Source: a virus | Reading direction: 5' to 3' (one strand) | Virus record (IMG/VR): IMGVR_UViG_3300049489_001303 | Span: 64,001 to 128,000 of that record | DNA: 64,000 nucleotides | In this document: positions 1-64,000 of the stretch, one piece after another | How positions within the stretch are numbered: the first letter of the stretch is position 1 | Layout: the number at the start of each line of letters is the position of its first letter | The notes under the pieces: model-generated | Seen by the model: the letters and a program-made list of their open reading frames with translations, nothing else | Told to the model about the DNA's origin: nothing | Database searches by the model: none | Translations under genes and position numbers: made by a program

Positions 1-90
1 TTGAAAGCTGACTTTGTTACAGGCCCCCTGAGCTTGTGCTCTTCAGGCAGGTGCTGATTGATCAGATAGCGTCCGTAGGTTTCAGACTTT

Positions 91-1515
91 TCAGCCATTG
101 CTGCGCCCTCGGAAGGTATCGTAGTGGAGACCCTGACCCATAGCACTTACCGCGGTAGACCAGCTGACCGGAGAATTCAGACGCTGCTCAGACGCTGTTT
201 GACCTTCAGTGCTATTATCGCTGTCTCTACGCGGACCCGGCGCTACCATCTTCTGCATGGCACCTACCAGATCTTGCACAGCTTCGGTATCCCGGGAAGG
301 TTCATTCTCAGCAGAGACTCCGGCGATGTCCAGACCCATTTTTTGAAACGCAGCTTCGTACCCAAGCTGATAAGCTGATTTTTCCATTGAGGTGCCTCTC
401 TGCAATAACCACTTGTCCCCGTGAGTTCTGAATATAGTATAGCTCTCATTGGAGGATTCGCGCTTGAATTTTACAGTGTCATCCGTGACCTTCTCTACCA
501 GGATAGGCTCTTTAACAACGATCTGTACAGTGCCTTTACCGTATCCCTTACCTATCTGCTGCGGCCCCGCGGCCCCGAAATTCATAGCATAGTGTGATGT
601 ATGTGTCGGAGTCCTGACTGCCAGAAGTTTCTCCCCCGCGGCAGGCAACTTCGCTTTAGGGATAGCCCAGGAGTGCGCATAGGAGGTTCCCGGGTCTACC
701 AGGCGAAGGTCCCAGTGTAGTCCAGCCTTGTCGGCGTGATGTTCCTGGATAACCAGCGTCCATGTCTGCCCTGTACCTTTGGCCGGAAGCGCGTACATCC
801 TTCTGGACCGCGGTACCCCCGGAGCGAACTCTTTCTCTTTCAGGATCCTTGCTACGTCGGCGTGATGGGGCTCGAAGTTGCGGAGTTCCCGTTCAGTCAG
901 TGGCACAGCTACCCGGCCAGTCTCGCTGTTGAGGGAATATTCAGCCCTCAGCGCCCCCATGTTGTGGAACGTGGAGGTGTCGAGCCGTATCTGGTTCGGC
1001 TTTGGGGGCTTCAACACCAGCGGCCCCTTGGCCAGCGGCTTCAAGGTGGCTTCCACAATAGCCCGGACTTTGTCTGTGGGCATCTTCCTGTGCAGATCCC
1101 CGCGCACATGAAACCCGCGCCCACCCGAGTACGTTATCCGGGTGTCTGAAATCTCAGGAACAGTCCCCAGCGCCTGGGCCACCTGCTGAGTCACGCGTTT
1201 CGTCTCATCAAAAGAAACGTCCTTGCCCGGATCTATATCCACCCAGGCTGTCCGTGTGTTCCTCCCTATTGATGGATGGAACTCAGAGTAACGCCGATCG
1301 GTGTACCAAGCCAAATCCTGGGGGTTACTGGTATCACCCTTGGCATCCAGAATCTTGATAGGCTTCCCATCGGCGGCGTTGCGGCGCATGATGAGATTAT
1401 TGTCCCCACGATCCATCACTGCCAGCAGGGGCCTGTTCTGAACCTGTGACAGAATGGCTTCACGTACATGTGGGTCTGAGTAGTACTCAGCGATATCGTG
1501 TTTGGACAACGCCAT
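91..1515 (-). CDS. LigD-like AEP primase-polymerase fused to a LigD 3'-phosphoesterase domain (no ligase domain)
   Basis: AEP motifs WVDIDPG (DxD), YSGGRGFHV (SGxxGxH) and IRLD. Phosphoesterase signature VIQEHHA..GLHWDLRL...AHSWAIPK. The start overlaps the RNAP stop by 1 nt. Confidence 0.85.
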   Translation of the reverse strand: MALSKHDIAEYYSDPHVREAILSQVQNRPLLAVMDRGDNNLIMRRNAADGKPIKILDAKGDTSNPQDLAWYTDRRYSEFHPSIGRNTRTAWVDIDPGKDVSFDETKRVTQQVAQALGTVPEISDTRITYSGGRGFHVRGDLHRKMPTDKVRAIVEATLKPLAKGPLVLKPPKPNQIRLDTSTFHNMGALRAEYSLNSETGRVAVPLTERELRNFEPHHADVARILKEKEFAPGVPRSRRMYALPAKGTGQTWTLVIQEHHADKAGLHWDLRLVDPGTSYAHSWAIPKAKLPAAGEKLLAVRTPTHTSHYAMNFGAAGPQQIGKGYGKGTVQIVVKEPILVEKVTDDTVKFKRESSNESYTIFRTHGDKWLLQRGTSMEKSAYQLGYEAAFQKMGLDIAGVSAENEPSRDTEAVQDLVGAMQKMVAPGPRRDSDNSTEGQTASEQRLNSPVSWSTAVSAMGQGLHYDTFRGRSNG

Positions 1516-4500
1516 CAGTCTTCACCGGTGATACGCACATGAGTTCCCATGTCTATCTTACCTTCACGGTAGGCCTTAGCAGCTTCCCCCTTGTTCTTGA
1601 AAGTCTTTACGGGGCCATGTTTATCCTCGTTAGAGGCATGAGCTATTCCCATGATAGCTTCGTGGCCGGGGAAGGCATATAAGTCGGACTTGTTCTTGTC
1701 CCCATAGAGCAGCTTGCCCATGGTGAGGCCTTTGACCTCTTCCACAGCTTTGGCGCCGACGGGGACGTGAATCATCATTGTATCACCGTCGTAATCAGAA
1801 TTGGTACCCGATTCAACGAAAGGACTGATACGTATGGTTTTCCCGGGTGCAATCTTCGGGTATGCTCCCACCAAGCTGTAGCGGTGGAGCGTAGGGGCAC
1901 GATTCATCAACACCGGCCGCTCAGCCATCTCCTTCAAAAGGATCTGCTTAGCGGCGTGATGATGGGACTTGACCATTTCTTTGGCTTCAAGCGCGGGATA
2001 GCCATTGGCTACAAGACCCTTCACTATGAAATTGGCATACATCTCCCAGAGCATCGATTCAGGCAGACCGATCTCGTTCATACTCAAGGTGTTGTCCGGG
2101 ACGATTGTACCGCGGCCGGCGAGGTCCTGTCTCCGCTTCATAATCTTGGAGTTGAAGAAGCCTTCCTTGGGAGTATTCTCACCTGAGATGTACGTCAGGA
2201 AGCCCTTGTGTTCTCGAGCTTTGGATTTGGATGATATGGGATCATCCGTGCCGTATACAGCCCCAACAGCTTGCTGCAGTGCTGGGCGGAGTTTCTTCTC
2301 CTCGGAGGGCAGGAGGCCAGACTTCTTGAGTTCTTTGAACTGCTTATTCGTGTAGATCAGATCTCTGTACAACGGGTTGATATCCCCGTACATGATCTCT
2401 TGATTACCGCGACCTGGAATAACGGGGCGCATGACCGGAGGCACAACAGGCACTACGCTTATCGTGTAGGCCTTATCCGGAGACAACTTCATCTTCTGCA
2501 AAGCGTGAATGTACTTCAGCTGCTTGACCTCATCGTCCAGAGAGGTGGCCGACTTGGTCTTCATACTGGCCCGGATCTCTTTTTCCTTCTTAACCAGGTC
2601 AAGCTTGCGAAGCTGGTCCTGAATGTGGCGGCCACCCTTTTCTTTGAGAACGTCATCCAGTTCGGTGCCGGTCATCCCGAGCAACCGACGGACGGGCTCC
2701 TTGAAAATAGGGTTCACCACTGGCTCCACCAGCTTGATATGCCCCCAATTGGTCCCTGAGAGTCCGCCCGTAACAGCGGGGTCGAACAGACCACCGGTCT
2801 CGGGGGCGAAGTTCTTGGCTTTAATCAGGGTAGGTTCTTTGATCTCCCCCATCGACATCTCCATGACATCGGCATCGGTGAGAGGTGATGCGCTGAGCAC
2901 GCTCTTATCCCGGGTGACTTTGACTCCAGCACCAGTCAGCATATGCATGAGCTTATCATAAGCGAAAGGCGCCTTAACCGGCGGCGTCGGGTAGCCCAAC
3001 TGAACCGCTCTCCAGTACTCATCGTTCTTCTGGCTTTTAAGTGTCGCAGCTTCCTGCAGAACGTTACGTGCATTGTGGGCTACCAGAGCATCAAACTCCA
3101 TCTTACCATAGGCCTTCGAGCTCTCGGAACCACCCTTGATGGGCTGCTGATTTACGTCGTAACCACCTTCAGTACCGCGGCCACTGAAATTGGACTCAGT
3201 GGTCTTCATGAGCTTAAGGATGTACTGCCTACCCACAAACACTTTGGGGATAGTCTTCCCCGAGCGCGGGTCAAACATATCCTCTTTGTCTTTGATATCG
3301 TGCTTTTTGAGAAGATCCTTGGCCCACTGCACATTGTCACGGCCCGTCAGGTTCTCCACTACGATGGGCTTGCCAGTCTTCTCGACGACCTTGCCCACTG
3401 CGTTCTCTATAATCTGGGAAGGGTTGGCGCGGCTGACAACGCCGGCGGACGTCAAGATGACATCCACGGTGTTACCCGCCTCATCCTTGAGCATCTGGTC
3501 ATCCGGAACTATCTCGGAAACAACCCCTTTACCACCATACCTGTTGGCTAATTTATCCCCGACTGATACAGGTTCCCTGGTTTTAATCGTAATGGCGACA
3601 CGCTTAGGGGTCTTCACCACGTCGATAACTTCGCCCTCGTGCTCATGATCCCAGAGCTGCATCTGCTCACGGTAAGGCTTCACCAGTGATTTATGGAGCC
3701 GCCCCAGCATCAGGTCGTCGGAAGTCAGGGTGGCTTTACGCAGACCGGCTACCAGCGGGTCGCCCGGCTTAACGATGGTTCCCGGTTTGATAAGACCATC
3801 GTCTGTAAGCTTGCTATACTGATCAGCCGTGTACTTGTGTCCGTAGTAGGACCGGTGATGTGCGGCGTGCAAAGACAGGTCGGCGTCCCGGGGAATCACG
3901 ATCTTGTACATGCGCTCAGAGGTCAGCTTCTTGGCGGCACCCTCACTGACAACGATAGCGTCATTGGAGTTGGCACCGTAGTAGGGCATGTAGGCTACAG
4001 ACAAATTCTTACCCAGAGCCATCCGCTGATCTTTGGTGAAGTTTGACTCTGTGAGCTGCGTCTTCGGGGTGACATCGTCACCCACCTGGACGCGGGGGGT
4101 CTGAGTTAAGTGGGTCTTGGACGCCAAGGGGAAGTGCGTCATGTAAGGCACCTTCACAACGTCATCGTCCTTCTTGGCTGTCTTTTCATGCGCTTTATGC
4201 GCCCCGGCTTTGTGCGGCTTGATGTGAATATGGCTGCCGTCAATGTGCACCACTTTACCGTGTATGGGGGAGCGAGCATTCGTGTGCCAGGCCAGCTCCT
4301 CTTCCATCGGTCGGCCATTGGGGCCCATAACCTGCACATACGGAGCCTCTCTGTCCACCAGCCCCAGAGCCTGGGTCTGCATCTTGGAGCCCATCACCGA
4401 TCGGTTCCCCTGCAGAGACTCGATGAAGGGTATCAGGTTAGTGGTCGGGCCGTAGGTGTATGACGTGTGCGGCATCTGATACTTAACCTTCGAGGCATGC

Positions 4501-5900
4501 ACATGGCGAATCTGGCCATCCTGCAGGGCATCAACCATGCCCTTCAGCTCCTGATTGGGGAACGCCACAATCTCATCCTGCATGGCGCCGGCACGGACAG
4601 CCCCCAGCTTACCCGTCTTCACGTCGATAACCGGGACGTAGATATTGTTGTCCTTGTCCTTGGAAACACCCAGAGCCGCACGGAGGTCAACACCAGCACG
4701 GAAGGTGTCTGGGGTTCGGAAAGGGTCCAGTGCGCCGATGTGGGTGGGGTGCTTCTGCCGGGCTTCCATGGGGATAGCCCGATCGGTACCGATGCCACCC
4801 TCTCCCATAGCAGTCACGCGCACCGCGGAGTCCCAGAGGTCCATGGGATTCGTCTGTGTTGGGACAGTCACCAGCTGTGAGCTGTTGATAAAGCGGAGGA
4901 TGCCCCCGGTGAAAGGCCCCGCCGGCAGAGCCTTGCGGAGCTCGGGAGCTGTTTCCATTTTGAGAATAGCTTTACGCCCGACATCACGAGCATCCAGCTT
5001 GATACGCTCTTTGAAAAAGTCATCCGGCCCGTAAATGCCCTTGAAGTCCAGGTTGTCGCGGTCATCGGGATCTGCCGAGTTACGGTAGATGTCGATCAGT
5101 TTCTTGGAAGAGTCGAGAAGAGCTTCCGGAGTAACCGACTTATGTTCCTTGCCCAGAGTTTTAGAGTTAACGTGCGGATCCATACCTTGCGTCGCATAAC
5201 GTGCAAAAATCTCCTTAGCCATAGCCTCGGTATCAGTAGACTCCCGGTGGTATTCCGGAACCATCTTCTTGTACAGAGCGGCGACAGCCTTGTCCTGTTT
5301 ATGTCCTGTTTCTTTCTCATTCTGGGCGGCCAATCGGTCTCCCCAGGCACGCGAAATGTCCTGTTGAGAAACCCCACCAGCGCGGAGGATCGGATACAAC
5401 GGAATCTTGGCCGAGGCATACTCGAGCTGAGGTGTACCCTTGACCGGATCCATCACGATATTGAAGTTGGAACCTGTGCGAGTGTTGAAGTTGGACTCCA
5501 GAACACCATTGGCCCGCTTGCGGGTATACACCCCGGCCTTGGGGCGCACCTGGTTGGAGATGGAATATTCGTTACCCCCCACGATGATGGTGTGGCGATC
5601 AGTAAACCACGGGATCCGGGCCAGAGTGAAGTTGGGCACCTTGTCCACAACCTTACCTTCAGCGTCCTTCATGATCAGCGTTCCGCGGACGTTCTCATAG
5701 AGGGTGTCCCCCTGGAGGATAGCTGCCTTCTGCTCCTCGGGGCTGTAGTCCTTCTCCTGATAGTGCAGGTCCTGAACCTCAAGGGACTTCGAGCGGGACT
5801 TGATAGGAAAGGACTCCTCCAACCCCTCAACAACCTTCTTACGAATCTGCTCCCGGCGTTTCTCCGGATGGTCAATTATCCTTGTCAGTTCTTCGGTCAT
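1515..5900 (-). CDS. DNA-directed RNA polymerase: beta subunit fused to the N-terminal (catalytic) half of beta'
   Basis: Beta motifs HPTHIGALDPFRTPD, LIPFIESLQGNRSVMGSKMQTQA, LGKNLSVAYMPYYGANSNDAI, GDKLANRYGGKGVVS and QQPIKGG..YGKMEFDAL. Beta' motifs GGLFDP, WGHIKL, VPVVPPVMRP, PVLMNRAPTLHR and catalytic NSDYDGD (cf. NADFDGD). SD GGAGG upstream. Confidence 0.95.
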   Translation of the reverse strand: MTEELTRIIDHPEKRREQIRKKVVEGLEESFPIKSRSKSLEVQDLHYQEKDYSPEEQKAAILQGDTLYENVRGTLIMKDAEGKVVDKVPNFTLARIPWFTDRHTIIVGGNEYSISNQVRPKAGVYTRKRANGVLESNFNTRTGSNFNIVMDPVKGTPQLEYASAKIPLYPILRAGGVSQQDISRAWGDRLAAQNEKETGHKQDKAVAALYKKMVPEYHRESTDTEAMAKEIFARYATQGMDPHVNSKTLGKEHKSVTPEALLDSSKKLIDIYRNSADPDDRDNLDFKGIYGPDDFFKERIKLDARDVGRKAILKMETAPELRKALPAGPFTGGILRFINSSQLVTVPTQTNPMDLWDSAVRVTAMGEGGIGTDRAIPMEARQKHPTHIGALDPFRTPDTFRAGVDLRAALGVSKDKDNNIYVPVIDVKTGKLGAVRAGAMQDEIVAFPNQELKGMVDALQDGQIRHVHASKVKYQMPHTSYTYGPTTNLIPFIESLQGNRSVMGSKMQTQALGLVDREAPYVQVMGPNGRPMEEELAWHTNARSPIHGKVVHIDGSHIHIKPHKAGAHKAHEKTAKKDDDVVKVPYMTHFPLASKTHLTQTPRVQVGDDVTPKTQLTESNFTKDQRMALGKNLSVAYMPYYGANSNDAIVVSEGAAKKLTSERMYKIVIPRDADLSLHAAHHRSYYGHKYTADQYSKLTDDGLIKPGTIVKPGDPLVAGLRKATLTSDDLMLGRLHKSLVKPYREQMQLWDHEHEGEVIDVVKTPKRVAITIKTREPVSVGDKLANRYGGKGVVSEIVPDDQMLKDEAGNTVDVILTSAGVVSRANPSQIIENAVGKVVEKTGKPIVVENLTGRDNVQWAKDLLKKHDIKDKEDMFDPRSGKTIPKVFVGRQYILKLMKTTESNFSGRGTEGGYDVNQQPIKGGSESSKAYGKMEFDALVAHNARNVLQEAATLKSQKNDEYWRAVQLGYPTPPVKAPFAYDKLMHMLTGAGVKVTRDKSVLSASPLTDADVMEMSMGEIKEPTLIKAKNFAPETGGLFDPAVTGGLSGTNWGHIKLVEPVVNPIFKEPVRRLLGMTGTELDDVLKEKGGRHIQDQLRKLDLVKKEKEIRASMKTKSATSLDDEVKQLKYIHALQKMKLSPDKAYTISVVPVVPPVMRPVIPGRGNQEIMYGDINPLYRDLIYTNKQFKELKKSGLLPSEEKKLRPALQQAVGAVYGTDDPISSKSKAREHKGFLTYISGENTPKEGFFNSKIMKRRQDLAGRGTIVPDNTLSMNEIGLPESMLWEMYANFIVKGLVANGYPALEAKEMVKSHHHAAKQILLKEMAERPVLMNRAPTLHRYSLVGAYPKIAPGKTIRISPFVESGTNSDYDGDTMMIHVPVGAKAVEEVKGLTMGKLLYGDKNKSDLYAFPGHEAIMGIAHASNEDKHGPVKTFKNKGEAAKAYREGKIDMGTHVRITGED

Positions 5901-5921
5901 GCATTCCTCCGCGGCACACTA

Positions 5922-5950
5922 AGTATAGAGCCTGGGGCCGTAGATGTAAA
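5922..5950 (-). promoter_or_regulatory. sigma70-like promoter upstream of the RNAP gene
   Basis: Minus strand TTTACA-N17-TATACT, 21 nt upstream of the ATG. Confidence 0.6.
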
Positions 5951-6036
5951 ACTAAAACAAGAGGCGGGATTTGGTATAAGATAGTAGACAGCACCCACAG
6001 GATAATCTTGTGGCGGCAACCCTACGGAGGTGTACC

Positions 6037-6201
6037 ATGTGTACACTGATGCTTCTCGCCGCTTTGGCGGCACCCGTTCCCGCACAGTCCCCTGCGCTCG
6101 AAACCCCCTCCGCCCAGGTGGAAACAGCGAAGATGAAACTTCGCAGCAACCCCATGTTCTGGCCCGCCTGGATGTTTCGGCCCTACACCCTTGAGGTGTG
6201 A
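6037..6201 (+). CDS. small hypothetical protein (54 aa) with a signal-peptide-like N-terminus
   Basis: GGAGGT SD 5 nt before ATG 6037. Sequence begins MCTLMLLAALAAPVPAQ. Candidate extended -10 TGGTATAAG at 5972-5980. Confidence 0.45.
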   Translation: MCTLMLLAALAAPVPAQSPALETPSAQVETAKMKLRSNPMFWPAWMFRPYTLEV

Positions 6202-6329
6202 AGCCGCTCGCCTCCTGGATGTAAAACAGCCGGTCACCTGTGTGATAGGCTGTTAACACCCAGGAGGTACTTACATGAAATTTGAGCCTCTGACACCTGC
6301 TATCCCGCCCATCAAACGGTGATAGCTTT

Positions 6330-6360
6330 GAAAGCCTGGAGCAATCCGGGCTTTCTTTTT
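6330..6360 (+). terminator. rho-independent terminator
   Basis: GAAAGCCTGGA-GCAA-TCCGGGCTTTC hairpin followed by TTTTT. Confidence 0.75.
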
Positions 6361-6362
6361 GC

Positions 6363-6914
6363 TCAGTCTTTTTTGAAAGCCTGTTCGACGTTGGGAGGGT
6401 AGATCTGATTTCTTTTGCGTTCTTCCATCAGTCTCTTTATGCGGCGAGCCTCGTCGGGATCCACTTCCATCCATTCCACATGGACAAAGCGAGCCCCCTC
6501 GGTGGGGAAGGGTTCTTTGGAAACGATGGTGCAGTCCCCCTTGAGGTACTTGTCCATGACAGCCTTATATTCTTTGGCCTGGGTGTGGGGGCATTCGTAG
6601 TCGCCATCTTTGACAGGCAGGATGGCATGACCTGAAGCCAACGCATTCTGGCAGCGGGCGCAGGCTTCCCAGTCACGCCATATACAGAACACTTTGCTGT
6701 ACGCCTGATAGGAGCTCTCAACAGAAGCCTTCTCGGGGGGAGTATCTTTCCGAATATGGGGGTTAACCATAGTATCCAGATCGGTTTCCACCGAGAACAT
6801 GGGCCCCAGTTCCAGGGTGTCACCCCCCGGCCCACCCTGGGAAGGCGCGGGTTGGCTGCGGGCGTTATTGGCAATCGCCAGATAGTTGAAGCCTGAGGAT
6901 GTGGGTTGTGGCAT
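6363..6914 (-). CDS. hypothetical protein with CxxC motif
   Basis: 183-aa ORF directly downstream of the portal; CARC...ECPH. Confidence 0.65.
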   Translation of the reverse strand: MPQPTSSGFNYLAIANNARSQPAPSQGGPGGDTLELGPMFSVETDLDTMVNPHIRKDTPPEKASVESSYQAYSKVFCIWRDWEACARCQNALASGHAILPVKDGDYECPHTQAKEYKAVMDKYLKGDCTIVSKEPFPTEGARFVHVEWMEVDPDEARRIKRLMEERKRNQIYPPNVEQAFKKD

Positions 6915-6922
6915 GGTTTATC

Positions 6923-8683
6923 TCACCCCTGTTGCGGCTGACCCGGCCCCTTAGCCTGCTGCTTAAGAGCTTGAGTCTGCTGCTGCTGTGCTGTTTCCAA
7001 CCGTTGAACAACCACAGCATACATGACAAGGTCCTCCGTTTGCAACTGTTTAAGGCGCGATTTGCGTTCACCCTGTTCAAGACCGAGCAACTGTTGAACA
7101 ACCTGGTCGGCCTGAGAGATGACCTGCTGCTGGTTGTAACCCGAGGGACTCTGCTGCGCTTCGGCGTCAACGCGGATCTGCTCAACCATACTGTTCTGGA
7201 TGTCCCTGACAGCACGCTGAGTCTCAATTTCAGAGCGGGATCTATCCAGGGTTTCCTGCTGAATTTTATCACGCTCGTTGTCCAGATCCAGCGTCAGGAG
7301 CTCAGCCATGGTCTGGTCAGAGATCACCTTGACACCGCTCTGATAGCCGCCCTGCCACAGATTGGCCAGAATCTGCTTGGTGGAGAGGTCGTCCGTCATG
7401 CGGAACTTCGCCATACCCACTTCAAGCTTCTCCCACCCCAGAAACGTAGCGCATTTGTCGTCCACCCACTGCAGGAGGTCCAGCAGGTCATTCACATGGG
7501 TTTCGAGTTGGTTCTCAATGAGGCGTAGGGTAGCTTCCATTCCAGAGCCCGTCAGCCCACCATAGATGAATTCTTGCGGGATACCCAAAGCCGAAATGAT
7601 AGCCTTCTCCGCTTCTTGAATTTCACCCAGGGTAAGCAGTGCGCGGCCTTGACCACCAATCTGCACAACGCCAACAGGCACCGGAGCAAACATCATATGC
7701 AGCGGGTCTTTGCGCCACGCAGCCATGTTGGAAACCATGTTGTCTTTCCACTTGGAAAGATTCATCTGGGTTACCGGGTCGCCCACGCCGGAGGCCTGCG
7801 CCGGGTGTATCACGCGGAAAGGCACCAGGTGGTCCAGGGCGATCGCGGTGTTTGCCTTACGCAGAATCGCCGTGTAGTGGAACAGCGACATGACCGAAAG
7901 CAGCGGGGGAAGGCCCCACTGGGGATTGATACCGGCTGGGCCGCCCATCTTCATATGGAAGACGACACCCTTGGAAAACTTGAACTTTTTGTTGGTCTTG
8001 ACGGCTTCCAGGAAACCAATGGGGAGTGTGTCAATCAGGAACTTGTGTCCACTGTTGATGCGCGTGATTATGTCTCTCGGGATGGTGTAGTAGTAGACGG
8101 ACTCCCCCGTGATAGGGTTGTATTCAATATCCATCTGCTTCGGATCCCACCGAATGAAATTGACGTGCTTGGGAGAGGTCAGCTTCTTGTCAATGATGTT
8201 GTCTTTACCTACCCGGCTCTTCTTATTGCAGCTCGGGCAGTCAAAGATGAACTTCAGTTCCTGAATGTTGAACGTGTACGTCAGCGTTTCGATATTGGTC
8301 AGGGTCTGACAGTGGGGGCACCTCAAAAACCGGATGAACGGTTGGTACATGGTTAAGAAGGCGTTCCCGTACACATACTTGTCGAGAGTCGCTTTGATCA
8401 ACAATTCCCGGGCACGCAGTGTCTTTTCCAGAAGGTCTTTATGCTGGCGACGAAGCGACACGTTGCTTGTGTCGTAGGTCACTTCTGTGATAGGATACTC
8501 ACCAAACTTACGGAGGGCTGAGTAGATTTGAGGGCTATTGTAAAAGAGGTACTCGCACCACTTGAAGAGATCCTTCAGCTTTTTTGGTGTGAACGACTGC
8601 GTGAAATCCTGATAGGGGCTGGGGTGGGTGGCAATATTCTGATTAGTCCCCAGCAAACTGTATGTCTCATTTATAGCCATCAA
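6923..8683 (-). CDS. portal protein with zinc-ribbon insertion
   Basis: Portal-like segments DKYVYGNAF and VFHMK...WGLPPLLSV...ILRKAN..IALDHLVP, plus LGIPQEFIYGG and a Q-rich C-terminus. CPHC...CPSC insert. Confidence 0.7.
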   Translation of the reverse strand: MMAINETYSLLGTNQNIATHPSPYQDFTQSFTPKKLKDLFKWCEYLFYNSPQIYSALRKFGEYPITEVTYDTSNVSLRRQHKDLLEKTLRARELLIKATLDKYVYGNAFLTMYQPFIRFLRCPHCQTLTNIETLTYTFNIQELKFIFDCPSCNKKSRVGKDNIIDKKLTSPKHVNFIRWDPKQMDIEYNPITGESVYYYTIPRDIITRINSGHKFLIDTLPIGFLEAVKTNKKFKFSKGVVFHMKMGGPAGINPQWGLPPLLSVMSLFHYTAILRKANTAIALDHLVPFRVIHPAQASGVGDPVTQMNLSKWKDNMVSNMAAWRKDPLHMMFAPVPVGVVQIGGQGRALLTLGEIQEAEKAIISALGIPQEFIYGGLTGSGMEATLRLIENQLETHVNDLLDLLQWVDDKCATFLGWEKLEVGMAKFRMTDDLSTKQILANLWQGGYQSGVKVISDQTMAELLTLDLDNERDKIQQETLDRSRSEIETQRAVRDIQNSMVEQIRVDAEAQQSPSGYNQQQVISQADQVVQQLLGLEQGERKSRLKQLQTEDLVMYAVVVQRLETAQQQQTQALKQQAKGPGQPQQG

Positions 8684-8764
8684 ACGCTCCTTGGAAATTT
8701 TCTAACACATGAGATTTTAAATGAAACGTCTCTATATAGCAACAAACATCGAGGTGACCGCTAA

Positions 8765-10792
8765 ATGCTATTTGACTTTACCAGAGTGAACCACACTCCA
8801 GTGCTGTTCGTCAAGACAGATAATCCGGAGTTTGGGCGTATCCTGGGTGCTACGCAGAGCAGCACCATCAAAGGTTGGCTCTACCCGGCATATCTCCCCT
8901 TTCTCCCCAAGGTGCTCGCCGACATCGGGATCCTGGACAAACAGGCGCAGTATACCCCCGCCGCGGAGGCCTACCTGAAAGAGGTCCGAAGCTACGAGCA
9001 GTGGCGGGATGTAGTTGCAAACACACATTTCCCTACACGTAGCCGTGACCATCAGCTGGATGGCACCGCCGAGCTGCTGACGTACCACCGCTGGATGCTG
9101 CAGTGGGGCATGGGGGTCGGCAAAACCAAGATCGCCATAGACACCATCAATATCCTCAGAACGCCGACGCTGGTTCTGTGTCCCCGTGTGGCGGTGGACA
9201 ATTGGATGCTGGAGATCGACAATCATGGGGGTGGTCAGCTGAGGGCCATGACCCTCAAAGGTGCCAGCAAAGAAGCCAAGATGAAAGAGCTGCTGGAGAT
9301 GCCCCTGCATGACGTGGTGATCACCACCTATGACACGGCGAGGCTCTACGGCGTCCCATCGATACCTCCGGCGGCGGTCACTCTGCTGAAGAACGCCCAT
9401 CGAGCACTCCACCCTGATTTGAGGACAGCATTGATGTCCTTGAACGACGCCCAAGCGCAGGAGCGCCTGATCACAGAGTGGCTGGCCGGGCGCAACAACG
9501 CCGAAGTCATCGCTGAGATCCGCCACCTCAGAGAAGGGCGTAGTCACCAGTGGCTGATGGACTGGGACTACCAGACGCTCATCTGTGACGAGTCGCACCG
9601 TATCAAACGCATCCAGAGTAGCCGGACTGCCGCAGTGCTGCAGATGTCGGCCAAGGCATCCCGGAGGATCCTGCTCTCAGGAACCCCTATCCAGGGCAAT
9701 CCTCTGGATGCATTTCCCCAGCTCAAGTTCCTGGCCCCCTATATAGTCAAGGAAGACTATAGGAAGTTCAAACAGAAGTACACCGTGGCATCCCCCTACA
9801 ACGAGAATGCTGTGGTGGGATACAAGAACCTGCACATCTTGAACAGGCTTATCAGCAGTATCAGCAGTAAGCGAGAACTGGAAGAGTGTCTCAGCCTCCC
9901 CGAGCAGGTCTTGACCAAGGTGAACTACAGCTTATCCCCCGCCCAGAAGCGTGCCTACAACCAGGCAGTGGAAGCCTGGATTGTGGATCGAGCCGATCGG
10001 AGTGCTCAGGATATTGTCAATGCCGCAAGCCGGATAAGCAAGCTACTACAGATCTGCAGTGGTTTCGTCTACACCCAGACTGACACGGGGTGCTGCGACA
10101 CTTGCCCACATTTGACTACATGCATCGAAGGAAAGATAACCCCCGGAACACCTCGTTGTTTCAGAAAGGAAGAGATTGGCGAAATCCCACGTGAGACTCA
10201 ATGGTTTGACCCTAACCCCAAAATGGAAGCCCTTAAGGATCTACTGGAAGACATCATTCCTACAAACAAGGTCATTATCTGGGCCGTCTTCACCGCTGAG
10301 TTGGATCTGGTGGAAAAACTCCTACAGAGGGAGAAGATAGGGTACGTTCGAGTAGACGGCTCCAACACAGGTAAGGTCGCTAATATGGCCGCGAAATTTA
10401 ACAGTGAACCTGAGTGTATGGTATATCTGGCCCAGATCAGCACTGGCATCAGTATCACGCTTAACGCTGCTAAATACATGATCTACTACTCTCGCAACTG
10501 GAGCCCTGACGACAGGGAGCAGTCTATGGCCCGTAACCATAGACTGGGGCAGACACAGACAACAGGTGTATATGACCTGTGTGCTTTTGGAACAGTAGAG
10601 GCCCAACAACTTACCGCTTTAAACTGTAAACAGAATATCACCCAGTTATTGACAGATAAGGTTGACTGTCTGGTTTGTTCTCGCTATAGTGCCTGTGTAA
10701 ATACAGGAATAGAACCGTGGGATGACGGATGCATCTACAAGAAAAGCGTAAGCAAAGTCACGGCCAGAGCTGAATCTTTAGAGGAGGATTGA
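8765..10792 (+). CDS. SNF2-family (SF2) helicase/ATPase
   Basis: GMGVGKT, DESH, LSGTP, KVIIW, GISITL, QSMARNHRLGQ. Confidence 0.92.
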   Translation: MLFDFTRVNHTPVLFVKTDNPEFGRILGATQSSTIKGWLYPAYLPFLPKVLADIGILDKQAQYTPAAEAYLKEVRSYEQWRDVVANTHFPTRSRDHQLDGTAELLTYHRWMLQWGMGVGKTKIAIDTINILRTPTLVLCPRVAVDNWMLEIDNHGGGQLRAMTLKGASKEAKMKELLEMPLHDVVITTYDTARLYGVPSIPPAAVTLLKNAHRALHPDLRTALMSLNDAQAQERLITEWLAGRNNAEVIAEIRHLREGRSHQWLMDWDYQTLICDESHRIKRIQSSRTAAVLQMSAKASRRILLSGTPIQGNPLDAFPQLKFLAPYIVKEDYRKFKQKYTVASPYNENAVVGYKNLHILNRLISSISSKRELEECLSLPEQVLTKVNYSLSPAQKRAYNQAVEAWIVDRADRSAQDIVNAASRISKLLQICSGFVYTQTDTGCCDTCPHLTTCIEGKITPGTPRCFRKEEIGEIPRETQWFDPNPKMEALKDLLEDIIPTNKVIIWAVFTAELDLVEKLLQREKIGYVRVDGSNTGKVANMAAKFNSEPECMVYLAQISTGISITLNAAKYMIYYSRNWSPDDREQSMARNHRLGQTQTTGVYDLCAFGTVEAQQLTALNCKQNITQLLTDKVDCLVCSRYSACVNTGIEPWDDGCIYKKSVSKVTARAESLEED

Positions 10793-10793
10793 C

Positions 10794-11234
10794 ATGCAGA
10801 TAGCACTTACCCTACAGGAGTTAGCTCAGATCCTGGAAGCTCATTGGGGAATTGAAGTACAGCCCGAGAACCTAACACTGTCTCCGGACGCCGGGGAAAT
10901 TGTCATCAAAGATGCGTCGTTCAAGATGTTGTTGCAGGGGGCGGATAAGCCTGCAACTCCTGCTGCCAGTCGCAGTAAGGCCGCCTTGCCCCCCAGAGAG
11001 CTTCTGGTCGCTCCTGCCCCGACAGTAGCTACCACAGACGATGACGATGATTTTGGTGAGGATGAAGAGAACACGCCTTTGACTATGGAAGATATTCTGA
11101 ACATAAGCAAAACGGCAATGGTTAACAAGAAGGTGCTGACGCATCCCGAGATTTCTCGGGCACTACGTAACAGCTATGAAACCGACGAACCGCCAGAAAT
11201 GGACGAAGCCGAGTTAGCGGCTAACAGGAGATAA
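10794..11234 (+). CDS. hypothetical acidic protein
   Basis: SD GAGGAGG; tightly packed in the operon. Confidence 0.65.
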   Translation: MQIALTLQELAQILEAHWGIEVQPENLTLSPDAGEIVIKDASFKMLLQGADKPATPAASRSKAALPPRELLVAPAPTVATTDDDDDFGEDEENTPLTMEDILNISKTAMVNKKVLTHPEISRALRNSYETDEPPEMDEAELAANRR

Positions 11235-11236
11235 CT

Positions 11237-12124
11237 TTGACCGAAGAAACCAAAAAACCGGAGCGTGAAGGCCTCGTATTCCCCTATCCCGAGGGTGACG
11301 ACTTCTTTGATCCGGGTATTCCCAAGGGCGTTATATCTCCCTCAGGGTTTACGATGTATCGCAAGTGCCCGAGACAGTTTCAGTATGCCTACGTCCTGGA
11401 AATGAAGAAACCTCCAGCGGTAGCTATGCTCAAAGGTACCGCTATACATAAGGGGGCTGAAGTTGTGCACAAGCACACCATCGAGCACGGCAGTCTCCTG
11501 GGGATGGATGCTGCTGTACAGGCAGTGGATGACCGGTGGGAAAAGGAAGTGGGAGATATCGAGGACTGGGATGATGGCGACGGCAACATCCTGGCCGCCG
11601 GTGTTATCAAAGATATCACGATCTCCAACTTCAGGGCTTACTACGTTCAGGCTGTCCCCCTGATTAAGCCTGTGGCTGCTGAGAAGCCCTTCGCCATGAA
11701 GATCGGGACTGTCCCTATCCGTGGCGTGATTGACCTCATTGACTCCATTCCGGGAGAATACTCCCTCGAGGACGACCCGGAGCAACCCCCACCCAGCATC
11801 GAAGTGGTTGCCGACCTGAAAACCACAAAGATGCGGTGGGCGCAGCAGAAGCTCGACCACGATGTGCAGATGACGATCTACTCCTATGTAGAGAACACTC
11901 CGCAGATCCGTGTAGACCTCCTGCTGGATGCTAAAAAGGGTGCCACTTACTGTCCCATGCGCACGACGCGTTCTCGGCAAGAGAAGAAGGTGATGGTAGA
12001 GGACCTGGAAGAGACAGTGGACCTGATTAAGAAAGGTGTATTCCCGCGCTGTGATCCCACGTCGTGGGCTTGTACACCTAAGTTCTGCGGCTATTACGAA
12101 ATGTGCCGCGGTAAGAAAGGCTGA
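11237..12124 (+). CDS. PD-(D/E)XK nuclease, Cas4/RecB-like
   Basis: ISPS..YRKCPRQF, GTAIH, RGVIDLI, VADLKT, QMTIY, and a C-terminal Cys cluster. Confidence 0.85.
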   Translation: MTEETKKPEREGLVFPYPEGDDFFDPGIPKGVISPSGFTMYRKCPRQFQYAYVLEMKKPPAVAMLKGTAIHKGAEVVHKHTIEHGSLLGMDAAVQAVDDRWEKEVGDIEDWDDGDGNILAAGVIKDITISNFRAYYVQAVPLIKPVAAEKPFAMKIGTVPIRGVIDLIDSIPGEYSLEDDPEQPPPSIEVVADLKTTKMRWAQQKLDHDVQMTIYSYVENTPQIRVDLLLDAKKGATYCPMRTTRSRQEKKVMVEDLEETVDLIKKGVFPRCDPTSWACTPKFCGYYEMCRGKKG

Positions 12125-12129
12125 TAAGC

Positions 12130-13314
12130 ATGAGACCCCTGACCGATTACCTGAAATTGTCCAAAGTGGCTTTTTGGAAAAAAGTGGATGCTGAAGGAGC
12201 TGCAGCGGAAACGCGCTTCCTCGCAATGTGGAACAGGCTGGACGAGGACATCCCCTCTCAGGAGGATGCCGCCCAGGCCCTCGACGACTTGTTCCTGTAT
12301 TCGCACAAGCGGATCCGGGAGCACAGCAAAGTCGTCGCCAACAACTATCCGACCACTCAGGTAACCAAGAATCGGCTCGGGTCTCAAAAGGCGTTGTGGT
12401 GGGTTGACCACTTCACCGCGGGCATCAGCGAATGGTCCACACTGAATTGGTTCAGCGCTGGAAAAGTAAAGAAGAAGAATGGCTCCATGGGGCTCGCCGG
12501 CGCATCCACTCACTTTGTGATGGGGTACGGCGGTGAGCCCTTTTATATCATCCCCCTGATGCATGGCGCCTGGCATGAGCCGCGGAAAAACAAAGATGGT
12601 CTCAGCATCGAGCATGTCAACTCTGGTGGTCTCAGTCTGAAGGATGACGGCTGGCATTACTGGGCCAGAAAGATGCCGACAGAGCTTGTCCAGGAGCTCC
12701 CCCCAACGCCCCTCGGCGAACCGTTCAAAGGTCTCAAGGTGATGCAGCCCTTCACTTTGGCGCAGATCATTGCGAACATCAAACTTAAACGGCTCGTTAT
12801 CGCCGCTCTGCCCAGTGTCCTGACCCTGGAAAGAATGTCAGAGCATGACGACTGGCGGGAAGGCAAAACAGATATGGGCCCCCTCTGGCCCCGGGAAGAT
12901 TGCAACCAATCAGCGTTTGCCGTAGAGCCTCTTCCGGAGCTTTCTTTTTTGCAGAAGGAAGGCTACACCGGGGGCAACATCAAAGCCTTCGAAATTTTTG
13001 ATGGGAGGATCGACGATAGTGATGTGGATCTTTCTGCCAATCCGTCCTACGGTTTCGACGCCCCGACGCACGATGATGATGAGGATGAGAAAGACTCCCC
13101 CATCTGCAAGAACCCGACGGTAGAGGATCTGCAGAAGAAGCTCTACGCCAAGGGCTACATGCTGACGGTTGACGGTATCTACGGTAAAGAGACCACTGAG
13201 CAGGTAAAGCGCTTCCAGGCAGATACCAACCGCAAAATCAATGACATCAAAGCCCGTCTGAAAGTAGACGGCATTGCCGGCCCTCGAACGATGGCCTGTT
13301 TGTTCAAGGAGTAA
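12130..13314 (+). CDS. N-acetylmuramoyl-L-alanine amidase with C-terminal peptidoglycan-binding domain (putative endolysin)
   Basis: VDHFTA, ASTHFVM, AWH, SIEHVN and SEH...KTDMG. PG_binding_1-like VDGIYGKET..VKRFQ...LKVDGIAGPRT. Confidence 0.85.
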   Translation: MRPLTDYLKLSKVAFWKKVDAEGAAAETRFLAMWNRLDEDIPSQEDAAQALDDLFLYSHKRIREHSKVVANNYPTTQVTKNRLGSQKALWWVDHFTAGISEWSTLNWFSAGKVKKKNGSMGLAGASTHFVMGYGGEPFYIIPLMHGAWHEPRKNKDGLSIEHVNSGGLSLKDDGWHYWARKMPTELVQELPPTPLGEPFKGLKVMQPFTLAQIIANIKLKRLVIAALPSVLTLERMSEHDDWREGKTDMGPLWPREDCNQSAFAVEPLPELSFLQKEGYTGGNIKAFEIFDGRIDDSDVDLSANPSYGFDAPTHDDDEDEKDSPICKNPTVEDLQKKLYAKGYMLTVDGIYGKETTEQVKRFQADTNRKINDIKARLKVDGIAGPRTMACLFKE

Positions 13315-13320
13315 AATCAC

Positions 13321-13746
13321 ATGGATGTAGTAGTAACCAAGGAATGCCCCCGTTGTGGAAAGAAAAGTGATGTGGCTGTTGCTCTGGAAGTGGCTGTTGC
13401 CATGGATCAGAAACGTAAGGAAAAGGAGAACGAAACAGCTGCCCTGGAGCTGGACCTGGCTGAAACGCTGGGCAATATGCAGAATAAACCCCTGTTACTG
13501 GTAGCGGCGCTCAACGCTGATGGCGCAACCTACACCGTTAAGGCCATGAGTGATCTCTGCTCCGGCCAGCGCAGTTGCACCTCACGGATCACCACGCTGC
13601 TCAATGAAGTGTTCGTGCCTGTGAAGCAGGTTGTGAAGAAGAAAGAAGTTCCCAATGAGCGTGAGATGACAGACCCCCCGGCAATGACACTGGAAGAACT
13701 CCGTGCGGGCGGACCTGCACGAATGAGTGAGGATGACAATGGATAA
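13321..13746 (+). CDS. hypothetical protein, putative Zn-binding
   Basis: CPRC near the N-terminus and a later C-x5-C. Confidence 0.6.
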   Translation: MDVVVTKECPRCGKKSDVAVALEVAVAMDQKRKEKENETAALELDLAETLGNMQNKPLLLVAALNADGATYTVKAMSDLCSGQRSCTSRITTLLNEVFVPVKQVVKKKEVPNEREMTDPPAMTLEELRAGGPARMSEDDNG

Positions 13747-13903
13747 GTACGGTGTAGAGACGCCCCTGCCGGCGGAGAAGGTGGCAGAAGAGAAAGAAAA
13801 AGAACCTGTGGCACGCTGCCACCGTTGCGGGGCAGTAGTTCGGAATGAGGGTAATACCCTGTTCTGCCCCAACTGTGGCACTGAACCATTTGAGGCACCG
13901 TAA
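13739..13903 (+). CDS. small zinc-ribbon protein (54 aa, not in the ORF track)
   Basis: Translated by hand: MDKYGVETPLPAEKVAEEKEKEPVARCHRCGAVVRNEGNTLFCPNCGTEPFEAP*. GAGGA upstream; it fills the gap between flanking genes. Confidence 0.75.
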   Translation: MDKYGVETPLPAEKVAEEKEKEPVARCHRCGAVVRNEGNTLFCPNCGTEPFEAP

Positions 13904-13906
13904 GCC

Positions 13907-14275
13907 ATGACAGATGTGGACAAGCTCAGAGTAATACGTGCCCTATACATTATGGCATACACCTCGGAGAAGAGCCTTGTCCCGATCGCTGTAGAGTTGT
14001 TTCACCTGTTGGGGGACATTCTGGAAGGGACGCCCATCAGTGAGCTGGAGCTGCACAGCATCGATCGCAAGGAATTACTTTTGACCCTTGAGGAATTGTC
14101 GCCTCAAGAAAAGGCAGGTAACGATGGTCACGACTGTGAAACTGAATCAGATACGTGTGACTCACGATTGGAATCGGGAGGATGTGGGCGACATCAGCAG
14201 TCTGGTAACGTCCATAAGGGAAAACGGCCAGCTGCAGCCTCTGCTGGTATGGCAGGATTCGTCGAAGAAGCATAA
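13907..14275 (+). CDS. hypothetical protein
   Basis: Starts 3 nt after the previous stop. Its 3' ~150 nt overlap the ParB gene. Confidence 0.45.
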   Translation: MTDVDKLRVIRALYIMAYTSEKSLVPIAVELFHLLGDILEGTPISELELHSIDRKELLLTLEELSPQEKAGNDGHDCETESDTCDSRLESGGCGRHQQSGNVHKGKRPAAASAGMAGFVEEA

Positions 14276-15017
14276 GCAGCCCGTCTACTACCTGATAGAC
14301 GGCCGCCGAAGATTCGCGGCGCTGCAGATGCTGAAGAAGGATCCATTGGTGGTTATGAGCAGCGCTCAGGATTCCGCCTCAGCCTTTCTGCAGTCCATGG
14401 CTGCAAACCTGGTGAGGGAGGGGAACACCGTATACGAGATCTCCCGCTCCTTCGACCAGCTGGTCACTGAGTACGGTGTGCTGTATGACGACATCGTGAA
14501 GACCTGTGGTAAGACAGCCGGCTATGTGAGCCAGCACGTCACGGCTATACGTGTGGCTCGCAGAGATCCCCAGTTACTGGAGATGTTCAAAGCGGGTGGG
14601 ACTTCCCTCTACGTGTTCCGCTCACTGTGCAAGCTCGACGAGCATGCGGACAGGCCACAGTTCAAGCGTATGGTCAAGCTGCTTGCCGGCGGAGCCACTT
14701 CGGCTGAGGTAGGTCTGCAGGTGGACCAGTACCTGAAGAAGAAAGAGCAGCGCCTCCAGAACACGGCGAAACGCACGGGGGTCAAACTGCCACCGAAGAC
14801 AGGTAAAGTCGCTGCCGACGCTATCCGCAGGAAGTCTTTGACGGACTACCATTCGACTGAGGTCCGCAAGACTATCAAGAAGCTCTCGGTGGCCGATTTG
14901 ATCAAGAAGGCATCTCAGTATCAGGACAAGTTCATCGCCGCGAAGAGTGTCAACATGCAGCGCTACTACCAGGGCTGCATAGCTGCTATTGAGTGCGCCC
15001 TCGGCATCGCTGAGTAA
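14124..15017 (+). CDS. ParB/Srx-family N-terminal domain protein with HTH
   Basis: SLVTSIRENGQLQPLLV...YYLIDGRRRFAA, ANLVRE, and HTH-like IVKTCGKTAGYVSQH. Start reassigned to ATG 14124. Confidence 0.8.
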   Translation: MVTTVKLNQIRVTHDWNREDVGDISSLVTSIRENGQLQPLLVWQDSSKKHKQPVYYLIDGRRRFAALQMLKKDPLVVMSSAQDSASAFLQSMAANLVREGNTVYEISRSFDQLVTEYGVLYDDIVKTCGKTAGYVSQHVTAIRVARRDPQLLEMFKAGGTSLYVFRSLCKLDEHADRPQFKRMVKLLAGGATSAEVGLQVDQYLKKKEQRLQNTAKRTGVKLPPKTGKVAADAIRRKSLTDYHSTEVRKTIKKLSVADLIKKASQYQDKFIAAKSVNMQRYYQGCIAAIECALGIAE

Positions 15018-15023
15018 CTCCCT

Positions 15024-16043
15024 TTAATACCCCAGGCTATCTCCGTGGCGAGATCGGCGCTTCATCTCCCGCTTCAGCATCTTCACGGCTTTCTCTTTGA
15101 TCTGCCGGACTCTTTCTGGAGTGATCTGGGTGATAGCAGCCAATTGGGGCAGGGTCTTATTGGCGTTTTTGCGCTCTTCTTCGGGGATATTGAAGTACCC
15201 CAGCACAATGTAGAGATCTCGCTTTGATTTGCACACCCGGCGCAGAGTCTGCCGCACCATGAAAGACGCATCATCGCTGATAGCAGTATCTTCGGCAGTC
15301 CCCACAGTGCTGATGTGTGTGTCATCTACCTGCACGGCCGGATGCATTATCGCCGCATCATCGTTGAGAGGGGCTTCAAAGTTGTGACCTCCGGGCGACG
15401 TGCAGGGCAGGGAAGCGTCACAGGCCTCTGGAGTCTCACTGCGTAAGCCGCAAATAGTGCACACGTACCGCCCCTCTTTATATGACTTCCTTAAGTCCCT
15501 TTGCCGGTGGGTGGGTATATGCACCAGGTGTGAGGCATGGATCTCATCCAGCATCTCTTTACGGATCCACCACTCCGCATAGGTCAGGAAGCGAGTGCTG
15601 CGGTTCATGCTGAACTTATCCAGAGCTATCACTAACCCCACGTTGCCCGCCGACACCAGCTTCTGAAAATGCTCAGAATCCTGTGTTATTTTTTTTGCCC
15701 GGCGGATAACAAAGCGGAGGTTGGCCTGGATGATCTTTTCCCGGGCTAACAGGTCTCTGGAGGAGCCACATTTGGGGCAATATACCGGGGGTGCCGAAAT
15801 TTCAAATTTGTCCCCACATCTGGTACAAGCAGTTGCCTTATCCCGACTTTCTTCGGGAGTGGGCTCCCCGCACGTGGGGCAGTTACTTACAAAGGCTTTT
15901 GGCTCAAACAGGTGCGTGCAGTTGGGGCACGTGTAGTAGCGTCGCAAAAGCTCCCGCTCTTCAGCCGCGGTGAGGACCTGATGTTTACCGACTTCATTGT
16001 AGTACTGTGTATAAACCCGATCCCGTGTACTATCGTGTAGCAT
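15024..16043 (-). CDS. sigma-70 family RNA polymerase sigma factor with zinc-ribbon insertions
   Basis: Region 1.2 YYNEVGKHQVLTAAEERELL. Region 2 IIQANLRFV...GNVGLVIALDKF...RFLTYAEWWIR. Region 4 TLPQLA...TPERVRQIKEKA. SD GGAGGT before ATG 16043. Confidence 0.9.
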   Translation of the reverse strand: MLHDSTRDRVYTQYYNEVGKHQVLTAAEERELLRRYYTCPNCTHLFEPKAFVSNCPTCGEPTPEESRDKATACTRCGDKFEISAPPVYCPKCGSSRDLLAREKIIQANLRFVIRRAKKITQDSEHFQKLVSAGNVGLVIALDKFSMNRSTRFLTYAEWWIRKEMLDEIHASHLVHIPTHRQRDLRKSYKEGRYVCTICGLRSETPEACDASLPCTSPGGHNFEAPLNDDAAIMHPAVQVDDTHISTVGTAEDTAISDDASFMVRQTLRRVCKSKRDLYIVLGYFNIPEEERKNANKTLPQLAAITQITPERVRQIKEKAVKMLKREMKRRSRHGDSLGY

Positions 16044-16100
16044 GCAGACCTCCGTGTAGCCGTTTATCCTCCAAATATGATTGAACATCGCACAATTAAT

Positions 16101-16129
16101 TAGACATTGCAAGTGTGCTTCGCTATCAT
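16101..16129 (+). promoter_or_regulatory. sigma70-like promoter for the replication gene block
   Basis: TAGACA-N17-TATCAT in an AT-rich divergent intergenic region. Confidence 0.55.
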
Positions 16130-16177
16130 CGGTGACGCACCCAACAGATGGGCCACTAAGGCCCGTAGGAGAACAAG

Positions 16178-17191
16178 ATGAAAGAGAATAAAAACACCCC
16201 TGTCTCTGCGCCCCCCAAACCCGAAGTGGCTCCGGTCACTTCCACAGAACTGGCGGTCACCAGTCATGCCTTGACCCCTCTCGCGAACAGCGCCCCGAAC
16301 CTGTTCATGGAGTGTTACAGTGAGAAACTCGAGATCGTAGGCTTCGAGTTGCCGAATCAGCGGGAGATCCGGAAGATCGCGGCGGAACTGCCGGCCGAAT
16401 ATAAGAAGCAGATAGAGCTTCTTCTCAGCCGCACGATGGGCGACGACGCCGGCGGCTACGGTGGTAGCTCCGGTGGTGCCAACTACGTGGAACTCCGGCT
16501 GTTTCACGGCACCGGCAATGATGCCAACCGCCCGGAGGACACGATCCCGGGTCAGTTCTACCTCTCTTCGATGGAAGGCGTGGGTAAGACGTTCGAGGGT
16601 ACGCCTCTGGTATGGTGGGAGGGCTGCACGATGTGGCCGAGCAAAGAGGACACCGTACGCGTACCTCTCTGTCACTCCATGGATCAGAGGGTCGGCTCAT
16701 CTTTCGGGATGTGCAATCAGTGCCCCAACATCCAGTGGCACAACAACCAACCTGGCCCATGCGGTAAAGACGTGGTGATGTTCATGCTCAGCAAGAACCT
16801 CACAGACATCGTGATGGTGCGCTTCGCCAAGACCTCGACGAAAGCCGGGGAGAAGCTCATCGCGATCGCCAAGCGCAATCCGCCGGCGTACTCCAAGTGG
16901 TACAATGTCACCTCCAAAGTCACTGTGCACAAAACGGATCCCAACAAACGTTGGTTCCTGTTTGACGCGGTGCCGCAGACTGGTGAACAGGCTATCGTTC
17001 CTGAAGCCCTGCATCCCCTCCTCAAAGCCCTCAAGCTGTCCATTGAAGCTGCCATCATCCTGCCGCAGATGGCGAACATCTACCGGCAAGCTGAGCAGGC
17101 ACTGGCCCCCGAAGGGGAAAGCGCTGCGTTGCCCGCTTCGGCGGAAGGTGAGCAATCCCTCGGTCAGTGGGGCGGATCCGAAAACGTCTAA
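16178..17191 (+). CDS. hypothetical protein, possibly ssDNA-binding/recombination protein
   Basis: SD AGGAG. C..C-x2-C..C cluster and acidic tail. Lies directly upstream of nuclease, primase and polymerase genes. Function is inferred from context only. Confidence 0.5.
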   Translation: MKENKNTPVSAPPKPEVAPVTSTELAVTSHALTPLANSAPNLFMECYSEKLEIVGFELPNQREIRKIAAELPAEYKKQIELLLSRTMGDDAGGYGGSSGGANYVELRLFHGTGNDANRPEDTIPGQFYLSSMEGVGKTFEGTPLVWWEGCTMWPSKEDTVRVPLCHSMDQRVGSSFGMCNQCPNIQWHNNQPGPCGKDVVMFMLSKNLTDIVMVRFAKTSTKAGEKLIAIAKRNPPAYSKWYNVTSKVTVHKTDPNKRWFLFDAVPQTGEQAIVPEALHPLLKALKLSIEAAIILPQMANIYRQAEQALAPEGESAALPASAEGEQSLGQWGGSENV

Positions 17192-17206
17192 GACCCAATA
17201 AGTCTG

Positions 17207-17242
17207 GCAGGGGGCGGCACTGACGCCGCTCCCTGCTTTTTT
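17207..17242 (+). terminator. rho-independent terminator
   Basis: GCAGGGGGCGGC-ACTGAC-GCCGCTCCCTGC followed by TTTTTT. Confidence 0.8.
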
Positions 17243-17261
17243 ATCTGAGGAGGTTTCTTCC

Positions 17262-18071
17262 ATGGCTATTATCCCGTCGCAATTCGTAAGGGACCACGCT
17301 CCCTGGTCTATAAGTAAGGCTGAGGTAGCTCGGCAATGCCCCAAAAAGTTCTTCCTGCAGTACGTTGACAAGGTAAAGACAGGGCAGGGCTCTAACTCCG
17401 CCGCACGTATCGGCAAGGCGGTGCATACTGCCATGGAATACATATTGAAAGGGAACCCAGTGGCCCAGGCCTTCAGGCTGGCTGCCAGTGTGCACGAGTT
17501 ACTGAGTGATGAAATCAACACCATTAACGACTACATCCCGGCGGCTAAGAAGTTCATGGCTCACTACAAGAACTACTGCGTGCAGCATAGAGCACAGCCC
17601 CCGGAAGTGGAGCTTAAGCTGGCTGTCGATATCAACGGTAAACCCGTTAGGTTTTTCGACAACGCCAACTGTTTCCTCCGCGGAGTTATAGACTTGGCCG
17701 TTCAGTTCAAAGGACGGTCTGACGTTCTGATCATAGACCACAAAACTGGTGCTGAAAAAGAGTTCGACCACTTCAAACATCAGTTCGCGGCCTACCAGCT
17801 TCTTATCAAGGCCAGATACCCGGCCCTGCAGGCCGCATACGTAGGTCTCAACTACCTCGGAACGGACAAGGTAGTACTTTTACCTACACCATTTTCTTTA
17901 AAAGAGATCGATCCGCTGATGGATAGCGTAGTACAATTTCTGAACGACGCTACAGCGGACGCTGACAACTTCGAAATGACTCGGTGCGGCCCCCTTTGCA
18001 ATTGGTGTGAATATAAAGCGTCAGGGGATTGCCCGATTTACCAGGTGACTAATGGCAAAACAGAAGAATGA
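17262..18071 (+). CDS. PD-(D/E)XK nuclease, Cas4/RecB-like
   Basis: WSISK...QCPKKF, GKAVH, LRGVIDL, IIDHKTG, Q...Y, CNWC...C. Confidence 0.85.
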   Translation: MAIIPSQFVRDHAPWSISKAEVARQCPKKFFLQYVDKVKTGQGSNSAARIGKAVHTAMEYILKGNPVAQAFRLAASVHELLSDEINTINDYIPAAKKFMAHYKNYCVQHRAQPPEVELKLAVDINGKPVRFFDNANCFLRGVIDLAVQFKGRSDVLIIDHKTGAEKEFDHFKHQFAAYQLLIKARYPALQAAYVGLNYLGTDKVVLLPTPFSLKEIDPLMDSVVQFLNDATADADNFEMTRCGPLCNWCEYKASGDCPIYQVTNGKTEE

Positions 18072-21000
18072 TTTTTCGCTGACTCGCTCCGCCCTGAAGT
18101 CTCTTTGGTCGTTTATAGGAATAGCACAATGGGAACAGCTTCTTAAAGAACATAAGCGCCCTCACGGTTTTCAACGGGTAAGCAACACTAAGTTGCGAGG
18201 GCTCTGCCTTAACCCGGATCACCATGATACCTCCCCGTCGTACTTTATCGACGTGGAAAAGGGGTACGCCAAGTGCTATGGCTCATCCTGTGAAGCCTAT
18301 GAAAGCGACCCGGTAAGACTCCTGTCCAGCATAATGGGCAAGACGATACCAGAGACTCTCCGTTTCATCGTAAACACTTACAAGCCCCCGTTTATTTCTT
18401 CTAAAGCTGCCGAGAAATTCGAGAAGTTCCAGCGTCATCAGGAGATGAAATCCCAGATCTTCCTTGCCTCCCAGCAACTCATGCTGCAGGCGCTGGCAGA
18501 TATGGAACACCCGGACAACGCCTGGGCCCGGCCGTCGCTGGAATGGCTGATCAACACTCGAAAATTACCTGCAGACTACCTTTATGCGCTCCCTGTAGCC
18601 CTTCTCCCGGACATCCATGCTCTGCAGAGCGTCCTTATACAGGTCTATGCCCTGAAGAAAGAAGAATGGCTGAGTATCCCCACTATCCACCGGGGGCCTG
18701 AGCCGTTTGACCACAGCGGCAACGCTGTGAAGTATCTGGCCGATGCCATTAAGAAGGGTCTCACCGGGGCTGTCATGTTCCCCTTGCACTCTTCCCCCCA
18801 GGACATCTGCCGCTTCAAGCTCAGATCTCCGGACGTTAACATCGGTGACCCCAAGCTGATTTATATTGTTGACGACCTGCAAGATGAGCAGCTGGGCCTC
18901 TACGGCCTTGGGTGGGGACCTTATGCGGCTATGCTCAGAAAGCATGAAAGCACCCGGGAAGTAGCTATCACTGAGGGGGAGTTTGATGCCCTCAGCATCA
19001 TGGCTCATTGTGTCACCCATAAAATAGAGCCCCCCATACCGGTACTGTCTGTAGGTGGTACTGGCGGAGCCAAAGAGATCGAGGCTGTTCTCGACAGTGT
19101 AGATGCCTCCAAGATCTACATGATCGGTGACGCCCCGGATAAGTCAGGTAATGAGGTGATTCAGACCTGGCTTAAGTCCTGCACGAAGATCCCCATCCAG
19201 GTATTCACTGGCTGGGAAGATCTGTCTCCAGCTAAGGACCTGGACGAAGCCGTCAACATGCAATCGGTGGGTATCGAGAAGGTTCTGGACACTATCTTCA
19301 ACCGTAGAGAAGACACCTACACTTCGGTGTGGCGTTGGCTCTACGACTTGACCTGCCCCCAACTGGACCTACTCAAAGAGGACGATGTACGCGGTAAAAT
19401 AGACGTCGTCTCCGGCTTCAGTGGTGTCATCAACAACGCCATCGAACGCCGGCAGTACACTGACGCCATTGCCGAGCATTATGACCTGAATCCCAGCCTT
19501 GTCTACCGGGAAGCCACCACCAAGAACGACACTCCTATGGGGTTTGTTGTGCGGATAGCTGAGGCTATTCTGGACATCATGACCGTTGTAGGCACCCAGG
19601 TCGTGGGTGGTGGCCGTGAGCTTGTGCTATTCAACCGTGGCAGAGAAACCTTTCACACCGTAACACTGGACAGTGAACGCTCCATTATTCAGGAGTTGGC
19701 TCCGGTAACCGGTGTCCTCCACAAGTTCATCGAAGAGCATGTGGGCTGGCCTCCCTTCCTGGAGCCGCTGGACGACGCGGACCCCCTCACTTACAAGAAG
19801 AACAGCGAAGCAATTCGTTCTTACACCAAGGACGCAATTTTGTATTTAGCGAGAGGTACAATGGACATAAATGCAGGCCGGAAATACCGGCAAGGTTACT
19901 ATCGAATAGAACGCCATGATGGCGAAGTTGTCGAGGTTGTTGTCTGCGGAACTTCCGTGTTCCACCTGATCCGGGATGGGGTAGATGTTCAGTACGAACT
20001 CCTTCCCGGGCCGGTGTATAAGGACATCATCTTTGACGTGGGCTTCACCAACAGCGCAGATACCCGTCCGTGGTTTCCGGGCGGACTGAACGTTCCCATG
20101 CTGAACAAAGCCTCCAAGATGGACCTCAAGAGGCTCTATCTGGATCTCGTCAAGGTCTACACTGAAGGTTGGTCCTTCAAAGACCACGACATCACTTGCC
20201 AGATGCTGGCGGCCTCGGTGATGTGCTTTCCCATCATGGATGCCTTCTTCCGTCCTATCGTACTGTTCCTGACGGGCGACTCCAACTCTGGTAAAACCAG
20301 CTTCGTGTCCTCTATCTCCCCTATCGGATACGCGGGCCTGAGGCTCCTGTGGTGCTCTCAGGGTAACGACGGCTACACTGCCGCCGCCACCGCCCGTAAC
20401 ATGGACGGGGACAGCCGTCTGATGGTCCTGGATGAGTTTGAGCGCAATGATGACTCCAAGGGTGCTCACATTCAGGCCATTCTCAGTATGACACGCGGTC
20501 TCGTCTCCGGACACGCCACCCGCGTGTTGAGCAACATGGGTGGCACCAGCAGTACCGGTGCCGGAAGCACCACAACAGACCAGTACTTCCGTCTGCCAGT
20601 GGTGTTCGCCGGTATTCAGGGCGCCGAGCAGCTTCAGGATCTCAATCGACTGCTCATCGTCACCACCCAGAGAAAACTGTTCCACACCAACCCCCAGCAA
20701 TCCGTTTACGCCGCGTTCACCATCGAGCGCCTCGACGAAATGCAGGTGGAACTCAACGCTGGTATTTATGCCTACGCAGATGATCTCCGCACCATTTCTG
20801 AAGATCTGCGCAAGAACTATCACAAAATGTGCATCCGCCTCAACGTTCAGGCCGAAGAGCGTTGGGCCACAGGCCTCATGCCGGCGCTGGCGGTCATGAA
20901 GCTCATCGGTCTTGATTATGAAGCCTTCTTTCAGGCCTACGTAGAAGCCCATAAGTACACGATCAAGCGCGTTGAAACCACTACCGAGTCCCACGCAGCA

Positions 21001-21564
21001 CTCACCTCGATCATGCACAATGCATGCATCAAGCAGGTGGACGGCCCAAATATATCTCTGGCGCAGCTCCTGGTTATCCCGGAACGCCGCTCAGAGGTTA
21101 ACTCGGCAAACAAGGGCGTCTTCTACGACCCTGAGACGCAACAGATCCTGTTCCTCGCTTCTACCGTTTACAACTTACTGCCCCCACATATGCGCCGTTC
21201 CCTGGCAACAGCACAGCACGTGCGCACAGTCCTGGAACGCCATGACTCCGCTATCAAACCGACCTCCATCGAGGAGTCCGGAATTCTTAAAAGGATTGTG
21301 AGCAAAATGGGTGCCAATATCACTCTTAATGACGTTATTGTGCTGGATGCCATGAGCTGGCTCCAGGCTGCCAAAGAAAACCGCATAACCGCGGAAGACG
21401 GAGTGAAGAATGTCGGACAAGCCAAGCTGGATGGACCTGCTTCCAAATCCCCAACCCTTACAGCAGTCGCTGAATCTGACGCTGGTTCCAGAACTGCCGA
21501 TGGCCTTATTGATGGAGCCACTCTCGGAGATGCCTGGGGCGGAGACGACGACTCCGACGCCTGA
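18052..21564 (+). CDS. DnaG-type primase (Zn finger + TOPRIM) fused to a P-loop NTPase/helicase
   Basis: CLNPDHHDTSPS...KCYGSSC zinc finger. TOPRIM ITEGEFDAL, IGDAPDKSG and KDLDE. Walker A GDSNSGKT and Walker B MVLDEFE. Confidence 0.85.
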   Translation: MAKQKNDFSLTRSALKSLWSFIGIAQWEQLLKEHKRPHGFQRVSNTKLRGLCLNPDHHDTSPSYFIDVEKGYAKCYGSSCEAYESDPVRLLSSIMGKTIPETLRFIVNTYKPPFISSKAAEKFEKFQRHQEMKSQIFLASQQLMLQALADMEHPDNAWARPSLEWLINTRKLPADYLYALPVALLPDIHALQSVLIQVYALKKEEWLSIPTIHRGPEPFDHSGNAVKYLADAIKKGLTGAVMFPLHSSPQDICRFKLRSPDVNIGDPKLIYIVDDLQDEQLGLYGLGWGPYAAMLRKHESTREVAITEGEFDALSIMAHCVTHKIEPPIPVLSVGGTGGAKEIEAVLDSVDASKIYMIGDAPDKSGNEVIQTWLKSCTKIPIQVFTGWEDLSPAKDLDEAVNMQSVGIEKVLDTIFNRREDTYTSVWRWLYDLTCPQLDLLKEDDVRGKIDVVSGFSGVINNAIERRQYTDAIAEHYDLNPSLVYREATTKNDTPMGFVVRIAEAILDIMTVVGTQVVGGGRELVLFNRGRETFHTVTLDSERSIIQELAPVTGVLHKFIEEHVGWPPFLEPLDDADPLTYKKNSEAIRSYTKDAILYLARGTMDINAGRKYRQGYYRIERHDGEVVEVVVCGTSVFHLIRDGVDVQYELLPGPVYKDIIFDVGFTNSADTRPWFPGGLNVPMLNKASKMDLKRLYLDLVKVYTEGWSFKDHDITCQMLAASVMCFPIMDAFFRPIVLFLTGDSNSGKTSFVSSISPIGYAGLRLLWCSQGNDGYTAAATARNMDGDSRLMVLDEFERNDDSKGAHIQAILSMTRGLVSGHATRVLSNMGGTSSTGAGSTTTDQYFRLPVVFAGIQGAEQLQDLNRLLIVTTQRKLFHTNPQQSVYAAFTIERLDEMQVELNAGIYAYADDLRTISEDLRKNYHKMCIRLNVQAEERWATGLMPALAVMKLIGLDYEAFFQAYVEAHKYTIKRVETTTESHAALTSIMHNACIKQVDGPNISLAQLLVIPERRSEVNSANKGVFYDPETQQILFLASTVYNLLPPHMRRSLATAQHVRTVLERHDSAIKPTSIEESGILKRIVSKMGANITLNDVIVLDAMSWLQAAKENRITAEDGVKNVGQAKLDGPASKSPTLTAVAESDAGSRTADGLIDGATLGDAWGGDDDSDA

Positions 21565-24500
21565 GGACGGGGTTAAACCCAAGGCGAAGAGGGGACGAAA
21601 ACCCAATCCCAATGGCCCCAAGCCTAGAAAAAGGGCTCCGGCTAAAGAGGGCACAGACAAGATTCCGAAGGAGATCATAGAGTGCTCCCTGTGTCCTTCG
21701 GATTCCTGCTCCCATGAGGAGTGTGCTGCGTGTCCCGGTAAGGGGCACTACCACTACGCTCCACTGCCCAAGGACCGAGATGTGGATGTCTACTACGTGG
21801 GTATCTCCCCCATGTCCATGCGCGGGCCGTCACCGGATCCCAAGAGCCACTGCTACTGGGGTTCCTCCGAGGAGTCCTTGACGATGAGCGTTGTCTCAAG
21901 GGCTAAGAGCAAGGTGATCGGGGCTGAGACCCTGCAGGGCAGTAAAACCTATGCCGTACGCTGTGACAAAGAACGTCCCGGCGTACGGTTACTGGACTGC
22001 TGTCAGCATGTTCTCCGCAGAGAGATACTGGAAACGGCCAAGCCGGAAGGTCCGATATTTGTTATGGCCTTCGGTCTGGAGGTCGTTACGGCGTTGGGGT
22101 TCAAGGTCCGGAAGTTCAAAGAGGTTCAGGGCAAATTTATGGAGGGGATGCTGGGAGGGCGTAAGATCTACGTCTTCGCAGTTCTCTCTATCAAACAGTT
22201 GCTCAGTAAGTCCGGATACATCGATCTGCTGGAGAAGCAGGCCGAGAACTTCTTCCGTGCTGTTGTGAAGCAACACCGGAAGGGTTCTTCCCCGGTGGAG
22301 CACATGGCCCTGCCCATCGCCCAGCTGGCCGTAAACTACCGATTCCCGAAAACCTTGAAAGAGGTCGAGGAGCTGGTAACGGATATCATCGAATACGCCG
22401 GGCCGGGGATGTCCAAAGAGAACACCCCGATCGGTATCGACACAGAAACCAATACACTTAACCCCCACAAGGCGAAGCTTAAAATTCTCACCCTTGTTGT
22501 CTCCTGGGGACCGGGGCTGGCCGCCTCAATACCGCTGGAGCACTCAGAGTGCCTCTGGGCACTTAACGATGTGTTCCGGTACATTGACGCTCTTCTGACC
22601 TGCCCGAAGCCCAAGGTTGTTCACCACGGAAAGTTCGACTTGCGCGTTGTCATGGCCAAGGGTTTCACCGTCACTAACCTCGCATGGGATACACTCATCG
22701 GTGAGCACCTCCTGTGCGAGGACAAGACTGGCTACTATGGCCTGAAGGCCCTCACCACCACATACTTACCGAAGTATGCCGGCTACGAGGACGAGATGAA
22801 GGCCATCGACAATGCCCATCACACAGTAGGGCAGGACGAAGATAACGGCTTTGCGCATATTCCCCTCAAGGAACTTAACATGTACGGCGCCTGTGACGCG
22901 GATGTTACGCTGCAGCTGGCGATAACACAGCGGCGCAGGATGGCCAGAGAGTGCCAGGAGCTTGAGGATTTGTGCGGTAAGTGGCGTAATCATGGGGTGC
23001 CCAAGATCCGTAACAAGTGGGCCAAGGGTTCTCCCTACAGGAATCCGGGAGAAAACCTTATGCTCTCCCTGGCGCTGCCCCTCACTTATACACTGGCTCG
23101 TATGGAGTCTCATGGCTTCCCCGTCGATCGGGAATACGCCATAAAGCTGGCTGTGGAGCTGGACATCGGTATTGCCGAAGCCAGCAACAAAATATCAGCC
23201 ATGGTGCCGTCGGACCTGTTCGCCGACGGTTTCAACATGAACAGCGGCGCCCAGCTTAAACAGCTGCTGTTCAACACCGGCTATATCCACCCCGTCTCTA
23301 ACACGGTGGTTCACTATAGAGATCTTCCCCCCGAAAGGATCGAGCGCACCGACAACGGAGACATATCCGTCAAAGCCTCTTTCCTCAGGTATCTGAGGGA
23401 CTCCCTGGGATGTGTGCTGTCCGCCGCGTTGCTGGACTACCGGTCCTTGCACAAAGCGCGAAACACGTTCATCAAGAACATCATCGCGCAGAGTGAAGAC
23501 GACGGCCGGATGCACACCACGTTCAACATCACAGGAACAGCTACGGGCCGGCTGTCATCCAGTCACGAAAATATGCAGAACATCCCCTACGTGATCAAAG
23601 TGGGGATGGGGGATGACCGCAAAGAGTACAACATCAAAAAGATGTTCGTACCCACGTCCCCGGATATGCTGATATGCAACGCTGACGCCAAAGCCGCTGA
23701 GGTCCGCATCTACGCGGCATACAGCAATGACCCCAACCTGGTTAAAGCCCTCAAGGACGGGCTGGATCCGCACAGCTTCTTCGCCTCGGTGGTCTACAAC
23801 AAGAAGACCGTTCTCGAGGGTGTGCCCGCGGCCATGCATGATGACGCCCTCAGGGCTATCGGCATTGATCTGGCACACGACTGGAGCTATGACGACTTCC
23901 AGAACAGGAAGGACTTCAAGAAGAGCGACCCAGCCTACTACGCGCAGCTGGACTTCCTCCGCGGCGTTATCAAGAAGGTTGTATTCGGTATCCTCTATGG
24001 TGCCAGCAAGAACAAGGTGTCATCCCTTGTGGGCATCTCCGATGAGCAGGCACAGGCAATCATCGAGGTGCTGTTCCGTATGTTCCCGACGATCCCGGAC
24101 TACATTGACAACGTTAAGTCCCAGGTTCGTGACATCGGTACACTGGAAACGCTCACCGGTCGGCGCCGACGGTTTACACTGAAAGGCGCCTCCGGTAAAA
24201 TGAAAGCCCGAGCTGAGCGGCAAGGCGTTAACTTCAAGATCCAGTCCACGTCTTCCGACATTGTGATGGACACCATGTGTTCCATCGAGCAGCCTATCAG
24301 GGACCTTGGCGGTAACCTTCTTATCACCGTCCATGACTCCCTGGTGTTCCAGGTTCCCAAGAAAAACGTTCACTTAGTCCCCGCTCTTATCCAGAAGTAT
24401 TGTGTGGATCGAGTCGCTGAGAAATATCCCTGGCTCCCCGTCCCCTTCCTATGGGACGTCTCAGCCGGACCTTCCTATGGGGAGCAGTCCGGCATTGAGA

Positions 24501-24571
24501 CTCAGGAAGAGATTGAGGCCATGGACATGGAAGAACTCGAAACTCTAAATACTCTCGAATCCGAGGTATAA
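21410..24571 (+). CDS. polA: family A DNA polymerase with 3'-5' exonuclease and N-terminal UDG-like domain
   Basis: ExoI IGIDTET, ExoII HHGKFD and ExoIII YGACDA. TATGRLSS..NMQNIP. Motif A DAKAAEVR, motif B KKVVFGILYG, motif C TVHDS. The true start may be the later ATG at 21530. Confidence 0.92.
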   Translation: MSDKPSWMDLLPNPQPLQQSLNLTLVPELPMALLMEPLSEMPGAETTTPTPEDGVKPKAKRGRKPNPNGPKPRKRAPAKEGTDKIPKEIIECSLCPSDSCSHEECAACPGKGHYHYAPLPKDRDVDVYYVGISPMSMRGPSPDPKSHCYWGSSEESLTMSVVSRAKSKVIGAETLQGSKTYAVRCDKERPGVRLLDCCQHVLRREILETAKPEGPIFVMAFGLEVVTALGFKVRKFKEVQGKFMEGMLGGRKIYVFAVLSIKQLLSKSGYIDLLEKQAENFFRAVVKQHRKGSSPVEHMALPIAQLAVNYRFPKTLKEVEELVTDIIEYAGPGMSKENTPIGIDTETNTLNPHKAKLKILTLVVSWGPGLAASIPLEHSECLWALNDVFRYIDALLTCPKPKVVHHGKFDLRVVMAKGFTVTNLAWDTLIGEHLLCEDKTGYYGLKALTTTYLPKYAGYEDEMKAIDNAHHTVGQDEDNGFAHIPLKELNMYGACDADVTLQLAITQRRRMARECQELEDLCGKWRNHGVPKIRNKWAKGSPYRNPGENLMLSLALPLTYTLARMESHGFPVDREYAIKLAVELDIGIAEASNKISAMVPSDLFADGFNMNSGAQLKQLLFNTGYIHPVSNTVVHYRDLPPERIERTDNGDISVKASFLRYLRDSLGCVLSAALLDYRSLHKARNTFIKNIIAQSEDDGRMHTTFNITGTATGRLSSSHENMQNIPYVIKVGMGDDRKEYNIKKMFVPTSPDMLICNADAKAAEVRIYAAYSNDPNLVKALKDGLDPHSFFASVVYNKKTVLEGVPAAMHDDALRAIGIDLAHDWSYDDFQNRKDFKKSDPAYYAQLDFLRGVIKKVVFGILYGASKNKVSSLVGISDEQAQAIIEVLFRMFPTIPDYIDNVKSQVRDIGTLETLTGRRRRFTLKGASGKMKARAERQGVNFKIQSTSSDIVMDTMCSIEQPIRDLGGNLLITVHDSLVFQVPKKNVHLVPALIQKYCVDRVAEKYPWLPVPFLWDVSAGPSYGEQSGIETQEEIEAMDMEELETLNTLESEV

Positions 24572-24575
24572 CAAA

Positions 24576-24693
24576 GTATGATCGGCCCACCAGTTTGTTG
24601 GGGATGTTGAAACGGCATCGCTGATGGTTTCCGGGTAAATGAGGATGATCCTCCTGGTGGACATTCCACCTGGAGGATAATGAGCGATCATAC
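24576..24693 (+). ncRNA. retron msr-msd-like structured RNA, unit 1 (putative)
   Basis: Terminal inverted repeat GTATGATCG/CGATCATAC with G24585 opposite G24684. Two short stem-loops at 24586-24602 and 24603-24619. Longer hairpin at 24648-24678. Confidence 0.6.
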
Positions 24694-24699
24694 ATCAAA

Positions 24700-24856
24700 A
24701 AGTAACTGGCGGACTTCAGGGTCCAGGTGCAGAAACTGCATCACCGAAACCTTGCAAGGGCAGAGGACAAGCCTTAAACTTCCAGCCCGCGGCGCATTTC
24801 TCGAAGACTCGAGATGCGACGCCGGTGCGAAGTTTGAAGCCATTCAGCAGTTGCTT
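24700..24856 (+). ncRNA. retron msr-msd-like structured RNA, unit 2 (putative)
   Basis: Terminal inverted repeat AAGTAACTG/CAGTTGCTT (one G-U pair) with G24709 opposite G24847. Stem-loops at 24711-24724 and 24726-24742. Long imperfect hairpin at about 24771-24840. Confidence 0.6.
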
Positions 24857-24886
24857 CCGGGGTGCTAACCACACCCCGGTTTTTTT
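24857..24886 (+). terminator. rho-independent terminator
   Basis: CCGGGGTG-CTAACCA-CACCCCGG followed by T7. Confidence 0.85.
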
Positions 24887-24887
24887 G

Positions 24888-26528
24888 CTACTGGGTGAAC
24901 GTCAGATTGCCTGTGAGGATTTTGTGAGCAACCCACCCAAAGATCGCAGCGTGGAGACAGTCATCGGGTTTTGTGGGGTGTCTGTTCCAGATTTTACGCC
25001 CGGCCTTCGTGACCTCTTCAAAGACAGCCAGCATGTCATCTATGGCTTTCCCCATCAGAGAGAGGTCTGCAAACAGCATCTTCTCGCGCTTAAGCTCAAC
25101 GAAGAAGCTGTCTATCAGCGTGGTTCTGTCCGCCATATAGCGGTCGAGATCATTCCAGTTTATGGCCTTGGTCTGGGAACCATATTGAATCTGCAGGGTT
25201 CTGTGCGGGCCCAGCTTAGAGCGCAGCAGGCTGTTGGCTGTGTGCCCCTCACCCGCATCGCCCAGAACCATGGCCACGCCCCAGGCGTTGCACAGGTGGG
25301 CAATGTCATCGATAATATGGATAGGGTTCTTACCCTCGAAGATCTCATAGTACATTGTCATGAGCCGCTGGTCGCCGGGGCAGTATCCCCAGATCCACAG
25401 AGCTGTTCTGGAGATGCCCGTGGTGCCGCCGCCGCTCCAGTCCACTCCCGCCACATACTGACTGACCAGCTGCCGGTCCTTATCGTCAGGGCCCGTACGC
25501 TTCAGAGTCCTGCCAGTCATGCACAGGGCCTCGAGCTCTTCCTTGGAGATCATTCGAGCGCCCACGGAGTCGGACATGCCCAGAACCTCGTTCTTGAACA
25601 TGGTGGGCGACTGCTCACGGTGCTTGGTGACAATACGATTCCAGCGGCGTTCCGCGGCGTCTACAATATCCTGACTGCGGTAGATGGTCATGGCCGCCGG
25701 CACGTTGCGGGGCATGATCAGCTGGCTGAGGTGGAACCCCTGAATCTTATCCGCGGCGGTCTCCCCCAGGTGCGGTTTCAAGGGGTTCATATCCACCCAG
25801 TGGCCTTCCCGGGGATTCAGGTACTTACCGCATTTCAGACAAATGGGACCCTTGATGCCCATGGCTCGATCACTGTCAATGAACTGGTGCGTACCACACC
25901 CCTCACACTTCATCACCCACTCGGTCTGTGTGGAAAGGTCCCACAAGTACTGAATGGTGTTCTCTGTGGTCTTCGGCGTGCCGGCATAGGTCTCAAAACC
26001 ATAGTCAGAGTTCGACAGAGTTTCGTTGCCCACAGTGATGATCGGGTCGTACAGGAGGTCCTGAATCTCATCGTACATGTTTCTGTGGGTGGAGGGTCCG
26101 CGGAGGCGATCGGCGTTGTCGGTACCGTAAGCGAATAACATTTCGGAACCATTGGTGAATTGCTTGTGTAACACGCGATCGGTAAGCTCTGAGGTAAGGA
26201 AGATTTTATTCAGTATAGGTGAATAACGCATCGTCTTACTAACGCGTGTTGACGAGAACCGAACCGTTTGTTCTTTCGTGGGAGATACGAACATCGTCGA
26301 AAAATGTGGTATCAGAGCACACTCAGTAATGGAGAAGTTTGCCAGCGTGGTACTCTTTGCAACCTGTCGGCTTGTCTTGAAAAGTGTCCGGCGGTATCTT
26401 CCATCATAGAAAGCCCGGTGGGTGGGCCAATCGTCCAACCGAAAAGGCTTACCATCCAACAGGACCCAAGCTTCGGCAATAACACTGAGTGGGGCATTCA
26501 TATGCTGCATAACGTTTACATGTAACAC
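24888..26528 (-). CDS. terL: terminase large subunit
   Basis: Walker A-like KTSRQVAKST, LRG...MYDEIQD, AGTP, and a CxxC/CxxC insert. RNase H-like nuclease AGVDWSG, VLGDAG and PDDCLHA. Confidence 0.85.
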   Translation of the reverse strand: MLHVNVMQHMNAPLSVIAEAWVLLDGKPFRLDDWPTHRAFYDGRYRRTLFKTSRQVAKSTTLANFSITECALIPHFSTMFVSPTKEQTVRFSSTRVSKTMRYSPILNKIFLTSELTDRVLHKQFTNGSEMLFAYGTDNADRLRGPSTHRNMYDEIQDLLYDPIITVGNETLSNSDYGFETYAGTPKTTENTIQYLWDLSTQTEWVMKCEGCGTHQFIDSDRAMGIKGPICLKCGKYLNPREGHWVDMNPLKPHLGETAADKIQGFHLSQLIMPRNVPAAMTIYRSQDIVDAAERRWNRIVTKHREQSPTMFKNEVLGMSDSVGARMISKEELEALCMTGRTLKRTGPDDKDRQLVSQYVAGVDWSGGGTTGISRTALWIWGYCPGDQRLMTMYYEIFEGKNPIHIIDDIAHLCNAWGVAMVLGDAGEGHTANSLLRSKLGPHRTLQIQYGSQTKAINWNDLDRYMADRTTLIDSFFVELKREKMLFADLSLMGKAIDDMLAVFEEVTKAGRKIWNRHPTKPDDCLHAAIFGWVAHKILTGNLTFTQ

Positions 26529-26563
26529 ATTGAAAACAAAAACACAATAGGAGGGCTTTATTA

Positions 26564-27781
26564 ATGGCTTCAGAAAAGAAAGCAGACGTCAAGTACACCG
26601 AGATTCTCGACATTCCGCAGGTGACCATCAGCGAAGCCGAAGCGCATCTGCGCCTCAGCCTCGATTCAAATCAGCACCGCGGGGCTGTCATTCTGGTGGG
26701 AGAATCCGGCCTGGGAAAGACACAGATTGTTCAGCAGATTGCCGAGTCCACCGGACGCCGCCTGGCTATGTTAAATCTGGCGCAGTTCCTGACCATGGGA
26801 GCCGGTGTCCCACAGCGAACAGAGACCGGACACTTCACCATCGCCGTTCCAGATTTCTTTCCCAAACCGGGGGAGAAAGCCATCCTGTTCTGCGATGAAG
26901 TAAACCAGGGGGCTCCTCACTCCCTGGCTATGTTCTACAATCTGATTGAGGATCGTAGACTGTACAACTACGTGCTCCCCGACGATTGTTTGATCGTGGG
27001 CGCCATGAACCCCTCCGGAGGTTCCTACGCCGTGAGCGCCATTGAGCGCTCCCCCGCCTTCCGCCGGCGAGTGAAGTTCATGTACGTCATATCGGACTTC
27101 CGAGGATGGCTGGGACATGCAGCATCCACAGCGTTCCACAACGGAAGCAAGGGGCCGGCAAAGGGCAAAGCCTGTCATCCGAATGTTCTGGCATTCATAC
27201 GCGCCCACCCATCGGCACTGTACGATGGCCGCGCCAGAGACGCTGGCAAGCAGTACACCTGTCCCGCCACCGTGGAAACGGTATCAGAGGACTGCTGGAA
27301 TATGTTGGCCAACTGTGCTCATGCGCTGGACAGTGACTTCGCACACACACGATTCGCCTCGTCGATCGGTAACGCCATGGCCACCCAGCTGTGCGAGTAT
27401 ATCCGTGACAGCAGCACCACCATCGGCGCCGACGAGGTATTGACGAAGTACAAGACTGTGCAGGAAAAAGTGATTCAACTCCGGGACAATTCCGGGCAAG
27501 CCCAACTGGCGGACCTCTCTACAAACGTGGTGCAACTCATGTTCGCGACTACGCCCGACGTGGAAAAGACCGCGGACAACTTCCTGGCCTTTCTGCGAGA
27601 TCTTCCCAGGGATCAAATGGCCTCAGTCTGCACGTCCTTACGCACTGTCGCCTCAAACACCAACAGTATGGTCTACTTCCGACAGTTCATTATTGAGCTT
27701 AATGGGCGCCCGGATTGGTGTGCAATACAACAAGACATGGACCAGACTCACAGGTCCATTGCAGACAGTCTTCCGGCTTAA
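26564..27781 (+). CDS. MoxR/dynein-related AAA+ ATPase
   Basis: GESGLGKT, LFCDEVNQ, VGAMNP, PAFRRR; SD AGGAGG. Confidence 0.85.
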   Translation: MASEKKADVKYTEILDIPQVTISEAEAHLRLSLDSNQHRGAVILVGESGLGKTQIVQQIAESTGRRLAMLNLAQFLTMGAGVPQRTETGHFTIAVPDFFPKPGEKAILFCDEVNQGAPHSLAMFYNLIEDRRLYNYVLPDDCLIVGAMNPSGGSYAVSAIERSPAFRRRVKFMYVISDFRGWLGHAASTAFHNGSKGPAKGKACHPNVLAFIRAHPSALYDGRARDAGKQYTCPATVETVSEDCWNMLANCAHALDSDFAHTRFASSIGNAMATQLCEYIRDSSTTIGADEVLTKYKTVQEKVIQLRDNSGQAQLADLSTNVVQLMFATTPDVEKTADNFLAFLRDLPRDQMASVCTSLRTVASNTNSMVYFRQFIIELNGRPDWCAIQQDMDQTHRSIADSLPA

Positions 27782-28536
27782 TCGACGGAAGTCAGTCTAC
27801 TCACCTCAGCAGCCATGTGCTGTGCCCTCAAATTAACGTACAGATAGCAAGACGCCAATTGTGCTAACTGAACGTCCAAAGCGTCCTCTCCGAAGCGTCG
27901 TTCGGAGAGGGCTTTCTTATCCAGATGTGCCCAACTCTTTTTTACCTCTCGGGCAAAATCTCGGTTCTCTTCCGGGAGCATATCCAGGAGGGCTTCCTCG
28001 GCCGACTCCAGGCTTCTGGGGGGTGTCACATAGCCTGCCCGGAGAAGGCAGACAGCGATGTACTGCTGAACGTCCTCATCGACCTCTGGCCGAGCCTCAC
28101 TGTCCGGGTCCATACCTCGCAGCAGAATAGCTTCGTACATTGCCCAAGACATCTGCGCAGGGTGGCATTCCAGAAGGCATTCAGGATCGAACATCTCCCC
28201 ACACAGGGACTTAACTCCGCGCTGAAACACCAGATTATCCCAGAAGAATGCCGGGTTACGGATGATAGAAATGGCTGCCATGATCCTGTTGCGGTCTTCC
28301 AGCGACAAGTCGAGCACGTGGTCTCTCAACAGTGTCATCCACAGTGTTTCAGGTTCCCAATAGAGAAAGTCTACACCGTAAAGAGCCCGCAAGGCCATGA
28401 TTAAGGCAGTGGCTGTGGAGTCATCGGACGTTCGAAGAACTTCGACAGCTTGCCCGTTGGCTGACGCCAGTTTACATATCTCAGGGGCAGCGGTTGGCAT
28501 CCACTCAGTTATGCTGGCGAGATCCTCTTCAATCAT
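27778..28536 (-). CDS. hypothetical protein (possibly head-associated)
   Basis: 252-aa ORF coupled to the upstream gene by an ATGA overlap. Confidence 0.65.
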   Translation of the reverse strand: MIEEDLASITEWMPTAAPEICKLASANGQAVEVLRTSDDSTATALIMALRALYGVDFLYWEPETLWMTLLRDHVLDLSLEDRNRIMAAISIIRNPAFFWDNLVFQRGVKSLCGEMFDPECLLECHPAQMSWAMYEAILLRGMDPDSEARPEVDEDVQQYIAVCLLRAGYVTPPRSLESAEEALLDMLPEENRDFAREVKKSWAHLDKKALSERRFGEDALDVQLAQLASCYLYVNLRAQHMAAEVSRLTSVD

Positions 28537-29528
28537 TTGCTGTAGGCTGCCAGTTGGCGTTCCAGGGTAGCTTTCATATCCGCGGGGAGCGTTGGGAGGA
28601 TCTGCTCGAGAGTCGCCAGGTCCACATGACCATTCGGGGCAATCTCCTTCGCAATGTCTTCTCCCAGAGCGTCCTGCCAGAAGGACAGTGGCAGACCCAT
28701 GAGAAGTGTTTTATTCTGCAGAGCACCCGCGGCCTTTGTGAACTGGGACGAGAACGCCGCCGTGTTGAACACCGTGCGGATGGGATCGTACAGCTTCTTG
28801 TCATAGAAGCCTTCCAGCCCCGCCTGTTTGTCCAGCACATCGATGAGCTTGGCCAGCTTGATCTGCTCTGAGCGGTCCATCAAGTAGGGCTGCACGCCGT
28901 TGACATCTTCAGCCAGCTTGGCAAACACCGGGGCGAGGGGGGAAGCAACCTTGATAGCAGCAACCTCACGCGCACGGATGCGATCGCGCAGAACCTGGGT
29001 GTCTGTGATTGTAAATCCAGCAAGTTTTTGGGTATCAGGCTGTAGCTCGACACCATAATGTTCGGCTATCTTCAGGAGGTTATAGCCAGCCTCGGTGCGG
29101 TCCTCAACCGTCATCTCAGCATACTTGTAGTGGTACGCCCCCTCGACCTCTCTGACATCCGCGGCAGATTTGACGGCAAAGCGCCTCTTCTCCGGGAGGA
29201 GGTAGTCCTCATGAGCTGCAACTTTGACCTGCTCGGACAACGCCGGAATATCGTACAGCTCTACGGCGTCGTTGAGTGTCTGCCTGACGTGGCGGGGAAG
29301 CTCTGAGGCCACTTTGCTATAGCCATAGGAGAGCGCTGTATGCTCCCGATTGTGAATGGGGAACATGCGCTTTTCCGGCCATGCAAATGCTTCTTTGGGG
29401 AGTCCTGCGAAGTCCTCGGGCGCCATACTGGCGGTCTTACACATCTCACGAATCTCGGGAAAACGATCAACTACTACGTGCAAATAGGCGTAACCCGGAT
29501 CTTTTGTCTGGTCTACTAACATAGTCAC
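28533..29528 (-). CDS. hypothetical protein rich in K-x-A motifs (possibly head-associated)
   Basis: 331-aa ORF with its own promoter; 13 of 23 Lys are in K-x-A context. Confidence 0.7.
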   Translation of the reverse strand: MTMLVDQTKDPGYAYLHVVVDRFPEIREMCKTASMAPEDFAGLPKEAFAWPEKRMFPIHNREHTALSYGYSKVASELPRHVRQTLNDAVELYDIPALSEQVKVAAHEDYLLPEKRRFAVKSAADVREVEGAYHYKYAEMTVEDRTEAGYNLLKIAEHYGVELQPDTQKLAGFTITDTQVLRDRIRAREVAAIKVASPLAPVFAKLAEDVNGVQPYLMDRSEQIKLAKLIDVLDKQAGLEGFYDKKLYDPIRTVFNTAAFSSQFTKAAGALQNKTLLMGLPLSFWQDALGEDIAKEIAPNGHVDLATLEQILPTLPADMKATLERQLAAYSK

Positions 29529-29558
29529 CTCACGGTTGGCGAAACGCTAACTACGTGA

Positions 29559-29587
29559 ATTATAGCTTTGCAAACATTGTAAAGCAA
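29559..29587 (-). promoter_or_regulatory. sigma70-like promoter
   Basis: Minus strand TTGCTT-N17-TATAAT upstream of 29528. Confidence 0.65.
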
Positions 29588-29597
29588 GGAGTAATGA

Positions 29598-31172
29598 ATG
29601 ACTGCTGAAAACGGTAAGTCTCTCTTCAACATCCCCCCTGATGAAAAGCTGAGCGCCTGGCTGGCCTGGCTGTTCTCCCCACGTGGCGGCAGCAACTTCT
29701 GGGGGCGCATCCTGAATGGGTGCGACCGCCGAATTGAGCGGGGCATGGGAACCATGGCCGTGGCAATGTCCAAGAGGGGAAAGTACACATTCCTGTGGGA
29801 TCCGGAATGCGTCAAAGATATGCCCGACGCGGAGGGCATGATGACTCTGGTCCATGAGGCTGCCCATCTGGCCTACTGCCACCTGGAACGTATGCTGACC
29901 CTAAAGAACCGCCTGGCTGATCCTGCGAAGTTCCGGCATCTGATGCCCATCTATAACATCGCAGCCGACATGGTTGTCAACGACATCGCCGTGCGCCCAA
30001 TGCTCAAGGACTCCAAAATCAAGGGTGAGCAATACAAAGATCGCTTTGTGTTTCCCGAGAATAACGACCCGAACAACCCTCGACGAAGTTACCCTCCAGG
30101 AAAAACCTTTGAAGAGTACGTGGCTCTTCTGCTGGAGGACCTCAAGAAGCCCCCACCGCCGCAATCAGGTGACTCCAATGATCCTGGGAAGCAATCAGGT
30201 GGCGCCAGTAGTTCTAAGAAGCAATCAGGTAACTCTTCTGCCACCAAGAAGGAACCTTCCAATGAAGATGGGGAAGGTGGCAGTGGTGAGGGTAGTGAAG
30301 ATGACGAAGACTCAGACTACAGCACAGAGCTGGCCGAGAGTCCTTCTGAAGAAGAGTTCCCTCAATGGTTACTCGACGAGCTGTCCAAGGGCATGCCCCA
30401 CATTGCATGGGAGAAGGTCTTTGAAGAAGCTACTGACGGGGAGGTTGAACGGGCCATTGATAATGCTCACAAGCAGGCGCAGAGCCTCGTGCGTAAGGCT
30501 ATAGCCGCACACGAGAAAAGCTGTGGAAGCCTCCCACTGAGTATACGCACGGCGACCGACAGCCTGCTGGAAGAACCTAAGGTTCCATGGCAACAGGTGC
30601 TCAGGTCTCATCTACGGTCGGCTGTAACCTACAAGATGTATGATAGCCTGGTGATGCCCAGCATGGCGCTGATAAGCTGTGACGAATATGAGCCTTATCC
30701 AGGCCTGCAACCCGAAATGATCTTCGTCATCAAGGCCTACTTCGACACCTCCGGAAGTATGTCACACAGTGACTTCCGGGATTGCTGCAGTGAGCTGGCC
30801 GGAATCATAAGGGACGTAGAGGGTGTCTCTGTCCGGCTCATCATGTTCGACGCCGGGCTCCAGTTTGAGGCCAACGTGAGTAGTGATGATGAGGATCTTC
30901 AAGAAATGCGCACCAGGCTGCGCTACGGTGGGGGTGGTACTTCGTTCAATGAGCCAATGAAAAATCTGGCTGGAATAGACACCGACGACGATTGGGTGCG
31001 GGGAGCTATACGCCTCCCGGAAAACCCCAAAGCAGACATGGGGATCATGTTCACTGACGGATACGCTCCCATGCCTGAAGACTTACCTGACGTGCCTGTT
31101 ATCTGGTGCCTTACCCGAAACGGGAGAGAGGACTCCGTTATGAACATTGTAGTCAGAATGGAAGACCAATGA
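29598..31172 (+). CDS. HExxH metallopeptidase-like + vWA domain protein (DUF2201-type), probable partner of the AAA+ ATPase
   Basis: LVHEAAH, NIAADMVVN and a low-complexity acidic linker. MIDAS DTSGSM, GGGTSF and FTDG. SD AAGGAG. Confidence 0.85.
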   Translation: MTAENGKSLFNIPPDEKLSAWLAWLFSPRGGSNFWGRILNGCDRRIERGMGTMAVAMSKRGKYTFLWDPECVKDMPDAEGMMTLVHEAAHLAYCHLERMLTLKNRLADPAKFRHLMPIYNIAADMVVNDIAVRPMLKDSKIKGEQYKDRFVFPENNDPNNPRRSYPPGKTFEEYVALLLEDLKKPPPPQSGDSNDPGKQSGGASSSKKQSGNSSATKKEPSNEDGEGGSGEGSEDDEDSDYSTELAESPSEEEFPQWLLDELSKGMPHIAWEKVFEEATDGEVERAIDNAHKQAQSLVRKAIAAHEKSCGSLPLSIRTATDSLLEEPKVPWQQVLRSHLRSAVTYKMYDSLVMPSMALISCDEYEPYPGLQPEMIFVIKAYFDTSGSMSHSDFRDCCSELAGIIRDVEGVSVRLIMFDAGLQFEANVSSDDEDLQEMRTRLRYGGGGTSFNEPMKNLAGIDTDDDWVRGAIRLPENPKADMGIMFTDGYAPMPEDLPDVPVIWCLTRNGREDSVMNIVVRMEDQ

Positions 31173-31750
31173 TCTACTTGGTCAGATCCAGGGGCGTAAC
31201 TCTCAACCGGTTGCGCCACACACCAGTCATCAGATTTCCCTTCAACACTTGCTACATCGCCAAGACCGGCGCCCCCGATACTCAACGACTTCTTAGGGCC
31301 CTCAAGTACGCAGTCACTATTCCGGTAACCTCCGGCATGGTGAGTGCCCTGGGAGGACTCCTGTCGTGCACCATTACCACGTTCGAAGGTATGGGTGGGT
31401 CTCGACCGGTGATAACAGCCGACATACGCAACATCCTACCCCGCCTGGCAGAAGAAAGGGACGACCCTTCGTTCATAATCCCCCTGTATCTTCAGGCAGA
31501 TGAGAATCGGGAATACCGTGGCAGACGACCTCTGACTAAGGCCTTCCGTCCCGGATACTGGGTGAGGGAAAGCCTCCCTGAAGTCGTCCCGGAGATGACA
31601 CTGCATCAACTCAATCAGAAGCCAATCAGTGCCTGCTCCAAATGTTTGAATGTCATTGACCTACACTCAGGAGACTGCTCACCCGGCTCCACCGCGTGCC
31701 AGCGCTCTATGTGTATCATTGTTACTCCGGAGAAGCCATGCACAGAGTAA
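31169..31750 (+). CDS. hypothetical protein with C-terminal Cys cluster
   Basis: ATGA overlap with the vWA gene stop; CSKC...CSPGSTAC. Confidence 0.6.
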   Translation: MIYLVRSRGVTLNRLRHTPVIRFPFNTCYIAKTGAPDTQRLLRALKYAVTIPVTSGMVSALGGLLSCTITTFEGMGGSRPVITADIRNILPRLAEERDDPSFIIPLYLQADENREYRGRRPLTKAFRPGYWVRESLPEVVPEMTLHQLNQKPISACSKCLNVIDLHSGDCSPGSTACQRSMCIIVTPEKPCTE

Positions 31751-32844
31751 GTTTCGAAGAAATAGATCCCACTGGATTTCCTGAGAATCTTCCCTTCATC
31801 ATAGACGACGTAACGCTGGCAACCACACTGAACACTTCCCTTAAGGGGCTCTGGAGTGTGCTGCACAACGTGAATGGACAATATCGCGTCTTCCCGCTGG
31901 ATAATGGTAAAGGCAAGATCCGAATAATCCACGCCCCGTCACCATTCATGAAATGGCTTTCCACAAATCTCAGGTACACCCTGCTGGAGCCCCTTCAGGA
32001 AGAGCTAGGGGAACACGTTACTGCCTATCGGCCCGGCCGCAGGATTGTAGACGCTGTAAAACGCCACATCCCCGCCTGCCCGATATGTGATAGGCCTGAC
32101 CCCTGGTTGCATCAAACGCATTCGTGTCCCCGTGACGGATCCTCGATACATCTGGACCTCAAGAATTTCTTCAACAGCACCCGACGGGCGTGGGTCAGGG
32201 GATACTTCAAGAGCCTGGGTTATGGTCATACCGCGGCCAGCTACATGGCTTCTCTGTGTACCTGTGTTCTCAAAGAGAATCCGGATCGTTGGGGGGTTCC
32301 GCAAGGGTCCCCTCTGTCGGGAGCCATCTGTAATCTGGTGGCGGACAGCCGCCTGGATCCGGGGATCCTGAAATACTTAGAGACCCTCAATAAGTCTCCG
32401 CGCTATCAAGGATCCTTCCAGTGGGTGTATTCCCGCTACTCCGACGACCTTGCATTCACTTGTGGTCACTCACTAACAAAATCAGAGATCAAGGATTTCC
32501 TCAGAGATATTTGCCGTCTTATACGAAAAGCCGGATACGACGTAAACATCCAGAAAACACGATGGACACATCGTGGTTGGAGAAAGCATCTGCTTGGTGT
32601 GAATATGAATCAGTCCGTAAACCCCGACCCGTACCTGTACAAGAAAGTACGTGGGATACTTCATCGCTGCAGCAAAACCAGCCTTGAAGAGCAAAGTGCT
32701 CTGGCAAAAGAGCTTCATGACATCGACGACCTGCCATCATGGCTTATGGGGCAGATCAATTGGATAGCCCAGCTGAACCCCGTTAAGGGTGATCGCCTGA
32801 AGACCCTGTATCAGTCCCTGAAAACAAAAGAAGGTGATGCATGA
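31738..32844 (+). CDS. retron-type reverse transcriptase
   Basis: GKIRIIHAP, AYRPGRRIVDAVKRH (region X-like), LDLKNFF, PQGSPLSG, YSRYSDDL, LLG in place of VTG, and LMGQINWIAQLNP. GGAG precedes ATG 31738. Confidence 0.88.
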   Translation: MHRVSFEEIDPTGFPENLPFIIDDVTLATTLNTSLKGLWSVLHNVNGQYRVFPLDNGKGKIRIIHAPSPFMKWLSTNLRYTLLEPLQEELGEHVTAYRPGRRIVDAVKRHIPACPICDRPDPWLHQTHSCPRDGSSIHLDLKNFFNSTRRAWVRGYFKSLGYGHTAASYMASLCTCVLKENPDRWGVPQGSPLSGAICNLVADSRLDPGILKYLETLNKSPRYQGSFQWVYSRYSDDLAFTCGHSLTKSEIKDFLRDICRLIRKAGYDVNIQKTRWTHRGWRKHLLGVNMNQSVNPDPYLYKKVRGILHRCSKTSLEEQSALAKELHDIDDLPSWLMGQINWIAQLNPVKGDRLKTLYQSLKTKEGDA

Positions 32845-34208
32845 TGCTGTCAACAATGTTTACCATCGCCACTCCTCGAGAGGACAGCTGGAGGAGTCCC
32901 ACGCTGTTACTGTTCTTCGATAGTGAACACTCTTTCCCCGGGGAAGGAGAGTTGCTCGACGAGGTCGCAGAGATCGTCAAGGATGAGGCCTTCCAGAAAG
33001 TATTCCCAGAAGGTGCCTACTTCAGGCTATGCGTAGAGTGCAGCGGGGATGACGATGTCATCATTGCGGAGAACCCCCCGAGCAAACGGCTGATCGGGGA
33101 TATGGAAAATGGGAACAAACTTACCCTGATCCATTGGGACCCTTCAGGGGGTCTGGAAGTGGTACTACTCGAGGACGTTTACTACTCCTGCAAGAACCCT
33201 GTGCGTACGCTGATGGGCTGCCAGGAGTGTGTTAAAGATCTGGAGCAGAGCCGGCGTCGGAGTCTGTACGATGACGACGAGAAGAAGGAGCCCGAGTTGC
33301 CCCGCTGCCGGATAGCACATGATGCTTATGGACCTGTACAGGGCAGTCTTCCAGCCAAAGAGAGCCTCGAGCTTTTCCAGAACAGGAGGAGCGTCATGGC
33401 ATCTTACACCTACATTTCTCCAAAGCTCACTACTGAGGATGAGTATGTATCGACGAAAACACTGCGGCCTCCGAGTAAGCACAACTTCTACAGCGTGGAC
33501 GAGAACAGCATAAAGGTCGGTGATGCGCTGCGGGAACGTGGAAGGCGCAATGTCTTCCGTAAATCTGACTGCAATCGTTGCCCCATGGAGGATGCCTGCA
33601 AGAAGGTTCACGGAGGCCTCACCTGTGCCAGATGGTGCGAGGGGCGTTACATAGAAACGGACGAGGAAATGCTGCTGAAGCTATCCTCAAGGGGTTACTG
33701 GAATCAGTGGACTGATCCGCAACTCCTGGCTATCCTGAGTAACTCCGGGGAACGGGCAAAGCGTTACAAGCGCTACATCACCTGGCTGACTCTGCAAAAG
33801 GACGGTTCTGTGGCTCTCAAATACGCCCGCACCGGGAAGGTCATCGAAGAAATGACAGACTGGGAAGACGTTGAGTACTACATCAAAGAGGAGAACGAAT
33901 ACTTCGATTTCTCGGTATTCAAAGACCGTGTGGTAGACAAGACCCTGCGTGGCAAACTGGCTGCGGCACTATACCACCCAGAAAGCCCCCGGATACGCTG
34001 CACAATGGGTTCTACCAGCTACCCCACAATAGGTGTTTCTCTGGGGTACAACGGGACGGTTGTTACCCGTCACATCAACTCCCACGGTGATCGTTTGAGG
34101 CATCCCACCTACACTTATGACTCCGCCGCAGATCTGCTCCTGTATTATAACAATCTTCCGGGTATATTCACCCAGGAGACCTCGCCGAACAAATTGTATG
34201 GTAGTTAG
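32841..34208 (+). CDS. hypothetical Cys-rich protein translationally coupled to the RT
   Basis: ATGA overlap with the RT stop; CQEC and CNRC..C..C..C clusters. Confidence 0.7.
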   Translation: MMLSTMFTIATPREDSWRSPTLLLFFDSEHSFPGEGELLDEVAEIVKDEAFQKVFPEGAYFRLCVECSGDDDVIIAENPPSKRLIGDMENGNKLTLIHWDPSGGLEVVLLEDVYYSCKNPVRTLMGCQECVKDLEQSRRRSLYDDDEKKEPELPRCRIAHDAYGPVQGSLPAKESLELFQNRRSVMASYTYISPKLTTEDEYVSTKTLRPPSKHNFYSVDENSIKVGDALRERGRRNVFRKSDCNRCPMEDACKKVHGGLTCARWCEGRYIETDEEMLLKLSSRGYWNQWTDPQLLAILSNSGERAKRYKRYITWLTLQKDGSVALKYARTGKVIEEMTDWEDVEYYIKEENEYFDFSVFKDRVVDKTLRGKLAAALYHPESPRIRCTMGSTSYPTIGVSLGYNGTVVTRHINSHGDRLRHPTYTYDSAADLLLYYNNLPGIFTQETSPNKLYGS

Positions 34209-34211
34209 TTC

Positions 34212-35141
34212 TTAAATCGTGGAGAAGTCGAAGCCGGGGCAGACAGCAATAATGTCTGCCTTGGCTTTGGCTTCTTCTTTTTCTGAGGCCTTCAAATTTT
34301 GCTCAGCCGCGATGCGCTCCTCGACCGCTGTGGCATAGTCCTCTTTGAAGACATGAAGTTGAGCTCGCCAGGTATCGAGCTGAGCACGGCAATAAGCTCT
34401 GTATGTCTCAATGTCACCTGTGACCGTGCCTTCCCCGGAAGTCCACAGCGCCGCAGCGTCTCCTTCATCCACATCTTCGGAAGTCAAGTGGGGGATCAAC
34501 TTGCTGTTGTGGTAGGTATTCAGGAGTGTGATAAACCCGATGTCGTTGCCCGAGTGTGATTCTTTCTTGAGGAACACCACACTGTAGTACCAGGCATCAA
34601 CGAGCTTCTGAGCATAGCTCATGTCCTTGACAGCACCGTCTACAGTCAGAAGCGCCTGGGCCAGAGCTGTATTCGCCGCGGCGTGGTCGTCACGGGCTGT
34701 GGTGTACGCCGTTTTAAGATTGTCGGCTACGGTCTCAGAGCCATTGGGGAAGACCATGCTGGTGTCGCTGGACTGGAATGCAGCATTGTAGTCCACCCAA
34801 CCTTTTGCCAAATCATTGATGCGCTCTGTCAGGGTGGCCTTCGCCTGTATCGCAATGTCCAGCGTGGGATATGTAAGACTGACAGTGCTGGAAATATACT
34901 GAGACTGCTCAGCGTGCACCGCCTGGTGGCGACTGAATTTCAGAGTCTGTACGTCGATGGGGGTGGCCACTCGGGCGAAGGTATCTTTGTCGATACGCTC
35001 CTTGCGCACGATGTTGTACACGAAGACGCCCGCCTCGGGGAGCTCCCCCTTCGCCGATACCGCAGCATCGATTTTGTACAGGGGGCTCCCATCAGTGTTC
35101 TGACTGCCGTAGCAGTTGTATGAGACGATCGTATAGTCCAT
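34212..35141 (-). CDS. hypothetical protein (putative virion protein, coiled-coil C-terminus)
   Basis: Distal end of the minus-strand structural operon. Confidence 0.6.
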   Translation of the reverse strand: MDYTIVSYNCYGSQNTDGSPLYKIDAAVSAKGELPEAGVFVYNIVRKERIDKDTFARVATPIDVQTLKFSRHQAVHAEQSQYISSTVSLTYPTLDIAIQAKATLTERINDLAKGWVDYNAAFQSSDTSMVFPNGSETVADNLKTAYTTARDDHAAANTALAQALLTVDGAVKDMSYAQKLVDAWYYSVVFLKKESHSGNDIGFITLLNTYHNSKLIPHLTSEDVDEGDAAALWTSGEGTVTGDIETYRAYCRAQLDTWRAQLHVFKEDYATAVEERIAAEQNLKASEKEEAKAKADIIAVCPGFDFSTI

Positions 35142-35144
35142 CGG

Positions 35145-35675
35145 TTAGACCTCTTCCGGGTATGTGTGGCTATCGGTGCCTTCGAACGCTGCCTTGTACT
35201 CGTAGTAGGCTGGCTGTAACAGCGATATGCGGCTGAGGGTGTACGCGGCACAATCCTCCGCCGTCTGCAGAGACAGACTGGATTGCACAGCCTCGTCCAA
35301 ACGGTAGTAATGAGCCCCATCCTGAACCGCCAGAGATTTACTGGCCGGGTAGGTGTCCATGTCATACACTGTCGCCACATGCTGGTAACTGTCATCCACC
35401 ACCGAAAAAACAAAGATCTCTGCGGCAATACCCAGGGTTTCCGTGACGGTGGTTGTCACTCGATAGACATCCCCTGCCGTGGTAGCACGCACTTGCTCTA
35501 CAGTTATACGTACGGGTGTAGGCGCAGTGTCGTCCACGTACAGCCCATTAACAGGCAAAGCTGTGCGGGATGTAGGTAGCGTAGAAATGTCAGTGGGGGT
35601 GGAAAGCCTTACAGGATAGTCCTGCAACGGGTCGTCCACTACCAGAACCTTGTATGTTACGGGTGTATAGCTCAT
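35145..35675 (-). CDS. hypothetical protein (putative virion protein)
   Basis: IFVFSVVDDSYQHVATVYDM resembles VFVYNI..DTFARVATPIDV in the neighbouring ORF. Confidence 0.6.
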   Translation of the reverse strand: MSYTPVTYKVLVVDDPLQDYPVRLSTPTDISTLPTSRTALPVNGLYVDDTAPTPVRITVEQVRATTAGDVYRVTTTVTETLGIAAEIFVFSVVDDSYQHVATVYDMDTYPASKSLAVQDGAHYYRLDEAVQSSLSLQTAEDCAAYTLSRISLLQPAYYEYKAAFEGTDSHTYPEEV

Positions 35676-36367
35676 GGGTATTCGTAGACCTCTACCTCGG
35701 CCCCACCGGACTCGTAGGTTGAATTATCATAGGCTTTCACGAGATCCCAGGCATCGGAATCTGCACTGATGCGCCATGCTTTTGCCGCCGCCAAGTCCTC
35801 TTCAAAAGTCATAAGACCCGTAGATGCCCGGTAGGCTGTAACAGACGGGGTAGCAGAATAATCCCGGTTAGCTGTCCCGTCGGACCCCTGACATATGATT
35901 GTTTCCCCCCTCCTCACTGTGTAAGACATACCTCTGCCGTATGCCGGGAAGGGGGTAGCTACTTTAACACGGAATTGATTGCTGAGGTCCAGCTCGAGAA
36001 CTGTCGCACCGTAAGCTGTACTGGCAGGGTGTAACTCATAAACTACCCAGCGCTCCGGTATCTGCTCTGCTGGGATATTAATAACATCCCCCACCGCTAT
36101 GTCCTCAAGAGCTTCAGATTCGAAGTAGTTAACCGTCGCCGGCAATTCCAAAAGCACACCGCCGGACACGATCTCTGCGTAAGTTCCCACCCCGCGGATC
36201 CTCTCATCAGCATCCATGGACCCCGGCGTGACTACCAAGCAGGTCTGTAGAGCCGTGGGGGTAGTGAGGCCTTCCACCGTGGTGTCTACGGTAGCCCGCA
36301 TGAAATAATTAGTCTTGTCGCTATCTGTTTTGGGCTCGTAAGTAATCTGGATTCTTGATGTTGCCAT
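35672..36367 (-). CDS. hypothetical protein (putative virion protein)
   Basis: 231-aa ORF coupled to the downstream gene. Confidence 0.6.
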   Translation of the reverse strand: MATSRIQITYEPKTDSDKTNYFMRATVDTTVEGLTTPTALQTCLVVTPGSMDADERIRGVGTYAEIVSGGVLLELPATVNYFESEALEDIAVGDVINIPAEQIPERWVVYELHPASTAYGATVLELDLSNQFRVKVATPFPAYGRGMSYTVRRGETIICQGSDGTANRDYSATPSVTAYRASTGLMTFEEDLAAAKAWRISADSDAWDLVKAYDNSTYESGGAEVEVYEYP

Positions 36368-36413
36368 AGTTTACTCTTGACTGTTAAAGGGTTTCCCTGT
36401 TCAATAGTAACCT

Positions 36414-37001
36414 ATGAACAACCCCAATACAAGCGCTAAGCACTACATCGGTGTGGACCCCTCACTGAACGGAACAGGGCTGGCGGTGCTGACAGATATG
36501 GGCGGCGTTTTCAAGAGGGCCACTCTGCTGATTGCACCACACAAGAGCCTCACAGAGACTGCCAAGCTCCTTTATATCTACCGCACCGCTACCGAGTGGC
36601 TCACAGCGATCATCGCAGAGGGCGCCTTCCCAGTGGCCTGCATGGAAGGACCCTCCTACGGCAGCGTTGGGCGACAGGACATCCTGGGGGAGGTGAGGGG
36701 TGTCCTGAAGCTGGTTCTCTGCCAGCTCCACGCCGCGCCCATTATCATACTGGCCCCCGCTACCCTGAAGAAGTTCGCCTCAGGATACGGCGCCGCGGAC
36801 AAAGAACAGGTGGGCGCCGGCATGAGGACCTTCGGCTGGTTCGCCCACAGCTCCGACGAATACGACGCCGCGGCCCTGGCCGAATACTGCTATGCCCAAC
36901 GGAATGAGAACGCCACCCTGACCCGCCCCCAGCGCGAAGCTCTCAATCCAAAAAAGAAACCAACCCGCCGGTGGACAAAGTCCAAAGGCATCAACATCTG
37001 A
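36414..37001 (+). CDS. ruvC: RuvC-like Holliday junction resolvase
   Basis: IGVDPSLNGTG, MEGPSY, LKKFASGYGAADK, DEYDAAALA. Confidence 0.88.
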   Translation: MNNPNTSAKHYIGVDPSLNGTGLAVLTDMGGVFKRATLLIAPHKSLTETAKLLYIYRTATEWLTAIIAEGAFPVACMEGPSYGSVGRQDILGEVRGVLKLVLCQLHAAPIIILAPATLKKFASGYGAADKEQVGAGMRTFGWFAHSSDEYDAAALAEYCYAQRNENATLTRPQREALNPKKKPTRRWTKSKGINI

Positions 37002-37014
37002 CGAGGTATAAATC

Positions 37015-37200
37015 ATGGGATTAACGTGCGACATGTTCGAGTGCAAAGAAGAGATCGGCCCGGATGGTATTGTGCTGCGCCACAAAGGCGACTCCTTTGT
37101 GATCTGCTCCAGTTGTGTCTCTGAGAGCAAGCAACTGAAGGTCATTCTGAAGAGGGACAAAGATGGTGTGTTTGAGGTTGCGGAGATGGTGGGAAGCTAA
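37015..37200 (+). CDS. small putative Zn-finger protein
   Basis: SD GAGGT; C-x4-C...CSSC. Confidence 0.6.
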   Translation: MGLTCDMFECKEEIGPDGIVLRHKGDSFVICSSCVSESKQLKVILKRDKDGVFEVAEMVGS

Positions 37201-37214
37201 ACCGATAGCCTCAG

Positions 37215-39458
37215 CTATACAATGGGGCTGCCGCTAATGGGATACCAGTAGTCCGAGAGATAAACCCCGTCGCCACGTAAAAATAAACCGCCAGTTTTTT
37301 TGGCCAAGACACATTCACTGGTGGGACCCGATCCACTTTCATTCTGTATCTGAAGCGTATAATCGGCGCTGTTATTTACGATAACTACCAATGTCCCGCT
37401 GGCTCCATCGAGGCGGAGGACGGCATTTCCGAACGTATTAGTCACGACAACAGTGTTAGCGTGTGTACCTTCCAATAACGAATAGCTGCTTGGGGAGCTT
37501 GTGATATCTGTAGTGGCTACACTGCCCACATTCAGTTGCCCCGATAGCCCTATATACTGTGCGTTGATATCCAGCGTGGTAGCTACTTTGGATCCTGAAT
37601 AAACTGCGGGTCTGGTGCGCTGTGTTACACTTATCTCCGCGCCCGTGGCCCAGGCGGAAGAATAGACACCCTTAAACTGTATCCGGCCTAAGACATCTGC
37701 ACTACCTGTATCTGTCACAGCCCCTGTGTCACTCGCGGACTTACACAGAGCTAACGTGGACGTCTCAGCGTTATTTGTAGCATAGGTGGCCAAACGGTTC
37801 TCGAGGGGGCACTGTACGCTGGACAAATCTAAGCCGTACACGGTAGTGGTTGCTGGATCGAAATAAAGGGTCGAAGACGCTGCCACCGAACCCTTGAACA
37901 GGGTTAATTCTTGACCGTCACGCAATGCCGCGTCGGTATTGATTCGAGCATAAAATCCTCGCACTCCCGTTCCCGAGGGCATGTCGCTATTTACTGAAAC
38001 CGTACAATAAGCCCCGGTGATATACGCAGAGGTAAGCCCCGTGGCATCACTGATAGTGGTAGTGCTTCGGAAAGCGTGATTCGTATAGTGCGTAGCATCC
38101 GAGGGTATATCTACAGTGCCTACGATGTTGAGGCCATTTACGGCATTATTAGCGTAAAGTGTTGTGCCATAAAGAGACGCTTGCCATCCCCCTGTAAAGT
38201 TTGTAACAGCACTGTGTGTCCAAACCCCCGTAACAGTCTCCGCCGCGTTCAAGCTGCCTTTGTTGTTGATCTTGCTGCAGATAGCTTGTATCTGGGCCAC
38301 CAAGGGGTTAGCACTCAGACTGATCGGGTCCGCTGTAATAAAGGGCCCTGTGGGGTTGTAGGCTGCCTGTTGAGTAACATCAGCATACCCATTAATTCTC
38401 CTCACCGTCGAATCGGACTCTCCGAAATAAACCGGATTAGCCACCGTCACAGTATCCGTAACGATGGTGCCGTCCAACCAGTAGAGTGCTGTGCCGATCC
38501 GCTTTACCAGGGGGATGGCGAGGGGGATGAGTTCAGGCTCATCATTGGTGTAGAACAAGTAGCCCTTGCCCGCCGTACCAACGGAACAGTAGTTGGGGCG
38601 GCAAAGCCTGCGATCTTCCAACGTGTCAAAAGCTATACCGATGGTATCGCCATCGCGAGTGGCGTCGAACTCATTGCCGCTCATCTCTACAAACGCCTTA
38701 AGAGTAGAGGCAAGCAGGAAATGCATTTCCCTCTCCGCAGTGCCCCCAAACGCGTAATCTTCATCACCCCCAGTGGGAAGGGTGATATCAGGATTTGTAC
38801 CTACGGATGGTACAAAGGATAGCCCGGCGTCACCCAACGTTGTGCATAACGCGATAGCTGCTACCAAGTCATCAAATGTCACCGTAGTAGCCGGCTTCAA
38901 AGAAATAGTGGTGACATGCGGCGCATAACCAGAAGTAGTAACAAGACACTTTTCCGACTGTCCAGGTGTTTCTACCCAAAGGATTCGCGTACGATTAGCT
39001 GACGTGGTAAGGGCTGTAGTGGCGGTGCCCGCATGCCTCGTCGTACGGAATGTCGCCGTGGCCAGTGTGGGGCCCGTTCCAAAAGTATACACCTTACTCT
39101 CTACTTTGTCCGCAGGGGGCGTATTCAAAGGCTGTATTACAATATTAGACCCAACCTCCAGTAATCCCAGCGTCGGATTCCAAAGACTGACCGTGGGGAG
39201 GGTCGCAGCGCTGGCGCCAGCGGCCGTACCACCCCCAATAATCCACTTCATATCCGCGTCGGCGCGGTACAGACCATTCTCGACGAGATCCCGAAGGATC
39301 TGCACGCGGTTCTGGAGATTGACGCCGGGGCGTTTAAGAACTACAGACCTTACAGGTTCTCCGGGGTTACTCGGGAGGATGGCGGCATCGTCGTTCTCCC
39401 CAGTATCTCCACCAACAAGAAGTCCACCAGTAAAATCCACCAACTGTTTCTCGGTCAT
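37215..39458 (-). CDS. putative tail fibre/baseplate-associated protein
   Basis: 747 aa, T/G/S-rich, beta-rich composition; follows the baseplate genes. Confidence 0.55.
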   Translation of the reverse strand: MTEKQLVDFTGGLLVGGDTGENDDAAILPSNPGEPVRSVVLKRPGVNLQNRVQILRDLVENGLYRADADMKWIIGGGTAAGASAATLPTVSLWNPTLGLLEVGSNIVIQPLNTPPADKVESKVYTFGTGPTLATATFRTTRHAGTATTALTTSANRTRILWVETPGQSEKCLVTTSGYAPHVTTISLKPATTVTFDDLVAAIALCTTLGDAGLSFVPSVGTNPDITLPTGGDEDYAFGGTAEREMHFLLASTLKAFVEMSGNEFDATRDGDTIGIAFDTLEDRRLCRPNYCSVGTAGKGYLFYTNDEPELIPLAIPLVKRIGTALYWLDGTIVTDTVTVANPVYFGESDSTVRRINGYADVTQQAAYNPTGPFITADPISLSANPLVAQIQAICSKINNKGSLNAAETVTGVWTHSAVTNFTGGWQASLYGTTLYANNAVNGLNIVGTVDIPSDATHYTNHAFRSTTTISDATGLTSAYITGAYCTVSVNSDMPSGTGVRGFYARINTDAALRDGQELTLFKGSVAASSTLYFDPATTTVYGLDLSSVQCPLENRLATYATNNAETSTLALCKSASDTGAVTDTGSADVLGRIQFKGVYSSAWATGAEISVTQRTRPAVYSGSKVATTLDINAQYIGLSGQLNVGSVATTDITSSPSSYSLLEGTHANTVVVTNTFGNAVLRLDGASGTLVVIVNNSADYTLQIQNESGSGPTSECVLAKKTGGLFLRGDGVYLSDYWYPISGSPIV

Positions 39459-39466
39459 ATCGGCTC

Positions 39467-39970
39467 CTAAGACTGCAGCGCCATGCCCAGCTGCCAGTTA
39501 TACGTTACGCTCATATCCGCCCCGATAATTATGTCTGTATGGATCTGACGGGCGTACAGCGCAGAATCATCTGCCGTCACCAGCCCCGCCTCACACAGTA
39601 CAGTCCCGTCGGGTAAGTCACCAGCCTCGATCGTGGCTGTGACGTTGATTGTGAAGCTGGAGTTTTCCACCTCTACAGTGGTTCCGTAATTGAGAGCAGG
39701 GGATTCCCACACAGGGACACCCCACCCGCTTATTGTGTCATTGGGGGTGGGTCGTAAGGGGCTGGAGCCAGCAATCAGCTTGCCCAGACGCTTTTCAGCA
39801 AAAACAATCGCCGGATCCGGTGCAAACAGGTGCAGCAGATTCAAGCGACCTTCATTGGTGATCTGGTTCTTTTTGGTTACCGAAAAAACCTTGACCGGGC
39901 TACCAGTTGAGTGGTCGTGCACCGTCAGGCTGAAGTTTCCAAAAAGGGTTATTCCGTCTTTTGCGTTCAT
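39467..39970 (-). CDS. putative baseplate/tail-fibre attachment protein
   Basis: KNQITNEG...LCEAGL...LYAR pattern typical of tail-collar fibre N-terminal domains. Confidence 0.6.
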   Translation of the reverse strand: MNAKDGITLFGNFSLTVHDHSTGSPVKVFSVTKKNQITNEGRLNLLHLFAPDPAIVFAEKRLGKLIAGSSPLRPTPNDTISGWGVPVWESPALNYGTTVEVENSSFTINVTATIEAGDLPDGTVLCEAGLVTADDSALYARQIHTDIIIGADMSVTYNWQLGMALQS

Positions 39971-42954
39971 GATGGCTCTTCTCCAACAAAGGTAATTATA
40001 TACAATGGGCGGTCAATGCACTCAGTTCTTAATGCAGCGAGCTGCGTCTGATAGTCAGTATCATCTGGATTCAGTGCCCCGGCCCTGTAATACCAGGGGT
40101 TATCCCCGTCTATGGTGAGGGGATTCCAAACGTTCAAGCCTGGATTCGAGAAGTCGTATGTCCCCAAACCATCGTCATTTACACGCTCAACATACCAATA
40201 ACTGATGTCCAAGTCTACTGAAAGGGCATCCCAGTCCCTCAGTATCGTGATCTTGCCATACCCTACAGCTGTGGTGTCCAGCCCTACCGTATAGTCCAAG
40301 CCTTCGCGCACTGGAAGACCGCCACGAGTAGCTGGAACCAGGACATTCACAATTCCCGCGAAGGTCCCGTGATCCTCATCATAAGGGAGCGTCATTGTAA
40401 AGACGCTATCCTCAGTTACATCTTCCCCGACGTGAATTGTCAGGGTGGCTGGAAGACTGGTACTATCCACTTTGAAATAGTCATCCAGACAGAACTCAGC
40501 AGGGTCGTCCAACTTGAGGGCATTGTCGGCGACCATCAGATCACTCTGGTGCCCGCCGGTAGCCCCTATGAGATTGACCCCGACAACCAGCTCTAACTTC
40601 TCCTCAGTGAGTTCCAGCGTGTCCACGTAAATGTCGCTGGTGCCCACCATCGGGTAAGTGTAAGAGGGCTTGGCTATCAGGATCAGGCTGTGGAGATCCT
40701 GCTGGAACTGCGGTAGCAACGGCACGTCCGCAGCGATGGACACTTTGAACGTGTGCATCTTTAGGTATTTATCGAACAGGACGTAGGCTGCGCTGTGCCG
40801 GAGCACCGGCTGGTTTGCCGGGAGAATCTGCTCGGTTTCGCTGGCATCCAGGTACAACCCGGGGTCATCTATCTTGGCTGTGTCTTCAGGGTCCAGGACG
40901 TGTTGCACAAGGGATGTCACGGCGCGGCGACGCACGGCGGAGTCAATGTTCCACAGCTCCTTGGGGATGATAGCATTGTGCCACCAGAGGGGGTCCTCCA
41001 CGTAGTCTACAACGCTGAACACGGTGGTCAACTTGTCAAATGCGTTGAGCACCAGAACGTTTCGGCTGGCAATATTGGAGATGTCGGCTCTTACCGGGAT
41101 CCCGAAGGGCAACGTATACACCTGGGCCGAGGTGGTGATCACCTGTTTATCTTCCCGGGTGAGCACCCAGTCCAGACCCAGTTCGCTCAACAGACCGTAC
41201 TTGGTGGACACTGTGGCACGGTTGTTCACCGTGTCGATGCCCGTGATCTGGAACTTGCCTATATTGCAGGTGTTTAGTGCCCCCGAAAGAACAATATAGC
41301 CACCATAGTCCTCCTCGGTGAGAAGATAGCTGCCTAGCCCTATTGGCAGAGCCACACTGTCGATACTGGCAATGGTAGCCGCGTTGGTACCCTGCGCGGT
41401 AACACCAGAGTCGTAACCCCGCAGTGTCTCCCCGTCAGAACGCACCACAGAATACCCCGCAGCGACGTTCAGTGCCGCCTCCATGCGTTGCAGCACAGGT
41501 CCGGAGGTATACAGGGCCATGATACCGCGGATATACTCCCTGTAGGTCTCCGACGAAGCAGCGAAGCGGTTAATCAGGCTGCCGTAGTTGTAGTACAGTG
41601 TAAACCTGTCTACCGACACCTCCGGCGCCCACAGAGACAGCTGGGTAACTTCCCCAGTGGTGAATGCTTCCACTGACAGGCCGGCCGAGTAGAAAACCTC
41701 TTCACGGTAGCGGTAGCTGCAGCGCCCGTTCGAATATATGTACCAGGGGGTTACCTGCGTGATAGTACCGCGCATGTAGTCTATAGTGTAGTCCGTACCC
41801 TCTACCACGGCATCCTTGCTCAGGTTCTTGGCGTAGATCGATACACTCCCCAGAATCAGGTGTTTGTTGGGGAGACTAAAGGTCCTCGGAACGTCTATGA
41901 AATCTGTGGCGAAAGCTAAGCTGTAGCCCTCCACCAGATTATTGGGGACTTCCCGGATAACCGCATAAACCCAGCTGTTGTCTTGTACCACATAAGGGAA
42001 CGGATTACTCTCCGGCCCCATGAGATAGCGTCCACGTTGGTATTCGATCTCGCAATCAATGGGGAGCTTGGGGTAAACCCCCTGATAGACCCTCCACGTA
42101 ACAATCCCTGTGCTGGTGGTCGGCAGGCTGATGGGGATAGCGGCGCCATCCAAGGTCAGGATATTGGGTACGGCGTTCTCAACAACGTAGTACCCCCGGT
42201 ACTCCACATCATTGCCAGACACAACACTGGTGATCTCCAGCATATCGCCGACCTGACAACGGGCCATATCTGCAGTCAGATCCGTCAGGGTATAGTCCCC
42301 GGTAGGCCCCGCCACCTGAGCCATCAGGCCAGCGCTGCCCGACGCTACTACGGTGGTTCCCCGCTGCCCCATGAAGCGCAGTGTGTCCCCGCGTCTGATG
42401 CCCTCGTTGTACCAGTCCCATGACGTAGGGAGATAGGCCATGCGGCTGTCAGAAACCCGGTTACCCACTGTCTTCTGGATCTTTCTCCAGGCCACACCCC
42501 GTTGGGGCTCATAGTTGCCACCAACAGACAAGGAGCGGCGGAAAGGATCCTCAACGAATCGGACGATACCATCATCCGGATTCATGAAGAACTCCACATT
42601 CTTGTCCATGACTATCTGCGGATCAAAGATGGTGTTCTGCAGTGTGTTGACGTTCATCACCGCGCCGGGGGGATCATAGATGTAGCGGTCTTCTGACCCA
42701 TCCTCGCCCTTGGCGTAGTTGATTTCAGTCTCGTCGATCAGCCATAGCTTCCACAACTCACGGTTGAACACCGGAGTGTCAACGACACCCGTAGCCAACA
42801 CGTTGGACATCAGGTCCAGATACACCTGGCTGAGGTAGGTCTCGGAGGCCTGATAGAAAGCCTCCAGGTCTTCTGTATCACGGAAAAAGCGTTGCCAGAA
42901 ACCTGACAGGCTCTGAAACAGAACAGAAGAAGTGTCACCGGTAAACGTACCCAT
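39967..42954 (-). CDS. putative baseplate wedge protein
   Basis: Directly follows the baseplate J-like gene; ETYREYIRGIMALYTSGP and ILIAKPSYT. Confidence 0.6.
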   Translation of the reverse strand: MGTFTGDTSSVLFQSLSGFWQRFFRDTEDLEAFYQASETYLSQVYLDLMSNVLATGVVDTPVFNRELWKLWLIDETEINYAKGEDGSEDRYIYDPPGAVMNVNTLQNTIFDPQIVMDKNVEFFMNPDDGIVRFVEDPFRRSLSVGGNYEPQRGVAWRKIQKTVGNRVSDSRMAYLPTSWDWYNEGIRRGDTLRFMGQRGTTVVASGSAGLMAQVAGPTGDYTLTDLTADMARCQVGDMLEITSVVSGNDVEYRGYYVVENAVPNILTLDGAAIPISLPTTSTGIVTWRVYQGVYPKLPIDCEIEYQRGRYLMGPESNPFPYVVQDNSWVYAVIREVPNNLVEGYSLAFATDFIDVPRTFSLPNKHLILGSVSIYAKNLSKDAVVEGTDYTIDYMRGTITQVTPWYIYSNGRCSYRYREEVFYSAGLSVEAFTTGEVTQLSLWAPEVSVDRFTLYYNYGSLINRFAASSETYREYIRGIMALYTSGPVLQRMEAALNVAAGYSVVRSDGETLRGYDSGVTAQGTNAATIASIDSVALPIGLGSYLLTEEDYGGYIVLSGALNTCNIGKFQITGIDTVNNRATVSTKYGLLSELGLDWVLTREDKQVITTSAQVYTLPFGIPVRADISNIASRNVLVLNAFDKLTTVFSVVDYVEDPLWWHNAIIPKELWNIDSAVRRRAVTSLVQHVLDPEDTAKIDDPGLYLDASETEQILPANQPVLRHSAAYVLFDKYLKMHTFKVSIAADVPLLPQFQQDLHSLILIAKPSYTYPMVGTSDIYVDTLELTEEKLELVVGVNLIGATGGHQSDLMVADNALKLDDPAEFCLDDYFKVDSTSLPATLTIHVGEDVTEDSVFTMTLPYDEDHGTFAGIVNVLVPATRGGLPVREGLDYTVGLDTTAVGYGKITILRDWDALSVDLDISYWYVERVNDDGLGTYDFSNPGLNVWNPLTIDGDNPWYYRAGALNPDDTDYQTQLAALRTECIDRPLYIITFVGEEPS

Positions 42955-42961
42955 CTGGATT

Positions 42962-45073
42962 CTAATACCTCAGCACGAACGTAATAAGGTCTGCTCGTGT
43001 TTTGTAGGATGTCGTCCTGTCTGTGATACCCATCCAATTGTACCACGTATTCAACTCCGCGACAGTGTCAATGTTACCGCTGAGTATCTTGCCATTGGCC
43101 AGGAGCTCTGCGGGGGTTACGAGGTCCGAACCATTTGAAAGCGTGACGCCATTGCTCTGGTCCTCCACGGGGAAGATCGACACGATGTCCGTGCTTTCAA
43201 ACATTGCCTGCTGCCCATCCGGGGCGTTCAGGGTGAAGCGTAATGTGACGGGATACATCGTTGAAATCTGAGCATAAGTGCTGCGCAGGAACGTCGTGAT
43301 GTCCGACGAATCCAGCATCAGGTTGTCATTGAAGGCGTTAATGTAGTCTGTCAGCCCGACAGCCGCGGTATCCGTATCGAGGGTGGTGCCCTCCTGCAGC
43401 TTGTAGTCAACCTGGAAGTTTATCCACACAGGATGGCGTGAGCGCACCAGATGATTAGCAACAGCTGTTCGGCGGCTGCGACTGACAACATAGCTATGAA
43501 TGGGAGCAAAGCCCTGAAGACTCTCATAGGTCACCTGCAGTTTCTTACCGTCGAAGGCTGCAACCTGGGTTCCCAGATTGAGTAAATTGATTGCCGCCAG
43601 AGACTGTGCCTTCTCGGGATTGGTCACCTGAAGCTGATATTGGGTGTCCGAAGGAACTGTTGTGGTCGTGTTTACAGGCGTGCCATTGACCCTCGTGACA
43701 AACACAATTTTGCCTGTAATAGGATCCGCCATGGTGCTGCCAGCCGGCGCATCCAGCATCTCAACCCAGGTTACGTCCAGAATCGGACCCGTCAGTGCTA
43801 CCTTACCGGGCTGATGCGTCAGATTGGATGTCCCATAAGGCACTTCCGGATAGTCTACATGCGCCGCGGCGATCCTGGTAACTGTCGGAGGGTCCCCGGG
43901 TGTGAAATTGATATTCTCATAATCGGGAGGCAAATAACCGATGGAATATGTAATAGTCTGGGTAGTATCTGACACCACCGGAAACGGGTTGCTATCGCTG
44001 ACGGTCAACTCATGGGCTGACACACTGGTGATCAGGTACTCCTGGGGACTGTTAACCAATCCGGACTTTACCTTGAGAACATAGCCAACCTTCACGCCGA
44101 GGGTGACATAATCATAGCCAGTCTCATATGTCAGCCCCGGATCCCTGAAGGTATTGATAAGGCCATCAGCGCGTGGGAAGTAGCCCCCCACCGTGCACAT
44201 TTCGGTGACGCTGGTACGGGGAAGGGTCACGTAGGTATCATAGCAACCACCCACATGCAGCAACATATGCGCCCCGAGCTCCTTGGGCACATCACGGACC
44301 ATCTCTGGTTCACCCATACCCACCGTCATCGTCTCCTCGATAAGGGGGAACTCGTTCTGCAGAGTCACATCACAGGACCGATTATTCACCAAGTTCCGGA
44401 CAGAAATGACCGTATCGGCCCTCTGTAGCAGCTGATCAGTGCTCTCGACATCGTTGCCACCTTCAGAAGAGACCACTGTCTCGGCATATATGAGGTCCGA
44501 CAGGCCTATGGGGGCCACTACTCGCATAAAGCGGCCCGGCTCAGTCTTGTAGCTGGCCCCGGGGGCGCTTGCTCTCAGGGGAATGTCGGCGACATACTCA
44601 ACCAGCTGCCCCTTCGTGTCATACACGGGAAACTGGGCGTCTTCAGAGATCGCGAAGTCCGTACCATCCGTGTTCAGCACGAACTTCTGAGCCGCTGTCT
44701 TAAAGAACTCGGAACGTACAGATATGGTACGGGGTATCCGGCGCTGCAGATGCACACGAGCACTAACCGTGACGTAGGTGCCGCCTTTACGTGTCACGAA
44801 CCAGTTCGACAGGATCTCGTTGACGGACTGCTTGATGTCCTCCTCATCAGTGAGTTCTTCCTGAATACGCAACAGGGACTGGCGTGCAGATACGCGATCT
44901 ACCTCTCCGCGGAGGAAAGCGTACATCGTGGCGAAGCCGGTAACCATGAGGTCCCTGATGGCACTGCCGGCTTCATAGTTACCCTCAGGAACTTTCTCTT
45001 TCAGAAAGCCCACCAGGAAGGCTTCGGCGTCCCTCAGATCTGTTTGACTGATAGTTGTTTTGTAGCCGTCCAT
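42962..45073 (-). CDS. baseplate J/gp6-like wedge protein
   Basis: GSAIRDLMV, IPLRASAPGASY and GGNDVESTDQLLQRA. Confidence 0.75.
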   Translation of the reverse strand: MDGYKTTISQTDLRDAEAFLVGFLKEKVPEGNYEAGSAIRDLMVTGFATMYAFLRGEVDRVSARQSLLRIQEELTDEEDIKQSVNEILSNWFVTRKGGTYVTVSARVHLQRRIPRTISVRSEFFKTAAQKFVLNTDGTDFAISEDAQFPVYDTKGQLVEYVADIPLRASAPGASYKTEPGRFMRVVAPIGLSDLIYAETVVSSEGGNDVESTDQLLQRADTVISVRNLVNNRSCDVTLQNEFPLIEETMTVGMGEPEMVRDVPKELGAHMLLHVGGCYDTYVTLPRTSVTEMCTVGGYFPRADGLINTFRDPGLTYETGYDYVTLGVKVGYVLKVKSGLVNSPQEYLITSVSAHELTVSDSNPFPVVSDTTQTITYSIGYLPPDYENINFTPGDPPTVTRIAAAHVDYPEVPYGTSNLTHQPGKVALTGPILDVTWVEMLDAPAGSTMADPITGKIVFVTRVNGTPVNTTTTVPSDTQYQLQVTNPEKAQSLAAINLLNLGTQVAAFDGKKLQVTYESLQGFAPIHSYVVSRSRRTAVANHLVRSRHPVWINFQVDYKLQEGTTLDTDTAAVGLTDYINAFNDNLMLDSSDITTFLRSTYAQISTMYPVTLRFTLNAPDGQQAMFESTDIVSIFPVEDQSNGVTLSNGSDLVTPAELLANGKILSGNIDTVAELNTWYNWMGITDRTTSYKTRADLITFVLRY

Positions 45074-45074
45074 T

Positions 45075-45524
45075 TTAGTATTTGGATACCCCTATAGTCG
45101 CTACCGCGGTCTCCGCAGACTCACCGGCTTTGTTTTTCAACCTGATCCACACCTCAAACCCGGTGTCCTTGGGTTCATAACCGATAACCTCGGCACTCAT
45201 CAACTGCTCCGTATCGTCAAAGCCACCATCAATATCCTGCCGACGAACCTGCGCCGCGGCGTCTGCTACTGACATTTCCACCGTGTCTGACACAAGGGAA
45301 TTCCCCCTGGAAATGTTGGAGCCTATCAACCCTCCGAAAACCGTACCGTAATCTTTGTTGAGGATATCACTACCCACCGGAGTCATCAAGGTTTTAGCGA
45401 ATCTATTGATAAGAGCTTGCAACCCTGTCATTTTCAGTGGGGCTGCGTAGGCAAACTCGAAACAGCGAAAGCCGTGCAGATCATCTGCCGAAACGCCCTG
45501 GAAATGTATGTCGTACCTTGGCAT
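45075..45524 (-). CDS. gp25/GpW-like baseplate wedge subunit
   Basis: GLQALINRFAKTLMTPVGSDILNKDYGT; 149 aa, upstream of the J-like gene. Confidence 0.75.
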   Translation of the reverse strand: MPRYDIHFQGVSADDLHGFRCFEFAYAAPLKMTGLQALINRFAKTLMTPVGSDILNKDYGTVFGGLIGSNISRGNSLVSDTVEMSVADAAAQVRRQDIDGGFDDTEQLMSAEVIGYEPKDTGFEVWIRLKNKAGESAETAVATIGVSKY

Positions 45525-45531
45525 CTTCGCT

Positions 45532-46785
45532 CTACACCACTACTACCCCCACAGAGGTGTTCTCTGTGGTTGATGGCAAGCCCGTCGGCTCTGCGTTAAG
45601 CGCTGCTCTTTTAGTCTGAGACCGCGCCGCTTTCTCTTCATAAACGATCGCACGTTTCTGTGCGCTGTTTGCCGCCGCCGTGTTGTAAGCCGACTTGTCC
45701 CTGTTCAATAGTTTCTCAGCACGCTTACGTGCCATCATGTCGATCTGTATCTGCTCAGTGACCTTGCCACCATACGAATCCTCGGGATCCTTACCAAGGA
45801 GCGTGGTGTTGGGGAGGGCCCCGACTCTGTAAGCAGGGATAGACTCAAAGACCATCTCAGCTGTGACGTTTGTATAGCTGTCTACCTGCACAAACAGGTC
45901 TGCCCAGGCTTTCTCAGTATTGAAGGTGTGCTCCGTGCCTATGAGGTTACCCCCGGACAGGGCCCCGGCGTCCACATACCCGGAAATGGCGTTACGTGCA
46001 GACCCGGGAGACAGACAGAGGTTGCGAGCCTTCAATGCCGGATACACCAGCTCCAGCTTCCGAAGAAGGATCGCCAGTGTGCGCAGTTGCTGCTCGCTGT
46101 AGTCAGCGTAGACCACATTTTCAAAAGAGTTCCCCCAGATAGCTTTATTGCCCGAGCTGCGCGGGTTATTGCGCACAAACAGGGCCTCCTCGAGAAGGAT
46201 AGAAAGGCAGGTCTCCTGTACCTCAGCACAGTTCTTGAACGCGATGTTACAGTCTCCCACAACATACAGATCCCCCAGCCGACTCACAAGGAAGTGCGCT
46301 GGTTGGGTGGCTGCCCTGCCCGCGTGCTTCTGAGATTCAGAGGCTATCCGGTAGCCATGAAACAGCGTGATCGGATCAGAGCCACGGGCAATATAAACGG
46401 TGTCAGCTTTGTACTCAACGGCAATAGCACCCTGCCCCGCGGAAGTGGAGTTAAGCCACCCCGTCCCCTTGGTATCGGCGTGCCACCCCTGCCCGAAAGA
46501 CCCGAGAACAACGAAGGAGATCTCCCGGGAAGTGCTGTACGGTATGTACATTGTGCTGCTGATTTCAGCCTGTATCAGCTTACAACTGGGTGGAAAACCC
46601 TCTGCAGAAATAACACTTCGCGGTGTCCCGCTGTATTTGCTGAGCGGCCCGGAGGACACGACGCTGTTATTCACGTACGCCGCGGCGTTGTCATAATGCT
46701 GCCGAGCCACCGCGTTCAGATAGACAGAATAGTCATCTGTCTTATCCCGGGTGTAGGAGCTGCTCTGGCTGCGGGTATCCACCAT
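45532..46785 (-). CDS. baseplate-region protein with degenerate amidase/PGRP-like domain
   Basis: AHFLVSRLGDLY, LSILLE and YSEQQLRTLAILLRKL. Confidence 0.5.
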   Translation of the reverse strand: MVDTRSQSSSYTRDKTDDYSVYLNAVARQHYDNAAAYVNNSVVSSGPLSKYSGTPRSVISAEGFPPSCKLIQAEISSTMYIPYSTSREISFVVLGSFGQGWHADTKGTGWLNSTSAGQGAIAVEYKADTVYIARGSDPITLFHGYRIASESQKHAGRAATQPAHFLVSRLGDLYVVGDCNIAFKNCAEVQETCLSILLEEALFVRNNPRSSGNKAIWGNSFENVVYADYSEQQLRTLAILLRKLELVYPALKARNLCLSPGSARNAISGYVDAGALSGGNLIGTEHTFNTEKAWADLFVQVDSYTNVTAEMVFESIPAYRVGALPNTTLLGKDPEDSYGGKVTEQIQIDMMARKRAEKLLNRDKSAYNTAAANSAQKRAIVYEEKAARSQTKRAALNAEPTGLPSTTENTSVGVVVV

Positions 46786-47513
46786 TAAAAGGTCCTCTTA
46801 TGGGCTTCCAGGAGCCCATCCACCAGCTTGCGCCGCTTATAGCTGAGTTGCCCCTGAGTAAGCTTGTACTTGGCACATAGCTGCGCATTGTTCAGCTCTT
46901 TGGCGCCATCATAGCCCGTGATGTCCTTGAACATCTTTTTATCCTCGGCATCCAGTCCGTGGAAGAACATATCCATGACTGAGGCCCCGCCACTGCTGGG
47001 CATCTGTGCAGACTGGAAATCCATGGTGGCGCCGGCAGATTCAACCAGTTCTCGGACGCCATAGGCCTTGCCGAACTCGATAACTTTTTTGTGCGACCAT
47101 TTGAGGTGGTCGGCCATCTCCTCAGACGTAGGATCCCTGCCCAGATCATCCACCAGCTGGTTCTGCGCCACGCTGTATGTATTGTAAAGAAGCTGCTTAT
47201 TCTCAGGCAAACGTGCTACGTTCTGGTAGGGGTACACAGACCGCGACAGTTTTCTTAACCGTGAGGTAACATGCGTGCCGATGGACGCTCCGCGGTTGGG
47301 ATCGTAGGTCTTGAGGGCTTCAGCCGTAAGCAGGCGAGCTTTGGCTTCCAGCGCTGGCCCGGGGACCGACGACTGCCACTTGCTGACCTCACGATAAATC
47401 AACGGCTGCAGGCGCGTCAGAAGAGCCTCGAGCTTATCAGCCCTTCCGGTCTGCTTCCACTCACGCCAGAGCGTAAGATCCTGGTCTTGTCGTGCACTAA
47501 TGTCCATGATCAC
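46785..47513 (-). CDS. second sigma-70-like factor (alternative-sigma type, regions 2-4)
   Basis: LWREWK, EALKTYDPNRGASIGTH, NVARLPE, LGRDPTSEEMADHL and a C-terminal HTH. Confidence 0.75.
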   Translation of the reverse strand: MIMDISARQDQDLTLWREWKQTGRADKLEALLTRLQPLIYREVSKWQSSVPGPALEAKARLLTAEALKTYDPNRGASIGTHVTSRLRKLSRSVYPYQNVARLPENKQLLYNTYSVAQNQLVDDLGRDPTSEEMADHLKWSHKKVIEFGKAYGVRELVESAGATMDFQSAQMPSSGGASVMDMFFHGLDAEDKKMFKDITGYDGAKELNNAQLCAKYKLTQGQLSYKRRKLVDGLLEAHKRTF

Positions 47514-50500
47514 CCTTGGGGGTATTTGTATCCAGCTACACTCAGAACAATTTTACGATATTGCTCAAGCCTGTCGTCCCAATTATCACGTGTCTGAGCC
47601 ATACCCGTCTCCGGGCCGGCCTTTTTAAACTCTTTAACCGGGGGGTATTCCTCCGCGGGACCCACGTTAGAGTAGGCTGGGTCGGGAGTATTACCCGGAC
47701 CTTGCAACAATTTGTAGATTCGTGACCAGTAAACGGCCCCCTGGCTCCCCTTCGAGTCACCCGCCTCGCTGTAGAATCGCATCTCTTTAGCTCCCCGGAC
47801 ACTCTCAGCTTTGGCGGCGTCACCACCATGCCAGATACTGATATAGTCCTGCAGGCTGCACGCCGGCCGCGCCGCAAAGCGCATGGCCATTTCATAGTTC
47901 TCATACAACGGCGCCAGCTTCGCAGTGGCCTTCAAGAAGCTGTTATTTGTCAACTTCGACAGGTCACCCGTGAGTTCTATATCCTTCCCGGAATCATCCG
48001 ACGCGATGAGAAGCTCTCTCCAGTTGAACACCGCCGGCTTCGTGGAATTGGCGTCGCCGTACAGGAATTTGGCATAGTTGGTTTGAGCGGCTGTCAGGTA
48101 CTGGAAAGCCAGCGTAATATCCGGGATAACCTCTATGGGGTACATATCAGCTTTTTTAATAGGTATCCTGACCTGATACTCCTGGGGCTCCGACGTAGGA
48201 GTATTGCTCACCCCCGTGAAGTCCGCATCGTTATCCCCGCTGTCCTCGATCACTTGCCTGACGGCCGCTGTCTCAGGGTCTCCTCCAGTGCCCGTCGAAA
48301 CACTGGTGGGCTTAAGACCCGCCTCAGCTTGCTTCTTCCACATCTCAAGGTTGTCCGTATCATTCATAGCTTCTGTGTGGGCAACATTCGGGGGATCCAG
48401 ATGCACCCACCGCTGAGTCCTGGCACTCATCTTACCGTTATTCGCTCCTCGGATATCCACATGTGTGCTGCCGCCACCGTAGGGGTAGTATCCTACGCCA
48501 TGGCCTGTCGGGAAAGCATCCAGACAAAACAGCCAGAGCTCCTCCTGAGAAACACCCTCCACCTTAAAGTCGAGAGCTATAGCTCCTGAATGAAGCCCGC
48601 CCTTAGGGGCTCCATTCTCGTAGTAACCCTTGGTATTCTCTGTCGCTGCAAACCTATAGCCCGACACAATGTTTATAGCTTTACCGGGAAACCCCTGTGC
48701 CACGGTCTCAATGATGTTGATCGTTGCGGGGTTCATGGGTAATGCCCCCGGACGATCTGCTCTACAAAGGGTATTCCAGGTATCTTTCTGCTCCTGCGTC
48801 CAAGAGGCCCAATCGTTACCTGGCCACTCCAGCTTCTTACCTTTGCCCCTGATGATAGTCTTCTTGCCGGGCTTAGGAGCCTTGGTGGCAGCTTTTGCAG
48901 CCTCCCCCTGTTTCCCTGCAGTTTTTGTGGGGGGTATAGTCATCGTGATTAAACGCCCACCACCCCCGCCTTGAGCACTATCTGCCTGCACCTGCGCTGT
49001 TGTAGCGCCGGTAACCCCTGCAAACTCCTCCAGGCTTCTGGAGAAGGAGAAGGAGACCGTTGTCGTCATGCTACCCTGGGCGTTCAGGTTGTGGGACACC
49101 CCGGTGATGTACATGAAGATGTCCATCCCGGATTCATCTTTGTCGAAGATTACACCGGGGAACCCCGGTAGGACGTAGGGGTTAAAAGCCATATTTACGG
49201 TGCCGCTGCGCTCGCAGTAACGTCTGCGGTAGTACTCGTACTGAGCGTAATCCTCGAAGATCTGACTGAGGGGTCCATCAGATGTCTGAGGGCTCTCGAC
49301 GTTACCAGTGCTCTTCAGATCCTGGGCAAGCACGAACATCCACTCCGGGGCACTGGCCTGAGCCGACGTAGGACCTATGAAAAACTCCTCGGGGAACAGA
49401 AGCATATTCTTGGAACTCTCGACACCACCTGTCAATAGCTGCTTCATGCGTTTACGCACAGGCACAGGATAACCAGTAACCAGAACTGCACTGATGAGCG
49501 CCGCACTGGATGCTGCTTCATCTGATTCCCCGAAGAGTATCGTTTTGGTTACAGAGTTCTCATTGAGATACAACCTTGTGGGCTGCCCGTTGTAATTCTC
49601 CGAGTAGCCCCAGTCTGTTATCTGGGAAGGGAAAAACACGTTGCATACCGGAGGAAGCGCGAAATAAAGAGAGGGCTTCACATAGTGCGACGCAATCGTG
49701 GTGTTGGCATCCGCTTTGGCCCCCACCAGGCCATCGGCCATGTGTGTATCTTTGTTGAGCTGCACCGCGGGAGGCGCCGGCACCGCCAACACCTCCATAT
49801 ACATGTATCCCAGCACAGCCTGCAGCAGATCCCATGCGGACCCCGAGTTACCAACGCTCTCACCAACACGGGTCTGCAATACCTCCAGGATCTTCATCTC
49901 CTGTGCTGCTTTTATGAGAGGGAAGCACCCACCATTATCATAGTTACTGGGGCTATCATCGATCCCCGGGAAGCCGGCCCAACGCTTATAGAAGCCGGTC
50001 ATCAAAAGCCACCTACCAAAGAAGTTGCGCCCGGGAACCGATGCCGCGGTCTTGGGGAGCTTTACCTCAAAATTGGAGATGCTGTTATTATCCCCTGCCA
50101 CAACTTCAGGAACATCCGTGTTACTGGTACTGATCTCGGACAGTAGCGCTCTGAACACATTCAACACAAACTCGATGGGCCGCTTGATGGGGTTACCCAC
50201 AGAATTGCCATCGGGCTTTGTCAGCCCTTCATAAAACAGGCTGGCCGGATATAGTACTTTCGGCTCTGTAAAGTATGACGCATCGGAATTGCCCACAGCA
50301 CTAAGAGCCTGAACCATGTCATCTACTGACGATATGTAGAAGAACTGCAGCTGTCTGAAAATAGCCGCCTGTCCCAGGCAGTTCAGCTGCATCGATCGGC
50401 CACGGGGGTTGTTCTGATATGAAATACCCACAATCTCATATTCGCCCATAAGGCGCAGGGTGGGTTGTTCATCCCAGTGATAGTCCAGATAAAAAACAAC

Positions 50501-50686
50501 CACTTGGATGCGATCTTCAGCCCCCAGGCGACGCAATAACCTGTGTGGTGTGACTGTCAACGTTGCCGTGGGAACTTGCCAGACGCCGAAGGACGTGGAC
50601 ACGTTCTCAACGGGGATCTCCAGGCCATTGATATAAACCAGCCAGGCGCCCAAATGAAAGTCGCTGCTGCTGTAGTTAGTTGCCAT
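47510..50686 (-). CDS. putative baseplate hub protein with inserted peptidase M15 (LAS) domain
   Basis: N-terminal VYINGLEIPV and late SGTVNMAFNPYVLPGFPG...YITGVSH hub-like segments. M15 motifs IVSGYR, H-x6-D (HSGAIALD) and GVGYYP...THVDIR. Start taken as ATG 50686. Confidence 0.7.
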   Translation of the reverse strand: MATNYSSSDFHLGAWLVYINGLEIPVENVSTSFGVWQVPTATLTVTPHRLLRRLGAEDRIQVVVFYLDYHWDEQPTLRLMGEYEIVGISYQNNPRGRSMQLNCLGQAAIFRQLQFFYISSVDDMVQALSAVGNSDASYFTEPKVLYPASLFYEGLTKPDGNSVGNPIKRPIEFVLNVFRALLSEISTSNTDVPEVVAGDNNSISNFEVKLPKTAASVPGRNFFGRWLLMTGFYKRWAGFPGIDDSPSNYDNGGCFPLIKAAQEMKILEVLQTRVGESVGNSGSAWDLLQAVLGYMYMEVLAVPAPPAVQLNKDTHMADGLVGAKADANTTIASHYVKPSLYFALPPVCNVFFPSQITDWGYSENYNGQPTRLYLNENSVTKTILFGESDEAASSAALISAVLVTGYPVPVRKRMKQLLTGGVESSKNMLLFPEEFFIGPTSAQASAPEWMFVLAQDLKSTGNVESPQTSDGPLSQIFEDYAQYEYYRRRYCERSGTVNMAFNPYVLPGFPGVIFDKDESGMDIFMYITGVSHNLNAQGSMTTTVSFSFSRSLEEFAGVTGATTAQVQADSAQGGGGGRLITMTIPPTKTAGKQGEAAKAATKAPKPGKKTIIRGKGKKLEWPGNDWASWTQEQKDTWNTLCRADRPGALPMNPATINIIETVAQGFPGKAINIVSGYRFAATENTKGYYENGAPKGGLHSGAIALDFKVEGVSQEELWLFCLDAFPTGHGVGYYPYGGGSTHVDIRGANNGKMSARTQRWVHLDPPNVAHTEAMNDTDNLEMWKKQAEAGLKPTSVSTGTGGDPETAAVRQVIEDSGDNDADFTGVSNTPTSEPQEYQVRIPIKKADMYPIEVIPDITLAFQYLTAAQTNYAKFLYGDANSTKPAVFNWRELLIASDDSGKDIELTGDLSKLTNNSFLKATAKLAPLYENYEMAMRFAARPACSLQDYISIWHGGDAAKAESVRGAKEMRFYSEAGDSKGSQGAVYWSRIYKLLQGPGNTPDPAYSNVGPAEEYPPVKEFKKAGPETGMAQTRDNWDDRLEQYRKIVLSVAGYKYPQG

Positions 50687-51176
50687 TGTTGTCCATCTCC
50701 ATGTACGCTGCCAGAAGCACAACCGCCGACATGCCTGCTACACGGAGAACTGGACTGTTAGACTCGAGAGCAGCCAGGAGCAGAGTTACCTGAGAGGTCG
50801 GCAGATTGTATCCGGCGAAGGCTCTCGCTGCATTCTGGAAAAAGGGCATATCCGAAAGGAGGTCATCCGCGATCGCCTTGCTGTTCCGCTTCTCACATAT
50901 TGGAACCTGTAAGGCTTTACGGCGGGGCAGTAATCGGAGAAATATGGGTGAAATATTGGAGTCGAGCACTCTCAGAATGGTCTCACGGGTACTTACCGCC
51001 GGGGTTGTGGTATTCACCACCGTCTTCAGGAACTTAACCCGGAGAGCCTCAAAAGCTTCCATATACTGGAAGCTCCTCGACATCACCACCTCAACGTCGA
51101 TCATGGGACCGCGGTGGCACCCCCTGAAGGTTGTCGAGGTTCTGTCCCCGGTGTTGAATCTCCAAGTAAACGCCAT
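50676..51176 (-). CDS. hypothetical protein
   Basis: In-operon ORF; start uncertain. Confidence 0.55.
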   Translation of the reverse strand: MAFTWRFNTGDRTSTTFRGCHRGPMIDVEVVMSRSFQYMEAFEALRVKFLKTVVNTTTPAVSTRETILRVLDSNISPIFLRLLPRRKALQVPICEKRNSKAIADDLLSDMPFFQNAARAFAGYNLPTSQVTLLLAALESNSPVLRVAGMSAVVLLAAYMEMDNNGN

Positions 51177-51178
51177 GG

Positions 51179-51583
51179 CTACGGCCACTCCACTACGGCT
51201 GTTTTGGTTGCTTCGTTTCCGAACTCATCGAGCTGTGACACCCCGACAACGATCGTGCTGTTGCGGCGCCAGGCCTGGCTCTTACGTATCTTTATCCACA
51301 TGCGCTGACCGTCATAGGGCCGAACAACGATGCTGTAGGGGGAATCATGTGCTGGGAGGTACGTAGCACCCGCATCCTCGCTGATGGTTGTGCTATTTGC
51401 CAAGTCATCGGGGGAAAGTGTGCTGCTATAGCAGTAAATGTAGAACTCAATCCAGCTATCCAACAGCACATTGATAGCACCGTCCACAGGCGATGACAAC
51501 TGGAAACGCGGCTCTATATTGCTGGAAGGTGCACCATTCTGGTGACGCCCCCAGGCCAGATTACCAAAGCCGCCCGTTGTCAT
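51179..51583 (-). CDS. Ig-like-domain virion protein (putative)
   Basis: SSPVDGAINVLLDSWIEF resembles the start of a bacterial Ig-like domain; SD GGAGG. Confidence 0.5.
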   Translation of the reverse strand: MTTGGFGNLAWGRHQNGAPSSNIEPRFQLSSPVDGAINVLLDSWIEFYIYCYSSTLSPDDLANSTTISEDAGATYLPAHDSPYSIVVRPYDGQRMWIKIRKSQAWRRNSTIVVGVSQLDEFGNEATKTAVVEWP

Positions 51584-51601
51584 GTAGAAACCTCCAGAGC
51601 C

Positions 51602-52099
51602 TCAACAGAGTTTACACTCCAATAATACTACAATTTCCTTCGCGTTGAGGATACCATCGCACCAATCAGGCTCGATGGGGGTAAGTTCGGCTTCGATTTC
51701 TTGCTCCATCGCCTCTGGGAGGGTACGCATCCGCTCATTCTCAGCACTGATAGCCTCTGCATATTCCGTGATGAGAGGCTGAAGGTCCGCAGTATAGGCT
51801 TCGGTGTCGGCCAGGTCATAGCGGAGCGCCTGCCCTTGAGGGGTATTAATAACCTCTGTGATGGCTTGCCCCCTGTCATCGCGCTTGGCATGCTTCTCAA
51901 GGAGCTCAGCCTGCTTCTTACCGTATTCCACATAAGCAGATACACTGGTGTTTACTTTGTCAACAGCCTCGGCGAGGGGCTTGAGGGCGATCAGATTGCG
52001 GGCTACCTTGAACGCCGAACCAGCCGCGGGAACATCCCCGAGCTTCTGCATGACCTGAACCAAAGCCTTGACCTGTGAGTATTTGATATTGATTTTCAT
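51602..52099 (-). CDS. hypothetical helical protein (possible fibre chaperone)
   Basis: SD AGGAG before ATG 52099. Confidence 0.55.
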   Translation of the reverse strand: MKINIKYSQVKALVQVMQKLGDVPAAGSAFKVARNLIALKPLAEAVDKVNTSVSAYVEYGKKQAELLEKHAKRDDRGQAITEVINTPQGQALRYDLADTEAYTADLQPLITEYAEAISAENERMRTLPEAMEQEIEAELTPIEPDWCDGILNAKEIVVLLECKLC

Positions 52100-52157
52100 T
52101 GAAATCTCCTGTTGTTGGTGGGAGGAATGTAACACGAGGCAGGAGCGTAATCAAGAC

Positions 52158-52436
52158 TTAAGCGTGGAAATCAACCCGAATCTTTCCGGGGAACGTCTGA
52201 GCCCACACATAGATGTTCACGGGGGTGGGGTAATCGACGTTGTGTGTCGGGTAGTCCCAGACAATACCGGTCTCTACGCCGGTCTCCGGCGGATCGCTTT
52301 CGGGAGTCCGATACGTCCAGTAATACTGCGGAGCATTTGTGACGCGGGGGCGGAGGTGGAGTTGCCCTTGCTTGATGCCTTCTGCGACGCGCACCCACTG
52401 CTCTTGAGGGATTTCTACAATTTCAGGGTTCTTCAT
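52158..52436 (-). CDS. hypothetical protein, paralog of 52446-52877
   Basis: MKNP..IPQEQWVRVAEGIKQGQLH versus MANP..CPKDTWTKVAAGVKSGTLH. Confidence 0.65.
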   Translation of the reverse strand: MKNPEIVEIPQEQWVRVAEGIKQGQLHLRPRVTNAPQYYWTYRTPESDPPETGVETGIVWDYPTHNVDYPTPVNIYVWAQTFPGKIRVDFHA

Positions 52437-52445
52437 TTTGATTCC

Positions 52446-52877
52446 TTAAACCATGTCCACAAGGACACGTCCATCGAAAGGTGTAGAATACACCCAGATG
52501 TCTGATGCCTCATTCACATTCAGGCTGTTGTTTTTGTCCAGGTACACCCGCTCGTTGTCCACACCGTCGGTCATGTTGATGTGTGGGACCGTAAACGTGT
52601 CGAGGAACAGCACCTTACCCGCCAACACCGCTGCGTTTCTGTCTGCAGAGATGTCTGGATTCACCAGGTCCGCGGGGGAGGGGAGGCGGTTCCAGGTGTC
52701 ATCCGCCGGAGTGGCACCCAGATTCCATACGTCCTTGGTGCCCGTGTCTACGCGGCACCAGATATACGTCGGAGCAGCCCAGGCTGTTTCTACCGTATGC
52801 AGGGTTCCAGACTTTACACCAGCGGCTACTTTGGTCCAGGTGTCCTTGGGGCATGTTACATAAACGGGATTTGCCAT
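52446..52877 (-). CDS. hypothetical protein, paralog of 52158-52436
   Basis: Shared N- and C-terminal patterns; SD GAGGA. Confidence 0.65.
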   Translation of the reverse strand: MANPVYVTCPKDTWTKVAAGVKSGTLHTVETAWAAPTYIWCRVDTGTKDVWNLGATPADDTWNRLPSPADLVNPDISADRNAAVLAGKVLFLDTFTVPHINMTDGVDNERVYLDKNNSLNVNEASDIWVYSTPFDGRVLVDMV

Positions 52878-52886
52878 TTTAATTCC

Positions 52887-55667
52887 TCACTTCGAGTAGA
52901 GAGTGCGGCTTCCCAGCGCGTCAATCTCGTAATGTGTGCCGTAGTTGATCAGGAATACATCCCCGGGGAACGTGTCCTGGCTGCTGCGCGAAAATGACGT
53001 CAGGTTCTCCTGCGAAACACTATTGCTCACGGGCTGGTACCCTGTCAAGTTGCTCCAGTCAGCTGAGTCATCAATGGGAACCAGATAGTGTCCATACGCC
53101 GGGTAGGTCATGGAAGCTGTCCAGGTCACGTCGAACGTATGCGTGTTATTGGTGAACACCCCAGTGCCTACCGGATCCACTTCTGTGGCTCCAATGTAGT
53201 GAATACCCGCCGAATAGATCTCCACGATGAACCTGATAGTCTGCCCAGCTATGATGTCCTGGTTAGTCGTGATATGCACATGTGGATATACCTTGCTCCC
53301 CACCAGCCAATTGTGCTGCATAGGCACATTGAAGCTGGCAGACTGCATGATTCCAGGCTCGAAGGCCAGCAACTGAACGCCTCGGGAAATATCGTTACCT
53401 ACAGGGCCCACCACCCAGCTGGGAGATCCGGCCAATACCAGAGCACTGCCGGTCAGGGTGTTGGCCACAGACGTTCCAGCGCCTTCTTCCATGCGCCAGA
53501 TACCTACCGCGGTGGGGCCCGACGGAATAGTATACGTGCCGTGTCCATCATTGTAGCGGCTCAGAACGTTTGCGGGAGACATCACCGTGGAGTACACCGC
53601 CACGTTCGTGATAGCCGCGTCCGCCGAATACTGCACAGCGCCACCATTGGCAGCAAAACCACCCACCGTGATGGGCGAGTTGAAGTTGAACGTAGCCGCC
53701 GTGAGTGCTGTGGACTTACCGTTCACGTAGAGCAGTGCTGTGTTTCCGGTTGTGGTGAGCACCAGGTGGTTCCAACGATTGAGCGCCAAAGGATAAACTC
53801 CGTTGACTGCCGTGCCACCGTTGAAGCGTACATACGGTATTCTGGAGTTGTCCGGGGTTCCGATCTCAAGCCGCGATGTAGAAGCATTGTTATGCGCTGC
53901 GAAGTATACCTGCTGCCCCCGGATGTTAGTTGGTCGGACCCACAGGTCAATACTGTACGTGCCGCTGGTCAGGGCGTTCGTGAGCGCCGTGTATAGGGCA
54001 ATGGTTCCGTACTTGCTGGTGGCGTTGAAATTAACAGCGTTAAGGGTTGTCCCCGAGGTCTGCAGTACAGTCTTGTAAACCGGGGGGTTAGCCTCATCAG
54101 TGGTCATTCCAGCAGCTGCAACGTAGTAGTCTTCAAATGTAGTGGCCTTACCATGCAACTGCATGGATCCGTCACCCTGCACTTCAAAGTAGTCCGCGCC
54201 CACGCCCACTTTGAGAATAGGATTGCTGTTCGCCGCGGGGGAAATAATCTCGTACAGACCCGTCGCCGGGTTGAACTTGAGACGTGTTGAGGACGTATAC
54301 GGCGTAACCACGCCGTTGATCGTGGTGCTCATTACAGGGTACAGATTCAGGTTGGCCGAGGTGTCTGTACCGGACATCGTTGTGCCTGCGGGGCCTTCAG
54401 CGCCCGTAGCCCCAGTGGGGCCCGTGGCGCCCGTAGCACCAGTGGGGCCGGTAGCTCCTGTCGGGCCGTCCGCGCCGGTGGGGCCAATCAAGCCTTGTGG
54501 GCCAGTGGCTCCTGTGGCGCCTTTCGCCCCCGTAGCACCTGTGGGGCCCTGCGGTCCTGTGATATTGCCCACATCCGTAAAGGTATCCGGCAATGCGGTG
54601 CAGACATAGAGGTGACCGGAGTCCACCACGATGTAACCATCACCGAGGGTGTTACCTTCTGTAGGAAGATTCGCCGCAGTGGCCACGCTGCCTTTGATAA
54701 CAACAGACTGGCCATCCTGGCCCGTTGGGCCAGTGGGACCGTCGGCGCCAGTTTCACCTGTGGGGCCGGTGGGGCCGGTTGCACCAGTTGCACCAGTGGC
54801 GCCGGTGGCGCCGGTTGCACCCGTCGGGCCAGTGGCTCCGGTGGCTCCAGTAGCGCCAACGCCCGTGGCTCCAGTAGCTCCAGTGGGACCTGTGGGACCA
54901 GTGGCTCCCTGAATACCCTGCAACCCTGTATCACCGGTGGGACCTGTGGGGCCGGTGGGGCCTGTTCCACCTGTGGCACCCTTAGCAGCTACCAGTTCCC
55001 AGTAGTTCGTGTCGGTAACGGGGTTTCCCGTTGAGGGTGTAGCAAAAACATAGACGTAAGATGCTCCGTTGAACGTTACAACGTCCACATAGCGGTATTC
55101 GGTGCCGACGTCCCAAACTCCCATGGGCATCCACATAACCCCTGTAGCGCCGGTAGCGCCGGTGGGTCCCGTGTCGCCGCGGATGCCGCTGTCGGCGATT
55201 TCGTTGATGGCGCCGATAACGGAGGTAGCTGTAAACCCCGGGTCGAGACCGGTAACCCCCGGCTCAGTAAAGGGTATAGGGTCCGCAAGATTGCCCATGT
55301 CTGCAGTATGGAACTGTACAACGTCCGCTCTTAAGGAGGTTGTGGCTACGCCGAAGCGTACGTCCGTAGTAACCTCTGCCCAATTGGAATCTGTGCTGGC
55401 GGACAGCCTACAGGATAGCATCAGATCAGCGCTGTCTTCATATATTGTGCAGTCCAGACCTGCATTATTATCCCCGGAGCCTGTTCGCGCCATTACAGTA
55501 GCATACGCGTTACGTACTTCAGCCCCTACAGGGGTTTCTGCGGTATTCTCTGCCAGGAGCAAAGCTTCAACAGCGTCTGTAGTCTCATTGAATTCAGCTA
55601 CAAGCGTGACATCCTGGCTCACACTGATTTCACCACTGAACCCCGTATTATTACCCAAGTTAGCCAT
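52887..55667 (-). CDS. collagen-like tail fibre with LamG/concanavalin A-like domain
   Basis: Long G-x-T triplet runs. [17 protein letters not shown] module. YSIDLWVRP...WNHLVLT...LLYVNG LamG signature. Confidence 0.8.
54385..54980 (-). repeat. collagen-like 9-bp (Gly-X-Thr) tandem repeats, two blocks
   Basis: GPT/GAT triplet arrays; boundaries approximate. Confidence 0.85.
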
Positions 55668-55722
55668 TGAGGTCTCCTATATCCAAGCAAAGGATCTGCT
55701 TCTATTATACTACAAAACGTTC

Positions 55723-56844
55723 TCAACCTATGTAAGAACGTGCCACGGGGGCCGCGCCGCCGCCTGTGGGTATGTTCTCTACCGTGAAGACTCCGCGGAA
55801 GGCGGGGAGTCCCATGTTGCTTCCCATCCGTTCGTATACCGCGATGCCCTTACCGGGATACAGCACGGTCTCACTCAATGTGTTCTGTCCGAACATTGAA
55901 TACTTCGCGGCGTTCTCGATTGTCTGGTTGAAGGGGATCGCCGCGTCCTGTGCCTGATGGAACCAAGCCACTGAACGAACCAGGGGCTTTGTGACCAAGC
56001 CACCCTGATTAGCGCCGGCGCGGGTTGTGGCAACCGTAGTCATGACTTTTACAGTGGACGGCAATGGAACCGCGCTGTCCATGGGGATCACATCTTCAGC
56101 CCCACCTGTGGTCGGGTCTATGTTATCGATGAATTCAACTTCAAATTTGTTCTGAACCGCAAGTCCAATTTCAATAACCGTGATGCGCTCGATCTCCACA
56201 GGGTATGTCGAGTCGGCGTTGAAGATCGTCCACATCGGAAAGCCTCGGATGACGGACACTTCCGCGCTGCACCAATATGTCAGCGAATTCTGACGAAACC
56301 TGACACCTATACCGTAAGCCATAGGAAAACTGTTACCGGGCATATCCAGGCAGAGGCCTTGATTCTGATTCAGGGTGATCGGCTGAACCTGACCCACTAC
56401 ACCTGCTTGCCGGTCGTAAACTTCCGAGCAACATGGGAACTGCCGTGCGCTTCCCGGCAATGCAACTGTGGCCATTGCCAGTGGTAGACACTGGATACTA
56501 CGGACAAGGCTGTTTGCCGTGAGTGTCACGCTGTCCGGATTCGCGCAGACAGTTACGTTCGTAGGGTCGGCGTTGTTCGAGTCCATCTTCAGCGGGGTAG
56601 CCGGCCGCCCTGACCCCACTGTGACTGCGCTGATGCGCTGCAGTTGGGCGCTGCCGCCGGAAAGACTTGTGCCTGGATGATTTCCAAAAACGTCGATCTG
56701 CTTGATGCGGACGATCTTGCCGGAAGATCCAGTATTGTAGATAGCGAACGCCGCAGAGTTCTGCATAAACCCCAGCACGTTATCAACATTCTGTCCCCAG
56801 ATTGTCTGATACGGCCGGATGTTGAATGCGTAGCTGTCAGCCAT
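55723..56844 (-). CDS. hypothetical virion-associated protein with two internal repeat domains
   Basis: The two halves share IxN..xI.rI...P(x)MDS...LVRS...L...G patterns. Confidence 0.65.
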   Translation of the reverse strand: MADSYAFNIRPYQTIWGQNVDNVLGFMQNSAAFAIYNTGSSGKIVRIKQIDVFGNHPGTSLSGGSAQLQRISAVTVGSGRPATPLKMDSNNADPTNVTVCANPDSVTLTANSLVRSIQCLPLAMATVALPGSARQFPCCSEVYDRQAGVVGQVQPITLNQNQGLCLDMPGNSFPMAYGIGVRFRQNSLTYWCSAEVSVIRGFPMWTIFNADSTYPVEIERITVIEIGLAVQNKFEVEFIDNIDPTTGGAEDVIPMDSAVPLPSTVKVMTTVATTRAGANQGGLVTKPLVRSVAWFHQAQDAAIPFNQTIENAAKYSMFGQNTLSETVLYPGKGIAVYERMGSNMGLPAFRGVFTVENIPTGGGAAPVARSYIG

Positions 56845-56850
56845 TCGATT

Positions 56851-57369
56851 CTATTCCTTCGTGAACTCAATCCAGGTGTCGAGCAAGCCCACCGCGCCGG
56901 TCGTGTTGTAGACAGCCACCAGCTCATTCTGTCGAAGTGTCAACGGCTGCACGTTGCTGTCGCCGTATCCCGCATCCCAGATGATGTTCAGCGGCACCAT
57001 TGTTTCGAGCTCATCGAGCGTACCTGTCGAGATCGCTGCTTCGTCCGATGACCAGAACACACGGCGAAGAAGTGTCGATGTTCCAGCCAATGTTCCGGCA
57101 TGCGCATACGTTGCAGTAGTAGGTGCGCTGTTCGTGGTGTCATGTGTCACCGGAGTAATCGCCGTGCCAGCCACCGAAAACGAAGCACCCGTGTATCGCC
57201 GCAACTCCAACTGGCACAATACACCCGTCACAGATGCTGTCTGCGCATTAAGCAGCCCTACGCGCCGCACTTTCAGAATTTCAGAAGCATGTGCATTCAG
57301 CACCGCACCCATGTTTTTACCGGCTGCGAACGCGATACCAGAATAATATGCTGTCCATGTCTGTGCCAT
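56851..57369 (-). CDS. hypothetical protein, single-domain paralog of 55723-56844
   Basis: TPVTHDTTN / QPLTLRQNE versus TPLKMDSNN / QPITLNQNQ. Confidence 0.65.
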   Translation of the reverse strand: MAQTWTAYYSGIAFAAGKNMGAVLNAHASEILKVRRVGLLNAQTASVTGVLCQLELRRYTGASFSVAGTAITPVTHDTTNSAPTTATYAHAGTLAGTSTLLRRVFWSSDEAAISTGTLDELETMVPLNIIWDAGYGDSNVQPLTLRQNELVAVYNTTGAVGLLDTWIEFTKE

Positions 57370-57372
57370 TGT

Positions 57373-57629
57373 TCAGTCCTTTGAATACAGAGTAGTCTCG
57401 TTGCGACCCTCATTTAAAATTGCCTGTTCCACTTTACCTGCCCGCAGATTCTCAATGGCTGTGACCACTCGGTCCTTACGGTCTCCCGGGGGCATGGACG
57501 CTGCCATTTTTCCACGCGCATTCAGGGTGAACTGACAGACCCTCTTGAGCTGGATAGGCTCCAGCATTCGTGGTGTCTGGCAGATCCATACACCCCTGAG
57601 ATCATTATACATCATGCGGATGTCATTCA

Positions 57630-57633
<4 letters not shown>
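57373..57633 (-). CDS. hypothetical protein
   Basis: ATGA overlap with the fibre gene; GGAGGT upstream. Confidence 0.55.
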
Positions 57634-63769
<6,136 letters not shown>

Positions 63770-63777
63770 CTTGCTAC

Positions 63778-63972
63778 CTACCCCTCCCAAAAAGTACCGT
63801 TCCACCGTTTTACCGGCGCAGACTCCCAGGCTGTGTTCGTGGCGTTCCTTCTCTGTACGTCCACCAACTCCCAGGCTGTGCCCGTCCACCGATAGACTCT
63901 ACCAAGCTTCAAATTGATGTCAAATGAAGTAGTGGTTGGTTGTTCTTTCAGCCATATATCGAAGTCCGCCAT
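63778..63972 (-). CDS. small hypothetical protein with W-x-G-x-x-W repeats
   Basis: RWTGTAW and RWNGTFW; GAGG upstream. Confidence 0.55.
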   Translation of the reverse strand: MADFDIWLKEQPTTTSFDINLKLGRVYRWTGTAWELVDVQRRNATNTAWESAPVKRWNGTFWEG

Positions 63973-64000
63973 TACTGCCTCGTTGGAGTACCATTGGCAC

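Follow-up and report, generated by a model that had tools for sequence, protein, structure and literature searches.

A phage gene joining RNA polymerase beta to the N-terminal part of beta', and the two-chain, sigma-dependent enzyme it likely helps to form

The window analysed here (the whole stretch of 64,000 nucleotides, positions 64,001 to 128,000 of IMG/VR record IMGVR_UViG_3300049489_001303) carries at 1515-5900 on the minus strand a single open reading frame with an ATG start, P0001, whose 1461 residues join the RNA polymerase beta subunit to the N-terminal part of beta' (beta'-N). Together with P0006, a separate gene for the remainder of beta' (beta'-C), P0001 likely encodes the catalytic core of a two-chain, phage-encoded, bacterial-type, sigma-dependent RNA polymerase whose split is derived. 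We give this reading a probability of about 0.75; there is no biochemistry for any member of the family. In the arrangement that we propose, chain 1 would hold all of beta head-to-tail with the clamp and catalytic barrel of beta', chain 2 would supply the rest of beta' (rim helices, bridge helix, trigger loop and second zinc site), and a standard active centre would be rebuilt from both chains. The features discussed below are collected in Table 1.

Table 1. Positions of the polymerase genes, upstream elements, neighbouring genes and sigma factor genes in the window
Feature	Position	Strand	Remarks
P0006, beta'-C, first 33 codons	1..98	-	remainder past the left edge of the window
P0002, intervening gene, 474 aa	91..1515	-	LigD-type primase-polymerase and LigD 3'-phosphoesterase
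P0001, beta'-N part, residues ~1003-1461 and stop codon	1515..2894	-	PDB, profile
P0001, beta part, residues 1 to ~1002	2895..5900	-	Pfam, PDB, profile
Sigma-70-like promoter match	5922..5950	-	TTTACA-17 nt-TATACT, 10/12
Clade-wide conserved element	5971..5990	-	here CTTATACCAA; consensus yCAtaTtCTTwTACCAA
P0004, small protein	6363-6914	-	upstream neighbour
P0003, portal-like protein	6923-8683	-	upstream neighbour
SNF2-family ATPase	8765..10792	+	divergent from the portal gene; position kept in relatives
P0127, sigma factor A, at most 362 aa	15024..16112	-	sigma-70 regions 1.2, 2 and 4
P0128, sigma factor B, 242 aa	46785..47513	-	Sigma70_r3 above the Pfam cut-off, weak region 2

The fusion gene and the gene for the rest of beta'

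The fusion reading frame is real. The original prediction described one chain with beta motifs followed by beta' motifs through NSDYDGD, and the Pfam domains fall in the same order, with Rpb2_2 (residues 160-285), Rpb2_3 (348-399) and Rpb2_6 (595-924, E 4e-44) in the beta part and Rpb1_1 (1108-1240) and Rpb1_2 (1319-1394, E 2e-23) in the beta' part. A sequence search of the PDB aligned P0001 residues 23-1013 in one stretch with residues 30-1075 of the 1104-residue Synechocystis beta (E 2e-61), and residues 1086-1457 with E. coli beta' 178-550. The enzyme is streamlined, as had been claimed: beta is complete, free of insertions and joined directly to beta' through about 13 residues. Relative to E. 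coli beta, about 130 residues are missing from the 157-421 region, as is the 932-1051 block. The flap-tip-like helix DDLMLGRLH (P0001 residue 728; E. coli beta ~897-910) is retained, as is the catalytic loop GDKLANRYGGKGV at residue 781, which is invariant in the family and aligns to E. coli beta 1051-1128, and the beta double-psi barrel with its basic catalytic loop (GDKMAGRHGNKG in E. coli) is present.

On the beta' side, the clamp coiled-coil is retained (aligning to E. coli beta' 260-310), and the catalytic loop NSDYDGD occupies residues 1367-1373, where D1369, D1371 and D1373 are invariant among 13 family members (family consensus NADYDGD). Both double-psi barrels are on one polypeptide, in agreement with the earlier inference. 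The first zinc ribbon is missing: E. coli beta' 64-173 corresponds to about 36 residues of P0001, and the entire 1461-residue protein has no cysteine. P0001 was also said to stop before the bridge helix and trigger loop; its translation ends exactly as then quoted, and with a family profile its last aligned position is E. coli beta' 551, ahead of the rim helices, bridge helix and trigger loop.

The beta'-C subunit was expected to be separate and encoded outside the window. It is separate, but its ATG lies inside, at window position 98. A search of the rest of the genome, as the original prediction had proposed, found P0006 (600 residues, genome positions 62296-64098) just downstream, 1.4 kb from the fusion gene. 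P0006 contains the rim helices, SGARGN, the bridge-helix region, the second zinc site (Cys 215, 271, 278 and 281, invariant in the family) and the trigger loop (EPLTQ..AKHGG, with an invariant His), and it aligns to E. coli beta' 572-938 and 1188-1308. Of the two zinc sites of beta', the first is thus absent and the second kept. P0006 does have a bridge helix, though a divergent one for which the model has low confidence. The AlphaFold model of P0006 alone is of moderate quality (pLDDT 64, pTM 0.38) and was used solely for fold confirmation; Foldseek matches to beta and beta' support the identity of the two chains.

Between the halves lies P0002, whose C-terminal tail (from residue 383 on) resembles the small proteins that precede beta'-C in distant relatives. 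The start of P0002 overlaps the stop codon of P0001 by 1 nt (TGATG), and the ATG of P0006 overlaps the stop codon of P0002 by 8 nt; inferred from these overlaps, the three genes are a translationally coupled operon.

The split had been placed near the cyanobacterial RpoC1/RpoC2 boundary. The two cuts do share an inter-region, the cyanobacterial one falling between conserved regions D and E of beta' (PMC10895346), but the phage cut comes about 45-65 residues earlier. P0001 ends at about E. coli beta' 554 and P0006 begins at about 570, whereas the cyanobacterial gamma chains run 66-69 residues beyond the last residue aligned with P0001. By coordinate arithmetic from the PDB alignment of the gamma chains, the cyanobacterial junction would lie further along, at about E. 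coli beta' 615-620 if the proteins are collinear, and the phage cut does not qualify as an RpoC1/RpoC2 junction. When the first 130 residues of P0006, or a profile of its first 60, were used as the query, the only matches were to actinobacterial beta' and none was to a cyanobacterial chain. In its division of labour the phage enzyme is like the cyanobacterial and plastid RpoC1 (gamma) and RpoC2 pair, also cut between D and E, with the clamp and catalytic barrel in the N-terminal half and the rim helices, bridge helix and trigger loop in the C-terminal half (PMC10895346, PMC10120043). Unlike the phage enzyme, the cyanobacterial and plastid enzymes have a separate beta, alpha and omega, and a huge SI3 insertion.

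Accessory subunits, sigma factors and upstream elements

Bacterial RNA polymerase is thought to need an alpha dimer for the assembly of beta and beta', and omega for the folding of beta'. No alpha gene had been seen in the window, and none was found by HMM search in the whole 170-kb genome, which is about 95% complete and has only one beta. The alpha and omega families PF01000, PF01193 and PF01192 had no match in the genome at E<=10, while control searches gave matches in 14 of 14 genomes. PF00940 (T7-type RNA polymerase) also had no match, but its control matched nowhere either. The phage might still have a small, unrecognised subunit in place of alpha or omega, since HMM searches can miss divergent analogues. 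We infer that the covalent join of beta to beta' probably does the work of the alpha dimer and omega in assembly. A join of the beta C-terminus to the beta' N-terminus is known from the rpoBC genes of Helicobacter and Wolbachia. Those enzymes differ in being cellular, in having a full-length, unsplit beta' and in still using alpha2 and omega; P0001 is not a full fusion of that type, as it stops after residue 1461 and beta'-C is a gene of its own.

Two sigma-70-family genes lie inside the window and were overlooked at first reading. Sigma factor A has two CxxC...CxxC zinc ribbons between regions 1.2 and 2 and a third Cys cluster in region 3. Its residues 114-347 are 27-29% identical to RpoD/RpoS, and its region 2.4 (YAEWWIR) and region 4.2 (ERVRQ) are both near those of sigma-70. 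In most relatives some 9 kb separate the sigma A gene from the polymerase gene; the sigma B gene is located within the tail/baseplate block. With a cognate sigma A and the docking sites (clamp helices and flap tip) present, the requirements of a sigma-dependent holoenzyme appear to be met, binding itself being inferred. The phage's own sigma-70-family factors would then choose the promoters through these retained sites.

The sigma-70-like promoter match is 21 nt ahead of the P0001 ATG, with a GGAGG ribosome-binding site after it; many relatives, too, have a TATACT-like element near the start codon. Further upstream, the CTTwTACCAA element is present ahead of the polymerase gene in 61 of 71 relatives, compared with 2.9% of control windows, and may act on the polymerase operon as a second promoter or as an operator. 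We propose that the three genes would be expressed as one coupled operon behind the sigma-70-like promoter and this clade-specific element. A genome-wide promoter code could not be derived: k-mers in 83 intergenic regions were weak, and TATAAT, at 3.5-fold, had 7 sites only. Rfam found no family in window positions 1-20000. The motif Y.LG...A...G[IL] was considered as a genome-wide tag and rejected, with just two clear copies in the genome. The SNF2-family ATPase is possibly a RapA-like helper, an idea taken from PMC7824862, and its role is untested.

Relatives and the origin of the cut

The same architecture of about 1450 residues is found in more than 120 protein clusters (50-79% identity), at 205 IMG/VR loci and in four cultured phages. 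The IMG/VR loci were retrieved with an alignment query, a single-protein query having given nothing useful. All 59 of the 59 related loci are cut at the identical residue, as are the genes of Salmonella phage Arash and Vibrio phage D69, and the gap between the halves varies from 0.55 to 6 kb among lineages. No paper describing the fused-plus-split layout was found, though hundreds of phages carry it. The stretch itself is present in one freshwater-sediment DNA run, from which it may derive, with small shares in three lake-water runs; no RNA run is listed.

Salmonella phage Arash (Gp206 and Gp216; OQ632216.1, PMC10585845) and Vibrio phages D69, D148 and D181 have the same layout. In Arash, a beta::beta'-N chain of 1525 residues is 34.7% identical to P0001 over the full length, and a separate beta'-C of about 606 residues follows a cut at the same residue. 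Arash and the Vibrio phages also share the order of portal gene, small gene and polymerase gene, which is kept in nearly all related loci and in unsplit relatives, and they have their own sigma (Gp10 in Arash) and genomes of about 180-187 kb. Arash differs in that 4.8 kb separates its two polymerase genes, a gap that holds genes on the opposite strand but no PrimPol. Both genes are annotated merely as 'subunit beta' in Arash and as 'hypothetical protein' in the Vibrio phages, and the Arash paper mentions neither fusion nor split (PMC10585845).

Distant relatives have single open reading frames of 1983-2072 residues (about 1980-2100 residues overall) that are collinear across the cut, where unsplit and split forms differ by just 3-6 residues. 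Only L091, L093 and L095, all distant relatives, were seen to have full beta and beta' on one polypeptide. The unsplit relatives (these three; P0129, P0132 and others) show the same join, streamlining and upstream portal and small genes, but at 26-33% identity and with neither cut nor intervening gene; about 28 unsplit clusters outscore every bacterial beta'. Because distant relatives encode one chain straight across the cut, the split looks derived, presumably the result of genes inserted into an enzyme that was once a single chain; in the beta' tree, two unsplit forms branch at the base. The order of events is not settled, since the unsplit L095 is nested within the split clade and the AU test weakly rejected a single split clade (p 0.023). 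We propose that an ancestral single-chain beta::beta', surviving in sister lineages, would have been cut at a surface loop by inserted genes, the insert in this subclade being the PrimPol/phosphoesterase gene.

Whether the split does anything for the enzyme is less certain. It may be a functionless scar of cargo insertion, tolerated at a permissive loop, with the two-chain enzyme behaving like the one-chain form, and we hold this to be a serious alternative at somewhat under even odds. The collinearity of the unsplit relatives, the few residues' difference at the cut and the lineage-dependent content of the gap would all agree with it, but the cut position and at least one intervening gene are kept down to 33% identity, which fits selection without proving it.

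Virion carriage and place among known polymerases

Virions probably also carry the enzyme, an inference that rests solely on the Arash proteome and the position of the gene in the head module. In the Arash particle proteome, Gp206 had the most spectra of all proteins, ahead of the major capsid protein, and Gp216 and the sigma Gp10 were also detected (PMC10585845). Because that proteome is broad (116 of 272 proteins, ribonucleotide reductases included) and no gradient purification is mentioned (PMC10585845), contamination by abundant infected-cell proteins is possible. The polymerase gene lies between the portal gene and head-associated genes, which favours carriage; against it, the leader-like motif of neighbouring small proteins is missing at the starts of P0001 and P0006. 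If carried in the virion, as inferred from the relative's proteome and the gene position, the enzyme would start transcription without the host polymerase.

Alternatively, the enzyme is active but unpackaged, being made after infection for the middle and late genes while the host polymerase reads the early genes and the polymerase operon. The near-consensus promoter immediately before the operon, the lack of a recognisable loading leader on either chain and a particle proteome permissive enough to contain metabolic enzymes are what such an enzyme would predict, yet it is hard to reconcile with Gp206 outranking the major capsid protein in Arash particles and with a gene fixed beside the portal gene in the head module throughout the clade, and we consider it unlikely. 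Virion carriage remains the reading that we prefer. Its extension to a worldwide tailed-phage clade is doubtful and is offered tentatively: the alpha/omega-free, sigma-70-dependent two-chain enzyme would be loaded and injected, would be of one-chain origin with its loop opened by capsid-cargo insertion, and would keep the gap as a standing landing pad for cargo, while the zinc ribbons of the sigma factor may replace that of beta'.

That P0001 is cellular DNA or a chimeric assembly and not a phage gene is already contradicted and has practically no chance of being right, for although nine related loci are in bins labelled bacteria or archaea, those nine contigs are phage-sized and from unrelated phyla, the same bins hold a normal beta' elsewhere, the window contains portal, baseplate, tail-fibre, DNA polymerase and lysis genes, and the four cultured phages have the gene. 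Among 185,579 species genomes, the gene is solely on phage-sized contigs, in MAGs of unrelated phyla. In the beta' tree, the fused enzymes stand apart from five bacterial phyla and form a clade that does not include Rhizobium phage TM21B or Cobetia phage Carin-5, two phages with unfused subunits. The viral lineage put forward in the original prediction is supported by the cultured phages. Of the outcomes that would have refuted it, nesting within a cellular clade on a chromosomal contig was not seen in the species genomes or in the beta' tree, and the shared architecture excludes chance or assembly error as the source of the fusion.

It had also been suggested that the lineage may be known from metagenomes. 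The published lineage is that of the mReC phages (Weinheimer & Aylward 2020, PMC7481178), tailed phages, some with genomes of about 180 kb, whose bacterial-like beta and beta' branch apart from those of cells, but their architecture is different, with separate genes for beta (997-1487 residues) and beta' (902-1303 residues) (PMC7481178). The present phage does not meet the mReC description of a separate beta and a complete beta', each of at least 800 residues, with a Gp23-type capsid; PF07068 (Gp23 capsid, the mReC marker) had no match here. We infer that the mReC selection rule, a beta' of at least 800 residues with NADxDGD (PMC7481178), would mostly miss the fused-plus-split layout. Our beta' tree contained no sequences from that paper. 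The phiKZ/AR9-type jumbo-phage polymerases are likewise phage-encoded, lack alpha and omega, have beta' in N and C chains and occur in a virion form (PMC7598289, PMC7824862). They differ in having beta in 2-3 chains and no sigma-70-family factor and in being far more divergent from bacterial enzymes, whereas the present phage has an undivided, fused beta and two sigma-family genes.

The phage enzyme keeps the bacterial active centre and sigma factors without alpha or omega, in one- and two-chain forms. Because a cultured representative exists in Salmonella phage Arash, the minimal needs for assembly and for sigma-dependent initiation are directly testable. Recognition of the layout would fix the annotation of hundreds of entries labelled 'subunit beta' or 'hypothetical protein', and the enzyme would be a third independent route for phage-borne transcription, besides the N4/crAss-type and phiKZ-type virion polymerases.

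The fused chain and its separate partner

Beta had been proposed to be fused to the N-terminal part of beta', and both the domain order and the alignments agreed. In the 1461-aa chain, Rpb2_2, Rpb2_3 and Rpb2_6 were followed by Rpb1_1 and Rpb1_2. Residues 23-1013 gave a single unbroken alignment with residues 30-1075 of the insertion-poor Synechocystis beta (1104 aa; E 2e-61), and residues 1086-1457 matched E. coli beta' 178-550. When a family profile built from 13 members was aligned to E. coli, the beta portion extended to residue 1338 of 1342, and beta' started at about E. coli beta' 28, some 13 residues past the end of beta; on this alignment, the join is direct, without a long linker. Relative to E. 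coli beta, the profile lacked about 130 residues of the stretch 157-421 and any counterpart of 932-1051; these are the sites of the lineage-specific SI1 and SI2 insertions of E. coli. About 36 residues stood in place of E. coli beta' 64-173 (the first zinc ribbon), and the fusion contained no cysteine. In beta, the catalytic loop GDKLANRYGGKGV and a flap-tip-like helix (DDLMLGRLH) were kept; beta' retained its clamp coiled-coil and the catalytic NSDYDGD, whose three Asp were invariant across the family (consensus NADYDGD).

A separate beta'-C subunit had been expected outside the window, and a search of the whole genome with Rpb1_5 located one open frame, immediately left of the window. Its start is most likely the ATG at window position 98, giving an 8-nt overlap with the stop of the gene before it and leaving most of the beta'-C gene outside the window. 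The product (P0006, 600 aa) matched bacterial beta' from the rim helices on (phmmer E 3e-37, profile E 1e-68), with SGARGN, a divergent bridge helix, a trigger loop with the invariant His, and four invariant Cys that line up with the second zinc site. The AlphaFold model of P0006 had moderate confidence (pLDDT 64); in Foldseek, all 50 matches listed for this predicted structure were bacterial RNA polymerase complexes (E ~1e-20), nearly all to the beta' chain. In one relative (L061:15080-18388), beta'-C was 1103 aa instead of the usual ~600, with a large insertion or extension.

The fusion and beta'-C genes are separated by the PrimPol gene P0002, whose start overlaps the fusion's stop codon by one base. 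Because the gene ends overlap at both junctions, the fusion, P0002 and beta'-C form a tightly coupled operon. The tail of P0002 (window 331-372, residue 383) contains a motif that looks like a helix, Y.LG...A...G[IL]. A second copy, at genome 62247-62294 (1.7 kb beyond the left edge of the window), lies at the N-terminus of the gene that follows beta'-C, so that the copies flank beta'-C. In relatives, the motif, usually ending in K-x-A, is found at the start of the small ORFs that precede beta'-C and of the gene that follows.

The original prediction put the split near the cyanobacterial RpoC1/RpoC2 boundary. The fused chain ended about four residues past the position aligned to E. coli beta' 550-551, beta'-C started two residues ahead of E. 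coli 572 (TTVGR motif), and about 15 E. coli beta' residues at the cut had no phage counterpart. Positions 444-558 of the cyanobacterial gamma chains (624 and 626 aa) aligned to the same end-of-chain phage residues, so the gamma chains run 66-69 residues beyond the phage chain. Assuming collinear proteins, the corresponding junction in cyanobacteria would lie at about E. coli 615-620, a position that rests on coordinate arithmetic and not on direct alignment to the cyanobacterial ends. Since the phage cut, like the cyanobacterial one, lies "before conserved region E" (PMC10895346), "near" holds, but the two sites differ.

Sigma factors and upstream elements

The genome had only one beta gene. 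The absence of an alpha gene, first remarked for the window, extended to the whole genome, in which PF01000 and PF01193 (alpha) and PF01192 (omega) had no match; the identical searches were positive in 14 of 14 control genomes. Two sigma-70-family genes were found (Table). Sigma A was 27-29% identical to RpoD/RpoS over residues 114-347, and its regions 2.4 (YAEWWIR) and 4.2 (ERVRQ) are close to the sigma-70 motifs. Because of this resemblance, sigma A would be expected to recognise -10/-35-type promoters, an inference from sequence alone. Between its regions 1.2 and 2, sigma A also had a pair of CxxC...CxxC ribbons, and there was a third Cys cluster. These two, perhaps three, zinc ribbons lie in the non-conserved region, while the polymerase has lost the beta' zinc ribbon; one might conceivably compensate for the other.

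Table. Features of the polymerase region, sigma genes, fibre genes and upstream elements (window coordinates unless marked genome)
Feature	Position	Strand	Description
P0002	91-1515	-	LigD-type primase-polymerase + 3'-phosphoesterase
Fusion ORF	1515-5900	-	1461 aa
Gap ORF 1	start ~6037	+	~57 aa, signal-peptide-like
Gap ORF 2	start ~6273	+	15 aa
Hairpin with T-run	6330-6355	+	after gap ORFs
Sigma A (P0127)	15024-16112	-	regions 1.2, 2 and 4
Sigma B (P0128)	46785-47513	-	region 3 above Pfam cut-off, weak region 2; within tail block
Collagen-repeat protein	52887-55667	-	926 aa
Collagen-repeat protein	57630-62861	-	1743 aa
CTTATACCAA copy	genome 164281	+	36-38 kb past right end of window
CTTATACCAA copy	genome 164347	-	36-38 kb past right end of window
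CTTATACCAA copy	genome 165876	-	36-38 kb past right end of window

Directly upstream of the operon was a TTTACA-17-TATACT promoter match (10/12) with a GGAGG site, and CTTATACCAA was located about 30 nt farther upstream. In 61 of 71 non-identical relatives, a match to the consensus yCAtaTtCTTwTACCAA lay no more than 150 nt from the start of the polymerase gene; of windows drawn at random from these loci, only 2.9% had one. Some lineages had this type of element alone, 25 nt before the ATG; others had a TATACT-like hexamer so near the ATG that a transcript starting from it would have almost no leader. The exact 10-mer CTTATACCAA had four copies in the genome against ~0.3 estimated for a random 10-mer, and two of the three further copies had the extended form TGTTGTTAAC-NN-CTTATACCAA. 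Two of the three share a single intergenic region near 164.3 kb, in divergent orientation; an adjoining gene encodes a secreted Asp/Ser/Thr/Ala protein that is highly repetitive. We infer that the TATACT-type and CTTATACCAA-type elements are two promoter classes, which possibly match the two sigma factors. The apparent gap of ~460 nt before the polymerase gene (5901-6362) holds two small plus-strand ORFs, both with a strong ribosome-binding site.

Spread and origin of the split layout

The record is a tailed phage of 170,144 bp with an estimated completeness of ~95% (CheckV). The window encodes a baseplate-J protein, collagen-repeat fibres, a family-A DNA polymerase, SNF2 and PD-(D/E)XK enzymes, amidase and M15 lysis proteins, and a portal-like protein. 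Two very large proteins with collagen triple-helix repeats, one with a concanavalin-like lectin domain, are likely tail fibres. The only sequencing run containing the whole stretch was a freshwater-sediment metagenome, which may be its source.

In a large protein database, more than 120 protein clusters (50-79% identity; contigs up to 196 kb) had the ~1450-aa architecture, many of them interrupted by inteins. Among 205 related IMG/VR loci, gene order was read in 80, and the conserved order was sigma, SNF2 (opposite strand), portal, small gene, fusion and beta'-C (same strand as the fusion). Beta'-C lay 0.55-6 kb downstream of the fusion, never contiguous, in 59 of the 59 loci reaching far enough, with a constant N-terminus, M-x(1-6)-T[LF]G. 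PrimPol occupied the gap only in the nearer subclade (at least 57% identity); other loci had one to three small ORFs. Cultured relatives, namely Salmonella phage Arash (34.7% identity, full length) and Vibrio phages D69, D148 and D181, were cut at the same residue; in GenBank, both Arash genes are labeled "subunit beta" and the Vibrio genes "hypothetical protein". In D181 and D148, the fusion gene is in pieces around a homing-endonuclease gene. Inteins were frequent in both chains (PF14528, PF14890; PF01079/PF05203 in beta'-C), with P0007, P0013, P0017 and P0130-P0155 among the examples. Across 185,579 species genomes, the gene was on nine contigs only (five of 71-179 kb, four of 3-42 kb), all in MAGs of unrelated phyla, and a normal beta' was present elsewhere in all five bins searched.

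Three of these nine contigs (L091, L093 and L095) encoded beta, beta'-N and beta'-C in one ORF of 1983-2072 aa, preceded by the same portal and small gene and collinear with both phage chains through the cut, the junction differing by a few residues only. A search for long beta'-C relatives returned about 28 single-chain clusters (~2030-2100 aa, longer with inteins; E 1e-86 to 1e-39) that outscored every bacterial beta'. A maximum-likelihood tree built from the beta' portion (28 rows, LG+G4, quick search) put the fused enzymes in one group with support 100. The five bacterial phyla included branched apart from this group, as did the enzymes of Rhizobium phage TM21B and Cobetia phage Carin-5, which have separate subunits; the bacterial sampling was far too thin to call the clade "deep-branching". 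L091 and L093 were basal, and L095 was inside the split group on a long branch. Because Arash, D69 and the main clade share the cut residue, one split of an ancestral single-chain enzyme is favoured on sequence comparison, although the AU test weakly rejected a single split clade (p 0.023) and the question is not settled. Under a single split, L095 would be misplaced or re-fused, which is likewise not settled.

Our literature search found no published description of this fused-and-split layout. The mReC paper has beta and beta' as separate genes (PMC7481178), in contrast to the fusion here, and jumbo-phage reviews cover only phiKZ-type enzymes (PMC7824862), which are without sigma, unlike this phage with its two sigma-70-family genes.

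Possible virion carriage and inserted domains

The only direct data on virion carriage come from Arash, in whose particle proteome the fused chain Gp206 had 3516 spectra, the most of any protein, and beta'-C (Gp216) and sigma (Gp10) had 1210 and 467 (PMC10585845). Because the list of 116 proteins includes ribonucleotide reductases and we found no mention of gradient purification in that paper (PMC10585845), the evidence that the polymerase is carried in the virion is suggestive only. The fixed position of the fusion gene beside the portal gene, among head-associated genes, agrees with packaging.

In one fusion subclade (P0092-P0125, ~1600-1990 aa, 52-55% identity), PF18823 is inserted in the chain, in some members together with PF00719. 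Both are pyrophosphatase families, and if the inserts act as pyrophosphatases, the enzyme would carry within its own chain a domain that clears the by-product of polymerisation.
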